Made by a program: the position numbers and the translations under genes
NCBI GenBank assembly: GCA_014905635.1
Contig: JABVCE010000005.1
Coordinates: 1,116,001 to 1,180,000, forward strand
Length of the DNA stretch: 64,000 bases
DNA from: Scenedesmus sp. PABB004
Taxonomy: Eukaryota
Reading direction: 5' to 3'
Notes under the pieces: model-generated
The model's input: only the letters and a program-made list of their open reading frames with translations
Database searches by the model: none
Told to the model about the DNA's origin: nothing
Shown: positions 1 to 64,000 of the stretch, piece after piece
Layout: every line of letters starts with the position of its first letter
Numbering within the stretch: the first letter of the stretch is position 1

Positions 1-772
1 CCCCGCCCCGCGCCGCGGCGGTCACCGGTAGTCGAGGCTCGGCGCGCCGCGGCGCCAGTTGTAGCCGAGCACAAACTGCAGGCGGAAGACGCTGAAGAAG
101 ATCTTTGACGAATACAGCGCCGCCTGCCCCTGCTCCGGCACGACCAGCAGGCTGCGCACGTAGCGGTCCGCGCCGCGCAGCGCGCCCGGCTGCGGCTTGG
201 CCTGCCGCGCGCCGCGGAGACGGGCGCGAGTCGGGGGCAGCCGTGGAGCGGCGGCCGTGCGAGCGAGCGGGGAGGGGGGGGGGGGGCGGCGGCGCCCGCG
301 CCGCACCGTGAAGCGCCAGCGCGGCTGCGCGTGCCAGGGCCGGCTGTAGCAGGCGCACAGCGCGAGGCTGGGCAGCCTGCGCTCGGCGGCCGGCGGCGGC
401 GGCGGCGCTCAGCGCACAGCGCGGGCGCTTTGCCCGCACGCGCGCGCGCCGCCGCCGCCGCCGCCCGCGCGCTGCCGCGCGTCATCGTGCTCACTTGTGC
501 TTGAGCTTGAGCCGCAGCTCCGGCTCGCATTTGAACTGGTAGTTCTCCAGGATGCGCTCGATCAGCTCGTCTGCGGTTGGGAGGCGGCCGGCGGTTGAGG
601 CAGCGCGGCGGCAGTCGGCGGACAGGCGAGCGGGAGCGCTGCGGCAGCGGCCGGCCGCGGCGGCGCCACGGTGGTGGTGGTGGCGGCGGCGGCGGCGTGC
701 CTGTGTAGGCCTCGTCGCTGTACGGCTCGCCCTCGGACGACGGCGGCGCCTGCGAGCCCGCGAGCGCCAGCA

Positions 773-810
<38 letters not shown>

Positions 811-833
811 GGCGGCGGCGTCGTGCGGCTCAT
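1..833 (-). CDS. Hypothetical protein, 5' part (multi-exon, continues beyond window start)
   Basis: ATG at 833 (MSRTTPP). Exons read DELIERILENYQFKCEPELRLKLKH (~571-495) and YVRSLLVVPEQGQAALYSSKIFFSVFRLQFVLGYNWRRGAPSLDY (~200-27), bounded by GT/GC-AG sites. Family not recognised. Confidence 0.6.
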
Positions 834-1236
834 GGCCCTGCCTGCCTGCCTGCGTCTGGGCGCTGGCTCAAAGGGCTGGCAGCGGCGGCGCGCGCAGCGG
901 CGCGGCGACGGCGCGTGCGCAGCAGCGGCTGCGGCGGCGGCGCGCGCGCGGCGGCGATGCCTGGTGACTGGCGGGCTCGGTGCCTGGCGTCACGGGCAGG
1001 GGGGGGGAGTGGTGGGGCGGTGGGCGCAGCAGCAGCACGCTTGTTGTGTCGCAGGCCCAGGGCGCCGAAACTGAGCCGGTCGAGCTGCCGCAGCCCGATC
1101 AGCCCGATCAGCGCACGCCCACTCCGACGGCGTCACGCTGCGCCTCCGGGACCGCTGCCTGGATCCCTGCGCGCTCGCCGACGGCCGCAACCATCACCTC
1201 GACGGCCCGCGACCCGCGGAGCGGGCGCCCGCCGGG

Positions 1237-4200
1237 ATGAGCCACTCGGCGGAGGGCACCAGCGGGCGCGAGGACGCCGCGGCGGGAGCGACGGGCGGCG
1301 CGATGGCGGTGGACGCGGGGCACGCCCCGGCGCCCGGCACCACCCGCGTGCTGGCGCTCTACTGCGAGGCCCCGGACGAGGACGACATGGGGTTCGACCC
1401 CCCGGACGCCGCCAACATCAGCCACCTGATGCGGCGCCCCGATATGGAGGCACGGCGCGCCGCCGCCGCCGGCGCTGCTGCCCGCCAGCGCTGCTGCTCT
1501 GCCCGCCCGCGCGCAGCGGGGGCGGCGCCGCCCCGCCGCCGACGCCTGCCGCCCGCCCGGTCCCCCCAGGTTGAGGTGATGCGCGCGCCGACGCTGGAGG
1601 AGTTCTCGGCGCGCTGCGAGGCGTTCAAGCCGAGCTTTGTCTACGTCTGCGGCCCCGTGAGCAGCGCGGTCGACTCCATCAAGGGCACCGTGGGCCCCCT
1701 CACGCTCAGCGGTGCGCGCTGCCGCCGCCGCGCCGCCGCCGCCACCCTCACAGCGCGGGCGGCAGCGCGGGCGGCAGCCCGCGAGCTCGCGATCACGCCG
1801 CGCCGCGCCACGCCGCGCCGCGCCAGGCAACGTCGTGACGCCGGGCGAGCTGCTGACCGCGCTGGAGGGCTGCCCGCTGACCACGATCTACCTCGATGCG
1901 GCGGGCCAGGAGAAGGGTGCGCGGGGGACGCGCGCGCGCGCCGCGCAGCAGCAGGAGCGGCGGCAGGAGCGGCGGGGCAGCGCCAGGGGGCAGCGGCGGC
2001 AAACGCACCGGCGGCGGCGACCCGCGCGCCCCGGCCGACGCGTGCCCCGCCGCCTGCCCGTGCGCGCGGCGCAGTCGCGGAGCTGCTGCGCGTGAAGGGC
2101 GTGCCCAACATCCTCTTCTGGGGCGAGGACCCCACCGCGCTCGTGGCGGCGCACTTCAGCGCCATCCTCTTCTCCATACTCGCCCTCGAGCCCCACGTCA
2201 CGCTCATCGAGGCGTACGTGCTCGCCCTCTTCTCCACGCAGGCGCGCGCCCCGCAGCGCCCCGCAGCGCCCCGCAGCGCCCCGCAGCGCCCCGCAGCGCC
2301 CCGCAGCGCCCCGCAGCGCCCCGCAGCGCCCCGCAGCGCCCCGCAGCGCCCCGCAGCGCCCCGCAGCGCCCCGCCCGCCGCCGCGCTGCGCGCGCCGCGC
2401 GCGGAGACGCTGCTCGAGGGTTGAGGGTCTCACGCGCGCCGCGCGACCGCCCGGCCCGGCCTGCGCGCGCAGGCGCACGTGGGCGCCAAGGTCGACGGCA
2501 AGCTGATCATGCCCAACACGCCCGACCTGCTCACCGGGCCCATGGACGACCCCGACAGCGTGAAGCTGGTGCTGCCCGACAACAGCAGCGTGCCGCCGCC
2601 GGAGGTGCCGGGCCTCGACCTCTCCCGCGGCATCGCCGCCGCCGTCGAGGGTGCGCCGCGCGCAGGGGGCTGGCCGGCGGCGGCGCGCCGCGCGCCCGTG
2701 CGCGCCCGCGCCCTGACCGGCCGTCCGCGCGCAGGCTGGATGGACGTGCGCCTGCTCGCGCCGCGCGCGGAGCTTAAGGCCGGCATCGCCGGCGGCAGCA
2801 GCATGGTCGACTCGGGGCGGCTCAGCTACCTCGGCGAGGCGCTGCGGGCGCTGCTGGTCATGGAGGTGCGGCGCCCCTGCAGCGCCTGCGGCGGCAGCCG
2901 CGGCGCCTGCAGCGCCGGCGGCGGCAGCGGCGGCAGACGCAGCGGCGGCGGCCGTTGCAGTCGCGCGGCAGCGGCCGGCCCACCGTGCCGCGCCGGCGCG
3001 TCCTGGGGCCGCCCCCGCCGACGCGCTCGCCGCCGCCCGCCCGCCCGCCTGGCAGGCGCGCCGCGCGCGCCTCGTGTCGTCGTGCCCGCCGGAGCGCCTG
3101 CCCAGCCACCTGGCGGAGGGCTGCTCCGCGCTGCGCTGCGAGGTCGCGACCGCGAGCGGCGCCACCGTGAGCGTGGTGCTCGGCGGCCGCATGTCGGTGC
3201 TCGGCAACGCGGCGCTCGTGGAGCACGCGCTGCGGCAGACGCTGGTGCGCCGCCGCGCCGCGCGCGCCGCGCCTGCCCCGCGCGGGGGCGCGCGTCCTGC
3301 GCAGCGGGAGACCGCTCGTGCGGCCCCGGCGACCGCCCCGCCGCCCGCTCGCGCGCCGCCGCCGGCTCCCAGGTCGCGGACGCGCTGAGCCTGCAGTTCC
3401 GGCTCTCGCCGCCGGGCGTGCCGCTGCCGCAGCCGCTCACCAACCCCGAGGTGCTCGGGGGCTGCCCCTACGTCGAGACGCTGCTGCTCACGAGCGTGTG
3501 GGCCGTCTCGGTGCTGCGCCAGCTCGCGCAGGTGCGCCGCGCCGCCGCGCCCCCCTGCCGCGCCGCCGCATCGTTGCGCCCGCGCGCGCATGCTCACGCC
3601 CCTCCTGCCGCCTCCCCGCTGCCGCCCCTCCCCACCCCACCCCACCCCGCTCGCCGCGCCCTGCGCGCGCACGCAGAGCTCCACGTACCGCGGCCTCGTC
3701 AGCCTCGGCATCGGCACCGTCGGCAGCGCCGCCGTCGCGGGCGCGTCGCCCGCCGACGCGGCGCGGCTGGGCGTGATCGTGACGGGGCTGCGCTCCGGCG
3801 TGCTGCTCATGGAGGAGCTGGTCGCCAACGGCCTGCCCGCCGACGGCATCGCCGGCGCGCTGCTCGGCGGCCGCCCGACCGCCAACCCGCTCGCCGTGCC
3901 GGCCGACCCGGTGCGCGCCGCGCCGCGCCGCCGCCGCCCTGCCGCGCCGCGCGGCGCCGCGCGGCGCCGCGAGCCGCACGCCGCGCCGCCCACTCACCGC
4001 CGCCGCGCGCGCGCGGCCGCGCAGCCCATCGCGCCGCACAACTGCGGGCGGCCGCCGCTGGACGAGCTGAGCGAGGAGGAGTTCCGGGAGGACCTGCTCT
4101 CCTTCCTGAGCCACGTGCGGGGGCGCTACATCGAGCGGCCCAAGTTCCCCGAGGCCGTGCTCAACGGTTTCGTGCTGGACCTGTTTGGGCTGTACCGCGA

Positions 4201-4918
4201 GGTCGTGAAGCGCGGCGGCTTCCGCCAGGGCAACGGCATCAACTGGAAGGGCCAGGTCTTTGCCAACATGCGCAACTGGACGCCCAACAACCGGCAGATG
4301 GGCGTCGGCAACAGCCTCAAGAAGCACTACGCGACATACCTGTGGGAGTATGAGCAGGCGAGGGCGGCGCGGCGCGGGTGGCTGGGCGAGGGAGGCGCGC
4401 ACGCGCGAGGCGCGCACGGGGGAGGCGTGGAGGGGCAGGTGCAGGCGGCGGCGGCGACGGAGGCGTGGCGCGGGAGGGCGCGGCGCGGGAGGGCGCTGCG
4501 CGCCGCGGCGCGGGGCGCAGGCAGGCAGGCAGCTCACGCGCGGCCGCGCCGCCCGCCGCCCGCGCTGCGCCGCCAGGCGCACCCGGGCGACGTCGTGGTC
4601 GACCGCTGCAACCTGTGCGGCCGGGGCGAGGAGGCGGGCGCGACCGACTGGATCGCGTGCGACCGCTGCAACGTGTGGGTGCACTTTAGCTGCGACAAGC
4701 GGCCCAACATGGGCACGTTTGAGGACTACGCGGAGCAGGCCGAGGGCGAGACGCACGCGGCGCCGCCGCGCAGCTACACGTGCCCCAACTGCGCGCGCAG
4801 CGCGGCGCGCAGCGCGGCGCGCAGCGCGGCGGCGGTCAAGGCCGACCCCGCGGCGGCCGCGGCGGCGGGCGGCGCCGGCGCCGCGCTGGAGCCCAAGCCG
4901 GAGCCGATGGAGACCTGA
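1237..4918 (+). CDS. ARID4: AT-rich interactive domain protein 4-like (ARID + PHD finger), multi-exon
   Basis: N-terminal VEVMRAPTLEEF..PSFVYVCG; ARID domain FPEAVLNGFVLDLFGLYREVVKRGGFRQGNGINWKGQVF..GVGNSLKKHYATYLWEYE; PHD finger CNLC..WIACDRCNVWVHFSCD..YTCPNC. Matches the plant ARID4 architecture. Confidence 0.92.
2251..2370 (+). repeat. Intronic tandem repeat (CCGCAGCGCC)x12
   Basis: Perfect 10-bp unit read directly, inside the ARID4 intron 2242-2472. Confidence 0.95.
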
Positions 4919-5360
4919 GGCGCGCCGCGGGGTTTCGTGCGCTGGGCGCGCCGCCGGTCGGCGCGTGGGCGGGGCGTTGGGACTCTGCACCCAGCGAAGG
5001 CGGGCGGGCGGGCGCCGCGGTTCTGCGCTTAAACGCGCGCCGGCGCGTGACCGCGCCGCCGCCTCCCCCGTCCCGCACATCGCCGTGCTGCCTGCGCCCT
5101 CCCCCAGCAGCCGCTCGCCCAGCAGCAGAGAGGGCCTGGGCAGACGCGCCCGTGGTCGCCTCGCACAGCAGCGGCCAGCCCCGCCCCGCCAGGCGTGCAG
5201 CGGCGCTTCCGAGCGAGAGCGGCCCCGTGCCGATTGCGCGGACGCGCGGCGGCGGCGCCAGCGGCGCCGGCGCGGCGAGCGCCGCCGCTGCTGCGCCCGC
5301 AGCGCGCGGCCGGCGCGGCCACATGGGCTAGCCGCCGGCCCACGGGCTGTCCGCTGCCCG

Positions 5361-8054
5361 ATGGAGGCGCAACACGGCAGCATGGCGGCGCCAGGCGAGC
5401 CGCCGGCGCGCGGCGCCCCGCAGCAAGCGGGCGCGCCCTCCTCCCCTCCGCCGGCGGCGCAGCAGCAGCCACAGCAGCCGCAGGCGGAGTGGCAGTCCTA
5501 CAGCTCGGTCTTCACCAACGACAAGGCCGGGATGGCCGGCGTCGACCGCGACCGGGTGCGCGGCGACCGAGCGCGCGCCGTGCTCTCCTGCGCCGCTCGC
5601 TCGCTCACGCCGCTCGCGGCGCGGCGCGCAGGTCAAGCGCATCGTGTACGAGATGAGCAAGGACTCGGCGCACTACAAGGAGCAGCAGCGCCGCGAAGCG
5701 CAGGCCGCGGCGCGCATCGCGGAGCTCACGGCGCGCGCCGCCTTGCTCACGCCCGCCGAGCTCGCGGCGCACACCAGGTGAGAGGCCCCGCGCGCGCGCG
5801 CACAGCGCCTGCGCGCGCCGTGCCGTGCCCACGCCGCGCCCACGCCGCCGCCGCGGCCGCGCCAGGGCGGCCGACGCGGCGGTCGCGGCGCTGGAGGCGG
5901 GGCGCGACCTGAGCCGCCTGTGGCTCCACGTGGACATGGACGCGTTCTTTGCCGCCGTGGAGGAGCGCGACCAGCCGGAGCGGCGCCTGCGCGAGCAGCC
6001 GATGGCCGTGGGCGGGCTCGGCATGATCTCCACCGCCAACTACGAGGTGCACGCCGCGCCGCGCCGCCAGCAGGCGCGCGCCAGGCGGGGCGGCCCACCC
6101 CTGCGCTGCCGACGCCGACGCCGCACTCGCAGGCGCGCCGCTACGGCGTGCGCAGCGCGATGCCGGGCTTCATCGCGCGCCGGCTGTGCCCGCAGCTCGT
6201 GTTTGTGCGCCCCAACTTTGACCGCTACAAGGCCGCCGCCGAGGCGACGCGGGAGGTCTTCCGGCGCTACGACCCGGCCTTTGCGCCGGGCTCGCTCGAC
6301 GAGGCCGCGCTCGACGTCACGTCCCACGCCGCCGGCACGGGCCTGAGCGGCGAGGCGGTCGCGGCCGAGCTGCGCGCGCGCGTTGAGGCCGAGACGCGGC
6401 TCACCTGCAGCGTGGGCGTCGCGCCAAACGCGCTGCTCGCCAAGGTCGCGTCCGACGTGCGCAAGCCCAACGGCCAGTTTGTCGTGCCGTCCACCCGCGA
6501 GGGCGTCATGGCCTTCGTGTCGGCGCTGCCCGTCCGCAAGGCGCGGCGCGGCGCAGCGCGGCGCGGCGCGCGGCGCCGCGGCCGCTGCGCCGCCCTCACG
6601 CGCCCCTCCCCTTGCCCCTGCCCCGGCGCGCTCAGGTGCCCGGCATCGGCAAGGTCAGCGAGCAGACGCTGCACGCGCTGGGCGTCACGACCTGCGGCGA
6701 CGTGCTCGCGCGGCGCGGCCTGCTCGCCGCGCTGCTCAGCCCGGCGGCGCTGGGCTTCCTGCTGCGCGCGGCGCTCGGCCTCGGCCAGACGCGCCACGGC
6801 GACGGCGGCGCCGGGGGCCGCCCGACCCGGCCGACCCGGGACGCAAGGGCATCAGCTGCGAGCGCACCTTCGGCGCGATGCGCGAGCCGGCGGCGCTGGA
6901 GGCCATGGTGCGCGCCGCGCAGCGCGCGCGCCCGCCGCCGCGCTCCAGCGCGCGCGCCCGCCGCCGCGCTCCAGCGCGCGCGCCTGCCGCCGCGCTCCAG
7001 CGCGCGCGCCCGCCGCCGCGCTCCAGCGCGCGCGCGCGCGGCGCGCGGCCGCCGACTGCCGCGCGCGCGCGCGCCGCGCCGCGCCAGGCCGAGTCGCTGG
7101 TGGAGCACCTCGCGCGCGACATGGCGGCCGAGGGCATCGAGGCGCGCACGCTCACGCTGAAGCTGAAGACCACGGCCTTCCAGGTCCAGGCCGGATGCGC
7201 GCCGCGCGCGCGTCACGCGCGCGCGGCACGCCGCTGTGCCGCCGCGGGCCCGCCACGCGCCGGCGAGGGGCGGCGGCCGACACCGCGCGCCGACACCGCG
7301 CCGACCGCACGCGCGCCGCGCCGCAGGTGCGCACGCGGGCGACGACGCTGCCTGGGCACGTCGCTGGCGCGGGCTCCATGCTGCCCCACATCCTTCGCCT
7401 GCTGCGCGCGGAGCTGCCGATTGAGGTCCGGCTCATGGGCGTGCGCGGCAGCGGGCTGCGCAAGGCGCCGCGCCCGGGCGACTGCCTCGCCGGCGGGCGG
7501 CTCAACGCGCTGCAGCGCATGATCCTGGCGGCGCGGCAGGACTCGGGGGGCGAGCAGCGGCAGCAGGAGGAGCTGCAGCAGCAGCGGCAGCAGGCGGGCG
7601 AGCAGCTGGAGGGCAGCTGGGGGGCGCCTGGCGCTCCCGGCGCGCCAGCCCAGAGTGGCGGCAGCAGCTGGGCGGCGGGCCCCAGCGGCGCCAGCGGCAG
7701 CGAGCGGTGGGCAGGGGAGGCCCTGCAGGGCCTGGACGAGGAGCTGGACACCGCAGGCACGCCAGTCGCGGCGGCTGGCGAGCCTGAGCACGCTGCGGAT
7801 GCGCCGCGCGCAGGCGGGCTGCGCGCGCAGCAGGTGCAGTGGCAGCGGTGGCAGCTCGCGCACGAGGCGGCGGGCGAGCAGCAGCCCGCCGGCAGCCCCT
7901 CGCCCGACGAGGCGCCGGCCCCGCGGCAGCAGCTGGAGCTGGAGCGACCGGCGGGGGCCAGCCCGTCGCCCGAAAAGCGGCCGAGGCTGCTCGAGCCTGG
8001 CCGTGCGCAGCAGCAGCAGCAGCAGCAGCAGGAGCAGCAGCAGCAGCAGCAGCA

Positions 8055-8104
<50 letters not shown>

Positions 8105-8337
8105 CGCGCAGGCAGGGCAGCACCTGGACGTGCCTGGCGTGCACCTTCAGCAGCAACAACCGCGTGCTGCTGCGCTGCGAGGTGTGCGACACGCCGAAGG
8201 GCAGCGCGGCGGCGCCCGCCAGCGACTGGCTGCGCACCAGCACCGCGCTCGCAAGCACGGCGACGGGTGGGCAGCGGCGGCCGCGGGGCGGCGCTAGGCA
8301 GCTGACGCTGGATCGCGTGCTGCACCGCGCCGCGTGA
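5361..8337 (+). CDS. POLK: DNA polymerase kappa (Y-family), multi-exon, with an apparent frameshift at 6813-6817
   Basis: N-clasp [79 protein letters not shown]-terminal RanBP2-type finger [19 protein letters not shown]-like QLTLDRVL. Confidence 0.95.
6925..7035 (+). repeat. Intronic ~26-bp tandem repeat (~4 copies)
   Basis: Unit GCGCGCCCGCCGCCGCGCTCCAGCGC repeated in a Pol kappa intron. Confidence 0.8.
8008..8103 (+). repeat. CAG repeat encoding poly-Q in the Pol kappa C-terminus
   Basis: (CAG)n with two GAG interruptions. Confidence 0.95.
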
Positions 8338-8380
8338 GCCCGCTGGAGCGCTGGGCGGGCTTGGGCGGCTGCCGCCCCGC

Positions 8381-8385
8381 TGTAA
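8381..8385 (+). terminator. TGTAA polyadenylation signal of Pol kappa
   Basis: Chlorophyte poly(A) signal TGTAA, 44 nt after the stop codon. Confidence 0.7.
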
Positions 8386-9107
8386 CGGCACGGCTGAGCT
8401 GCCCGCGCGCCTCGCGCCGCGCCGCCGGGCGGCCCGCGTGCCGCGCAGGGTGTGCGCGTGCACGCGCACGCGCCGCAGACGGCGCGCGCCGCGGCGGCTG
8501 GCTCCGGGCGGCGGGCGTTGGCGGCGCCGCCGGCGTCGGCCGGCCTCGCAGCACGCCACGGGGCCCCGCGGCCGGCGGCGGCCACCCGACAGGCCCAGGG
8601 CAGCGCGAGCCGCGGGACGGTTTGACTGGCGCGGATTGCGCGCGGGCTGCTGACAATCGCCGCCCCCTGCGCCGACGCGCGCCGGCGCAGAGCAGGCGGG
8701 CGCGGGGCTCCGGCGGCGCGGCGCGGCGGCGCGGCGCTGCGCACCCGGCCGCCGGTGTTGGCGCGGCGGCCGACGACCACCCGCGCGGCTGTGCCCGATC
8801 GCGCTGCGCGCGCGGCTGTGGGGCCTGGAGATCGCGCGCTGTCGGCCGGGCGGGCGCGCGGGTCGGTGCGGGCGCGGGGCGGGCGGGGATCGGGGAGGCC
8901 GGGCGATCAGCAGCAGCGACCGCCGCCCCGCGCCCCCGCAGGCCGCGCGGCCCCACGGCGCCGCGTGCGTGTGCGCCAGCCGGCCCCGCGCCCCCGGGCG
9001 GCGCTGCTGGCGCGGCGCGCGCCCCAGCGCGGCGCGGGAGCGCCTGCTGCGCGGCGCCCTCCCCCGGCGGCGCGGCGCGGCCCGGGCGGCGCTTGGTTTG
9101 CGAGTGT

Positions 9108-9258
9108 AAGGCAGGGTACTGGCTTGCGCCGCCTGCCGTCAAGAAATTACACTGGCGCCCGAAGGCACCAGTGTGGGGATTGGAAATAGTTTTCAACCAG
9201 CAATAGCGGTGTCTCGGTTAGACCTCATTAACTACCGCAATGCCCCAAGCGCAAGAAT
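9108..9258 (-). ncRNA. U4: U4 spliceosomal snRNA (copy 1)
   Basis: Minus strand reads AUUCUUGCGCUUGGGGCAUUGCGGUAGUUAAUGAGGUCUAACCGAGACACCGCUAUUGCUGGUUGAAAACUAUUUCCAAUCCCC. It has the U6-pairing segments, the K-turn 5' stem-loop, Sm site AAUUUCUUGA and 3' hairpin GGCAGG..CCUGCC. Close to plant U4. Confidence 0.95.
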
Positions 9259-10039
9259 GCCGGGCGTGGGGGCAGGCGCCGCGCTTTGTAGGCGCAGGGA
9301 CGGCGGGTCTCAGCGCGCTGCGACCTCCCGTAACAACGGAGCGCGCCACGCGCCCCCAAAGTCGGCCCCCCAGCGCCCACGAGCTTGTCTGCGCACGCCA
9401 CGCCGCTGCCGCGAGCCCGCGGGGCGCGCGCGCGCCGGCAGGCGCGGGGAAGTGGCCGGCCATCAACGCTGGCCGGCAGGCGCGGGCAGGCGCCGCCGCG
9501 GGCTGCGCGCCGGCGCGTGGTAGAGGCTGACGCACGGCACGGCCGCTCGGCGACGCCGGTGCACGCACAGACCGGTGGCGCGCAGCCGGTGGCGGCGCTG
9601 TGCGCTGGCGCGGCGTGCTGCGGTGCGCGCGCCAGGGCCCGGCGGCAGCGCGCAGGGTGCAGCGGCAGCGCGAGAGCGGCGGGCTGGCTGGCACCGGCGG
9701 GCGGGTGGGACGGCCGGCCAGTTGCACCGCTTGCGGCAGCCGCTGCCAGGCCGTGCGACGCGAGCGCCCGCGGCGCGCGCGTCACTGGCCGGCGTCGCTG
9801 CCGGGCCACAGCAGCTGCTGCACCACCGCCTGGGGCGCGGGCCAAGGGCGGCAGCAGCTGTGGCAGCGTCGCGCGCAGCGGCAGCGTGTGCGGCCCGCCA
9901 CGGAGGCCTGCGTTTGCGCGCAGCAGCAGCAGCATGTGCGCAGCGATCGGTGCACTGCCTCCTGCGCGCGCAGCTGCAGCCTCGGCACGCGGCGCGACAG
10001 CGGCCGCTGCGAGCGCCGCGTTTGTTGGTTTTGAGTATA

Positions 10040-10152
10040 GAGAGCGCACAAGGCGCCACAAAGATAAGATCAGGTCCCTGTGCGCAGATGGCTCGCGGAT
10101 AGTTCTAGTAAAAGGCGAGAACTATGTTCGCCCCGAGTCAACTGCAGGACAT
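10040..10152 (-). ncRNA. U5: U5 spliceosomal snRNA
   Basis: Invariant loop I CGCCUUUUACU (10117-10107) closed by an 8-bp stem AUAGUUCU/AGAACUAU, preceded by GCGAAC and followed by CCG. Also a long closing stem, Sm-like AUCUUUG and a 3' hairpin. Confidence 0.93.
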
Positions 10153-10869
10153 GGCGAGCGCTGGCGCGGCGCGGGGGTACGCCACCTCGGGCGCGGCGCT
10201 GGCGGGCAGGGCGCCGCCTGGGGCCACATAACACCATCGCCACGTCGGGCTTTTGTCTGCGCGCCAGGGGCCTGCGCAGCCCCGCTTCCACCCCGTTACA
10301 CGCGCCGCATGATGGAGCAGCGTTTGCGACCCCGCGCCGCCGCGATGGGTGGCGGCGCTGGCCGGCAGGGCCGCGTGATGGATGGGGTCTGCTGCCCGGC
10401 GGCCGGGCGGGCTCTGAGGTCGGGGGGTCGTCAGGCGCGGCGGGGGCGCTACCTGGGCCACCTGTTAACCTTCGCGCCGCGCCGCGCGGGCCCTGGTGCC
10501 CCTGGTTGACCGCCGCTGCCGCCGCCGGTGCCGCCACCGCTGCCGCCTGACCGCGGCGGCGCCGCCTGCAGGCGCCCTGCCGGCGCGGCGTGCCAGGCCG
10601 TGGCTGCGTGCACCCGGCCCCGCGGCGACAGGCCGGCACACGCAGTCACCACGCAGGGCGGCGGCGATGGCGGGACGCGCCGCTCCGAGCGCGTTCGAAC
10701 GAGCCAAATGCGCGCGCGCGCCCCTTGGCCCTGCGCTGCCCGCGCTGCCCCGACGTCACTCCCGCCGTCGCACACACGCACACTCCCGCTCTCTGCCGCT
10801 CCAGCGCCCTGCGCCAGCGCCCCCTCCGCCGCCTGCCGGCTGCACGCGCGCGCCAGCGCCCCCGCCGAG

Positions 10870-11918
10870 ATGGCCGCGCAGCCCCCGCCGCCGCACCAGG
10901 AGGCGCCCTGGGCGGGCGTGACGGACGTGGCCGCCCTCCACGCCATGCTCGCCGCGCAGCAGGCGACGCTGACGGCGGCGGGCGTCGGCGTCGACGGCAA
11001 GCGCAGCGCCCGCAAGCGCAGCGCGCCCGCCCGCGCCGCCGACGCGGTCAGCGACATTTCTGACGACGACGACGACCCGGACGCGGGAGCCCCGGCCAGC
11101 GACGGCACAAGACCGCGGCGCCGCCCCGCGGCGGCAGCGCCAGCGCCGCCGCGAAGAAGGCGCGCGTCGGCGCGGCTCGGCCGGCGGAGCGCGACGACGG
11201 CGCCGGCGACCAGCAGGGCAAGGTTGCGGCGGCGGCCGCCGCGCTCGCGCGCAGCATCAAGTCGGGCGTGGGCGGGCAGATGACCTACAAGCCTAGCCTC
11301 AAGCGTGCGCCCGCGGGCTGGCGCGCCGCCGCCGCCCGCCCGCCGCCGGCGACGGCCGGGGCGCACCCGCGCGCCCGCGCGCGCCCGCCCGCAGGCGGCT
11401 CGGCGCCCGTGGCGATGGAGCTGCCCTGCATCACCGAGGCCGTGTTCAAGGCGATGCTGGGCGAGCTGGCCCACAAGGCGTCCAACGGCAAGAAGCAGAT
11501 GCAGGCACGGCGCGGGAGGGCGCGCGCCGGCGCCCGCGCGGCGCAGCGCTGCGCGCCGCCGACGGTCGCCGCGGCGCCGCCGATGCGCCGCCACCGCCAC
11601 CGCCGCCGCCGACGCGCCGCGACCGCCACCGCCGCTGCGGGCACCGCCGCGCCGCTCAGCTCAAGGCGAGCGCGGACGACCTGTACGCGATGCTCGGCGA
11701 CGTGCCGACCAAGTCGCTCCGCTACGGCGCGACGCTGGACCTCGTGGGCGTGCGTGCCGCGCGTGCCGCGCGCGCCGCGCGTGCCGCGCGTGCCCCCGCG
11801 CAGCCGCCGAGCGCCGTGCGCCGGCACCGCGCCGGACGACGCCGCCGCGCGCGCCGCGTGCGCAGGGCCTGACGCTCACGCTCAACCGGGAGGCGCAGAC
11901 GCTCAAGGCGCGCGGGCG

Positions 11919-11965
<47 letters not shown>

Positions 11966-12047
11966 GCTGCTGGCGGCGCGCGCGGCGCGCCGACCGTGCG
12001 CCGCGGCGCGCCCGCAGGTCCACGGCACGTACAGCATGATCAAGTGA
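10870..12047 (+). CDS. Small hypothetical protein, multi-exon
   Basis: Spliced reading MAAQPPPPHQEAPW..IKSGVGGQMTYKPSLK..ELPCITEAVFKAMLG..LKASADDLYAMLGDVPTKSLRYGATLDLV..LTLTLNREAQTLK/VHGTYSMIK*. Function unknown. Confidence 0.75.
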
Positions 12048-12433
12048 GCCGGCGGCGGCGGCGGGGTGTAGCGTAAGAAGCTACGCGTGCAGCGAGCGTC
12101 AAACGTTGCCGCAACGACCGTTCAAAACCGCGCTGCGCCGCCGCCAGGCTCCCTTGCCTGCTCATCTGCTGCCCCGCGGCCTGCCGAATCGAGCGCCCGC
12201 GCGATCCCAGCCAGCGCGCGCAGCCGCCGCCCGCGCCGCCCGTTGTGAGCGCTCGCGCCGAATCAAGCCGCTGCCCACATGCTTGCCGCCGCACCCCTGC
12301 GCTGGGCCGTGTGCTAGCCTGCGGCTTTCTGCAGCCGCGGCGCGGCCGCGCTCGCCAGGACGGCGCGGTGCCGGGCGGGGCCGCGGCCGCGGCGGAGACA
12401 GCGCTGAGCGGCGCACGCGCCAGCCGCGGCAGC

Positions 12434-13238
12434 ATGTCGCAAATCACGCTGGTGCGGCTGCCGCCGGCGTCATGGACCTACGGCACGGGCCTGGCGCCCA
12501 CGCGGCAGTGCAGGTGGGCGGCAGCGCCGGCGCCCGCTGCCTGCGCGCGCGCGGGACGCGGCTGGGGTGGTTCACGCCCCTGCCGCCGGCCGGCGCGTAC
12601 CGCCAGGCTGGACCCCTGCAGCACCTCGCACGCCGCCGCGGTGGACGGCCAGGGCGTGCTGCACTATCTGCACGTCGACGCCGCGACGCGCGCGACGTCG
12701 GAGCTGCTCCGCTTTGCGCTGCGCTTTGCGCCCGCGCCCGGCGCGCCGGCGCAGGCCATCACCAAGCCCTGGGCGTTTGAGTTTGTGCCGGGCGCGCCGG
12801 GCGAGGTGCTGCTGGCACAGGGCGGCAGCTGCCGCCTGCTGTACGCCGCGCTGCCGCGGCGCGGCGCCGACGCGAGCGACGTGTATCTCTTTGGGACGCA
12901 CACGGGTGAGGCGGCGGTCCGCGCCGCCGCGACGGGGCGCCGCAGCTGCCGCCGCCGCCACGCGCATGCGCGCGCGCGCGGCGCCTGCGGCAGCCAAGCC
13001 CCCCGCCCGCCCGCCCGCGCGCCCGCCCGCCCGCGCTGCAGCGCCCGTGACCGCGTTTGCCACCAACGGCGCCGTCACGCTCAGCGGCGACGAGGGCGGC
13101 CTCCTCAAGCTCTGGCGCATGGCCGACGGCCAGCTCGCCGACAGCGCGGCGGCGTCCACGCGCGCGGCGGTGACCGCGCTCGAGTGCCTCGGCCCGCTGA
13201 TGGTGCGCTGCTGTGCCGCCACCGCCGCCGCCGCCCGC

Positions 13239-13299
<61 letters not shown>

Positions 13300-16236
13300 G
13301 CATGCCCCCCCCCCCCCCCGAACACGAGCCGCCGCCGCTGCCACAGGTGGCCGCCGGCAGCGCCGAGGGGCGCGTGACCCTCTACGACACCGCCTCGGGG
13401 CGGCTGCTCGCGGTGCAGCGCCTGCAGGCCGGCGACGGCCCCGTGGGCTGCCTCGCGAGCTGGCTACACCCACAGGCGCTCGCGGCCAGCGCGCTCGCGC
13501 CGCCGGGGCCCCTCGCGCCGGACGGCGGCGGGCTGCTGCCGGGGCCCGACGTCGGCCTGCCCTGGCGGCAGGCGCCGGGCGGCACGGCTCCGCGCGACGG
13601 CGGGGGCCGCCGCCCGCGCTGCTGGCAGTCGGGTCGCCGGCGGGCTGGCTGCGCGTGTTTGCGGCGAGCCGGGCAGGGCCGGACAGCTGGGCCCTGCTTG
13701 CTGCGCACGGCAGCGAGCAGGCAGCGCCCATCACGGGCCTGGCCTTCACGCCCGAGGGCGACACCCTCGCGGTGGCGGGCGCCAGCGGCCAGGCGCTGGG
13801 CACCGAGGCGGTCAGCCTCGCGGCCGCGGGGCAGCAGCCGGGCGCGGTCAGCCTCTACGCGCTGCCCGCCGCCGGCGGCGGCGGCGAGCCGGCGCGGCTG
13901 GTGCCGTGGCACCAGTGGGCGCTGCGCTCGCTGCCGGTGGGCCTGGCGGTGCTGCCCAGCAGCGGCGTGCAGCTCCTGACGGGCATGCAGCTTGGCGCCG
14001 TGCAGGTGGTGCACCTGCTCGCGCCGCCGGAGCTGGGGCCGACCCTGGTGCTCACCGCGTCGCGGCCGCTGGAGGCCGCCCCCGGCTCGCCGGCACGCGC
14101 GCTGGCGGGCTCGCCCGTCTTTCACGTGGCGCAGCGCGACCTGGCGGCGGTCGCGGGCGCCATCAGCGCGGCGGGGGCCGCCTCGCTGCAGGAGGCCGAC
14201 CTCGAGGCGCTGCTGGACAGCCTGGTGGCGGAGGCCGCGACCGCGTTGGAGCTGCAGGTGGCGGGGCCGCAGCCGCGCGCGGCGTCGGCGGAGCCCGAGG
14301 GCGGCCAGCTGCCCGCCGCGTCACCCGGAAGCTTTGGGGCGCAGCTGCTGGCGGCACAGGCGCAGGAGGAGGAGGAGGAGCAGGAGCAGGAGCTCGGCCA
14401 GCCGGGCCGGGCGCCCGGCGCTCGGCGGCACCTGTTTGGCGCCGATGGCGCGGCGGCCAGCCCACCGGCCAGCCCAGCGCCGCGGGGTCAGGAGGGGCTG
14501 CTGGCCCTGCTCGGGGCGCTGGAGCAGGCGCCGCCGGAAGCGCCGCGGGCGGCGGCGCGGGCGGCAGAGCAGGAGGCCGCGCCCGACCTGGCAGCCGCCT
14601 TCCGGCGGCCCTCTACGCTGCCTGCGCTGCGCAGCTGGATGGACCGCGACGCGGCGCTGGCCGCCGGCATGGTGGCAGAGGCTGGCCCCGGCGGCGCGCT
14701 GGACCTGGAGGCGCTTGCTGAGGAGATGCGGCAGCAGGCGGAGCAGCGGCGCCAGGCTGAGGCGCAGCGCGAGGCCGAGGGGGCGCAGCCGCCGGCAGAC
14801 GCGCAGCCGCCGGCAGACGCGCAGCCGCCGGCAGGCGCGCAGCCGCCGGCAGGCGCGCAGCCGCCGGCAGGCGCGCAGCCGCCGGCAGAGGTGCAGACAG
14901 AGCCGGCGCTGGCGCGGACGGCCGACCGCGAACCCGCACACCAGGCGGCGCCAGAGCCGGAGGGCGAGGGTGAGCTGCCCTGCGAGTCGACCTTTCAGGA
15001 CCTGCTGGAGGCGGCGGAGCAGGCGGCAGCGGTGCCGGGGCCCCGGCAGCCGGGCGCGGCGCAGCCTCCGCCGCCGCCAGAGGCGGCGGCAGCGAGCGAT
15101 GCGCCTGCCAGCAGCGCGGCAGCGCCGCCCGCGCCCGCCGGCAGCAGTGACGAGGAGGAGCCGCGCCCCAGGCAGCTGCCCAGCGCGCTGCAGCAGCCAC
15201 GCGCGCCCGCTGCGCCCCAGCCGGCCAGGCGCGCGGCGGCGGGCTGGGCTGCCGGAGCAGTGCTGACGACGCGCGTGAGCGCTGGGGACGTCGCACCAAG
15301 CGAGCAGCCGGGCGGCACCGAGGGCGCGCAGCCGGCAGCTCAGGGCTCTGAGCACGCGCTCGCGCCGCAAGAAGCGGCGGAGCTGGAGCAGCCGCTGCCG
15401 CGGCAGGTGCGGGCCGCCAAGCCGCCGGGCGTGAGGGAGCGCCTCAACCTGCGCCTGCAGCGGCAGCGCCAGCAGCAGCAGGGAGTGCCAGCCGCAGACG
15501 AGGCGGCCGCCGGCGCAGCGGCTCCAGGCGCGGCCCCGGCCATGCCCGCCAGCGACCACCCGCTGGCGACGGCGGTCGTCAACAGCTCGCTGCTGCTGGC
15601 CAAAGCAATCGAGGTGTGCTGGGTCGGGGGCTTGCCCGCGCGGCGCGCACACGCACGCGCGCCTGCGCGCGGCCCGCGCCGCTGCCGACGCTGCCGCCCG
15701 CGCAGGAGGCGGAGGCGCCGCCGCAGGTGGCCGTCGACGCGGACGCGCCCGAGGTGCTGCGGCTGGCGGCGCGGCTGGCGGAGCTGGACGTCGAGCGCGG
15801 CGCGTGCATGTACGACTACGGCGAGCTGCCGGACCTCAAGGACATCCCCACGCCCACCCACGCCCGCAGGCGCGGCGCAGGCGCCGCAGCACACGCGTCA
15901 GCCCTGTCCAGCCGCTCCCACCTGCCCTCCCTCTCTCCCTCTCGCTCCCGCCTTGCTGCTCTCCCGTGTGCGCACGTGCGCAGCTGCCGCGCTCCGCTGC
16001 CACCCTGACGGCGGGCTGCGCCGCGTTGTCGCCGCCGCCGCAGGCTGGTGCCCAAGCAGCTGGACGCGCGCTGGGTGGCGTCGCGCAACCTCAAGCCGCA
16101 GCTGTCCACGCTGTTCCAGCCCGCCGACTGGCAGCCCGGGGCGGTGCAGCCGCAGGTGCTGGTGCTGCCGGCCTGGCCGACGCCCCAGGCGGTGGTGCAG
16201 CAGCTGCTGTGGCCCGGCAGCGACGCCGGCCAGTGA
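12434..16236 (+). CDS. WD40/beta-propeller protein with low-complexity C-terminal half; apparent frameshift at 13602-13606
   Basis: WD-like blades HTAPVTAFA..LSGDEGGLLKLWR, VAAGSAEGRVTLYD, PITGLAFTPEGDTLAVAG. Last exon ends TPQAVVQQLLWPGSDAGQ*. Confidence 0.75.
14784..14888 (+). repeat. Coding 18-bp tandem repeat (AQPPA[D/G] x6)
   Basis: GCGCAGCCGCCGGCAG(A/G)C units in the large exon of the WD40 gene. Confidence 0.9.
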
Positions 16237-17713
16237 CGCGCGCGCCGCGGGCGCTCGCGTCGCGCGGCCTGGCAGCGGCTGCCGCAAGCGGTGCAACTGG
16301 CCGGCCGTCCCACCCGCCCGCCGGTGCCAGCCAGCCCGCCGCTCTCGCGCTGCCGCTGCACCCTGCGCGCTGCCGCCGGGCCCTGGCGCGCGCACCGCAG
16401 CACGCCGCGCCAGCGCACAGCGCCGCCACCGGCTGCGCGCCACCGGTCTGTGCGTGCACCGGCGTCGCCGAGCGGCCGTGCCGTGCGTCAGCCTCTACCA
16501 CGCGCCGGCGCGCAGCCCGCGGCGGCGCCTGCCCGCGCCTGCCGGCCAGCGTTGATGGCCGGCCACTTCCCCGCGCCTGCCGGCGCGCGCGCCCCGCGGG
16601 CTCGCGGCAGCGGCGTGGCGTGCGCAGACAAGCTCGTGGGCGCTGGGGGGCCGACTTTGGGGGCGCGTGGCGCGCTCCGTTGTTACGGGAGGTCGCAGCG
16701 CGCTGAGACCCGCCGTCCCTGCGCCTACAAAGCGCGGCGCCTGCCCCCACGCCCGGCATTCTTGCGCTTGGGGCATTGCGGTAGTTAATGAGGTCTAACC
16801 GAGACACCGCTATTGCTGGTTGAAAACTATTTCCAATCCCCACACTGGTGCCTTCGGGCGCCAGTGTAATTTCTTGACGGCAGGCGGCGCAAGCCAGTAC
16901 CCTGCCTTACACTCGCAAACCAAGCGCCGCCCGGGCCGCGCCGCGCCGCCGGGGGAGGGCGCCGCGCAGCAGGCGCTCCCGCGCCGCGCTGGGGCGCGCG
17001 CCGCGCCAGCAGCGCCGCCCGGGGGGCGCGGGGCCGGCTGGCGCACACGCACGCGGCGCCGCGGGGCCGCGCGGCCGGCGGGGGCGCGGGGCGGCGGTCG
17101 CTGCTGCTGATCGCCCGGCCTCCCCGATCCCCGCCCGCCCCGCGCCCGCACCGACCCGCGCGCCCGCCCGGCCAGCAGCGCGCGATCTCCAGGCCCCACA
17201 GCCGCGCGCGCAGCGCGATCGGGCACAGCCGCGCGGGTGGTCGTCGGCCGCCGCGCCAACACCGCCGGCCGGGTGCGCAGCGCCGTGCCGCCGCGCCGCG
17301 CCGCCGGGGCCCCGCGCCCGCCTGCTCTGCGCCGGCGCGCGTCGGCGCAGGGGGCGGCGATTGTCAGCAGCCCGCGCGCAATCCGCGCCAGTCAAACCGT
17401 CCCGCGGCTCGCGCTGCCCCGGGCCTGTCGGGTGGTCGCCGCCGGCCCCGGGGCCCCGTGGCGTGCTGCGAGGCCGGCCGACGGCGCCGCCAGCGCCCGC
17501 CGCCCGGAGCCAGCCGCCGCGGCGCGCGCCGTCTGCGGCGCGTGCGCATGCACGCGCACGCCCTGCGCGGCACGCGGGCCGCCCGGCGGCGCGGCGCGAG
17601 GCGCGCGGGCAGCTCAGCCGTGCCGTTACAGCGGGGCGGCAGCCGCCCAAGCCCGCCCAGCGCTCCAGCGGGCTCACGCGGCGCGGTGCAGCACGCGGTC
17701 CAGCGTCAGCTGC
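16181..17713 (-). repeat. Right arm of ~1.54 kb inverted duplication
   Basis: Reverse complement of 8298-9837. Includes an orphan copy of the Pol kappa end [12 protein letters not shown] (17713-17674, minus strand). Confidence 0.97.
16758..16908 (+). ncRNA. U4: U4 spliceosomal snRNA (copy 2)
   Basis: ATTCTTGCGCTTGGGGC..TATTGCTGGTTGAAAACTATTTCCAATCCCC..AATTTCTTGA..GGCAGG..CCTGCC. Identical by eye to copy 1. Confidence 0.95.
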
Positions 17714-17774
17714 AGCCTCGAGGCTGCTGGCGAGCTCGCCAGGCACCGACAGCCTGCAGCTGGCGCCGCCCCGC

Positions 17775-19345
17775 CTACAGGCCGTAGGGGAAGCTCGGCG
17801 CGCCCGCGGCGTCGCCGCCGCGGCGCAGCTCGGTGGGCGCGGGCGGCCCGCCCGCCGCGCCGGCGACGCAGTCCTCGGGGCTCGCCGCGTAGCCGGCCTC
17901 GGCGCGGTCGGCCGCCGCGCGCTTCATCGCGCGCGCCGCGCTGCGCTCGTGCCGCGCCTCGACCCCGTGGCGCGTGAGCACGATGAGCAGCAGCGTGCAC
18001 GCAACGTACATCGCAAACGCGCCGCCCAGCGCGACCGCCGCGGCGCGCGTGCCCGACCGCGCCGCGCCGCGGATGCCCGCGAGCATGGCCCCGCCGCACA
18101 CGCAGCTCGCGGCCTGCATGAATGCGGCAAAGGAGCCGAGGTTGAGGCACACGGGCGGGCAGAGCGGCTGGAACGCGTAGCGCGCGCCGCCGCCGAGCAG
18201 CGCCGCCGCGGCGGGCGAGCCGGCGACGCTGTTGGCAAACGCGAGCGCGACGGCGGACGCGTCCGACGCGGTCGCGAGGTTGAGGCCCAGCGGGCCCAGC
18301 AGCGCGTCCGCCTCGCTGCCGCGCGCGGGGGCGGGCAGGCGGCGCGGTGAGCACGCGCTGCGCCATGTAGCGCTGGCGGCCCCGCGCGCGGCGCCGCGCA
18401 CCTGGTGCCGGACGTGATGGCCCGGTCAATGGCGATCGCGCCGCCCAGCCACAGCAGCATGCCCATCAGCACGAGCACGACCGCGAGCAGCAGCAGCCAC
18501 ACCATGAAGCTCAGCAGCCCGCCCGCCGCGCGGAAGACCGTGAACGTCCAGGGCTCGGGCAGGCCTGGCGGCCGGCGGCGGCGGCGGCGCGCGCGTCGAC
18601 GCGCGCCCGGGCCGCGGCTGCAGCCGGCCGGGCCCCGCGCCCCGCGCCCCCCGCGCGCCGCCGGCACCGCGGGCGCACCGCAGCTGCTGCGGCAGCAGCC
18701 GCCGAGCAACGCGGAGCGGTTGCCCGCGCCCCAGACGGCCAGCAGCACGACGAGGGCCGCGAGCACGAGGCCAAAGATCCCGACCGCGAGCGCCGCGCTC
18801 AGCAGCCCGCTCTTGACGCCGCTGACCATCGCCGGCGAGACGCCGATCGCGTCGGCGATCTGCGTGCGGCGGCGCGCGCCGGCGAGCTCTCGCGCGGGAG
18901 CGGGAGACGGCCCGCGCGCGGCAGCCGCGCAGGCAGGCAGTGCCGCAGGCTCAGCGTTCAGTGCCGCCCGAGCCTCGCGCGCACCCGCCACGTGAACTCG
19001 CCGACCCGCGCGGCGCCGCCGACGAAGAGCGCCAGGCCGCCGACAAACAGCGCCGCCGCGAGCAGCGCCGACCAGGGCGTCAGGCGCCAGCACGCGGCAG
19101 CGCCTCCCCTGCCGCCAGGCGGGAGCGGGCCGGCCGCCAGCGCGCGGTGGGCCAGTGGGCCAGCGCGCCGGCCGCCAGCGCGCGGGCCGCCAGCGCGCGG
19201 TGGGCCAGTGGGCCAGCGCGCCGGCCGCCAGCGCGCGGGCCGCCAGCGCGCGGTGGGCCCGCGCGCCCTGCGCGCCGCGCGGGGCGCGCTGCTGCTGCGC
19301 CCTGCCGCACCGGCGCTTGGGCGTGACCGGGTAGGCCGCGGCCAT
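17775..19345 (-). CDS. Four-transmembrane membrane protein of unknown function, multi-exon
   Basis: Hydrophobic segments WSALLAAALFVGGLALFVGG, LLSAALAVGIFGLVLAALVVLLAVW, LLSFMVWLLLLAVVLVLMGMLLWLGG and VALGGAFAMYVACTLLLIVL. Cys-containing loop CPPVCLNL..CVC. Confidence 0.8.
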
Positions 19346-19783
19346 GGCGCTGGAGGGCGTGGCGGGGCGCTGGCAGCAGCTGCCGCGCAGTGAGGAGGGG
19401 CCCCAGCTCTCGCGCGCCCGCGAGGCGGCCTGCGCGCTCGGCCACAGATCTTCGGAATGTTGTGGGAGCTGCGAGCGACTTCGGACAGCTGCGTGCGGCG
19501 CTCACGAGCTCGCGGCAGCTCTCGCGCCTCGCGAGGCTGCTGCTGCGCGTCGCTCCTGCCTGCAGCGCTGGTGGGAGACGGGATTTGTCTGGCGAGTGCC
19601 TGCAGAGGGCGCGGGGCAGCTCGTGGGGGCGCCCGCCGGCGGCTGACGGCGCCGGGACCCCGTCAGGCAGTCGCCGCCGCTCGCGGCCTCCGCGCGGACG
19701 CCGCGCCAGACCGCCCCACCCCTCCCCGTCCATCTCCACCCGCTCCACCCCTTTTACCCCCTCACCTCCGCCCCTCCGCCGCC

Positions 19784-21132
19784 ATGCGCCTCCCGCTGCT
19801 CTTCACCCGGCGCAAGAAGGAGGCTGCCGCCAAGGTGGGAGAGGGGCCAGCGAGCTCGGGGAAGCTCATGAAAAGCATGGAGGAGCAGCGCTGAAGGCAG
19901 CGCTCGGGGCGGGGGCGGCGGGCGCCGCAACTGGCGGTCGCGCATCTTCTTCGCCGCCGCGGGCGCACCTGGAGGCCCCCGAGCCCTGGCAGCCCGCGCG
20001 ACGGCCACAGTGAGCTGCGCTGACGCCCGTGCCGCTGCCGTGCGCCCGCCGCTGCCGCTGCCGTGCCCGTGCGCCCGCCGCGCCCGTGCCGCTGCCGTGC
20101 GCGCAGGCCGCCGCCGCGGCCGAGGCGGCCGCCGACGCGGCGTGCGGCCCTGACGTCGTCGACCCGCGGCTGGTGGCCGCCGTGCCGCTCATCCTGGCCC
20201 GCACCGGGATTTTTGAGGACCATGAGACGGTTTCGGTGCTCCTCGGCAGCTGCGCGGCGCTGCGCAGCGCGGTCGCCGCGTGCGGCGGCGCCGCCGGCGC
20301 GCGCGAGCTGGCGGCGGCCGCCACCGGCGCGGCCGCAGAGGCCGAGACGCCGCGCGACGCGGAGGCCGCCGCGCTCGAGGCACCCGGCCTGTGTGCCGCG
20401 CCGGCGGCCAGCGGCGGCGGCGGCGCCGAGCAGCGTGCCGAGCCTGACTCGGGCTGTGAGCCTGACTCGGGCTGCGAGCCCGCCAGCGCGGCCGTGCCAG
20501 CTCCCGGCGCGGAGCAGGCCCCGGCGCCCGCGAGCGAGCCCAGCGACGGAGGCGCCAGCGAGCCCGGCAACGGCGACGGCGCGGCCGACCCCGACGACCG
20601 GGCGCAGCAGGTCCTGGACGAGCTGCACGGCCTGCTCCAGCAGCTGCACGACCTGGAGCTGGGCCTGCAGGGCGACCCCGGCGCGCCCGCCACGCCGGCG
20701 CCGCCCGCGCCGCCCGCCCCGGCGCCGGCGCCGCACGGCAGCGCGCTGCAGGTCCGCATGCTGCGCAAGCAGCTGCTCACCGTGGCGGCGGCGGCCACGC
20801 TGCGCCCCGCGACCGGCGCGCGCGGCGCGGCGCCGCCGCCGCGCGGCTGCTCCCGGGCCGGGGGCATGGCGGCCTCGACCGCGCTGCGCGCCGAGGAGCA
20901 CCGCAAGCGCTGCGCCGCGTGCCGGCAGACGTTTGCGGCTGAGCGCCGCAAGCTGGAGGAGGACAAGGCGCGCGCCGCCGCCGCGCGCGCGCGCCGCGGC
21001 GCCGCGGCGGACGCGCGGCCGCCGCCGATGCGGTTCGGGCGCGACGGCTGCGGCTGGGACGCGCAGCCCGCCGCCGCCGGCGCCAGCCTGCTGGCGACCG
21101 TGCCGAGCTGCGAGCGCGTGCCGGCGGTGTGA
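19784..21132 (+). CDS. Hypothetical protein (2 exons)
   Basis: MRLPLLFTRRKKEAAAK, then a GT..AG intron, then AAAAAEAA..PDVVDPRLVAAVPLILARTGIFEDHETVSVLLGSC, in frame to the stop at 21132. Confidence 0.65.
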
Positions 21133-21842
21133 GTGGCAGCCGCGTCGTGACGTGCAAACCACGCGGCCGCCGGACCGCGAGCGGCAGTGTTGTCGGCGCC
21201 GGCTGCTGTCAGGCAGGGTGGGGAGACGCAGGCCTTGAACAGACACCCCGTCTGCGCCGCCGCCGCGGCAGCCGTCGCCGCGCGCAGCAGCGGCACGCGC
21301 GCACGCCGCCGGTGCCCGGCGGAGGGACCGGCTGAGCGGCCGGGACAGCAGGTGAGGAGATGGAGGTCCGCTTTCGGCCATGGGGCTGCCCGCTGAGCCG
21401 CACGGCAGCCAGGGGCGCACCGCCGACACGCAAATGCTCCCGGGAGCCGTCCGGCACTCGGGAGCGCGGCCTGGGCGCTGCCGCAGCGCCGGGCGGCACC
21501 GCTGCATGGCCGCACGACCGGCGGTGACCTGGCGTTGCCGTGCGGCCAGCGCGGGCCAGCGCTGGCCGGCGCCGGCTGGCAGCGCTGCTGTCGACGGCCG
21601 CCACCCCGGCCCGGGCAGGCCCTGGCGGCAGACATGCGCGCGGCGCCGCCGCTGCCGCCACCGCAGGTCGCCGCAGAGCTCTTGGGAGGCACGTGCTGCG
21701 CCGCCGGCGAGGGCGCGCACGGCCGAGCGGCATGCGCGCGGCGACGGCGTGAGGTGGGCGGCTGGCGGGGGCTGCCGGGCGCGGCGCGCAGCGCGCCAAG
21801 CGGCCGACCTCCGGCCGCCGCGTCGTGCTGCGCAGCCGCGCC

Positions 21843-24800
21843 ATGGGCAGCGGCGCCGAGGACGGGCCGGCGGGCCGGGGCGCGCGGCGCAAGGGCGCCG
21901 GCGCCCGCCTGAAGCACCTGCTGCAGCAGGAGGCCAAGGACCTGCAGGTGCGCGCCCCTGGCCGCGGTCGCGCGCGCGCTGCGCGTCGCCGCCGCTCCTG
22001 CAAGCCCCGGCTTGCAGGAGCGCGGGCCGCGCCCGTCGCCGCTCCTGCAAGCGGCGCCGCGAGCCGCGCCGCGACCTCGCGCCGCCGCCGCGCCCCGCGC
22101 CCGCGCCAGACGCTGGAGGCGGAGGACGACCAGGAGTCGGAGGAGCTGGCCGAGGCGGCCGCCAAGCCCAGGCAGCGGCACGACCGCCATGCCGCGCGGC
22201 AGGTGACCGCAGCCGAGGCGCAGGCGCCCCAGCCCCAGCAGCTGCCCCGGCCGCAGCGGCCGCCGGGCGCCTTTGCGCTGCCGTTCGCGGCGCTGGGCAA
22301 CGGCGCGCCGGGCGTGCTCACGCTGGAGCAGCTGCTCCAGCTGCAGGCGTCGCAGCTCGCGCTCGCCGGCGCGGCAGCAGGCGCTGCCGCGGCGGCGGGC
22401 GCGCGCGGGGCCATCGCGCCGCCCGGGGCGTCAGGAGCGCCGGCACGCGCTGCAGCAGCGGCGCCGGCGGCGGCCGCCCCAGGCTCGGCAGCAGCGGTCG
22501 ACGCAGCGATGGCGGCGGCCATGCCAGTGGATGTCAGCAAGCTCCTCGCCGCCAGCCGGGCGGCGGCCGGCGGGGGCGGCGCCGTCAAGCAGGGCGCCGG
22601 CGCGCGCGGCGGGGGCGGGCTGCTGGCTGCGGAGCGGCCGCGCATCACGCTGCCACCGCACTTCAGGGGCCAGGACAGCGGGCCCGGCGCGGCGGCGGGG
22701 CAGGCGGTGGGCGACGCGAGCGCGGCGTGGAGCGTGGGCAGGGAGGCAAAGGACGCGCGCGGCGCAAAGCGCCGGCGCGGCAGGGCCGACGCGGGCGGCG
22801 CCGACGCCGACGCCGACGACGGCGACGCCGACGCGGGCGACGACGGCGGCGCCGGCGGCGCGATCGCGCCGCCCGCGCCGCCCGCGCCGACGCCGACCCG
22901 GGCGCTCCCGCGCGGCGCGCGGCCGGCGTGGCTGGCGCAGGTCGACGACGGCACGGCGCACCTCAACAAGCGGCGCTGCCGCGCGCTGGAGGACGACCTC
23001 GCCGCGCCGCAGCAGCTGGAGTTCATGCTCGGCTGCGCCCGCTGCCACCACCAGCGGGTGCGCTGGGGGCGGGGCGGGGCGGCGCACGCGCGCTGCCGCG
23101 CGTGCTGCGCGTCCGGGGCTGATGAGCCCACACTTTTGCCTCATACTTCGCTGAAAGCCGCGCGCGGCCATGAGGAGATCGAGTGTCGCTGACCCAGACG
23201 CCAGGCGCCCGCGAGGACGGGGGCGGGGCCGCTGCGCCGCTGCCGCGCCGCGCCCGAGGCGCGCCCCGCCGCCCCCGCCGCCGCAGACCGGCTGCAGCGC
23301 GTGCCGCGCCAAGCCGGCGCTGCGCCGCCCCATGGCGCGCTGGCAGCCGGACGCGGGGCGCCCGCAGCTGGAGCTGCCGGACGCGCCCACGTTCTCGCCA
23401 ACGGCCGATGAGTTCGAAGACCCCCTGGCCTATCTCGCGAGCATCTTGGAGGAGGCGTCGCAGGCCGGGCTTGCCAAGATTGTGCCGCCGCGGGGCTGGG
23501 CGCCGCCGTTTGCCCTGCAGCGGGGCGGCAACGCGGAGGGCCTCCGCTTCGCCACGGCGCGCCAGTTCACGAGCCACCTCTGCATGCGCACGCCGCCGCC
23601 CGCGGCGGGCGACGCCGGGTGCGCGCGCCGGGGCGCCGCGGCGCACGCCGCACGAGCCGCCGGCGCCTGACTGACCGCGCCCGCACCCGCCTCCTCGCGC
23701 CGCGCCCGCAGGCCCGAGCAGCACCCGGCGCAGCTGCTGGGCCCCGAGGCGGCCGTGGTGGCGCGGCTGGACGCTCTGGGGCTGCAGGGCGAGCAGCCCG
23801 ACGAGCCCAGCAGCAGCGCGGTGGGCACAGTGGACGCTGCCGGCAGCGTGAGGCAGGCGGCGCGGTGCGCCGCCACGCCTCCCAGCGGCGCGCGCGTCAA
23901 GGCGGAGCCCGGCGGCGCCGACGCGGTCAGCGACTCCGACGCGGTGGACGCCGCGGCCGACGGCGCCGCGCCGCGCGCGCGGCCGCGCGCCGGCGGCGGC
24001 CGCCGCAAGCAGCAGCGCGCCGCCGTGCGGTCGCTGGCAAAGCAGCGTCAGCGGCACGCAGAGGGCGTGGACGCGGACGGGCAGGCGGAGGAGCAGGAGG
24101 AGCCGGACGAGCAGGCGGGGCAGCAGCAAACGCAGCAGCAGGAGGGCGGCGCGCAGCGGTGCAGCAGCATGAAGCAGGAGCCAGGCGTGGAGGTGAAGGA
24201 GCCGGGCGCGCAGCACCAGCGGGGGGCGCAGCCGCCGCCGCCGCCGCCGCCGCCGCCGTACGTGGAGGGCGCGGGCGGGCCGTCGCTGCCGGACCAGACG
24301 CACACGCTAGCCTCGTTTGCCGCGTACGCCGACTGGGCGCGGCGCGTGCACTTCTCTGCGCTGCCCTGCAACGCTGAGCTCAAGGCGGCGCTGCAGGAGT
24401 GCGGCGCCTCGCGGTCCGCCGCGCCGGCGGCCAAGCGGCAGAGGGCGGTGGGCCGGCAGTCTGGCCGGCAGCGGGACGCGTCTGGCGGCAGCGAGTCAGG
24501 CGACGAGGGGATGCAGGAGACGGGGGAGGGCAGCGACGACGAGGCGGAGGAGGAGGACGACGACGGCGACGAGGACTCGGAGCGGGGCGCCTCGGAGGCG
24601 GCGGACGAGTCGCGCAGCCGCAGCGCGCGGCAGCCGGGCAGGGCCGCCGCGGCGGTGCCCGCGCCAGAGCGGCAGAGCTCGCGCCTGCAGCAGAGGAGCG
24701 GCAGCCGGCGCGGCGGCGCGGCCAAGGCCAGGCCGGCGCCGTGCGGTGCCAAGCCGCGCGGCGCGGGCCGCAAGCGCGGAGCGGCCGGCGACGGCGCCGG

Positions 24801-27800
24801 CGTGCCCGCGCCCGGCTCGGCGCCGGTGCAGCCGAGCGTGGCGCAGGTTGAGGCCGAGTTCTGGCGCCTCTTGGAGCGGCCCGACGCGGGCCGCGTGGTC
24901 GAGGCGCTCTGCGGGGCCGACCTCGACAGCGCCCGGCACGGCAGCGGCTTCCCGCTGCCAGCGTGGCGCGGCATCCCCACCGACGCGCGCAGGTGCGGCG
25001 CGCCGCGCGCGCCCCCGGCGCGCCGCCGCGCCGCCCGCCCAACGCGCGCGCCCGCCGTCGCCGCTGCAGCGGCCGCAGCGCGCGCCCGGGCGCGGACAAG
25101 GACCCCACCGCCGCCGCGTACGCGCGGCACCCCTGGAACCTGAACAACCTGCCCCGCGCGCGCGGCAACCTGCTGCGCCAGCTGCCCATGGCGGCGCCGC
25201 TGCCGGGCCTGGCGGTGCCGCGGCTGCGCGTGGACAGCTGCTTCAGCGCCGACTGCTGGCACAGCGACGCGCAGGGGCTCGCCAGCCTCAGCTACCTGCA
25301 CTCGGGAGCGCCGCAGGTGCGGCGGCGCCCGCCGCTGATGCGCGGGGGCCCGGGCGTCACCTCGCAGCTGAGCCCTGCATCCCCCCTCCTCCTCCCCCCT
25401 GGGTCAGGTGTGGTATGGCGTGCCAGACTTTGCTGGCGGAGCCCTGGAGGTGGCTGTCGCCGACTGCTTGCCCCACCTGGCGCCGACGCCCGTGGGCGGC
25501 CCGCAGCGGCCGCGCCACCTGGCGCTGGCGGTCAGTCCCAACGAACTGCGCGCGCGGGGCCTGCCGGTTTGCAGGTGAGGCAGGGCGCGGCAGCAGGGCT
25601 GGTGGGCAGCACTCTCGGCTGCGCGGCGGCGGCGGCAGCGTCAGCGGCGGCGCGCGGCGCACACACAGCGCTCCGCCGCGGCACGGCCGCCCGCAGACTC
25701 GTGCAGGAGGCCGGCTGCTTTGTGTTTGTCCCGCCACGCGCCCACACCGCCAGCCTCAGCACCGGCTTTGCTGTCAGCGAGCGGCTCAGCCTCGCGCCGC
25801 TCGAGTGGCTGCCGCATGGCGCTGACGCGTCGCGCGCGGCCCGCTCGGTGGGGCGACGCGCCGCGTTCAGCCTTGACGAGCTGCTGGTCCGCCTGGTGAG
25901 GACGCGCGCGGGGCCCTGGCGCGCGCACCCGTGGCCGCGGCGGCGTGCCCGGCAAAGACTGCTTGCGCGCTCAACGCCACGCGCCGCCGCCTGCAGGTGG
26001 GCGCGGCCAAGGAGGTGGCGGCCGCGCGCGGCCTGGGCGGCGGCGCGCCGGACGAGGAGCTGCAGGAGCACGCCGAGGCGGTGGCGGCCACGGCTCTCAG
26101 CGCGCTCGAGGCCGTGCTGGCGCGGCAGCAGCGCAGGGAGGCGCGGCGCGCTGCCAGGCTGGAGGCGGCGCGCGCGGCGGACGCCGCGCCCAGCAGCGGC
26201 GACGCCGACGCGGGCAGCCGGAGCGGCGGCGAGCGGCACGCTGATGGCCCCGGCAGCGACGCGGCCACCGACGGCAGTGCAGGCCAGCAGGGGCGGCAGC
26301 AGGCGCCGCCGGGCTCGTCCGCGCCGTCGTCGGGCGCCTCCTCCTCATCCTCTGACGACGAGGAGGGACTGGTCAGCGGCTACGGCGGCTGGGCGGCGCA
26401 CGCGCTCGCGGCCAGCTCAAGCTCCGCGTCCGAGCCGAGCTCCGGCTCCGACGCCGAGGAGGGCTCGGCCCGGGCGCAGCGGCTGCTGGACCCGCAGCTC
26501 GGCTGGGCGGAGCGCTGGTCGTCGGGCCGCGGCGCGGCGCGCGTGCCCAAGCCCGCCGTCATGGCGGCCGTGGGCGAGCTGGTGCTGCGCATCGAAGAGG
26601 AGCACTGCTGGCAGCACACCGCGCGCCTGCTGGGCGTCGCCGAGGTGCGCTGGCGGGCGAGCTGTCGACGGCGCGGCGCGCGGCGCGGGCGCGCGCCCCG
26701 GCCGGCCCCAGCCCTGGCCCCTGACCCTGCGCCTCCCGCCGCTGCTGCGCCGCCGCTGCGCCGCAGGAGCGCCGCATGTGTGGCAGCCCGCGCCAGCGCG
26801 ACGCGAGCGGCTGCCTCACCGACACCGCGGGCGCCGCGTGTGCCGTGTGCGGGGCCGACCTCTGGCTCGCGGCGGTGGTCAGCCGCGCCGCGCCGCAGCG
26901 CGCGGTCTGCCCCGCGCACGCGCGCGCGCTGCTGGACGCCGGCTGTGCGGGCGAGACCTGCTGCTTGCTGTTCCGGCACAGCGTGGAGGAGCTGCAGCGC
27001 CTGGTGTTCGAGGCCGCCGCGCTGCTCCCGGGCTGCAAGGACGGCGTGCGCGCGGCGCAGCAGCGCGTGCGGGCGCGGCCCTGGATGCGCGTCAAGTCGC
27101 TGGGGCCCATCGCGGAGCCGCCGGAGGGCGCGGAGCGCGCGCCGCCGCCGCGCGCGCCGGAGCTCGCGCCCGGCGGCCGCGACCCGGCGACGCCAGTCGC
27201 GGGTGGGCTGGCGGGCGCGCCCGCGCCGCTGGCGCCGGCGGCGGCAGAGCAGCGCGCCGCGTGCGCATGGCCGCGTGCTCAGGCCGCCGCTGCCCGGCCC
27301 GCCGCCGCGGGCGCCGCAGGCTGGGTGCAGCAGCTGCTGGCGCTGGCGGAGGCGCGCGCGCCGCTGGTGGGCGCCGGCGGCTCGTCGCGCATGCCGCGCC
27401 GCGCGCGCATCGCGGCGGTCGGCGAGGCGGCGGTGCTGGCGGAGGCGGCCATGACGGCGCTGCGCACCACGGGCCGGCTGGACGGGCTCGACCTGGGGCA
27501 CCAGCTGCCGGCGCCGCGCGTGCCGCGGCGCGACATAGCCGCCCAGCGCCTGCTCGCGGCGCTGCTGGCGCGGCACCAGGCGCGCGCGCGCGCGGCGGGC
27601 CGGCGCGGCGGGTCGCGCGCGCGCAGCGAGGCGCAGCGCCTGGCCGAGGCGGCGGCGGCGAGCGCGGCGCTCGCGCCGCGGCAGCGCAAGCCGCCCGGCT
27701 GGCTGCAGGAGGGGGGCCTCGAGGTGGAGGGCGCCACCGCCAAGCGCGCCAGGGGCGAGGCCGAACCCGCGCGGCCCTCGCGGCGCCGCAGCGACGGCGC

Positions 27801-29430
27801 CGCGTCGGCGGCCAGGGCGTCGCCGCCGCCGCAGCAGCACGCGGAGCAGTCGGGCGACCCCCCCGCGGCGGCGGGCGGGGATGCCGGCGCGAGCGCCCGC
27901 GGCGGCGTGCGCGCGCTGGTGTCTTCCGACGAGGCTGCCGAGCTGGCGGCGGGCGTGCTGGAGGCGCTCGCCGCGGAGCCCAAGGCGCGGCTGGCGCCGG
28001 AGGAGGCGGAGCGGGCGCGGCAGGCGCGGCGCCGGGAGCGGCAGGAGCAGCGCGCACGGTGGCAGGCGCGCATGGCGGCGCTGCAGGCGCAGCAGGAGGC
28101 GGAGATGGCTCGGGCGCACGCCGAGGAGAAGCAGCAGCCAGGCAGCCAGGGCGGTGGCGCGCCGGGGCAGCCCGCCGCAGCGCAGCCCGGTGCAGAGGGG
28201 CCGGCCGCCGGGCAGCGCCGCGGCGGCGCGCCGGCGGGGGGCGGCGAGGGCGCGCCGGCCGGCGCCGCCAGCGCGGCGCCGGCGCCCGCGGCGAGCGGCG
28301 CCGGCGGCGACAAGGCGCAGCTGGCCGCGCAGCTGGCGATGCAGGCACAGCTGCAGGCGCAGCTGCAGCTGCAGGCACAGCTGCGCGCGGCGGCGCTCAC
28401 GGCGGCCGCTGCGTCGGCGGGGCAGGTGCCGGGGTTCCCGGGCGCGGGGCAGCCGATCCTCGCGATGCACAACGGCGTGCCCGTGCTCGTCTACGCCGCA
28501 CCCGCGCAGCCCACGCCCAGCCAGGCGGGCGCGGGCGGCGCGGCGCCCGCGGCGACGGAGCGACAGCCGGCGCCGGCGCCGGTGCCGGCGCCGGCGGGCG
28601 CGGGCGCGGACCAGCCGGCTGCGGCGGCGCCGCCGCCCGCGGACGCAGCGGCGGCGCGGCCCGGCGCGGCGGCCGCGGCGGGCGCGGCGGCAGAGGTCGC
28701 CTCGGCGCCAGATGCCGCGCTGCCCGCAGAGGAGCAGGCCAAGAGCGCGTCGGGCGAGGGCACGGTGGCTGCGCTGGTGGCCCCGGCGGCCTCGGCGCCG
28801 AGCGAGGCGGCCGCGGTGGCCGCTGAAGCGCCCCCGGTGGCCCCGGCGGCGAGCGAGGCGGCCGCAGAGGCGCCCCCGGCGGCCGCAGAGGCGGCAGCGG
28901 CGGCCCCGGCGACGAGCGAGGCGGGCGCAGAAGCGCCCCCGGCGGCCTCGGCGCCGAGGGAGGTGGCTGCAGAGGCGACGGCGCCTGGGCCCGGGCCCGG
29001 CCTCCAGCCGCCGTCCAGCTTGGGCGGCAGCAGTGAGGGCTGCATGCCGCCGGCCGCGACGCCGGCACCGGCGGCGGCGGCATCGGCGGCGCCGGCGCCA
29101 GCGGCTGCAGCGGCGGGCGGCGGCGCCCCGCCCGCCATCGCAGGCGGGGGCGCTGCCGAGGTGCCGCCCGCCGCGCCGGAGCCCCGCCCGGCGCGCGCCA
29201 GCGCAGGGGCTGCGGCACCCGCGGAGGCGCTCGAGGCCCCGGCACCGCCCGCGGAGGTCGACGCCCCGGCGCCCCCCGCGGTGGCGCCGTACATGCTCGC
29301 GGCGGCGCGCCCGCTCGCGCCCTCCGCGCTCAGCAGCCTGGGCGGCGCGCCGCGGCTGGCCGGTTGCGACCAGATGGACGAGCTGGAGCTGGAGCCGCTG
29401 GTCGACGGCATGGACGACTTTGACTGGTGA
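21843..29430 (+). CDS. KDM5/JARID1-family JmjN-JmjC-C5HC2 protein, probably catalytically impaired
   Basis: JmjN ELPDAPTFSPTADEFEDPLAYL..GLAKIVPP; VEAEFWR..GADLDS..GSGFP; HPWNLNNLP; VWYGVP; LVQEAGCFVFVPP; degenerate C5HC2 CAVCGADLWL..CPAH..LLFRHSVEEL. Confidence 0.88.
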
Positions 29431-30256
29431 CCGTAGGGGCTGCTGAGCTGCGCTCGGGGCGGGAACTCGGGGCGGGACGGTGCAGCGGCTAGCGCGGCGG
29501 CCCGCCGCGCTGTGTCAACGCGCGAGCCTGCGCCGCATGCCCCGGAGCTAATACATCCGTTCAGGAGGCCGACGGCGGCCGGCCGTACCGAGGAGGGGCC
29601 GCTGCAGCGCGGCTGACCTCAGGTCATCTCTGTCCCACCAACCCGGCCACATGCCAGCGCCGCCCGTCCGCCAGCTCGCTACCTGCGTGCTGATCCATTG
29701 CCGAGCTCACGGTGGCGTCGCGCGGTCTTTTGGGCGTCGTTTTCGGGGGGCTGACCTGGTCCGTGTTGGAGGTGGGAGCAAAGCTCCGAGCGACCTCCTC
29801 CGACGCGAGCGGGCCCATAAAATCAGCGTGCAAGCTCCATTGCTTCATCCAGTTCAGCCCGTTCCCGCTCAAGCTCCCGCAGCTCTCTACAGCCTCCACC
29901 CGCACTTCGACGCCCCGCCAGGTGAGTTCGCACGTGGCCTGGGGGACCGCCCATCAGCTCTCAGCTCGGGGCAGCTACCGCAGCTCCGGCAGCTGCGCGC
30001 GGGCCGCGCGACAGGCCGGCGCGCGGGAATAGAGTCGAGCCATCGCGGCCGCCATCGCGGGCGCTTGGCGCGTCTGGCGCGCCACAGGGATCGCAGCAGC
30101 GCGGGGGTGCCGTGCCAGAGTCGCGTGGAGCTCTTGCGACCGCTGCCAGCGCGGGAGCAGCCCGTCATGCGGGCGGACCGCCGGCCAGCCTCGCGGCGGC
30201 GATCCTCCCACGCTCCCCCCAGCTCACGCCGCCGCCCCACGCCGAGCGCAGACGAG

Positions 30257-31162
30257 ATGGCGTTCGCCACCAAGGCCGCCGCGCTCGCACTCGCCATCTG
30301 CCTGGCCGCTGGTGAGAGCCGCGCCGGCGGCGCGATTTGCCAGCGCGTGGTGGCAGAGCTGCGCGCGCGCTGCCAGCACGCGCCGCCGCTCGAGACGCCG
30401 CTGACCTCCGATGACCGCCCGCCGCGCGCAGCGCCCGGCGCCCTGGGCGGCCGCTCCCTGCGGCAGACAGACGGCTACAGCGCCGCGCGCATCATCAAGC
30501 CCTCCGCGGCGTCGAGCGGGACGTCGCGCGCCGCCATCACCGCCGAGGCGGCCGAGACGAGTGCCAACAGCAACTTTGGCGGCGTGCACCGCCTGACCGC
30601 CGACCGGCGCACCTACGCCGGCGTGACCGCCACCGGCGCCGACGCGCCACAGGGCTCGATCCAGCCGCGCGTGCGCTCCGCGCAGGACGTCGCGCAGGGC
30701 GGGCCCAACCGCGCCAACGGCGGCGGCAGCATGCCCGCGCTGGTGAGCCCCGCGCGCGCTCGCCTGCCCGCGCGCCGACGGGCCGCGCGCGCACGTGCAC
30801 GCGCCTGCCCGCGCGCTGCACCCCACCCCTTCCCTCTCGCCCTCCCCAGCTCGGCTGACGTGCCGATCCGCGCTCGCCGCCAGGTGATCGGCGGCATGGT
30901 CCACGCCCAGACGTACGAGGGCGCCACGTCCGTCTCGACGACCGACTCGCTTGCGCTCAACCGCGACGCGCGCTCCGTGTCCAACTCGCGCCTCACGGCG
31001 CGCACGAGCGGCACCTGGAAGGGCGCGGGCGTCGGCGGCAGCTTCGGCGTGACGTCGCAGGGCGCGGGGTCCAAGGCCCTCAGCGGCTCCGCCAACAGCC
31101 ACATCGTGCTCGCGCAGGCCGACAGCGCCGTCGCCGTGGCCTCGTCGGAGCGCGGCGCCTAG
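30257..31162 (+). CDS. Secreted Ser/Ala/Gly-rich hypothetical protein (3 exons)
   Basis: Signal peptide MAFATKAAALALAICLAA followed by a GRSLRQ motif. Introns at ~30312 and ~30743. Confidence 0.75.
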   Translation: MAFATKAAALALAICLAAGESRAGGAICQRVVAELRARCQHAPPLETPLTSDDRPPRAAPGALGGRSLRQTDGYSAARIIKPSAASSGTSRAAITAEAAETSANSNFGGVHRLTADRRTYAGVTATGADAPQGSIQPRVRSAQDVAQGGPNRANGGGSMPALVSPARARLPARRRAARARARACPRAAPHPFPLALPSSADVPIRARRQVIGGMVHAQTYEGATSVSTTDSLALNRDARSVSNSRLTARTSGTWKGAGVGGSFGVTSQGAGSKALSGSANSHIVLAQADSAVAVASSERGA

Positions 31163-31835
31163 GGAGCTCTCTGACCAACGCTGTTGCTACTCGGCTGCCA
31201 CCAGCAACCAACCCAACCTGCACGCACATCAAACCACAACAACAACACACAGCCTTCCTTGAGCAGTTTTGGCCCCATTGGGGCGGCTCCGCCCGGACGT
31301 GCGACACGAAGTGACGGGCGCGGCGAGAGACCCAAACCTAACAGCGAGCTCGGAACCTGATACAGCGCCGCACCAGATGCGTGCGCGCTCTGAACCCAGC
31401 ACGGACCCTTATTTCATCGTATGTGCCGTGCAGTGAGCAGCGCGCGCGTGCGCCTGCCCCGTGACCTGCCGGCGTCGTGCGGTGTGTGTTTGGCGTGTCG
31501 ACCGACGAAACCTCATCGACCCGGAACCAGCGGGGCGAGCGGAACCACCGCGTGCAGCGTGCAGGGGGCCTATTCCTTGTGAGTTGTGAGTTGGTGTGGT
31601 GGCGGGCCCTGCAACGGGCACTGTAACCGGCCTCGAGGCAACCCGCCTGCCGGTCGCGGTCTCGCCGCGCCGCTGGCGGCGCCGCTGCCGGCGGTTCTGC
31701 GCCGCACACCGCTCGCCGCTGCGCCGCTGGCACGCCCTCCTCGCAGACGACGACACACACACACACACACACACACGCCGCCGCAGGCTGCGCACCCGGG
31801 GAGGGCCCACCGGCAGCAGCAGCGCACCAACAGCG

Positions 31836-33230
31836 ATGCTCGCGCCTCACCAGGTGCGCAACCAGGCCTGACGGCCGTCAATCGCGGCCGTGGAGCGCGA
31901 CGGCGGGGGCGCGGGCGCGCGGGCGGGGCCGTGCGCGCCAGCCGGCCGGGCAGCTCGCCCACGCTCGCCTCGCCCGCCCGCTGCGCGCGCAGGCTCTCTC
32001 GGGCGCGCGCCTGTCCGCTGCAGGCGGGGCATGGGCGCTCGCGACGCCTGCCGCCGCGCCAGAGCTGGGGCCGCAGCAGACGGCGCCGCTCTGGGGCGGC
32101 TCGCAGCGCCCGGCCGCGGCCGACGGCGCGCTCGGCGACCTGAGGCGCATTGAGCAGCTGCTGGCCGCGGACGGCACCGCGCGCTCCGAGCCGGTGGCAG
32201 CCAAGCGCAAGGCGGCCGCGCCGCCCGACGGCGCGCCGCCGGCCAAGCTGCTGCAGCCGCTGCGGACGCCGTGCGCGCACGCGGGCGCCGAGGCAGCAGC
32301 CGCGGCCGCGGCGGCCGGCGACACCTCGACGCCGCAGGAACCGGCGCAGCAGGCGCAGCACGCAGCCCTGGACGGCGCGGCGGCGGTCGCTGCGGCTGAG
32401 GCAGAGCCAGCAGAGGCCGCGGCGGCGAACCGCACCTCGACGCCACACCAGCAGGCGCAGCGGCCTCAGCAGGCGCAGCAGCAGCAGGCGCAGCGGCAGC
32501 AGCAGCAGCAGCCGCAGCAGCAGCTCACACAGACGCAGCAGCAGAGGCCGCCGCAGCAGCAGGGGCCGGAGCGGGGCCAGGGCTCGCAGCAGCGCTGCGC
32601 GGAGCAGCTCGGCGCGCGCAGGGGGCCGCCGGGGCAGCACGCAGCCTCCGAGGCGGCCCAGTTTTGCGCGTCGGAGAGCGACTTTGAGCCACCGCCGAGG
32701 GCCGCGCGGCGGCGCGCGCCGGCTGTGCCGGCGCCCCGGCCCGCGCCCCGGCCGCACCGAGCACGGTCAGCGCCGCCCCCGCCGCCCCCGAGCAGCTGGT
32801 GCCGGTGCTGGGGCAGCTGCTGACGTACCTGCAGGAGCAGGCGGCGCAGCGCGCCTGCGGGCAGGCGTCGCCGCCGGCCCAGGGCGCCTGGGGCGTGGAC
32901 GACGTGGCAGGCCAGGCGTCGCCGCCAGCGCAGGCCGCTGGCGGCCTCGTGGGCGCGGACGCGGACGCGGACGTGGACGAGCAGCTGGCTGACTTCATGC
33001 CGCCGCCCAAGCCGCGGCCGCCCGCTGGCGCGGCGAGCGGCGGCGGCGCGCTCGCCGGTCACAGCGGCGCCTGGCAGGGGCTCCCCGTCCGGCAGCTGCC
33101 GGCGGGGCTCCGCGTGTCGACGCTGCGCGCCTCGGGGCACCTCGGCGGCGGCGGCGGCGGCGGCGCGGGGCACGGCCGGGGCAAGCCGCCGCTGCCCCGG
33201 ACGAGCAGCGGCGGCGCCGTGGTCGCCTGA
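31836..33230 (+). CDS. Low-complexity Q/A-rich hypothetical protein
   Basis: MLAPHQ, intron, then ALSGARL..LGDLRRIEQLL..AAKRK; later EQLVPVLGQLLTYLQEQ..DFMPPPKPRPP. Exon structure uncertain. Confidence 0.5.
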
Positions 33231-33792
33231 CGCAAGGGGCGGCCGCACAGCCGGGGGCGCGATGCACGGCGGCATGCCGGGGGGGGGGGGGACTGCTGGC
33301 GGTGGGGGCCCCTGGCTGCCTGACTGCGGCGCAAGGGTGCTTGCTGCATGTACAATGTTGTCCGCGTGATCTGCGGCGCCTCGTGGAGCTGGGCGCGAAG
33401 AGCCCCCGCGTCGGCCGCTGTGTTGCCGTTGTGTTGCCATTCAACGGGTTTACACACAATGAGCAGTGCTGCTGTAAACAAGTGCGCAGGATGGATGGAT
33501 GGGTTTGGTGGTCAGCAAAACCCAGTGCTGCGTCGCACACGCAACGCCGCGCGGCGCGCCACTCTAGAGTGGCAGCAGATCTGCTGTGCTCTCGCTCTCG
33601 CTCTCACGCAGCCCGTGCGCAGCAGCAGCCCCGCCCGCCGCGCGCCGCTCGGTCGCCGCCGTCGCGGCCGTCAAGCCTGCTACTACGGTCAAAACGCTGC
33701 GTCAGGACGTCCGAGTGCGCGCATACGTTGTGGTCGCCAGGGTTGGTTGGGCAAGGGGATGAAGCAGCGCTGCGCTCGCGCGGCCGGGGCCC

Positions 33793-35197
33793 TCACTTGG
33801 CGGCGCCGGCCGCGGCCACGGCCACGGCCGCGGCGCCGCCCGACGGCGCCGTCCTGGCGCCGCCCGCGCCGCGCGCGCTGCGGCGCGCCGCGAGCACCGA
33901 GTATGCCAGCCCGACCGCCGCCGCGCCGGCGGCGGGGCCGAGCAGCATCGTCGCGCCCCATCCCGCGGTGCCGAGGCGCGCCCAGGGCTGGCGCGCGTAG
34001 TTGGGGTCGTGGGGGGGCACGACCACCAGCGTGGCGGGGTCGCCGCCGGGGGGCGTGTCGGGCGTGTCGAGGGGCTTGAACACGGGGATGGTGTGGCACG
34101 TGAAGTCGCCGCTCTGGTTGGACGCAAAGATGCTGCGGCGCGGGCGGGCGGGCGCACGGCCGCGGCACGGCGCCGGCGCGGGCGCGCGCGTGAGGGCGGC
34201 ATGGGCGCGCGCGGGCGCGCGAGAGAGAGGGCGCGCGCGCGCGCACGCAGCGGGCGCGGCGGCGGCGGCGCGCGCGCGCGCGCACCGGCCGGCGACGTTG
34301 ATCCAGGAGACGAACATGATGATGCCGTGCGCCGCCTTGAGCGAGAAGAAGCGCTGCGCCGCGGTCTTGGCCCCGGCCGCGCGCGCCTTCTCCGCGGCGA
34401 CGCGCTGCGCCAGGCCCGGCCCGCCCGGCGGCAGCCCGCCCGCCGACACGTCGGCGCCGACCGCGGCGAGCGCGGCGCGCGTCGCGCGCTGGCCGTGGAG
34501 GAGCGCGAGCAGCCTGCGCGCGGGGGGCGGCGGCGCCGCGCGCGCGCAGTGAGTCCGCCTCTCTCATCGCGGCCGCCGCCGCCGCTGCCGCGCTGCCTCC
34601 GAGCCCCTGCAGAGCCTGCGGCGCGCCGCAGCAAACCACGCACCAGCCGACGCAGAGGCCTCCGAGCACCCAAATAAAGCTGACGAGCGTCGAGGGCGGC
34701 AGCCCGGTGTTGTGGATGAGCAGGCTCGTCGCGGTCGCCCAGAGCATGCTCACGATGTAGCCGCTGACGTGGCGGGGCGGGCGGGGCGTGCGTGCGGCGA
34801 GCACGGGCGTGAGCGGCGCGCGCGCGCCGCGCTGCGCCGCGCTCGGGGCGGGGCGGGGCGGGCGGCGGCGGCGCGCGCACCGGCCAAACCATGCGTGCAG
34901 CGGGCGCGCCGCTGGCACCACCCGCGACACGAACGCGGCGATGCCGGAGAGGAAGACGAGGTAGCAGAAGGTCACCTGCGGGGGAGGAGGTTGCGGAGGT
35001 TTAAGGTTTAAGAGGTTGAAGGAGCAGGCCGAGCCTGGCTGGGCGGCGGCGCGGCGCGCCACGCCAGCGGGCGCCCCGGCGGCGCGGCGCACGTGGGCGA
35101 AGTAGGCGCCGCGCATGCAGGAGACCTTGTCCAGGGACCACGTCGCGGTCGGGTCGAGCAGGGTGTCAAACCCGGGCCCCACGATCGTCGGCGCCAT
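33793..35197 (-). CDS. Multi-pass membrane protein (possibly DUF2306-like), multi-exon
   Basis: AHVTFCYLVFLSGIAAFVSR..LHAWFGR.YIVSMLWATATSLLIHNTGLP..KAAHGIIMFVSWINVAGRIF: His residues at TM helix starts and an HxxxGRxY pattern. Confidence 0.75.
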
Positions 35198-35819
35198 GGC
35201 GGCGCCGGGCCTGCGGGCGGCGTCGGCGGGCTGGCGCAGCGCGCGCGCGGACCGCCCGCCGCGCAGGAGCTGCTGCCTGAGGCGCGCTGTGCGAGCGTCT
35301 CGCGGTGAGCGGGACGCCCCTGACACGCCCGCTGCGCGCGGGGCGCCACGCGCAGCTGCTGCTGCTGCGCTCATGCACGACCCGCCCTGCCGCCCCGCGC
35401 GGCCGCCCGATCGCGCGGCCCGCTCCCACGGTGCTGGGCGACTCCTCCCAGCCTCCTCGCCCGCCCCGAGCCGCAGCGCACCTGCTGTCGTGCGCGGCGG
35501 CGCTGCTCGTTGAGGCCGTGCGGCTGTGTGGTGGGCGAGCGGCTGGCTGGCGGCCGAGGAGCCGCGGCGGTGGGCGTTGTGGGCGGTGAGAGCGGCGGCG
35601 CGCTGGTCAGCCGCTGTTTTTTTCTGGCAAAACGACGCGACGAGCCCGCCCGCGCGACTGCCGGCGGCAGTCTGCCGTGCCGCCGCGCTTGCTACCCAGT
35701 CACGCCAGGCAGCCCCGGCCACAACACCCCGAGACAGTCCGTGCGCCCCGCCCCGCCGCGGGTTGTGTTCGCCGTGCGTTCGCCGCCCGCGCCGCGCCAC
35801 CCCCGCCGCGCGCCGCGCC

Positions 35820-39241
<3,422 letters not shown>

Positions 39242-39883
39242 GCTGGCCGCCCTGCGCTGCGGGCGTGCGGTCGCCGGCGGGGCGCCCTGTGCGGCGGCGG
39301 CGGCAGCCGGCGGCGGCGTGAGAGGGGGGACAGCGCGCGCTGCTGCCGGCGCCTGCCTGGCCTGCTGCTTCGGGCGCGCATCGCAGCCTACAAGGGCCTG
39401 CAACACGCGTCGCGACCCCGCAGCGGCTCCCCGGCCCCACGCCAGCCCGCTGCAGGCGCAAGAAGGTTGTTGATGTGGTTGGCCCGGCCCGCCGCTCACC
39501 CTGACGCCGCGCCGCGTGATCAGGCGCGTGACGGCGTCTTCGGGGAGCCGATGCGCCGCGTGCCAGCCCTCGGGCTCACGCCGCTGATCGAGGCGAGGGC
39601 GTACTCGCTCGTGGCGCGCGGGCAGAGAGACGGCGACGGCAAAGCTCGTGCCTGTGAGGGCCTGCCGGCGCAGCCTGCAGCAGCGGGCGATTGACCCGCG
39701 AACCGCCGGCGGCGGCGTGACAGCGGCGGTTGAGCAGGGCGCGTGCTCGCACCAGTGCGCGCAGCGGTCGGCGGCGCAGTTCCGTCGCACGCCCACCAGC
39801 CCCGCCACGCCGCCTCATCACCCCGCCGCCGCCGCCGCTCCCCGCGCCGGCCGCCGACGCGCACGGCAACAGCGGGGCCGCGC

Positions 39884-42315
39884 ATGCGGCTGGCGATCGG
39901 CGCCGGCGCGCCCGCGCGGGCGGCGCTGGGCCTGGACGACTGGCTGCGCGGCGCCGACACGCCCCTGGCGGTGGCGGCTCACCCCAGCGGGTGCGGCGCC
40001 GGCAGCAGCTGCGCGCGCTGCCCGCTGCCCGCGCCGACGCCCGGCCGCCGCCGCGCGCCGCCGCGCCGCAGCGCGCTGGTGGCGCTCGCGCGTGGCTGCG
40101 CGCTGGCGGTGCTGCCGGTGCTGCCCGGCGGCGGCGGCGAGCGCAAGCGCAGCGGCGCCGGTGGCGCGCCGGCGCGGGAGGGTCAGCACCAGGTCACCGC
40201 GCTCGCGTGGTTTGTGCAGCTGCGGCCGGCGCGCAGCGGCTCGGCGCGGAGCAGCCCCAGCCCGCGGCAGAGCCCGCGGCTGCGGCAGCAGGCGCCGGCG
40301 CCGTGGCAGGGCGGCGGCGGCGCGTCGCCGCTGCCCAGCCCCCGCGCCGACGCGCAGCAGCGGCCGCGCGCCGCGCTCGACGTGGCGCTCTCGCTCGCCG
40401 AGTGCGAGGTGCTGCTGTCGGGCACGGCGGCGGGGCACCTGCAGCTGCACAGCGCCGACGGCTCGCTGCTGTTCCGGCAGCGCCTCGGGCCGGGGCCCGT
40501 GCTCGACATCCTGGTGCGCCCGCACTGCTCAGGTGCGCGGCCGTGCTGGCGGGCCCGGGAGCGCCGCGCCCGCCCGCGCGGCGCGCTGCCCCGCGGCCCG
40601 CCGGCGGCCGAGCCGCCCTCCGCGCCGGCGCGCAGGCCTGTGCAGCAGCGATGCGGGCGAGGAGGTGTGCGTGACCTTTGCCGGTGCCCTGGTCCGCATC
40701 AGCACCCTCGACCTGCGCGCCCAGGCGCGGCCCGCGCGGCTCCTCGGCCTGCGCCGCGCCGCGCCGCGGAGGCTGCGCCCCGCCGACGCGCCGCCCGCCG
40801 CCCGCCCGCCCGCGCGCCTGCGGCACGCGTGCAGATGCGCATGCTGCAGCTGGCGCAGCTGGCGTCCAGCGCGGCCGCGGCGGCGGGCATCGGGCCGCTG
40901 CCGCACGTGCGCTACGAGCTGCCCGCGTCGGTGGGGCCGCGCATGTCGGGGCTCAGCTTTGGCCTGCTGCCAGTCGACCTCTACGCCCTGCTCTCCAGCA
41001 GCGCAGGCAGCAGCAGCGGCGGCCCCGCCACCGCGCTCGGCGCCCGCCCGGGCCGGGCCAAGGTCTCCATCATCACAGGCACGCGCGCGAGAGGAGGGGC
41101 TGGGACGGGCGCGTGTGCACCGGCGCCGGCCTGCACGCAGCCCGCCCGTGCCGCGCCGAGCCTGCGCCGCGCCGCGCCGCGCCGCAGTCGGGCGCGGGCC
41201 GTGCGTCGCGGCGTTCGAGGCGGAGGAGCGCCCGCACCGCGGCGCGCTCGCGGCGCTCGTGGGCATGGCCAGCAGCCTCACGACGAGCGTGGTCGGCGTG
41301 GCCTCCAAGGCGGCGGGGCTCGGACCGTCGGTCGTCTACCACGGTGTGCAGCGGCGGCGGCGCGCGCGCCGCGGGGATTGGCCTGCACGGCGCGGCGCGC
41401 GGCGCGCGACCGCGGGCGCTGTTGCCGCGCGTGCGTCCACGCGCAGGCGTCAAGTCCCTGATGCGCCCCCTCAGCTGGTACTATGGCGCCGGCGGCGTCG
41501 CCGGCGCGCAGGGTGGCGGCGGCAGCGGCGGCGGCGGTGGCGGCGGCGGCGGCGGCGGCGGCGGTGGCGCGGCGCAGGTGGCGGCCGTCGCGTTTGACGA
41601 CCTCGCCGCGCTGCCCAAGCCGGAGCCGCTCACGCTCGCGCGGCAGCTGCGCGACGACGACAGGTGGCCGCGGAGCGGGCGGGGTGGCGCAGCGCCGGCA
41701 GCAAGGGGGATCCGGGGCGCGGCGCGCCGGCGGCTGCGCCGGCCGACGCGCGCCGGCCGCGCTGCTCGCGCCGCAGGGTGCTGGAGGTCCTCGTGCCCGC
41801 GCCCGCGGGCGCGCTGCTGGTCGCGCCGGACAACCTGGGCCGCGTGCTGCTGCTCGACGGCGCGAGCGCGGTCGCGCTGCGCATCTGGAAGGTGCGCGCT
41901 GTGTGTGCTGGGCGCGTGGCCGCGCTGCCGCGCGGCGCGGTCGCCGAGGCGCGCCCGCCGCCTGCCCCCCTCCGCCCGACGCGCGCAGGGCTACCGGGAC
42001 GCGCAGTGCGGCTGGCTGCTGCCGCCGCCGGGGCACCCCGCCGCGCCGCTGGGCGTGCTGCTCGTGCTGTTTGCGCCCAAGCGCCAGGTGCTGGAGGTCT
42101 GGCTGCCGCGCGCGGGGCAGCGCCTCGCGAGCCGGCCCGTGCCCTACCCCTGCCTGCTGCTGCCGGTGGGCCCGCCGTGCGGCGGCTGGGGCAACGCGCC
42201 TGGCGTGCGCGGCTGGCAGGAGGGCTGCGGCGGCGCGACCACCCTCGTGCTCAACGTGGCCACCGGCGAGCTGTGGGACGCCATGGACTGCCTGCTGGCC
42301 GAGGCGGAGGACTGA
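39884..42315 (+). CDS. RAB3GAP2: Rab3 GTPase-activating protein non-catalytic subunit (N-terminal domain type)
   Basis: LRDDDR..PDNLGRVLLLD..LRIWKGYRDAQCGW..LVLFAPKRQVLEVW..GQRL signature of RAB3GAP2_N. Start codon uncertain. Confidence 0.9.
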
Positions 42316-42386
42316 GCGCCGCGTGCCGCCTTGGGTAACACCGTCAGGCGCTGACCGAGCCCCGAGCGCCCGCTGCGCTGCGCTGG

Positions 42387-44313
42387 TCAGCCCAGCGCGC
42401 CCGAGCCGCTGCGGCTGCCGAGGCCCTCGGCCTGGCCCAGCGCCGCCGCGAGGGCCGAGCCCGTCATGCTCCCGCCGCGTGCCGCGCCCGCCATGGCCAG
42501 CAGCGGCGCCGGCGCGGTGGCCAGGCCGAGGGTGGGGCCGAACAGCATGTAGCGCCTGCGCAAGGGGGAGGGAGGGGCGTGCCGGGAGCGTGGGCGCCGG
42601 ATGGTCAGCCGGCCGCGCGCGCACACCCTGCCTGCTGGGGTGCTGCGGCGGCCGGCAGCGAAGGTCAGCCCTGGCGCACCGCAGCAGGCAGAGGTACGCA
42701 TACGTTTCGTCCAGCGGCAGGCCGGCTGCCTCGGGCAGCGACGCGACTGTGCTCTGCAGCGGCCGGAGCACTGACGCGCGCGGCGCGCCGGGCGACGCGG
42801 CGGCGGGGCCCGCCAGCGCGACCGGCGCGCTGGCGGCGTGCGCTGCCCGTGGCGAGGCCGGTGGCGGCAGCCTGCCGACCGCCGCCGCGGCGTGCGGCGA
42901 GCCGGCCTCCTCCCGGGCCGCGCCGCCCGGCGTCCGAGCCGCAGCGCTGGCTGCGGCGGCCGCGCCGGGGCGCGGCAGCGTAAGACCGGGCCGCGAGCGC
43001 GGAGCCGGCCCGCCGGCGCGCCCGCTGCCCTCGCCGCGCCCACCTGCGCCGCCCTTGTCCCTGCTGGGCGGCAGGGTCAGCGCCAGCAGCGCGCCGCGCT
43101 CGGCCGGGTCTGCCAGCAGGCTGCGCGCGACGAGCGGCGACGTGACCGCCTGCGACACCAGCGGCGTGACTGCGACCGACGCGGCCTGCACGCCCAGCGT
43201 CGGCGGCTTCTCGCGGAGCCCCGTGATGAGCTTGGCGTGCAGCGACCGGTTGGCGGTCTCGTGCTTGAGGCTCCACAGCTGCGTCACGGTCAGGCTGTCC
43301 ACGCTGCGCTGCGGGCCGTTGCGCCGCGCGGCAGAGTTGAAGTGCCGCCCCCTGCGCCACGCGCCGGCCGCGGCGGCGGGCAGCCGGCCCGTCGGCACAC
43401 CGCGCCCGGGCCCAGCCGCCTGGCGGCGCGCCCGGCGCCGCGCCTGAACAGCAGCCCCAGCTCCTGCTGGATCGCCGCCCGCTTGCCGACGCGCGCCTCA
43501 AACGCCTCGGCGAGCACCGCCTCCAGCGCGGCGTACAGCGCCTCAAAGAACGTCCTGGCCGGTCACAGCGAGCAGCGGCCGGGTGAGGGGCGAGCCGGGC
43601 CAGCCTGGCTGCAGATCAGCCGCAGCCCACTGGCAGGCCGCGCGCAGCCGGTGCCGCGCCTGTCCTGCTGCGGCTTGGCCCGCGCGCTGTGCGTGAGCAG
43701 CAGCTCGGCGTAGGGCTGGCTGAGCGCCGCGCGCTGCGCCGCCGCCTCGTCGGCGAGCTCCCGCAGCCGCGCCGCGACGTGGGCCGCGCTGAAGCCGTCG
43801 AGCTGGTGCTGCGCGCGCGCGCGCTCGGCGCAGCGCGACAGCGCCTCGTGCTGGAACCTGCGCGTCGAGGTGGGTGCGCACGTGCGCTGTGAGCGTGCGC
43901 GCTCGCAGCGTCCGTGGCGCTGGCGCGCCGCGTGCGCACGTCGCGCAGAGGTAGAGCGCGAGCGCGGTGAGCAGGCGGTCGAAAAGCGCGCTGTTGAAGA
44001 AGCGGACAAAGGCGGGCGCCACGCCCTCCTCGACCGCGCGCAGCACCTTGGCCTTGGCCGCGCCCAGGCTGAAGCTGCGCGCGTGCGCAGGCGGCACTGG
44101 GGCCCAGCGGCTGGGCGCGGCGCGCGGCGCCGGGCGGCAGCGGGCGCGGCGGGGCGGGGCGCGCGCCGCTCACTCAAAGTCGGGCTGCAGCTGCTGGCGG
44201 CGCGCGCTGGCGATGCCGGAGATGGTGCTGCCGGCGACCGACTTGCGCTTCGCGAGCGCCGCGCCGCCCGGCGCCGCCGCAAGCGCCGCGCTGGTGAGCG
44301 CCTGCGCGGCCAT
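42387..44313 (-). CDS. PPP1R36: Protein phosphatase 1 regulatory subunit 36-like
   Basis: YAELLL..QQDRTFFEALY..AFE..IQQELGLLFRGRHFN pattern resembles the PPP1R36 family. Confidence 0.7.
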
Positions 44314-44557
44314 GCGCCCGTTTCTCGCGTCTCGTGGCCGCGCGGGGGCGGGGGGCGCCCTGGCGCGGAGCTGGCCGCCCACGCGCAGCGGCGGCGGCGG
44401 CGGCCGTGCGGCGCTGGAGCGCGCCGGCGTGCTGCTGGGGGCACTGGCGCGCTGTAGGGGTGCCACGTGTGTCGCGGGGTCGCGCGTAGCGTCTGAGAAG
44501 CGCGGCTGCAGCTGCGACACAGCTGTAGCGCGCGGTTGCCCGGTCAACTCCCGGCGC

Positions 44558-46691
44558 TCACTCTGTCGTCGCGTCCCCGCCGGTCGCGGCACGCTCAGCG
44601 CGTTCCTGAACACGTTGGCGGGGTCGTACTGCCGCTTGGCGGCGCGGAGGCGGTCAAAGTTGGGGCCAAAGTAGGACGCCACGCTGTCATCGAGCGAGAC
44701 GTAGCCGTTGTAGTGCCCGCCGCTCGAGAGCGGCGCCAGCGCCGCCTTGCCCGCCGCGATGAACGACCAGACCGCCGCCACGTGGCGCGGGTCGTCCGCG
44801 CTCTCGGGGCGCCCGAAGCCGAAGGAGGAGCCCCACTCTGACGAGCCGGGCGCGCCGGCGGCGGCGTGGGCGGGCGGCGCGGCGCGGCGCGGCGCGGCGG
44901 CGGCGTGGGCGGGCTGCAGCAGCAGCTGCGCCGCAGCCAGCGCCGGCAGCAGGCACGCGGGGGCCGGGCGCACCGAGGTGCATGAGCGTGCCGCGGCGGT
45001 AGGGGAAGGCGTTGAAGTTCGCCGGCACGTCGGCGAGCGCGCCGCCGTAAGCCTTGAACTGAAAGAGCTTCCAGACGCTCCCCGGCGCCTGCACGAGCGC
45101 GACGATCTCCGCCAGCCCTGCCGCGGCCGTGGCGGCGGAGGCGGCGGCGGCGGCGGCGGTCTGTGCAGGCCGCGCGTCGCGCGCGGCTGTGGCGAGCGCG
45201 CCCGCGGCCAGCGCCCCAGCGCGGCGCAGCGGCCGCCGTGGGGTTTAGGCGCGCACCTGTGCGGGGGATGAGTCGGTTGAAGATCGCGCTCTTGTACTTG
45301 CTGGCCTCCCTGACCCGCATGAGCGGCCCGCCCGGCGCGCGCGCGGGGACGGCGACGTTGTCCGCCGGGCACCTCAGCGGCGCCCAGCCGCTGCCCACGA
45401 GCCAGCCGCGCGAGCCGAGCACATCGCACTCGATGTCGACGTAGTCGGCGCCGGGCAGGGCGGCGAGGCCGCTCGCGTTGATGAGGCGGCGCAGCTCGGC
45501 CTTGTCGCCCAGCCAGTAGAGCTTGATGTCGCTGCCGGCGCGGACCACGTTGAACGTCAACGTCAGCCGCCGGTCCGCGCCCGGCGCCCAGCGCTGGAAC
45601 CTGCGCCCGCGGCGGGCGCGCGCGCGCGCGCGTGGGCGGCGGCGGTGGCGGCGGCGCGCGCCCCGTGCGCACGCGGGAGCCCGCGCGCGGCGGCGGCGGC
45701 CCGCGCCTGTCGAGCAGCTCCACCGCGGTGCCGAGGCCGCGGTAGTTGATTCGCGCGACGGTGGCGACCGGGACCTCGATCACCCGCACGGTGACCTCCA
45801 CCAGCACGCCGTACGTCCTGCGGCGGCGCCGCGCGGCACGGAGCGGCGCGGCGGGTCGGGGCGCGCCCGGCGCGGCGCGGCGCGGCGCGGCACGGCGCGC
45901 CTCTCGGCGCGCGCCGAGAGGCGCGCGCGCACCCGCTGCCGCCGCCGCGGAGAGCGAAGAAGAGCTCCGGGTTTTCGGTGGGGCTGGCGGTGAGCAGCCG
46001 GCCGCGCGCGTCGACGACGCGCGCGCTCAGCACGTGGTCGGCCATCATGCCGTGCGCACGCGTGAGCGAGCCGTAGCCGCCCGCCGCGATGAGGCCGGCG
46101 ACGCCGAGCTCAAGCCACACGCTGCCGACGCAGGTCAGGTTGCGCGGCGGCGACGCGGCGGCGCCCGCGCGCGCGATCGTGACGTAGGCGTTGCCCATGC
46201 GCACGCCGCCCTAGGGAGGGGAGGGCAGGGGGAGGGCGGCGCGCGCGTGGGCGACGTTTGCGTGGCAATTGCGCGCGCGGGCGCCGCAGCGAGCGCACCT
46301 GCATGGTCGCGGTCATGCGCGGCACGTCGACCGCCAGCACGGCGCCCATGTTGGCGCTGAGGTCGATGACCAGCGCGCCGTCGCCGGACGAGAGCGCCTC
46401 GAACGAGTTGCCGCCGGCGCGGGGAATGGGCTGCACGCCGGCTCGCACTGCGCAGACCACTGCGGCCTGCACCTGGGGCACGCTGCTCGGCAGGACCACC
46501 GCGGCGGGCGTGTGCAGGCGTGGGATGCGCAGCCCGTTGGCGTACTCGCCGTAATCGGGCGAACCCGGCAGGTGCAGCTCCAGGCCGGGCACGCCCCGCA
46601 AGCAGGCGGTAAGGGTGAGGCGCTGCTGCAGCGGCCCGCCCGCGACGCCGGCGGCGCCCGCCGCCAGCGCGAGCGCCAGCAGCAGCAGCAT
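44558..46691 (-). CDS. Secreted FAD-linked oxidase (berberine bridge enzyme-like); 3' end uncertain
   Basis: Signal peptide MLLLLALALAAG; PAAVVLP..PRAGGNSFEALS; GGYGSLTRAHGMMADHVLSARVV..NPELFFALRGGG; BBE tail YFGPNFDRLRAAKRQYDPANVF. Confidence 0.9.
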
Positions 46692-47113
46692 CTGGACTCT
46701 CGAGCTCGCCACGGGACTCGAGAGCTCGCGCCGGCGAGCACACGGACCGATCTCAGAGCGCACGGACCGATCTCACACACCGAGCTCAGCGGCCGCTGCT
46801 GCCGCCGCGCCGCCGCTCCGCAGGGCGCGCTCCTGGCGCGGCGCGGGTCGCACCAGCAGCGCCGGCGGGGCGGCGAGGTCTCACGCGCAGCAGGCGCGCG
46901 CGCGCTGGCCCGAGCGGAGCGCGGCGCCGCCGCCGTCGTCGCCGCGGCCGCTTGCTCGTTGCTCCAGCGCACCCCGCGAGCGCGTTCACTGGGGCAAACG
47001 CCGCTCCCGCCGCCGCCCCGCTCTCGCAAGCACGCGTCCGCCCCCCGCTGCCTACAGCCCCCGCCCGCCGCACGAGGCAGGACCAGCCGCTCGCTCGCTC
47101 GCCTGCCTAGCGC

Positions 47114-48516
47114 CTAGTCGTCCCACGCCGCGTCGGCGGCGCCCGCGTTGGCCGCGCTGCTCGCGGCGGTCGCCATGTGGGCGTACTTGCCGTCGACCTT
47201 GACCGCCGGCGCGCCACCCGCGCCCGGCACGAGCCCGCCCTCGTCCGCGAGCGCGAGCGTGCTCATCTGGTTGCGGAACTGCGCGGCGAGCTCCTTCTCC
47301 GCCGCGCGCGCCTCCTTGCCCATCGCAAACGCGGTCGTCACGCCCGCCTCGAGCTGCGCGAGCGCGGTCTTGATCTGGTTGACCAGGAACGCGTCGCGGT
47401 CGGTGAAGAAGCTCGTCGCGCGGCCGCGCGTGCCCGCGCGCCCCGTGCGGCCTGCGGCGCGCGGCGCGCGGCGCGCGGCGTGCGCGGGCGCGTGTGTGGG
47501 TGAGCGGCGCGCGCGCACGGCCGCCGCCGCCGCCGGCCTGTGCCTCGCCCCCTTTGCCGCCGCCGCCGCCGCCGGCGACGCAGTGGCCCTGCGCACCGAT
47601 GCGGTGCACGTAGTCCTCAAACGCGCGGGGCAGGTCCATGTTGACGACGTGGCCGATGCCCTTGACGTCGAGGCCGCGGCTCGCGACGTCGGTCGCGACC
47701 AGCACGCGCACCGTGCCCGCGCTGAAGTCCTTCAGCGCCGCCTCGCGCTCGTACTGTGGCGCGGCGGCGCGGCGCGGCGGCGGCGGCGCGGCGGCGGTGA
47801 GCGCCCCGGGCCCCGCGGCGCCCCGCGCGCGCCCGGCGCGCGCGCGGCGCGCAGCTGCGCCGCCGCACCTGCGAGAGGCCGCCGTGCAGCGGCACCGCGG
47901 GCACGCCCTCGGCGGTGAGGCAGTCGGCGACCTCGTTGCACCGGTTTTTGCGCTCCACAAACACGATCGTCAGCGGCATCGGCGGCCCGCCCTCGCGTGT
48001 CGACCGCTCCATCTCGTCCTGCGCGCGCGCGGGCGCTCAGCGCGGCCGCGGGCCCGCGCGGCCACCGCCCGCTGCTGCCGCTGCCGCTGCCGCTGCCGCC
48101 GCCGCCGCCGCCGCCGCTGGCGCCGCCGCACCTGCAGCAGCGCGAGGAGCAGGTCGAGCTTGGAGCCGTCGCTGCAGCGCTCGAGGCTCTGCGCGACGTT
48201 GGCGGTGGGCACGCTCACGCGGCCGATCTTGACCTTGACCGGGTGCTTGAGGTACTGCGCCGCGAGGGCCTCAATCTCCTTGGGCATCGTCGCGCTGAAC
48301 AGCAGCGTCTGGTGCGGGTCCGGCAGGCTCTGCGCGCGCGCGCGCGCGCGGCGGCGGCGGCGGCGCGTGGGCGGCGGCGCGGCGGCGGGCTGCGGGCTGC
48401 GTGCTGCGCGCTGCGCGCGCCCAGCCAGCGGCACCCGCCGGTGTCCCTCCCTCGCCGGCCCTTCCGCCCCTGCCCCGCCGCGCACCTGCAGGACCTCCCT
48501 GATCTGCGGCTCAAAG

Positions 48517-48553
<37 letters not shown>

Positions 48554-49636
48554 CGTAGCTCACGCGCCCCAGGTTGGTGTTGTGCTGCTGCAGGTGGTCG
48601 ATGAAGCGCCCCGGCGTCGCGACGACGATCTCGACGCCGCCCAGCAGCTCGCGGCGCTGCTCCTGCATGGGGTTGCCGCCGACGACGATGCAGGAGCGCA
48701 CGCTGCGGCTGCTGCTGCGGCCAAACGCGCGGATCTCCTTGTCGATCTGCTGCGCGAGCTCCCGCGTCGGCGCGAGCACGAGCGCCATCGGGCCGTCGCC
48801 GCGGCGCAGCGGCGGCTGCTGCAGGCAGTGCTGGATCATGGGGATGCCGAAGCCCGCGGTCTTGCCGCTCCCCGTCTCGGCGCAGCCCAGGATGTCGCGC
48901 CCGCTGCACGCGACGGGGATGCCCTGCGCCTGGATCGGCGTCGGCGTCTCGTACTTGTGGTGCGCGATGTCGGCGAGGATGTTTTCGTGCAGGTTCTGCG
49001 CCGCGCCGCGGGCGAGAGGCGGCGGGCGCGTCGGCGCGGCGCCGCCGCGTCGCGGGCGCGCGGCGGCGCGGCGGCGAGCCGAGCGCGGGCCGCTGTCGGC
49101 GCCGCCGCCGCCGATGGCCGCCGCCGCTCGCCGGCGCGGCCGGGGCGCCGCCGCCACGGCACGAGCAGCAGCAGCAGCGCGCGCCGCGCGGCGGCGGCCG
49201 GCGGCGGCGCGGCCCCGGCCCCGGCGCCGCCCGCGGCGGCGCGGCGCACCATGTCCTTGAACGACTCGATGGGCGGCTGCGCGGGGGGCTGGCCCTCCGG
49301 CACCTGGACGTCGACGTTGAGGCGCTGGCGTATGTCTGCAATCTGCTCCGCCGTCAGCCCCTGCACGCGCGCGCTGGGCGCCCACTTGCCGATCACGGGC
49401 TCCACCATGATGAAGCCCCCGCGCCCCGCGGAGGGCGCCGACGGCGCCGGGCGGCGCGGCGCGGGCTCATCACCCCAGCCGCCCGCGCCACCCCTGCCGC
49501 CGCCCGTGCCGTTGAGCTCGCTGGAGGAGCCGCTCCGGCCGCTGCTGCCCAGGCCGCGGCCGCCATCGCCGGCGCAGGCGGGCGGCGCACCGCCAGCGCT
49601 CCCTCTCAGGTGCGGCGGGACATAGCCTCCCGGCAT
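47114..49636 (-). CDS. DEAD-box RNA helicase (DBP2/DDX5-related clade)
   Basis: Q motif [56 protein letters not shown]-terminus YVPPHLR. Confidence 0.95.
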
Positions 49637-50080
49637 TCGAGCTGCTGGCGGCGCTGGGGAGGGGCTGCGGCTGCGTGGTGCGTGGAAGGGAGGGAGAAGC
49701 GGCCACAGCCGCGCGCGCGGCCGCTCTCGGCACTGGGGTGCGCGCCGCGGCGCTGTTCATCGCGGCCGAAGAACCCGCCGCCCGAACTGCTACGAATGAA
49801 CGCGCCCGCGCGCAGCCCGCCCGCACAACCGATCCACGTCCCCTGTCTCAGCTCGACCGCCTCACGCCCGCTCGCCCTCACTGCACGAGCTGCTGCTGCT
49901 GCTCTCGCCCGAGCTGCTGCTCCAGCCTGCGCCAGCCCGCCGCCCGGCACCCCACACGCCCCCGCCTGCCCACGTCGTCGCCCGCCAGCAGCCCGGCCGC
50001 CGGCGCCCCAGCAGCGCGGCGCGCGACAGCAGCGGCGGCGGCAGCGCGCGCGGGCCGCCGTCGCGGCGCCGGCAGCAGCC

Positions 50081-50808
50081 ATGGGTGCGCCCGGCGCCGG
50101 GCGCGCCGCGGCTGCCGCCAGGGGCCGCACCGGCCGCGCCGGCGGCAGCGCTGCGCTCACCCGGCGGGGCCGCCGCCGCCGCTGCGCACGCCGCTGCTGT
50201 CGCCGCCGAGCAGCGAAGCACCACCCCGACCTGATCATGTGCATGAAGCAGCCGGGCATCGGTGCGGCCCGCCGCGCGCGCCGCGCGGGCGCTGCCGCGC
50301 GGCTGCCGCGCGGCTGGGCCCGGCCGGCGCGCCCGACCCAGCCCCGCCGCGCCCCCGCGCCCGCCCGCCGCCGGCGCAGCCATCGGGCGGCTGTGCGAGA
50401 AGTGCGACGGCAAGTGCCCCATCTGTGACAGCTACGTGCGGCCCGCCACGCTCGTGCGCGTGTGCGACGAGTGCAACTACGGGTCGTACGAGGGCCGCTG
50501 CGTCATCTGCGGCGGCATCGGCGTCTCGGACGCGTACTACTGCAAGGAGTGCACGCTGCAGGAAAAGGACGTGCGAGCCCGCCGCCCGCCGCGCGCGGGC
50601 CGCCGCGATCGGCGGGCTGGCTGGCCGCCGCAGGCGCGCCCGCGCGCCGCGTGCCACGCGCCGCGCGCCGCGCGCCGACCGCCGCCGCCCGTGCCGCGCG
50701 CCGCCGCGCGCCGCGCAGCGAGACGGCTGCCCCAAGATCATCAACCTGGGCAGCGCCAAGACCGACCTGTTCTACGAGCGCAAGAAGTACGGCTTCCGCA
50801 AGACCTAG
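50081..50808 (+). CDS. PHF5A: PHF5A/Rds3 (SF3b subunit); exons 50081-50084, 50214-50261, 50380-50570, 50719-50808
   Basis: [67 protein letters not shown]. Confidence 0.98.
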
Positions 50809-51008
50809 CGGCGGCGGCGCGGCCGGGCGGGCGCGGCCGGGCGAGCGCGGCGGGCGCGACGCGGAGCGGGCTCGCTTTACCCCCCGCGCGCGGCGCGCGC
50901 AGCTGAAACAGCGCTGCAGCGGCGCGCGCGGCGCGGCGCTGCGCTGCGCGGCGACGAAACAAACCCCCTGCCAGGCCCCTGCCGGCGCGCGCTCGCCGCC
51001 GCGCTCCA

Positions 51009-51610
51009 TCAGCCCATGGCCATGAGCTGCTTGATCGCCTCCGGGTGCGCCTTCATGAGCTCCCGCAGCTCCTTCTCGGCCTCCGCGATGGCCTTGTCCG
51101 CGTGCTCGCGCTGCTGCGCAAAGCGCTTGACCTCGTCCTGCGAGGCCTTGATGTCGTCGCGCAGCTCCGACACCACCTCCGGCATCGGCGCCATGAAGTA
51201 GCTGCGGTGGCGGCGGCCGCGGCGGCAGCGCCGTCGGTGGGGCGCTGCCGGCCGCCGCGCGCATGCGTGCGCGCGGGCACGCGCGCGCGCGCGCCGGCGC
51301 CACTCACGCCTTGCCGACTTGCTTGTACATCGGCACGTCCGCGCTCATCTGCGACAGCTCCTCCAGCGTCAGCTCCGCGCGCCGCGCCGTGACCCTGGCG
51401 CGGCCGAGCTGCTGGGCCACCTGGGGGCAGAGAGAGCGGCGGCGGCGACCGGCTCGCGAGCGATCGCCGCCGGCGTTCGAGCGCTACTGCGCCGGCGGGG
51501 GCGCGGCGCGCGTGCGCCCGGGGAACCCCACGAACGTTCTCCGCAAAGGCCACGTTCATCTTGAGCTTGTCCTGCAGCTCCTTGAACGCCGCAATGTCCG
51601 CCTGCGCCAT
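51009..51610 (-). CDS. PFD1: Prefoldin beta-type subunit 1 (3 exons)
   Basis: AFKELQDK..RRAELTLEELSQMSADVPMYKQVGKAYF followed by a coiled coil. Confidence 0.85.
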
Positions 51611-52077
51611 GGCGCCGCGCTGATGGACCCGCGCGCCAGCGGCGACGCCTCAGGCCGCGCGGCTCGCTGCTGCGGTTGGGGACAGGGGGCCAAGGGAGTT
51701 TCGGAACGCGTCGCGCGTCGCGATCGGGGCGCCGGTCGAAGGCCTGCGCGCGCTGGCGACTGGCGGGCTTTCAGCGCAGCGGCGGCGCGCTGGTTGAATG
51801 GTGCGTGGCGAGAGCAGTGAGCGCATGAGACGAGGGGCGGTCAGCGTGGTCAACTGGGCAGCAGCGGCACGTGGTTTTGCGAGCCGCCGGCGCCGCCCGC
51901 TGCCACTGCGCAACCGACCGCCGGCAGCGCAGGACGCAGCCCCTCCGAGCTCCCCCGCCCCACGCTGCTGCCCTCCGCATCTCAGCGCGGCCGCCACAGC
52001 GCGTGCGCGACGCTGGCGCAGCGTTGACCGCGCGAGCCGCGCGCTGCTTCTGAGCGCCGCCATCTGATGTGAGCGCC

Positions 52078-55000
52078 ATGGCGGCGCCGGCAGGCGGGCC
52101 AGCCGGCGACGACGGCGCCATCGTCACGCCCTGGTGCGGCCCCGTGCGCCGGCGCGCGCAGCGCAGCGCGCGCCGCGCGAGCCGCCCGACGCACCCGCCG
52201 CGCCCCGCGCCGCAGCTTTGCGTTTGGGTTCACGCCCACCGCGCACGGCAGCTGCCTGCACCACCTGGAGGGGTCGACGCTGCTCTACACCGCCGGCACC
52301 CACCTGGCGCTCGTCGGCGCCGAGGGCGGCGGCGGGCCCGCGTTTGTGCCGGGCCGGCATGGCGCGCGGCGCGTGCGCGTGCTGGCCGTCGTGGCTAGCA
52401 AGCGCTACGCGGCCGCGGCCGAGGCGGCGTGCGACGAGGCGGGCGGCGCGGAGGAGGTGTCGGTGTTCAGCCTGCCGGCGGGGCGCCACGAGCGCGGCCT
52501 CGAGCTGCGCCCCCACACGCGCGCCAGCAGCGTCGCCGCCCTCAGCTTCAGGTGCACCGCGCGCGTCGCCGGCGGCCCGCCCGCGCCGCCTGCCGCGGCG
52601 CGCCCACGTGCGGGCGCCCGCCGCCGCGCCCGCCGCCGGCAGCGGCGACGGCAAGCTGCTGCTCGTGGCCGCCGGCGAGCCCGACTGGGCGCTGCTGCTG
52701 TGGCGCTGGCACGGCGGCGGCAAGGTCGCGCTGGTGGTCCTGCCGGAGCTGGAGGTGCTGTGCGCGGCGCTGAGCCCCTGGGACGAGGCGGGCCTGGCGG
52801 TGGCCGCAGCGCACGCCGTGCGCACGTACCGCCTGGACCTGGCGCCGCCCTGCCCCGCCGCCAAGCCGGTGCACCACGCCCTGCCGGAGCACGGCGGCGG
52901 CGCCGTGGTGACCTGCCTCGCTCACCTCGTGTGCGGCGCGCTCGCGGTCGGCAGCAGCGGCGGGCACGTCTGGGTGTTTGGGCCCGCCGCGGGCGGCCCG
53001 CTGTGCGCGCTGGACATCAACGGCGCCGCGGCGCGCGGCGGCGGCGGCGGCGGCGCGGCCAACGGCGTGCAGGCGCTGGTGCACCGCGGGCGCGGCTTCC
53101 TGGCGGCCGGCAGCGCGTGCGACGTGTTCCTGTTCGACCCGCCGCCGGCCGCCAAGCGGTGAGGCTCGCGCGTGCACGCGCAGGCGCGGTCTGGCAGGGC
53201 TGAGCGCGGAGCGGCAGGCGACCGCTGCGGCACGCCCTGCTGTCGCAGGGCGGGCGGCGGTGCAGAGGGCTACACGCTCTCGCGCGTCTTCAGCTTCGCG
53301 TCGGCGGTGGGCGCGCCTCTCTCGCCGCCGGACGCCCGCGTGCTGGGGCTGTCGGTGAGCGCGACCGACGACCAGCTCGCGCTCGCGACGGGCGGCGGGC
53401 AGCTGCTGCTGCTGGACGTGACCGCCGCCACGGCGGCGCTGGAGGAGGCAGCCGCCGACGGCGGCGCAGGGCGCGCCGGCGCGCAGCAGCCCGACCCTGC
53501 GGTGCGGCCGCGCAGCGCGGCGGGCGAGCCGAGGCTCGGCCGCTCGCTGGCGGAGCAGGCGGAGCTCGGGCGCCCGCCCGCACGTGCGCGCTCGCCTGCC
53601 GGCGCGCGCAGGACGGCGGCTGGCAGGTGGTGTGCGGGGGTGGGTTTGCGGCCGCTCGGATCGTGGGCCTGGACGCCTGCCAGCACCTGCCGCTGCTGCT
53701 GGTGGTCAGCGACGACAAGTGAGCGGCGGCGGTGGCCGTGAGCGCGCGGCGGCGCCGACCGCGGCGCCGCTGACTGCTGGCCGCTGCCTGCGCCGCGCGC
53801 GCGGCAGGTGGGCGCGGCTGTGGGACTGGGCGCGCCGCACGCGCGTCGCGGCGCGGCGGCTTGGCGGCGACGCGCCGCTGTGCTGCGCGCTGCACCCGTC
53901 GGGGGCCATGGCGGCGATCGGCAGCGGCGACGCCCTGCGCGTCTTTCACGTCCTGCACGTGAGCCCGGGCCGGCGCCGGGCGCCCTCCGCGCGGCCGGCC
54001 TGGGCCGCTCACACGCAGCTGCCCGCTCCCGCCTGCTTGCCGCGCCCGCCACCGCGCCGCAGCGGGAGCTGGCCCCGCTCGCCGAGCTGCCGGTGGCCAA
54101 GTGCGGCGTCGCGTGCTACAGCCACGGCGGCGCCCTGCTGGCGGCGGCGGGCCGCAGCAACGCCATCGTGCTGTACCCCGCATATTACGGCGCCGGCGCG
54201 GGCGCGAACGGGCACGACCCGAGCGCCGCCGCCGGCGCCGCCGCGCACTACGCGCAGGGCAGCACGAGCGGCGGCGGCGCGCGCGGCGGCGACGGCCCCG
54301 CCGCGCTGCGGCCGCTCGCGGTGCTCAAGGCGCACGTCAGCACGGTGACCGGTCTCGCGTTCAGCGGCGACGACCGGCGGCTCGTCAGCTGCGGCGCGGG
54401 CGGCGCGCTCTACTTTTGGGACGTGCCGAGCTGTGCGTGCTGGGCGCGGCGCGCGTGCAGCGGCACAGGCTGCTGACCTCGCACGCTGGCGTGTGCCGCG
54501 CTGCGTCCCGCACCCTCGGCAGGCGCGCGGCTGGGCGAGCTTGAGTTTGTCGACAAGCGCAGCATCTATCATGCGCTCGCGCACCACGACCGCGTGCCCG
54601 CCGGGGCGGCGGTCGCGCGCACAACGGACGGCCGCCTGCAGCACATCCAGGTGAGGCCGTGCGCCCCCGGTCGGGTGACGCGCGCGGCTGCTCCGCGCGC
54701 TGAGGCCCTGCCGCCGCTGGCATGCTGGGGGCGCGCCGCCGCAGGGGGGCCAGTTGATGTATGAGCTGAGCGGCCTCGGCAGCAACGACTCCTCGCCCGT
54801 GGCGCTCACAGCCGCGGGCCGCGTCGTGCTCGCTGCGACCGCGCGCGGCGGCGTGCTCAGCGTGCCCTGGCCCAGGGACGCCGAGGCCGCGGGCGAGGCG
54901 CAGCGCGACGCACGGCGGTCAGCGGCGGCCGACGCGGCGGCGCCCCCGTGCCCGGCCGCGCTTGCGGCGCCCGGCGCGAGGGAGTTTGGCCTGCACGCGG

Positions 55001-58000
55001 GCCCGGTCACGCACCTGAAGGTGCTGCACGCCGCGGGCGTGATCTTCACCGCCAGCGCGGACGGCCTGGTGCTGATGAGCCGCGTCTCCCTCGTGCTCGA
55101 CGGCCTGCTCTGCGAGCCGCCGCCGCTCGCGCTGCCGCCGTCAGCGATGGCCGCCGGCTCCACCGCCGCGGCGGCGGCCGCGGCCGCGGCGGCGGGCGCG
55201 GCCGCCGCAGACGGCGGTGGCGCCGCCGCCGCCCTGGCGGCGGCGCTGGGCGCGGCCGGCGGGCACGCGCCCGTGGGCGGCGTGCCGGGGCTGCCGCCGG
55301 CGGTCGTGGCGGTGGACGCGGGCCTGCTCCAGGTGCTGCATGAGCAGCTGCGCGCGAGCGCGGGGCAGGTGGCCGCGGCGCAGAAGGAAGCGCAGTGGCA
55401 GGTGCTGCGCGAGACGCAGGCGCTGCGCGCGAGCCTCAGCGCCAGCGAGCAGCGCGCGGCCGCGCTCGCGGGCGAGGCCGAGTCGCTGCGCGCCGCGCTC
55501 GCGCGCAGCGCCGCGGACGCGGACGCGGCGCAGCAGCAGGTGCGCTGCGCTGCGCGCGGCGCGGCGCGCGCGGCGCGGCGCGGCGCCGCCGGCTGCGCCG
55601 CCAGCCCCGCCCTCGCCGCGCCGCAGCTGTTCGCGGAGCTGGAGAGTCTGCACGTCGCGGCGGCGGAGCAGCTGGAGGGCCTGTACGAGGCCCGCCTCGC
55701 GCTCGAGGCGGAGCGCTACGCACGCCTCGCGGCGGCAAAGGACGACCTTGAGCTCGGGCTCAAGGTGCCGCGGCGCGCGCGCGCGCACGGCCAGGCGCGC
55801 GGCGCGGCCGGCCGTGGCCGCGCGGCGCGCGCGCCGCTGAGCAGGGGCCGCGCGCACGCAGGAGGAGATGCGGCGCCGCGCGGAGGCGGCGGCGGCGGAC
55901 CTGGCACACGCGCGCGCGGCGCACGCGGAGCAGCTGGCGGCCGAGACCGCGCGCGCCGAGGGCGCAGCGGCGGCCGCGGCCGAGGCGGCGGCGGTGTGGG
56001 AGGAAGTGCTGGTGCAGACGGAGGAGGACCTGGAGCAGCAGGCGGAGCGGGACGGCGGGCGGCTCGCCGCCGCGCAGCACGATGCGGGCGAGGTGCGGGC
56101 GGGCAGCGGGCAGCGCCGCGCCGGGCCGCGGGCGTGGGTGCGCTTTGCGCGGCCGCCGCACGCGCCTGCGCCACCACCTCCGCCCGCGCGCGCAGGTCCA
56201 GATCAGGCTCAGGGCCGAGCTCAGCATCCTGCAGCGCAGCAACGCGCGGCTGCAGGCGGAGAAGGCCGCCGACGCGGCAGCGGCCGCCGCGCTCGGCGCG
56301 CAGATCGCGGCGCTGCGGCAGCAGGTCGCGGCAGCCGGCGCGGACGCGGACAAGCTGCGCCGCGAGCTGGAGGAGCGCGACAGCGCCATCCGCGCCGGCG
56401 AGGGGGCGGCCGAGGCGCTGCGCCGGCGCATCAAGGAGCTGGAGACGCATGCGTTTGTGCTCGGACACAAGGCGCGGCGCCGCACGGCCGCGGCCGCTGG
56501 CTCGTCAGGGCGCTGGCGCTGGCGCCGGTGGTGCGCGCACGCTTCGACGCCGCCGCGCGCCGCACACGTGTTTTGGCAGGCCGAGGTCGCGGCGGCTGAG
56601 CTTCAGCCCAGGGAGGAGGCGCTCCGCGCGCTGCAGTCGACGGTGGACGGGCAGGTGCGCGCGCGTGCTCGCCGTGGCCGCGCCGCCCCCAGCCGCCACC
56701 CGACCCTGACCCCCCTGGCGCGCCTGGCCGTGCTCGCCTGGCGGCAGGAGCGCGAGCTCCTCGCGGGCCGATCCTCGCTGCTGGCGACGCAGCGCGCGGT
56801 CGAGGAAAAGGCTGCAGCGGCGTCGGCCGCGAAGCGCGAGCTCTGGGCGGCCAAGGCGACGCTCGCCCGGCAGGCTGGGCTGCTCGAGGCGGCCACACAC
56901 GACGTCTATCACGTGCGGCGCAGCGGCAGCGCGGCGGCGTGCTGGGCACGCTGCCAGCGCTAGCGGCGGCGGCGCGCCCTGCCGGCAGCCTCGCCCGCGC
57001 GCCGCCGAGCCCTCGGCCCAGCCGCCCGCCGGCGACGCGCGCGCAGGTGCTGCAGCAGCCCGACGAGCGCACACGCGACGGGCGGTCGCGGCGCACGGTG
57101 GCGCTGGAGGCGCTGGCGGCCAAGTACTGCGCCGGGCGCGGCGGCGGCCCGCGCAGCAGCGTGGAGGTGGAGGGCGAGCTGCGCGCGATCATCGTGGCGG
57201 CGGAGCGCAAGGCGGCGCTGATGGAGGCCCAGCTCAAGCAGGCGTGCCGGGGGCGCCCGGGCGCGCGCCGGGGGCACGGGCCGGAGCCACGCACGCCAGC
57301 CCCGGCGGCGGCCGCGCGCCCACGCCCGCGCCCTGCCGCCGGCGCGTACGCGCACGCGCAGGCGCAAGCCGCCAAGGCGCACGCGGGGCGGCGGCTGATG
57401 TCCGACAATGCGGCGCTGCTCGGCGACCTCGCGGAGCTGCAACGTGGCAACCGCCACCTCGCGCGCAGCCTGGCAGCCGCGGCAGACCAGCTCGCGACGT
57501 GCGGCGCGCGGCTCAGAGGGCTGGGCGACGCTGCCGGCGGCGGCCGAGCAGAGCCGCAGCCCGAGGGCGCCGCCCGCAGCGAGCGCTCGCGCGGCGGCAG
57601 CGCCGCAGGGGCGCTACTGCCGGCCAGCGCGGGGCGCGTGCTCGCGGCGGCGCTGGCGGAGCAGCAGGCACAGTTCCAGGAGCTTCAGTCGCTGCTGGCG
57701 GCGACGGGGGGCATCGTCGCAGCGCAGGCGGCGCAGCTCGCGCGCCTGCACGGCGCCGCCGGCAGCGAGGCGCCGCCGGGCGCGGGTCCGCGCAGCGTCG
57801 AGGCGTGCGGAGAGGGGCGGAGCCGCCGCGACGCAGAGCTGGAGGGTGTCACGGGAGCGGCGGACGGCGCGCCGAGCCTGCCGGGCTTTGCGCGAGGGCT
57901 GCTGGGTGCGTCTGAGCTGAGCGACGGGGGCGGCGCCGCCGCGGTGCACGCGGCGCCGGGCCTGCGTGCGCCGCAGCAGCACGGGGGCGCCGCGTGGCTG

Positions 58001-58279
58001 TTGGCGGCTGGCGCGCCGCGACTGCTGCGCAGCACGAGCCCGCCGCCCGGACCGGCGGCGGGCGGCGGACCCCACGCGCCCGGTCGCGGCGGCGGCCGGC
58101 CGGCCAGTGCCGGGCGCGCGCGGCCCGCGTCGGCGTCGCCCGGCGGGGCGCCAGAACGCCGGCTGCGCGGCGGGCAGCTGCTGCTATCGGCGTCGCTCGC
58201 CGAGGGCGGCCTGGCGGCAACGTCTCGGAGCCCGCCAGCCGGGCCGAAGCGGCGGCCCGGCACGGCCGGCGGGTGGTAA
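52078..58279 (+). CDS. CFAP57: CFAP57/WDR65-like flagellar protein (WD40 + long coiled coil)
   Basis: FAFGF..LLYTAG; CALHPSG..GDALRVFH; LPVAKCGVACYSHGGALLAA; LKAHVSTVTGLAFSGDDRRLVSCGAGGALYFW; coiled coil with LEGLYEARLALEAERY and RIKELETHAFVLGHK. Divergent, may be a paralogue. Confidence 0.8.
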
Positions 58280-58287
58280 CAAAACCG

Positions 58288-60777
58288 TCAGCTCAGCTGC
58301 AGCCCGCCGCCGGCCGCGCCTGCGAGCTGGCCCGGCGCCGGCCGCGCGGCGGCCGCGCCCGCGCCGCCGTGCGCGGCCGCCGCCGCCGCCGTCGCCGCCG
58401 CCGCCGTCGCCGCCGCCGCCGCCACTGCCGCCGCCTCTGCGTGGCGCTGCTTGAGCGACGCGATCTCCGCCTGCAGGTCGTCCAGGCGCTCCTTCTGGGC
58501 CTGGCGGCGCGGCGCAGGAGGGTGGTCGCGCGTCAGCCGCGCGCGCCGGCCGCGCGCCGGCCGCACGCCGGCAGCGCACCGGGCCCCCGCCGCGCCTGCA
58601 TGTCCTGCAGCAGCAGCGGGCTGGTGACGTGAGCGCAGCCCTCCTTGGCAGCGCGGGCCTTGCCGCGCAGCGCGTCGCGGCTGGCCTTGAGGCCGGCGAG
58701 CTCGTCGCGCCGCCCCGCGAGCGCGGCCTCCGCGGCCGCGAGGCCCGCGGCGAGGCCCTCGTTCTCGTCCTCCACGAACGCCAGCTTCTCCCGCATGTGC
58801 GTCAGCACCTGGAGCAGGTGCCCCCCGCGCAGCGTGGGCCAGCCGCGCCCGGCCCGCGCCGCGCGTGCTGCGCGTGCTGCGCACGGCACGCGGCGCGCGC
58901 GGCGGCCGCCGCCGCGCGCGCGCCTGCACGGTGGTCGTGGTCTTGCGGCGCAGCCTGATTAGCTCCTCGTTGCGCTCCTCGATCTTCTCACAGAGGCTCT
59001 GGTTCTCGATCTTGAGCTGCTCAAAGTCAATGATGTGCAGCCCCTCCGCCAGCTGCTCCTTGCCCCTGCCGCCGCGCGCGCGCGCGACACGGCGGCGCAG
59101 CGCGGCTCGGGCACGGCGGGCGCCTGGCTGAGCGCGCGCCGGCGCCGCAGGGGCTGTACACATGTGCGGCGCACGCGCCGGGGGCGCACCGGATGGTGCC
59201 CTCCAGCTTTTTGAGCGCGTTGGCGAGGTGGATGTTCTGCAGCCGCACGCGCTGCACCTCGTCCTCCACCGCGCGGTCTGCCGGCGGGCAGCGCACGCGG
59301 GCGCGCCGCGCACGTGCACGCGGCCCGGCGCTCAGCGACGCACGCGCTGCGGCAGGGTGCCCGGCGCAGGCAGCACACTGCGCTGCGGGCCGCTCCTCCC
59401 CCGGCCGCCCGCACCTCGCGCCTCGAACGCGGCGACGACCTTCTCGGCCACGGGGCGGCCGGTCTTGGCGTGCTCCGCGGTCAGCGCCACCTCGCGCTTG
59501 AAGTGTGCAAACGCGGCGCCGATCTCCTCGGCGCGCCGGATGCGGCCCTCGAGCGCCACCTTCATCTCAAACACGCGCACCTGCGGCGGCGGGGCGGGGC
59601 GGGCTCGCAGCGCGCGGCGGCGGGGCGGGGCGGGCTCGCAGCGCGCGGCGCGCGCGGCGGCGAGGGCCGCGGCGGCGGCGGCACCGGCCGGCCGCGGGCG
59701 CCGGGCGCGCGCGCGCGCGCGCCTGGTAGTGCGCGGCCACGCGCTCGCGCTCCTCGCGCAGCTCGCCCCAGGCCTTGAGCGCGGCGCGGTAGCGCGCCTC
59801 CGCGCCCTCCAGGCGCGAGAGGTCGCGGCCAAGCGGCGGGCGGCCCTTGTTGCGCGCCTCGAGCACGCACCGCGCGCGGCGCTGCAGCGCGTCGTTCGCC
59901 TCCAGCAGCGCCGCGTGCTCCTGCGCACGCACGGCGGACGCGCGGGTCAGGGGCCCCCGCAGCGCAGCCGGTCACGGGCCGGCGGCGGCGGCGGCAGCGC
60001 CGGGCCCGCCGCCCCGCGCGCCTGCTGCGCCGCGCGGACGGCGCCCTCCGCGTCGGGCCGCGCCGACGGCTCGGCGTCGCTGCCCGCGTCGCTGCCGTCG
60101 TCGCCGCGGCTCTGCGCGTCGCCCTCGTCCACGGCGTGCAGCTGCGCGCGGCGGCCGCGAGCGGCGGCGAAACTCGGCACGCCGCGAGCCTCGCACCACG
60201 CGCACCACGCGGCCGCGCGCCACGCGGCCCGGCCCGGCTGCGAGAGGGGCGGCAGCGCCTGCCCATCCCGCCCCCGCGCTGCGCTGTGACGGGCACCGTC
60301 ACCCACACACCACGAAGTCAGCGTCGAAGCCCTCAATCTGCGCCGCGATGGCCGCCGAGTTGGGCCGCGAGCCGCGAAGGTCGCGCAGCGCCGACACCGG
60401 CCGGCTCGACGCGCCTGGCGGGCGGCGCGGGGTGAGGCGTGCGCCGCACGGCGTGCGGCGGCGGCGCGCGTTCGTCCCCCGCCTCGCGCGGTCTGCAGCT
60501 TGCACCCCCCCCCCCCCGCACACACACAAGCACCTGACATGCCGCCGTATACCTCCTGGTCGTCGTCGGCAGCGGTGGCGGTCGACGCGCAGGTCGCGGT
60601 GCTGCGGTGCGTGGCGTCGCCCGCCGCGCCGGCGCCGCCGCCGCGCACCGAGGCCTGGCCGCTGCTGCTGCCCGCCGGCTCCTGCCGCTCAGCGCCCGCC
60701 GAGCTGGACGCGCCGGCTTCGAGCGGCAGCTCCTCGCCCTCGCCCGCCGGCGCCGGGCTATCCCGCCCGGACGCCAT
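58288..60777 (-). CDS. CCDC96: CCDC96/CFAP184 flagellar coiled-coil protein (DUF4201)
   Basis: EQLAEGLHIIDFEQLKIENQSLCEKIEERNEELIRLRRKTTTTVQVLTHMREKLAFV. Confidence 0.92.
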
Positions 60778-61153
60778 GGCCGCGGGAGCGCGCGCGCTGC
60801 TGTCGGCGCGCGCCGCGGTCTCCACGCTGCGCCGCAGGCTGTGCGGTGGGGCAGGTCGGTCATACGCTGACTGCGGGCACGGTGGGGGGCGGCAGGCGGG
60901 TTCCAGGCGGCGGCGAACCCCGGAGCGTGGCGGTCAAGACGTGGGCCCACGTCTTCAGACGCGCCCGGGCGCGTCTGAAACGGCGGCCGTCGCCGCCGGT
61001 CTCGCTAGGACTCCGATGCTCCCCGCCGCCTGCTGCGAGACCTATCAAGCTTCCGCTGAAGCCGTCGGGCCACGCTGACCGGCCGCTTGGCCCGCAGCGG
61101 CGGCGGCGGCGAACGCGCTGGTTCGCCGGGGCGCGCCTGACTGAGCAGGAGCC

Positions 61154-63948
61154 ATGAATGTGAGGCGGAGTGCACCGGCCTGGGCCGCACTCCCAGTCGC
61201 GGCCCCTGGCGGCCCCTGGCGGCCGCGCCGGCGGTGGCGCCGGCCGCGCGCCGCCAACCGCTGCTGCTCCGCACCGGCGCGCGTTCTCGCCGCCGCAGCA
61301 GGACGCCGAGGCGCGGGCCCTGCGAGAGCAGCTTGGCCAGCTCGCTGCAGACCTCCAGCGCAGCACGGCAGCCCTGGCGGCCAAGGACGCCGAAGCCGCG
61401 ACGCTGGCCGCGACGAGCGACCGCCTTCGCGCGCTGCTCGCCGACAAGGACGCGCTGTTTGCCGAGTTTCAGGTTCAGGTGCAGGCGCTGGAGCAGCACG
61501 CGGCTGCCGAGCGGCAGCGCGCGGCGGCGCGCGAGGCGGAGCTGCAGCGCGCGGCGGCCGAGCGGTGCGCGGAGCGCGGCGGCCGCGCGGCGGCTGCGCG
61601 TGCCTGCGGCGCACCAGCGCGCGCCGGCCCGACTGCGCCCGCCGCGGCGCAGGGACGCGGAGCTGGGCGCGCTCCGCGCAGCGATCGCGGCGGAGGAGCG
61701 CTGGTCGGGCCGCCTCACGGCGGCGCGCCAGGCGGCGCTGGACGAGAGCGCGGCGCGCGGCGGCCAGGCGGCGGCGCTGGAGCGCGCGGCGGAGGGCGGC
61801 GAGCTGCGGCGCCAGGCGGAGGCGCTCGCCGCCGCGCTGGGGGTGAAGGAGGCCGAGCTCGACGCGGCGCACCGCCAGCTTGCGGCGGCGCTGCGGTCGA
61901 GCGAGGCCGCAGCCGAGCTCCACACCAAGACCGCCGCGGCCAACGCCGAGCTGATCGCACGCCTGCAGCGCCAGCTGGACGCGCAGGGTGCCGGCGCGAG
62001 CGAGGCGGCGGCGGAGCACGACGGCAACATGGCCAAGCTCGTGGGCAGCCTGGGCGAGCTGCGCGGCACGTGCCAGGCGCAGGTGCGGCGGCGCGCGCCG
62101 CGCGGTGCGGGCGCAGACGCCATGGCGTCGGCGGCAGCGGCGTGCGCTCGGCACCGCTGCGTGCGACCGCCGGCGGCGCGCGCCCCGCGCCGCCCCGCCC
62201 GCAGGCGGCAGAGGTGGCCGAGCACGCCGCCGCGGCGGCGCGGCTGCAGCAGGAGCGCGCGGCACTGCGTGCGCAGCTGCACGCCCAGGACGAGATCATC
62301 ACCAAGCTGCAGGCGCGCGCCCGCCGGCGCTGCCCTGGCGCTGGCTCGCTGCCGCGCCCGCCGGCGCCCGCCGCCGCCCGCCGACGCCTGCCGGCGCCCG
62401 CCGACGCCCACCGACGCCCGCCGCGCGGCGCCGCCAGACCGAGAAGGGCGTGCTGGAGGCGGCGCTGCAGCACGAGGTCAGCGCGCAGGCGGGGGCGCAG
62501 GCGCAGCTCAGCATCGTGCAGGCCAAGCTCGGCGAGGCGGTGGCGGAGCTGGAGCGGCGCTGCGGCGGTACGCGCGCGGGGGGCGGCCGGGAATGCCGGC
62601 CGTGGCGCAGCCGGATTGGTGGTGGGCGCTCGCGCGTCCACCCAGGCCCCTGGCCCGCCGCTGCCGGCGCCGCAGCGGCCGAGGCGCGCTGCGTGCAGCT
62701 CATGGCGCAGCTGGTGGACGCGCGGCGCCGCCTCGTGGACGCCGTCGTCGACCCGGCGAGCTCGTGCTCGCCCCAGCTGGCAGCGGAGCTGGCGAGCTCG
62801 CTCGAGGCCGAGCGCCAGCGCACGCAGTCGGAGCTCTCAGCTGCCCAGGAGCGGGCCAAGAGCCTGGCGGAGGACCTCGGGATCGTTCGAACCCTGCTGC
62901 CGCTCGCGTCGCCGCCCGGCGGCGCGCCGGCGGGCAACGGCTCGCTGTCGGCGCTGGCGCAGGTCCTGGCGCAGCGGGACCAGCAGCGGCAGGCGGCGCA
63001 GCAACACCCGGGGCTTGAGCATCACGCAGCGGCGGCGCGCGGCAGTCCAGACCGGCAGCCCTCGCCGGCCTGGCCGCGTGAGCGCAGCCCCGACCGCGCC
63101 CGCGCCGGCGGCGGCGGCTGCGGCGGCGGCCCGGGGACGCTCGCCGGGCTTGTGTGTGAGCTGCAGGCGGACGTCGGCAGGCTGCGGCAGCAGCTGCACC
63201 GCAGCCGGCGCCAGCAGCAGGCGCGCGCCGGGCCGCAGCAGGGCAGCGCGTGCGGCAGCCCGGCGCGGCAGGCCCCCGGCGGCGCGTGCGGGGCTTCGCC
63301 CGACCGCGCCAGCGGCGCCTGCGCCGCCGCCGAGGAGGCGGGCGGCATGGCGGGCGCGCTGAGGCACCTGCTGCTGCGCACGGAGCGGCTGAGCGCGGAG
63401 AACGGCGCGCTGAAGGTGATGGTCAGCGGCGGCTCGCCCGCGCGCGCTGGCCGCAGCCGCCGCGACCCGGGGCGGGGGAGCGTTGAGAGCGACGACGGCG
63501 TGGCGAGCTGCGCAGCTGGCAGCAGCCTGGCGGGCAGCCTCGGCCCCGGCTCCCCGGCCTGCGGCACGCCGCACGGCAGGCGGGCGAGCCGCCCGGCGCG
63601 GCACGGCGGCGCGGGGGCAGCGCGGAGCGACAGCTGCGGCGCGTCGCCCCGGGCTCACCGGGGCCGGAGCTGCGCGCGTGCAGCAGCCCGGAGCCGTCTG
63701 CAGCGCAGCTGGCGCACGCCGCGCCGCGCGGCAGCGGGCTCGAGCTCCTCGAGCGCGTGCTGGCGAGCTGGCCGGCGGACCCCAGGCTCCTGACGGAGCT
63801 CATCGCTGCGGCCGGCGCGGCGCGGCTGCGCGGCGGGCCCGGCGGCGCCAGCCCCGCCCGGGCGGCGTTGGCGCGCGAGCAGCTGCGGCGGCTGGCGGCG
63901 CTGTCCCCCACGCGGTCGCGGCTGCTGCGGGCGCTGGCGGGCGGGTGA
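61154..63948 (+). CDS. Coiled-coil hypothetical protein, multi-exon; both ends uncertain
   Basis: MN, then a GTGAGG donor, then heptad-rich exons (LREQLGQLAADLQRS.., LRAQLHAQDEIITKLQ, LLLRTERLSAENGALK). Confidence 0.6.
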
Positions 63949-64000
63949 TCAGGGGCAAAGCGCACGGCCGATCACAGGCGGCTGCGCTGGAAAGCGTTTT

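What the first reader, a model, noticed from the sequence alone, without database searches (positions are those of the whole stretch)
8298..17713. Inverted 1.54 kb duplication carrying U4 brackets a 6.3 kb block: footprint of a staggered-break inversion
Seen: 8298-9837 is the reverse complement of 16181-17713. The duplicated unit runs from the last codons of Pol kappa ([12 protein letters not shown]) to the last codons of the WD40 gene (PQAVVQQLLWPGSDAGQ*). Each arm therefore supplies the true 3' end of one gene and holds an orphan 3' end of the other. The arms differ by substitutions and a ~6-bp indel near 8530, which argues against an assembly echo. Inference: the ancestral order was Polk-> [U4] <-WD40, and 9838-16180 inverted with duplication of the breakpoint region. 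This left both genes intact and doubled U4. Recombination between the arms could still flip the block.
Basis: partly seen in the sequence, partly recalled or inferred. Interest (0 to 1): 0.85.

Follow-up and report, generated by a model that had tools for sequence, protein, structure and literature searches.

The report
Inverted duplication beside a transposon-type scar
In a very GC-rich green alga, a 1.5 kb stretch carrying a splicing RNA gene and the tail ends of two genes was copied in reverse next to what looks like the scar of a departed jumping gene, leaving a block that can flip without breaking any gene; the duplication is real but of a known kind.

Summary
The inverted repeat is real: 8298-9837 versus 16181-17713, 98.4% identical, with two identical U4 genes. 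Its ends are the conserved C-termini of Pol kappa and of a WD40 protein. The ancestral order Polk-> <-U4 <-WD40 is the most parsimonious reading (about 0.8), but no outgroup could confirm it.

'Staggered-break inversion' is not the only route. If the block is flipped through its arms, the locus is the ancestral order plus one inserted inverted copy. A break patched by copying, then flipped by recombination, fits equally well. It also fits the imperfect 19-bp match at the inner junction and the younger-looking inner half of the arms (p 0.005; 0.06 without U4).

New here: the outer junction abuts two back-to-back perfect 16-bp palindromes flanked by a 3-bp direct repeat. The same pattern occurs twice more in the window; simulated sequence gives about 0.02 per window. 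It looks like the hairpin-type excision scar of a transposon with a 3-bp target duplication. No such element was found in the window.

The right arm's 'orphan' Polk end probably serves as 3' UTR of a neighbouring membrane-protein gene. Flipping in vivo is untested.

The parts
8298..9837 (.). Left arm of the inverted duplication (Polk last 13 codons and 3' region, U4, orphan WD40 tail)
16181..17713 (.). Right arm (WD40 last 18 codons and 3' region, U4, orphan Polk tail)
9838..16180 (.). 6343-bp block between the arms (U5, small gene, most of the WD40 gene); invertible in principle
9111..9258 (-). U4 snRNA gene, left copy
   Evidence: Rfam RF00015, 104.9 bits
16758..16905 (+). U4 snRNA gene, right copy, identical to the left
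10044..10152 (-). U5 snRNA gene, 206 bp inside the block
   Evidence: Rfam RF00020, 71.3 bits
5361..8337 (+). DNA polymerase kappa gene (start approximate); stop lies in the left arm
   Evidence: Pfam IMS; orthologs
12434..16237 (+). Chlorophyte WD40-repeat gene; stop lies in the right arm
   Evidence: T. obliquus P0037 with PF00400, E 1.8e-36; last exon 48 of 58 identical
9782..9837 (-). Orphan copy of the WD40 C-terminal codons, no differences from the true copy
17674..17713 (-). Orphan copy of the Polk C-terminal codons (one synonymous difference), lying 3' of the membrane-protein gene
10870..12047 (+). Small intron-containing gene of unknown family
   Evidence: codon score of two exons; no Pfam hit
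17775..19345 (-). Putative membrane-protein gene (start uncertain); stop 61 bp outside the right arm
   Evidence: codon score favours the frame ending at TAG 17775; no Pfam or Atlas family
17626..17630 (-). TGTAA in the right arm, first such motif 3' of the membrane gene (twin of 8381-8385 after the Polk stop); candidate poly(A) signal
   Evidence: the role of TGTAA in chlorophytes is recalled and was not tested here
17712..17742 (.). Two abutting perfect 16-bp palindromes with a 3-bp direct repeat (CTC at 17717-17719 and 17735-17737): candidate hairpin-type transposon excision scar at the outer junction
9838..9856 (.). About 19 bp of imperfect similarity to 16163-16180 (inverted) just beyond the inner arm end; candidate priming or annealing site
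   Evidence: extension score reached by 0.8% of 1500 random pairs

Best explanation
The ancestor had Polk-> <-U4 <-WD40 <-small gene, U5->, then <-membrane gene, with one U4 (inferred). A break arose in the 3' region of the membrane gene, at the edge of a hairpin-type scar left by a DNA transposon with a 3-bp target duplication (the pattern is shown; its origin is inferred). The break came either during repair of the excision or later, at the fragile palindrome pair. The U5-side end primed on an imperfect 19-bp match in the last WD40 exon about 6 kb away, copied 1.54 kb backwards through U4 into the last Polk codons, and was joined to the membrane-gene side (inferred). That made an inverted copy, a second U4 and a new 3' region for the membrane gene. 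A later crossover between the arms flipped the block and homogenised their inner part (inferred). Alternatively, the assembly simply shows one of two isomers. Both genes stay intact in either isomer (shown in silico).
For: Both arm ends are conserved gene ends, so the unit reads as one intergenic segment between convergent genes. The flipped isomer equals the ancestral order plus one insertion, so both new junctions map to one site. That site abuts a double palindrome with a 3-bp repeat. All 3 of 3 double palindromes with both half-arms of 6 bp or more and A/T in the outer arms show the repeat; 60 simulated windows average 0.017 such sites, maximum 1. The chance that one of three such sites lies within 10 bp of one of four arm ends is about 1%. 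The inner-junction match is reached by 0.8% of random pairs. There are 15 mutational events in the outer 694 bp against 2 in the inner 846 bp, p 0.005 corrected for the split point. Hairpin opening with palindromic additions and microhomology joins is described for Ac/Ds, with arms up to 20 nt in yeast (PMC5873905, passages).
Against: No outgroup locus was obtained, so the order of events rests on parsimony. The divergence asymmetry weakens to p 0.06 once the U4 unit is removed. The scar filters were chosen after seeing the sites; with looser filters only 3 of 11, 3 of 6 and 3 of 4 double palindromes carry the repeat. The proximity test is post hoc. No transposase was found in 102 of 435 ORFs scanned, and the 18 terminal-repeat candidates look like short GC-rich chance matches. 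That 3-bp-TSD (CACTA/EnSpm) elements hairpin their flanks is recalled; the passages read show this only for hAT. The inner match ends in mismatches right at the junction. A one-step staggered-break inversion gives the same final sequence.
Confidence: 0.45

Rival explanations
1. One-step inversion with one staggered and one near-blunt breakpoint. The ancestral order is the same; the 1.54 kb was duplicated as the block inverted. The scar marks the blunt break or is incidental, and later gene conversion evened out the inner half.
For: It gives the observed sequence exactly. The pattern is well documented: in Drosophila 17 of 29 inversions carry inverted duplications, often from only one breakpoint (PMC1885836, passages). 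It needs a single event, and the asymmetry is weak without U4 (p 0.06).
Against: It needs simultaneous breaks at two loci and a 1.54-kb stagger; the same paper names the length to be unwound as a difficulty. It does not by itself explain the younger inner half or why the second break sits at the scar edge.
Confidence: 0.3
2. No inversion. The present gene order is ancestral, with U4 and U5 in tandem. First the Polk end plus U4 was copied to the right site; later a conversion from the right copy overwrote the left U4 upstream region with the WD40 tail.
For: U4 and U5 lie about 790 bp apart on the same strand at left. Two ages would explain the outer/inner asymmetry, and the 19-bp match could be where the second tract ended.
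Against: It needs two non-homologous copying events in opposite directions, where the best explanation needs one plus an ordinary crossover.
Confidence: 0.12
3. Assembly or haplotype artefact: one arm is an echo, or two alleles were stitched together.
For: No independent data bridge any junction, and the arms share identical runs of 433 and 328 bp. The orientation of the block in particular could be arbitrary if reads were short.
Against: 12 of 15 substitutions are transitions, 7 at CpG, as expected of real mutation. Each arm is needed to complete one conserved gene. Two alleles could give both junctions only if each carried a different gene-truncating inversion (inference).
Confidence: 0.07
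4. The arms are long terminal inverted repeats of a mobile element, or copies of a high-copy repeat.
For: Genome-wide copy number could not be checked. A transposon-type scar is adjacent.
Against: The left arm ends inside the conserved Polk coding sequence, so 8298-17713 cannot be an insertion into an intact site. The outer flanks share only 2 bp (seen in the sequence). There are two copies in the window and no transposase hit.
Confidence: 0.03

Closest known systems
Inversions with inverted breakpoint duplications from staggered breaks (Ranz et al. 2007, PMC1885836; passages read)
   Same: Inverted duplication of unique, gene-containing sequence at both ends of a block; only one breakpoint region duplicated.
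   Different: The block is only 6.3 kb, and the duplicate (1.54 kb) is longer than their 321-bp median. No outgroup proves the inversion, and a duplication-first route gives the same sequence.
Hairpin-type excision footprints of hAT elements (Ac/Ds; PMC5873905, PMC1978519, PMC3878927; passages read)
   Same: Palindromic additions at both flanks, joined through 1-2 bp of microhomology; arm lengths of 7-13 nt are within the range reported for yeast.
   Different: The direct repeat here is 3 bp, not 8. The palindromes are even-centred, not centred on the complement of the base next to the element. All three sites have long additions on both sides with no loss of flank.
CACTA/EnSpm DNA transposons (3-bp target duplication: bioRxiv 10.1101/342816, PMC8195511; active in Chlamydomonas: PMC9977147; passages read)
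   Same: 3-bp direct repeat; the superfamily is active in a green alga.
   Different: No element, terminal repeat or transposase was found here. Flank hairpins for this superfamily are recalled, not seen in the passages read.
Templated insertion at double-strand breaks (synthesis-dependent gap patching) followed by recombination between inverted repeats (recalled; the paper sought was not held)
   Same: A nearby segment is copied into a break using short imperfect homology, creating a repeat pair that can invert the block between.
   Different: The copy carries a complete snRNA gene and seems to supply the 3' end of a third gene.

Membership tests
Staggered-break inversion with breakpoint duplication | Inverted duplication of unique sequence at both ends of the block | tested here: met
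Staggered-break inversion with breakpoint duplication | Duplicated unit is host sequence, not a repeat family | tested here: inconclusive
   conserved gene ends and two copies in the window; no genome held
Staggered-break inversion with breakpoint duplication | Outgroup shows the uninverted order with a single copy | tested here: inconclusive
   0 of 28 algal U4 loci carry these genes; C. zofingiensis orthologs lie on different chromosomes; run X1 bridges no junction
Staggered-break inversion with breakpoint duplication | Duplication and inversion arose in one event | not testable with these tools
   the flipped isomer equals a simple insertion
hAT excision footprint | 8-bp target duplication and palindromes centred on one unpaired base | tested here: not met
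   0 of 3 sites have an 8-bp repeat; all are even-centred; odd-centred doubles show no repeat
CACTA/EnSpm excision footprint | 3-bp direct repeat at the two flanks | tested here: met
   3 of 3 under the strict filter, 4-mers not equal
CACTA/EnSpm excision footprint | Matching element or transposase in the genome; filled or empty allele in a relative | tested here: inconclusive
   none in this window; genome not held
Transposon with long terminal inverted repeats | Target duplication outside the arms and insertion into an otherwise intact site | tested here: not met
   the left arm ends inside conserved Polk coding sequence; flanks share only 2 bp
Invertible (flip-flop) segment | Both orientations present in the population | not testable with these tools
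   no long reads; the one run listed is short contigs of a relative

The most novel reading that the evidence does not exclude
This alga carries an undescribed, recently active DNA transposon with a 3-bp target duplication that hairpins both flanks and leaves long two-sided palindromic scars at roughly one per 20 kb. One such excision caused the capture of a 1.54-kb U4-bearing segment, gave a neighbouring gene a new 3' end and created a gene-neutral flip-flop block. The scars would be a genome-wide, element-free record of past transposition and of the breaks that drive rearrangement.
Probability: 0.3. Interest if true: 0.65.

Novelty: new member of a known kind. Interest (0 to 1): 0.4.

Why it matters
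As a rearrangement it is an unusually clean small example of a known class, here in a green alga. It also shows that a breakpoint duplication cannot by itself tell whether duplication or inversion came first. The more useful result is the scar pattern. It is simple to search for, and in this window it is far above chance. If it holds genome-wide, it would reveal a hairpin-forming transposon with a 3-bp target duplication from its footprints alone, and allow a direct test of how often excision sites coincide with rearrangement junctions in Scenedesmaceae-like algae.

Tried and rejected
Short exact matches between junction regions (an 11-mer, a 12-mer and a 14-mer) looked like templated inserts. 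Taken together they are ordinary: 3 observed against a null mean of 1.5, P 0.2. Rejected, although the 14-mer alone scored 0.003.

RNA-hairpin reading of the double palindromes: folding z-scores were -0.69, -0.62 and -3.45, so 2 of 3 are unremarkable; this reading also does not explain the 3-bp repeat.

Membrane gene read in the frame that ends in the orphan Polk tail: codon score -1.03 against +0.33 for the frame ending at 17775.

Synteny attempts, all uninformative. No genome is held. A U4-pattern scan of metagenomes gave 28 loci of about 50% GC, none with Polk, WD40, small-gene, membrane-gene or U5 matches; viral contigs gave 0. WD40 locus scans found no algal locus (one weak bacterial hit, L029, dropped as irrelevant). 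C. zofingiensis has the WD40 ortholog at Cz13g14110 among unrelated neighbours, and the likely Polk at Cz01g20280 (that AT1G49980 is Pol kappa is recalled), too distant to polarise. T. obliquus Polk and WD40 accessions come from different annotations. No WD40 fragment shared a contig length with a Polk hit. Supplements of PMC6913025, PMC7161124 and PMC7955037 gave nothing usable; 5 of 17 files of the second and 6 of 17 of the third were not searched. One protein search with the intron-containing WD40 frame found nothing.

Sequencing runs: only X1 was listed (share 0.07), and no RNA holder was listed. Laid on 8125-11900, it shows a relative's short contigs over U4 (9041-9378), the U5 region (9953-10216) and 10220-10420, none bridging a junction; its depths say nothing on copy number.

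Earlier findings of the scan: 5 look-ups, nothing returned.
Full report
Setting. The window is 79% G+C and intron-rich. Its best named protein matches are Scenedesmaceae green algae, Scenedesmus sp. NREL 46B-D3 and Tetradesmus obliquus. No whole genome is held.

Observation. The inverted repeat is as described. The arms are 8298-9837 and 16181-17713, 98.4% identical, with 15 substitutions (12 transitions, 7 at CpG) and indels of 6, 1 and 2 bp. Each holds an identical U4 gene, and a U5 gene lies just inside the block. The outer end of the unit is the last 13 codons of Pol kappa, whose QLTL motif aligns with the end of the T. obliquus ortholog. The inner end is the last 18 codons of a WD40 protein, whose last exon is 48 of 58 identical to the T. 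obliquus ortholog. So each arm completes one gene and holds an orphan tail of the other. The mutation spectrum argues against an assembly echo (inference).

A third gene. A putative membrane-protein gene on the minus strand stops at 17775, 61 bp outside the right arm. Codon scoring favours that frame over the one that runs into the orphan Polk tail; it has no Pfam or Atlas family. The first TGTAA downstream of it lies in the arm, at 17630-17626, the twin of the one after the Polk stop; there are only 10 TGTAA in the window. The orphan Polk end therefore probably serves as this gene's 3' UTR. This is inference; the role of TGTAA as the chlorophyte poly(A) signal is recalled.

Uneven divergence. 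Counting adjacent changes once, 15 events fall in the outer 694 bp and 2 in the inner 846 bp. The probability is 0.005 after correcting for the chosen split, and 0.06 after removing U4 with its flanks. Selection on U4 explains part of it; recent recombination between the arms may explain the rest.

Junctions. Beyond the inner end, about 19 bp of the block still resemble the WD40 exon; 0.8% of 1500 random pairs extend as well, and the outer junction shows no extension. At the outer junction two perfect 16-bp palindromes abut, 17712-17727 and 17727-17742. The outer arm of the left one ends with the three bases that begin the outer arm of the right one. The same architecture occurs at 33558-33586 and 60936-60979, with different trimers and no 4-bp repeat. 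Under the strict filter (both half-arms 6 bp or more, A/T in both outer arms) 3 of 3 sites have the repeat; looser filters give 3 of 4, 3 of 6 and 3 of 11. Sixty order-5 Markov copies of the window average 0.017 strict sites with the repeat, never more than 1, and two random palindromes with A/T share the trimer 5% of the time. In 271,687 bases of the fetched loci (28 from other algae, 1 bacterial), 0 of 4 double palindromes had the repeat. The filters were chosen after seeing the sites.

Reading the pattern. A duplicated target trimer whose two flanks were each sealed into a hairpin, opened 7-13 nt from the tip and joined through 1-2 shared bases gives exactly this sequence. For Ac/Ds, hairpin footprints with palindromic additions and microhomology are described, with arms up to 20 nt in yeast, centred on the complement of the base next to the element (PMC5873905, passages; also PMC1978519 and PMC3878927, passages). 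Here the repeat is 3 bp and the palindromes are even-centred, so hAT does not fit. CACTA elements make 3-bp duplications (10.1101/342816 and PMC8195511, passages), and EnSpm elements are active in Chlamydomonas (PMC9977147, passages). That they hairpin their flanks is recalled only. No transposase was found in 102 of 435 long ORFs chosen by codon bias, and none of 18 terminal-repeat candidates is convincing. So it works like a hairpin excision scar; the element is unidentified. The chance that one of three scars lies within 10 bp of an arm end is about 1%, or under 2% if confined to the roughly 60% of low-coding tiles (my arithmetic); this test is post hoc.

Mechanism. A crossover within the arms leaves both last exons unchanged. 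The locus is thus also 'ancestral order plus one inverted insertion', with both new junctions at one site, the edge of the scar. I rank first (0.45) a break at that site patched by copying 1.54 kb from about 6 kb away, primed on the imperfect match, followed by a flip through the arms. The one-step staggered-break inversion (0.30) gives the same sequence and is well documented in Drosophila: 17 of 29 inversions, often one-sided (PMC1885836, passages). These two share the ancestral order. A no-inversion, two-conversion history gets 0.12, artefact 0.07 and mobile-element ends 0.03. Shown: the arms, the gene ends, the palindrome pattern and the gene-neutral flip. Inferred: the ancestral order, the transposon origin of the scar, the order of events, any actual flipping and the use of the new 3' end.

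What could not be settled. Every route to an outgroup failed. The one listed run holds a relative in short contigs that bridge no junction; one contig over the U5 region has 52 unaligned letters beyond 9953, which were not displayed. The orientation of the block in this assembly depends on reads spanning identical runs of 433 and 328 bp, and the read type is unknown. Supplement files that were not searched could hold gene-order data.

Novelty. Inverted breakpoint duplications and transposon-linked rearrangements are known, including alternative transposition (PMC12312487, passages). In Chlamydomonas mutation-accumulation lines most inversions and translocations involved Crypton or Replitron elements. 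Seven searches (listings, plus the passages named) showed no report of this two-sided 3-bp scar or of a U4 inverted duplication in green algae. The library lacks most subscription papers, and two papers sought were not held. PMC3072357 and PMC11790086 (passages) added nothing. Verdict: a real, recent local duplication of a known kind, with an unreported-looking scar at its edge that merits a genome-wide test. Interest 0.4.

Noticed in passing
window 33558-33586 and 60936-60979: Two more double palindromes with 3-bp direct repeats (TCT, GGG), apparently between genes and with no rearrangement seen beside them; same architecture as the scar at 17712-17742.
   Followed up: partly
window 9331-9350 and 10229-10244 (minus strand): U4 and U5 share a motif (CGTGGCG ... 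TGTTA) starting 92 bases upstream and a similar A/C-rich box just downstream; candidate snRNA promoter element and 3' box.
   Followed up: no
window 6541 and 11505: Introns that appear to start with GC instead of GT (Polk and the small gene); others seem present by eye.
   Followed up: no
window 45895-45926: A single perfect 32-bp palindrome, the longest in the window.
   Followed up: no
window 33450-33477: Two opposed TGTAA motifs about 20 bases apart between convergent genes, about 80 bp from the second scar.
   Followed up: no
window 1200-4918, 23100-29400, 40600-42300, 44100-49500, 50200-50900, 53700-54500, 58300-59300: Ordinary genes by Pfam: ARID/PHD, JmjN/JmjC/C5HC2, RAB3GAP2, FAD/berberine-bridge oxidase, DEAD-box helicase, PHF5, another WD40, CCDC113/96.
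   Followed up: no
L001-L028: U4 loci of other algae (about 50% G+C) from one set of metagenome assemblies; 88-90% identical to this U4 over 80 bases, none near U5, Polk or the WD40 gene.
   Followed up: partly
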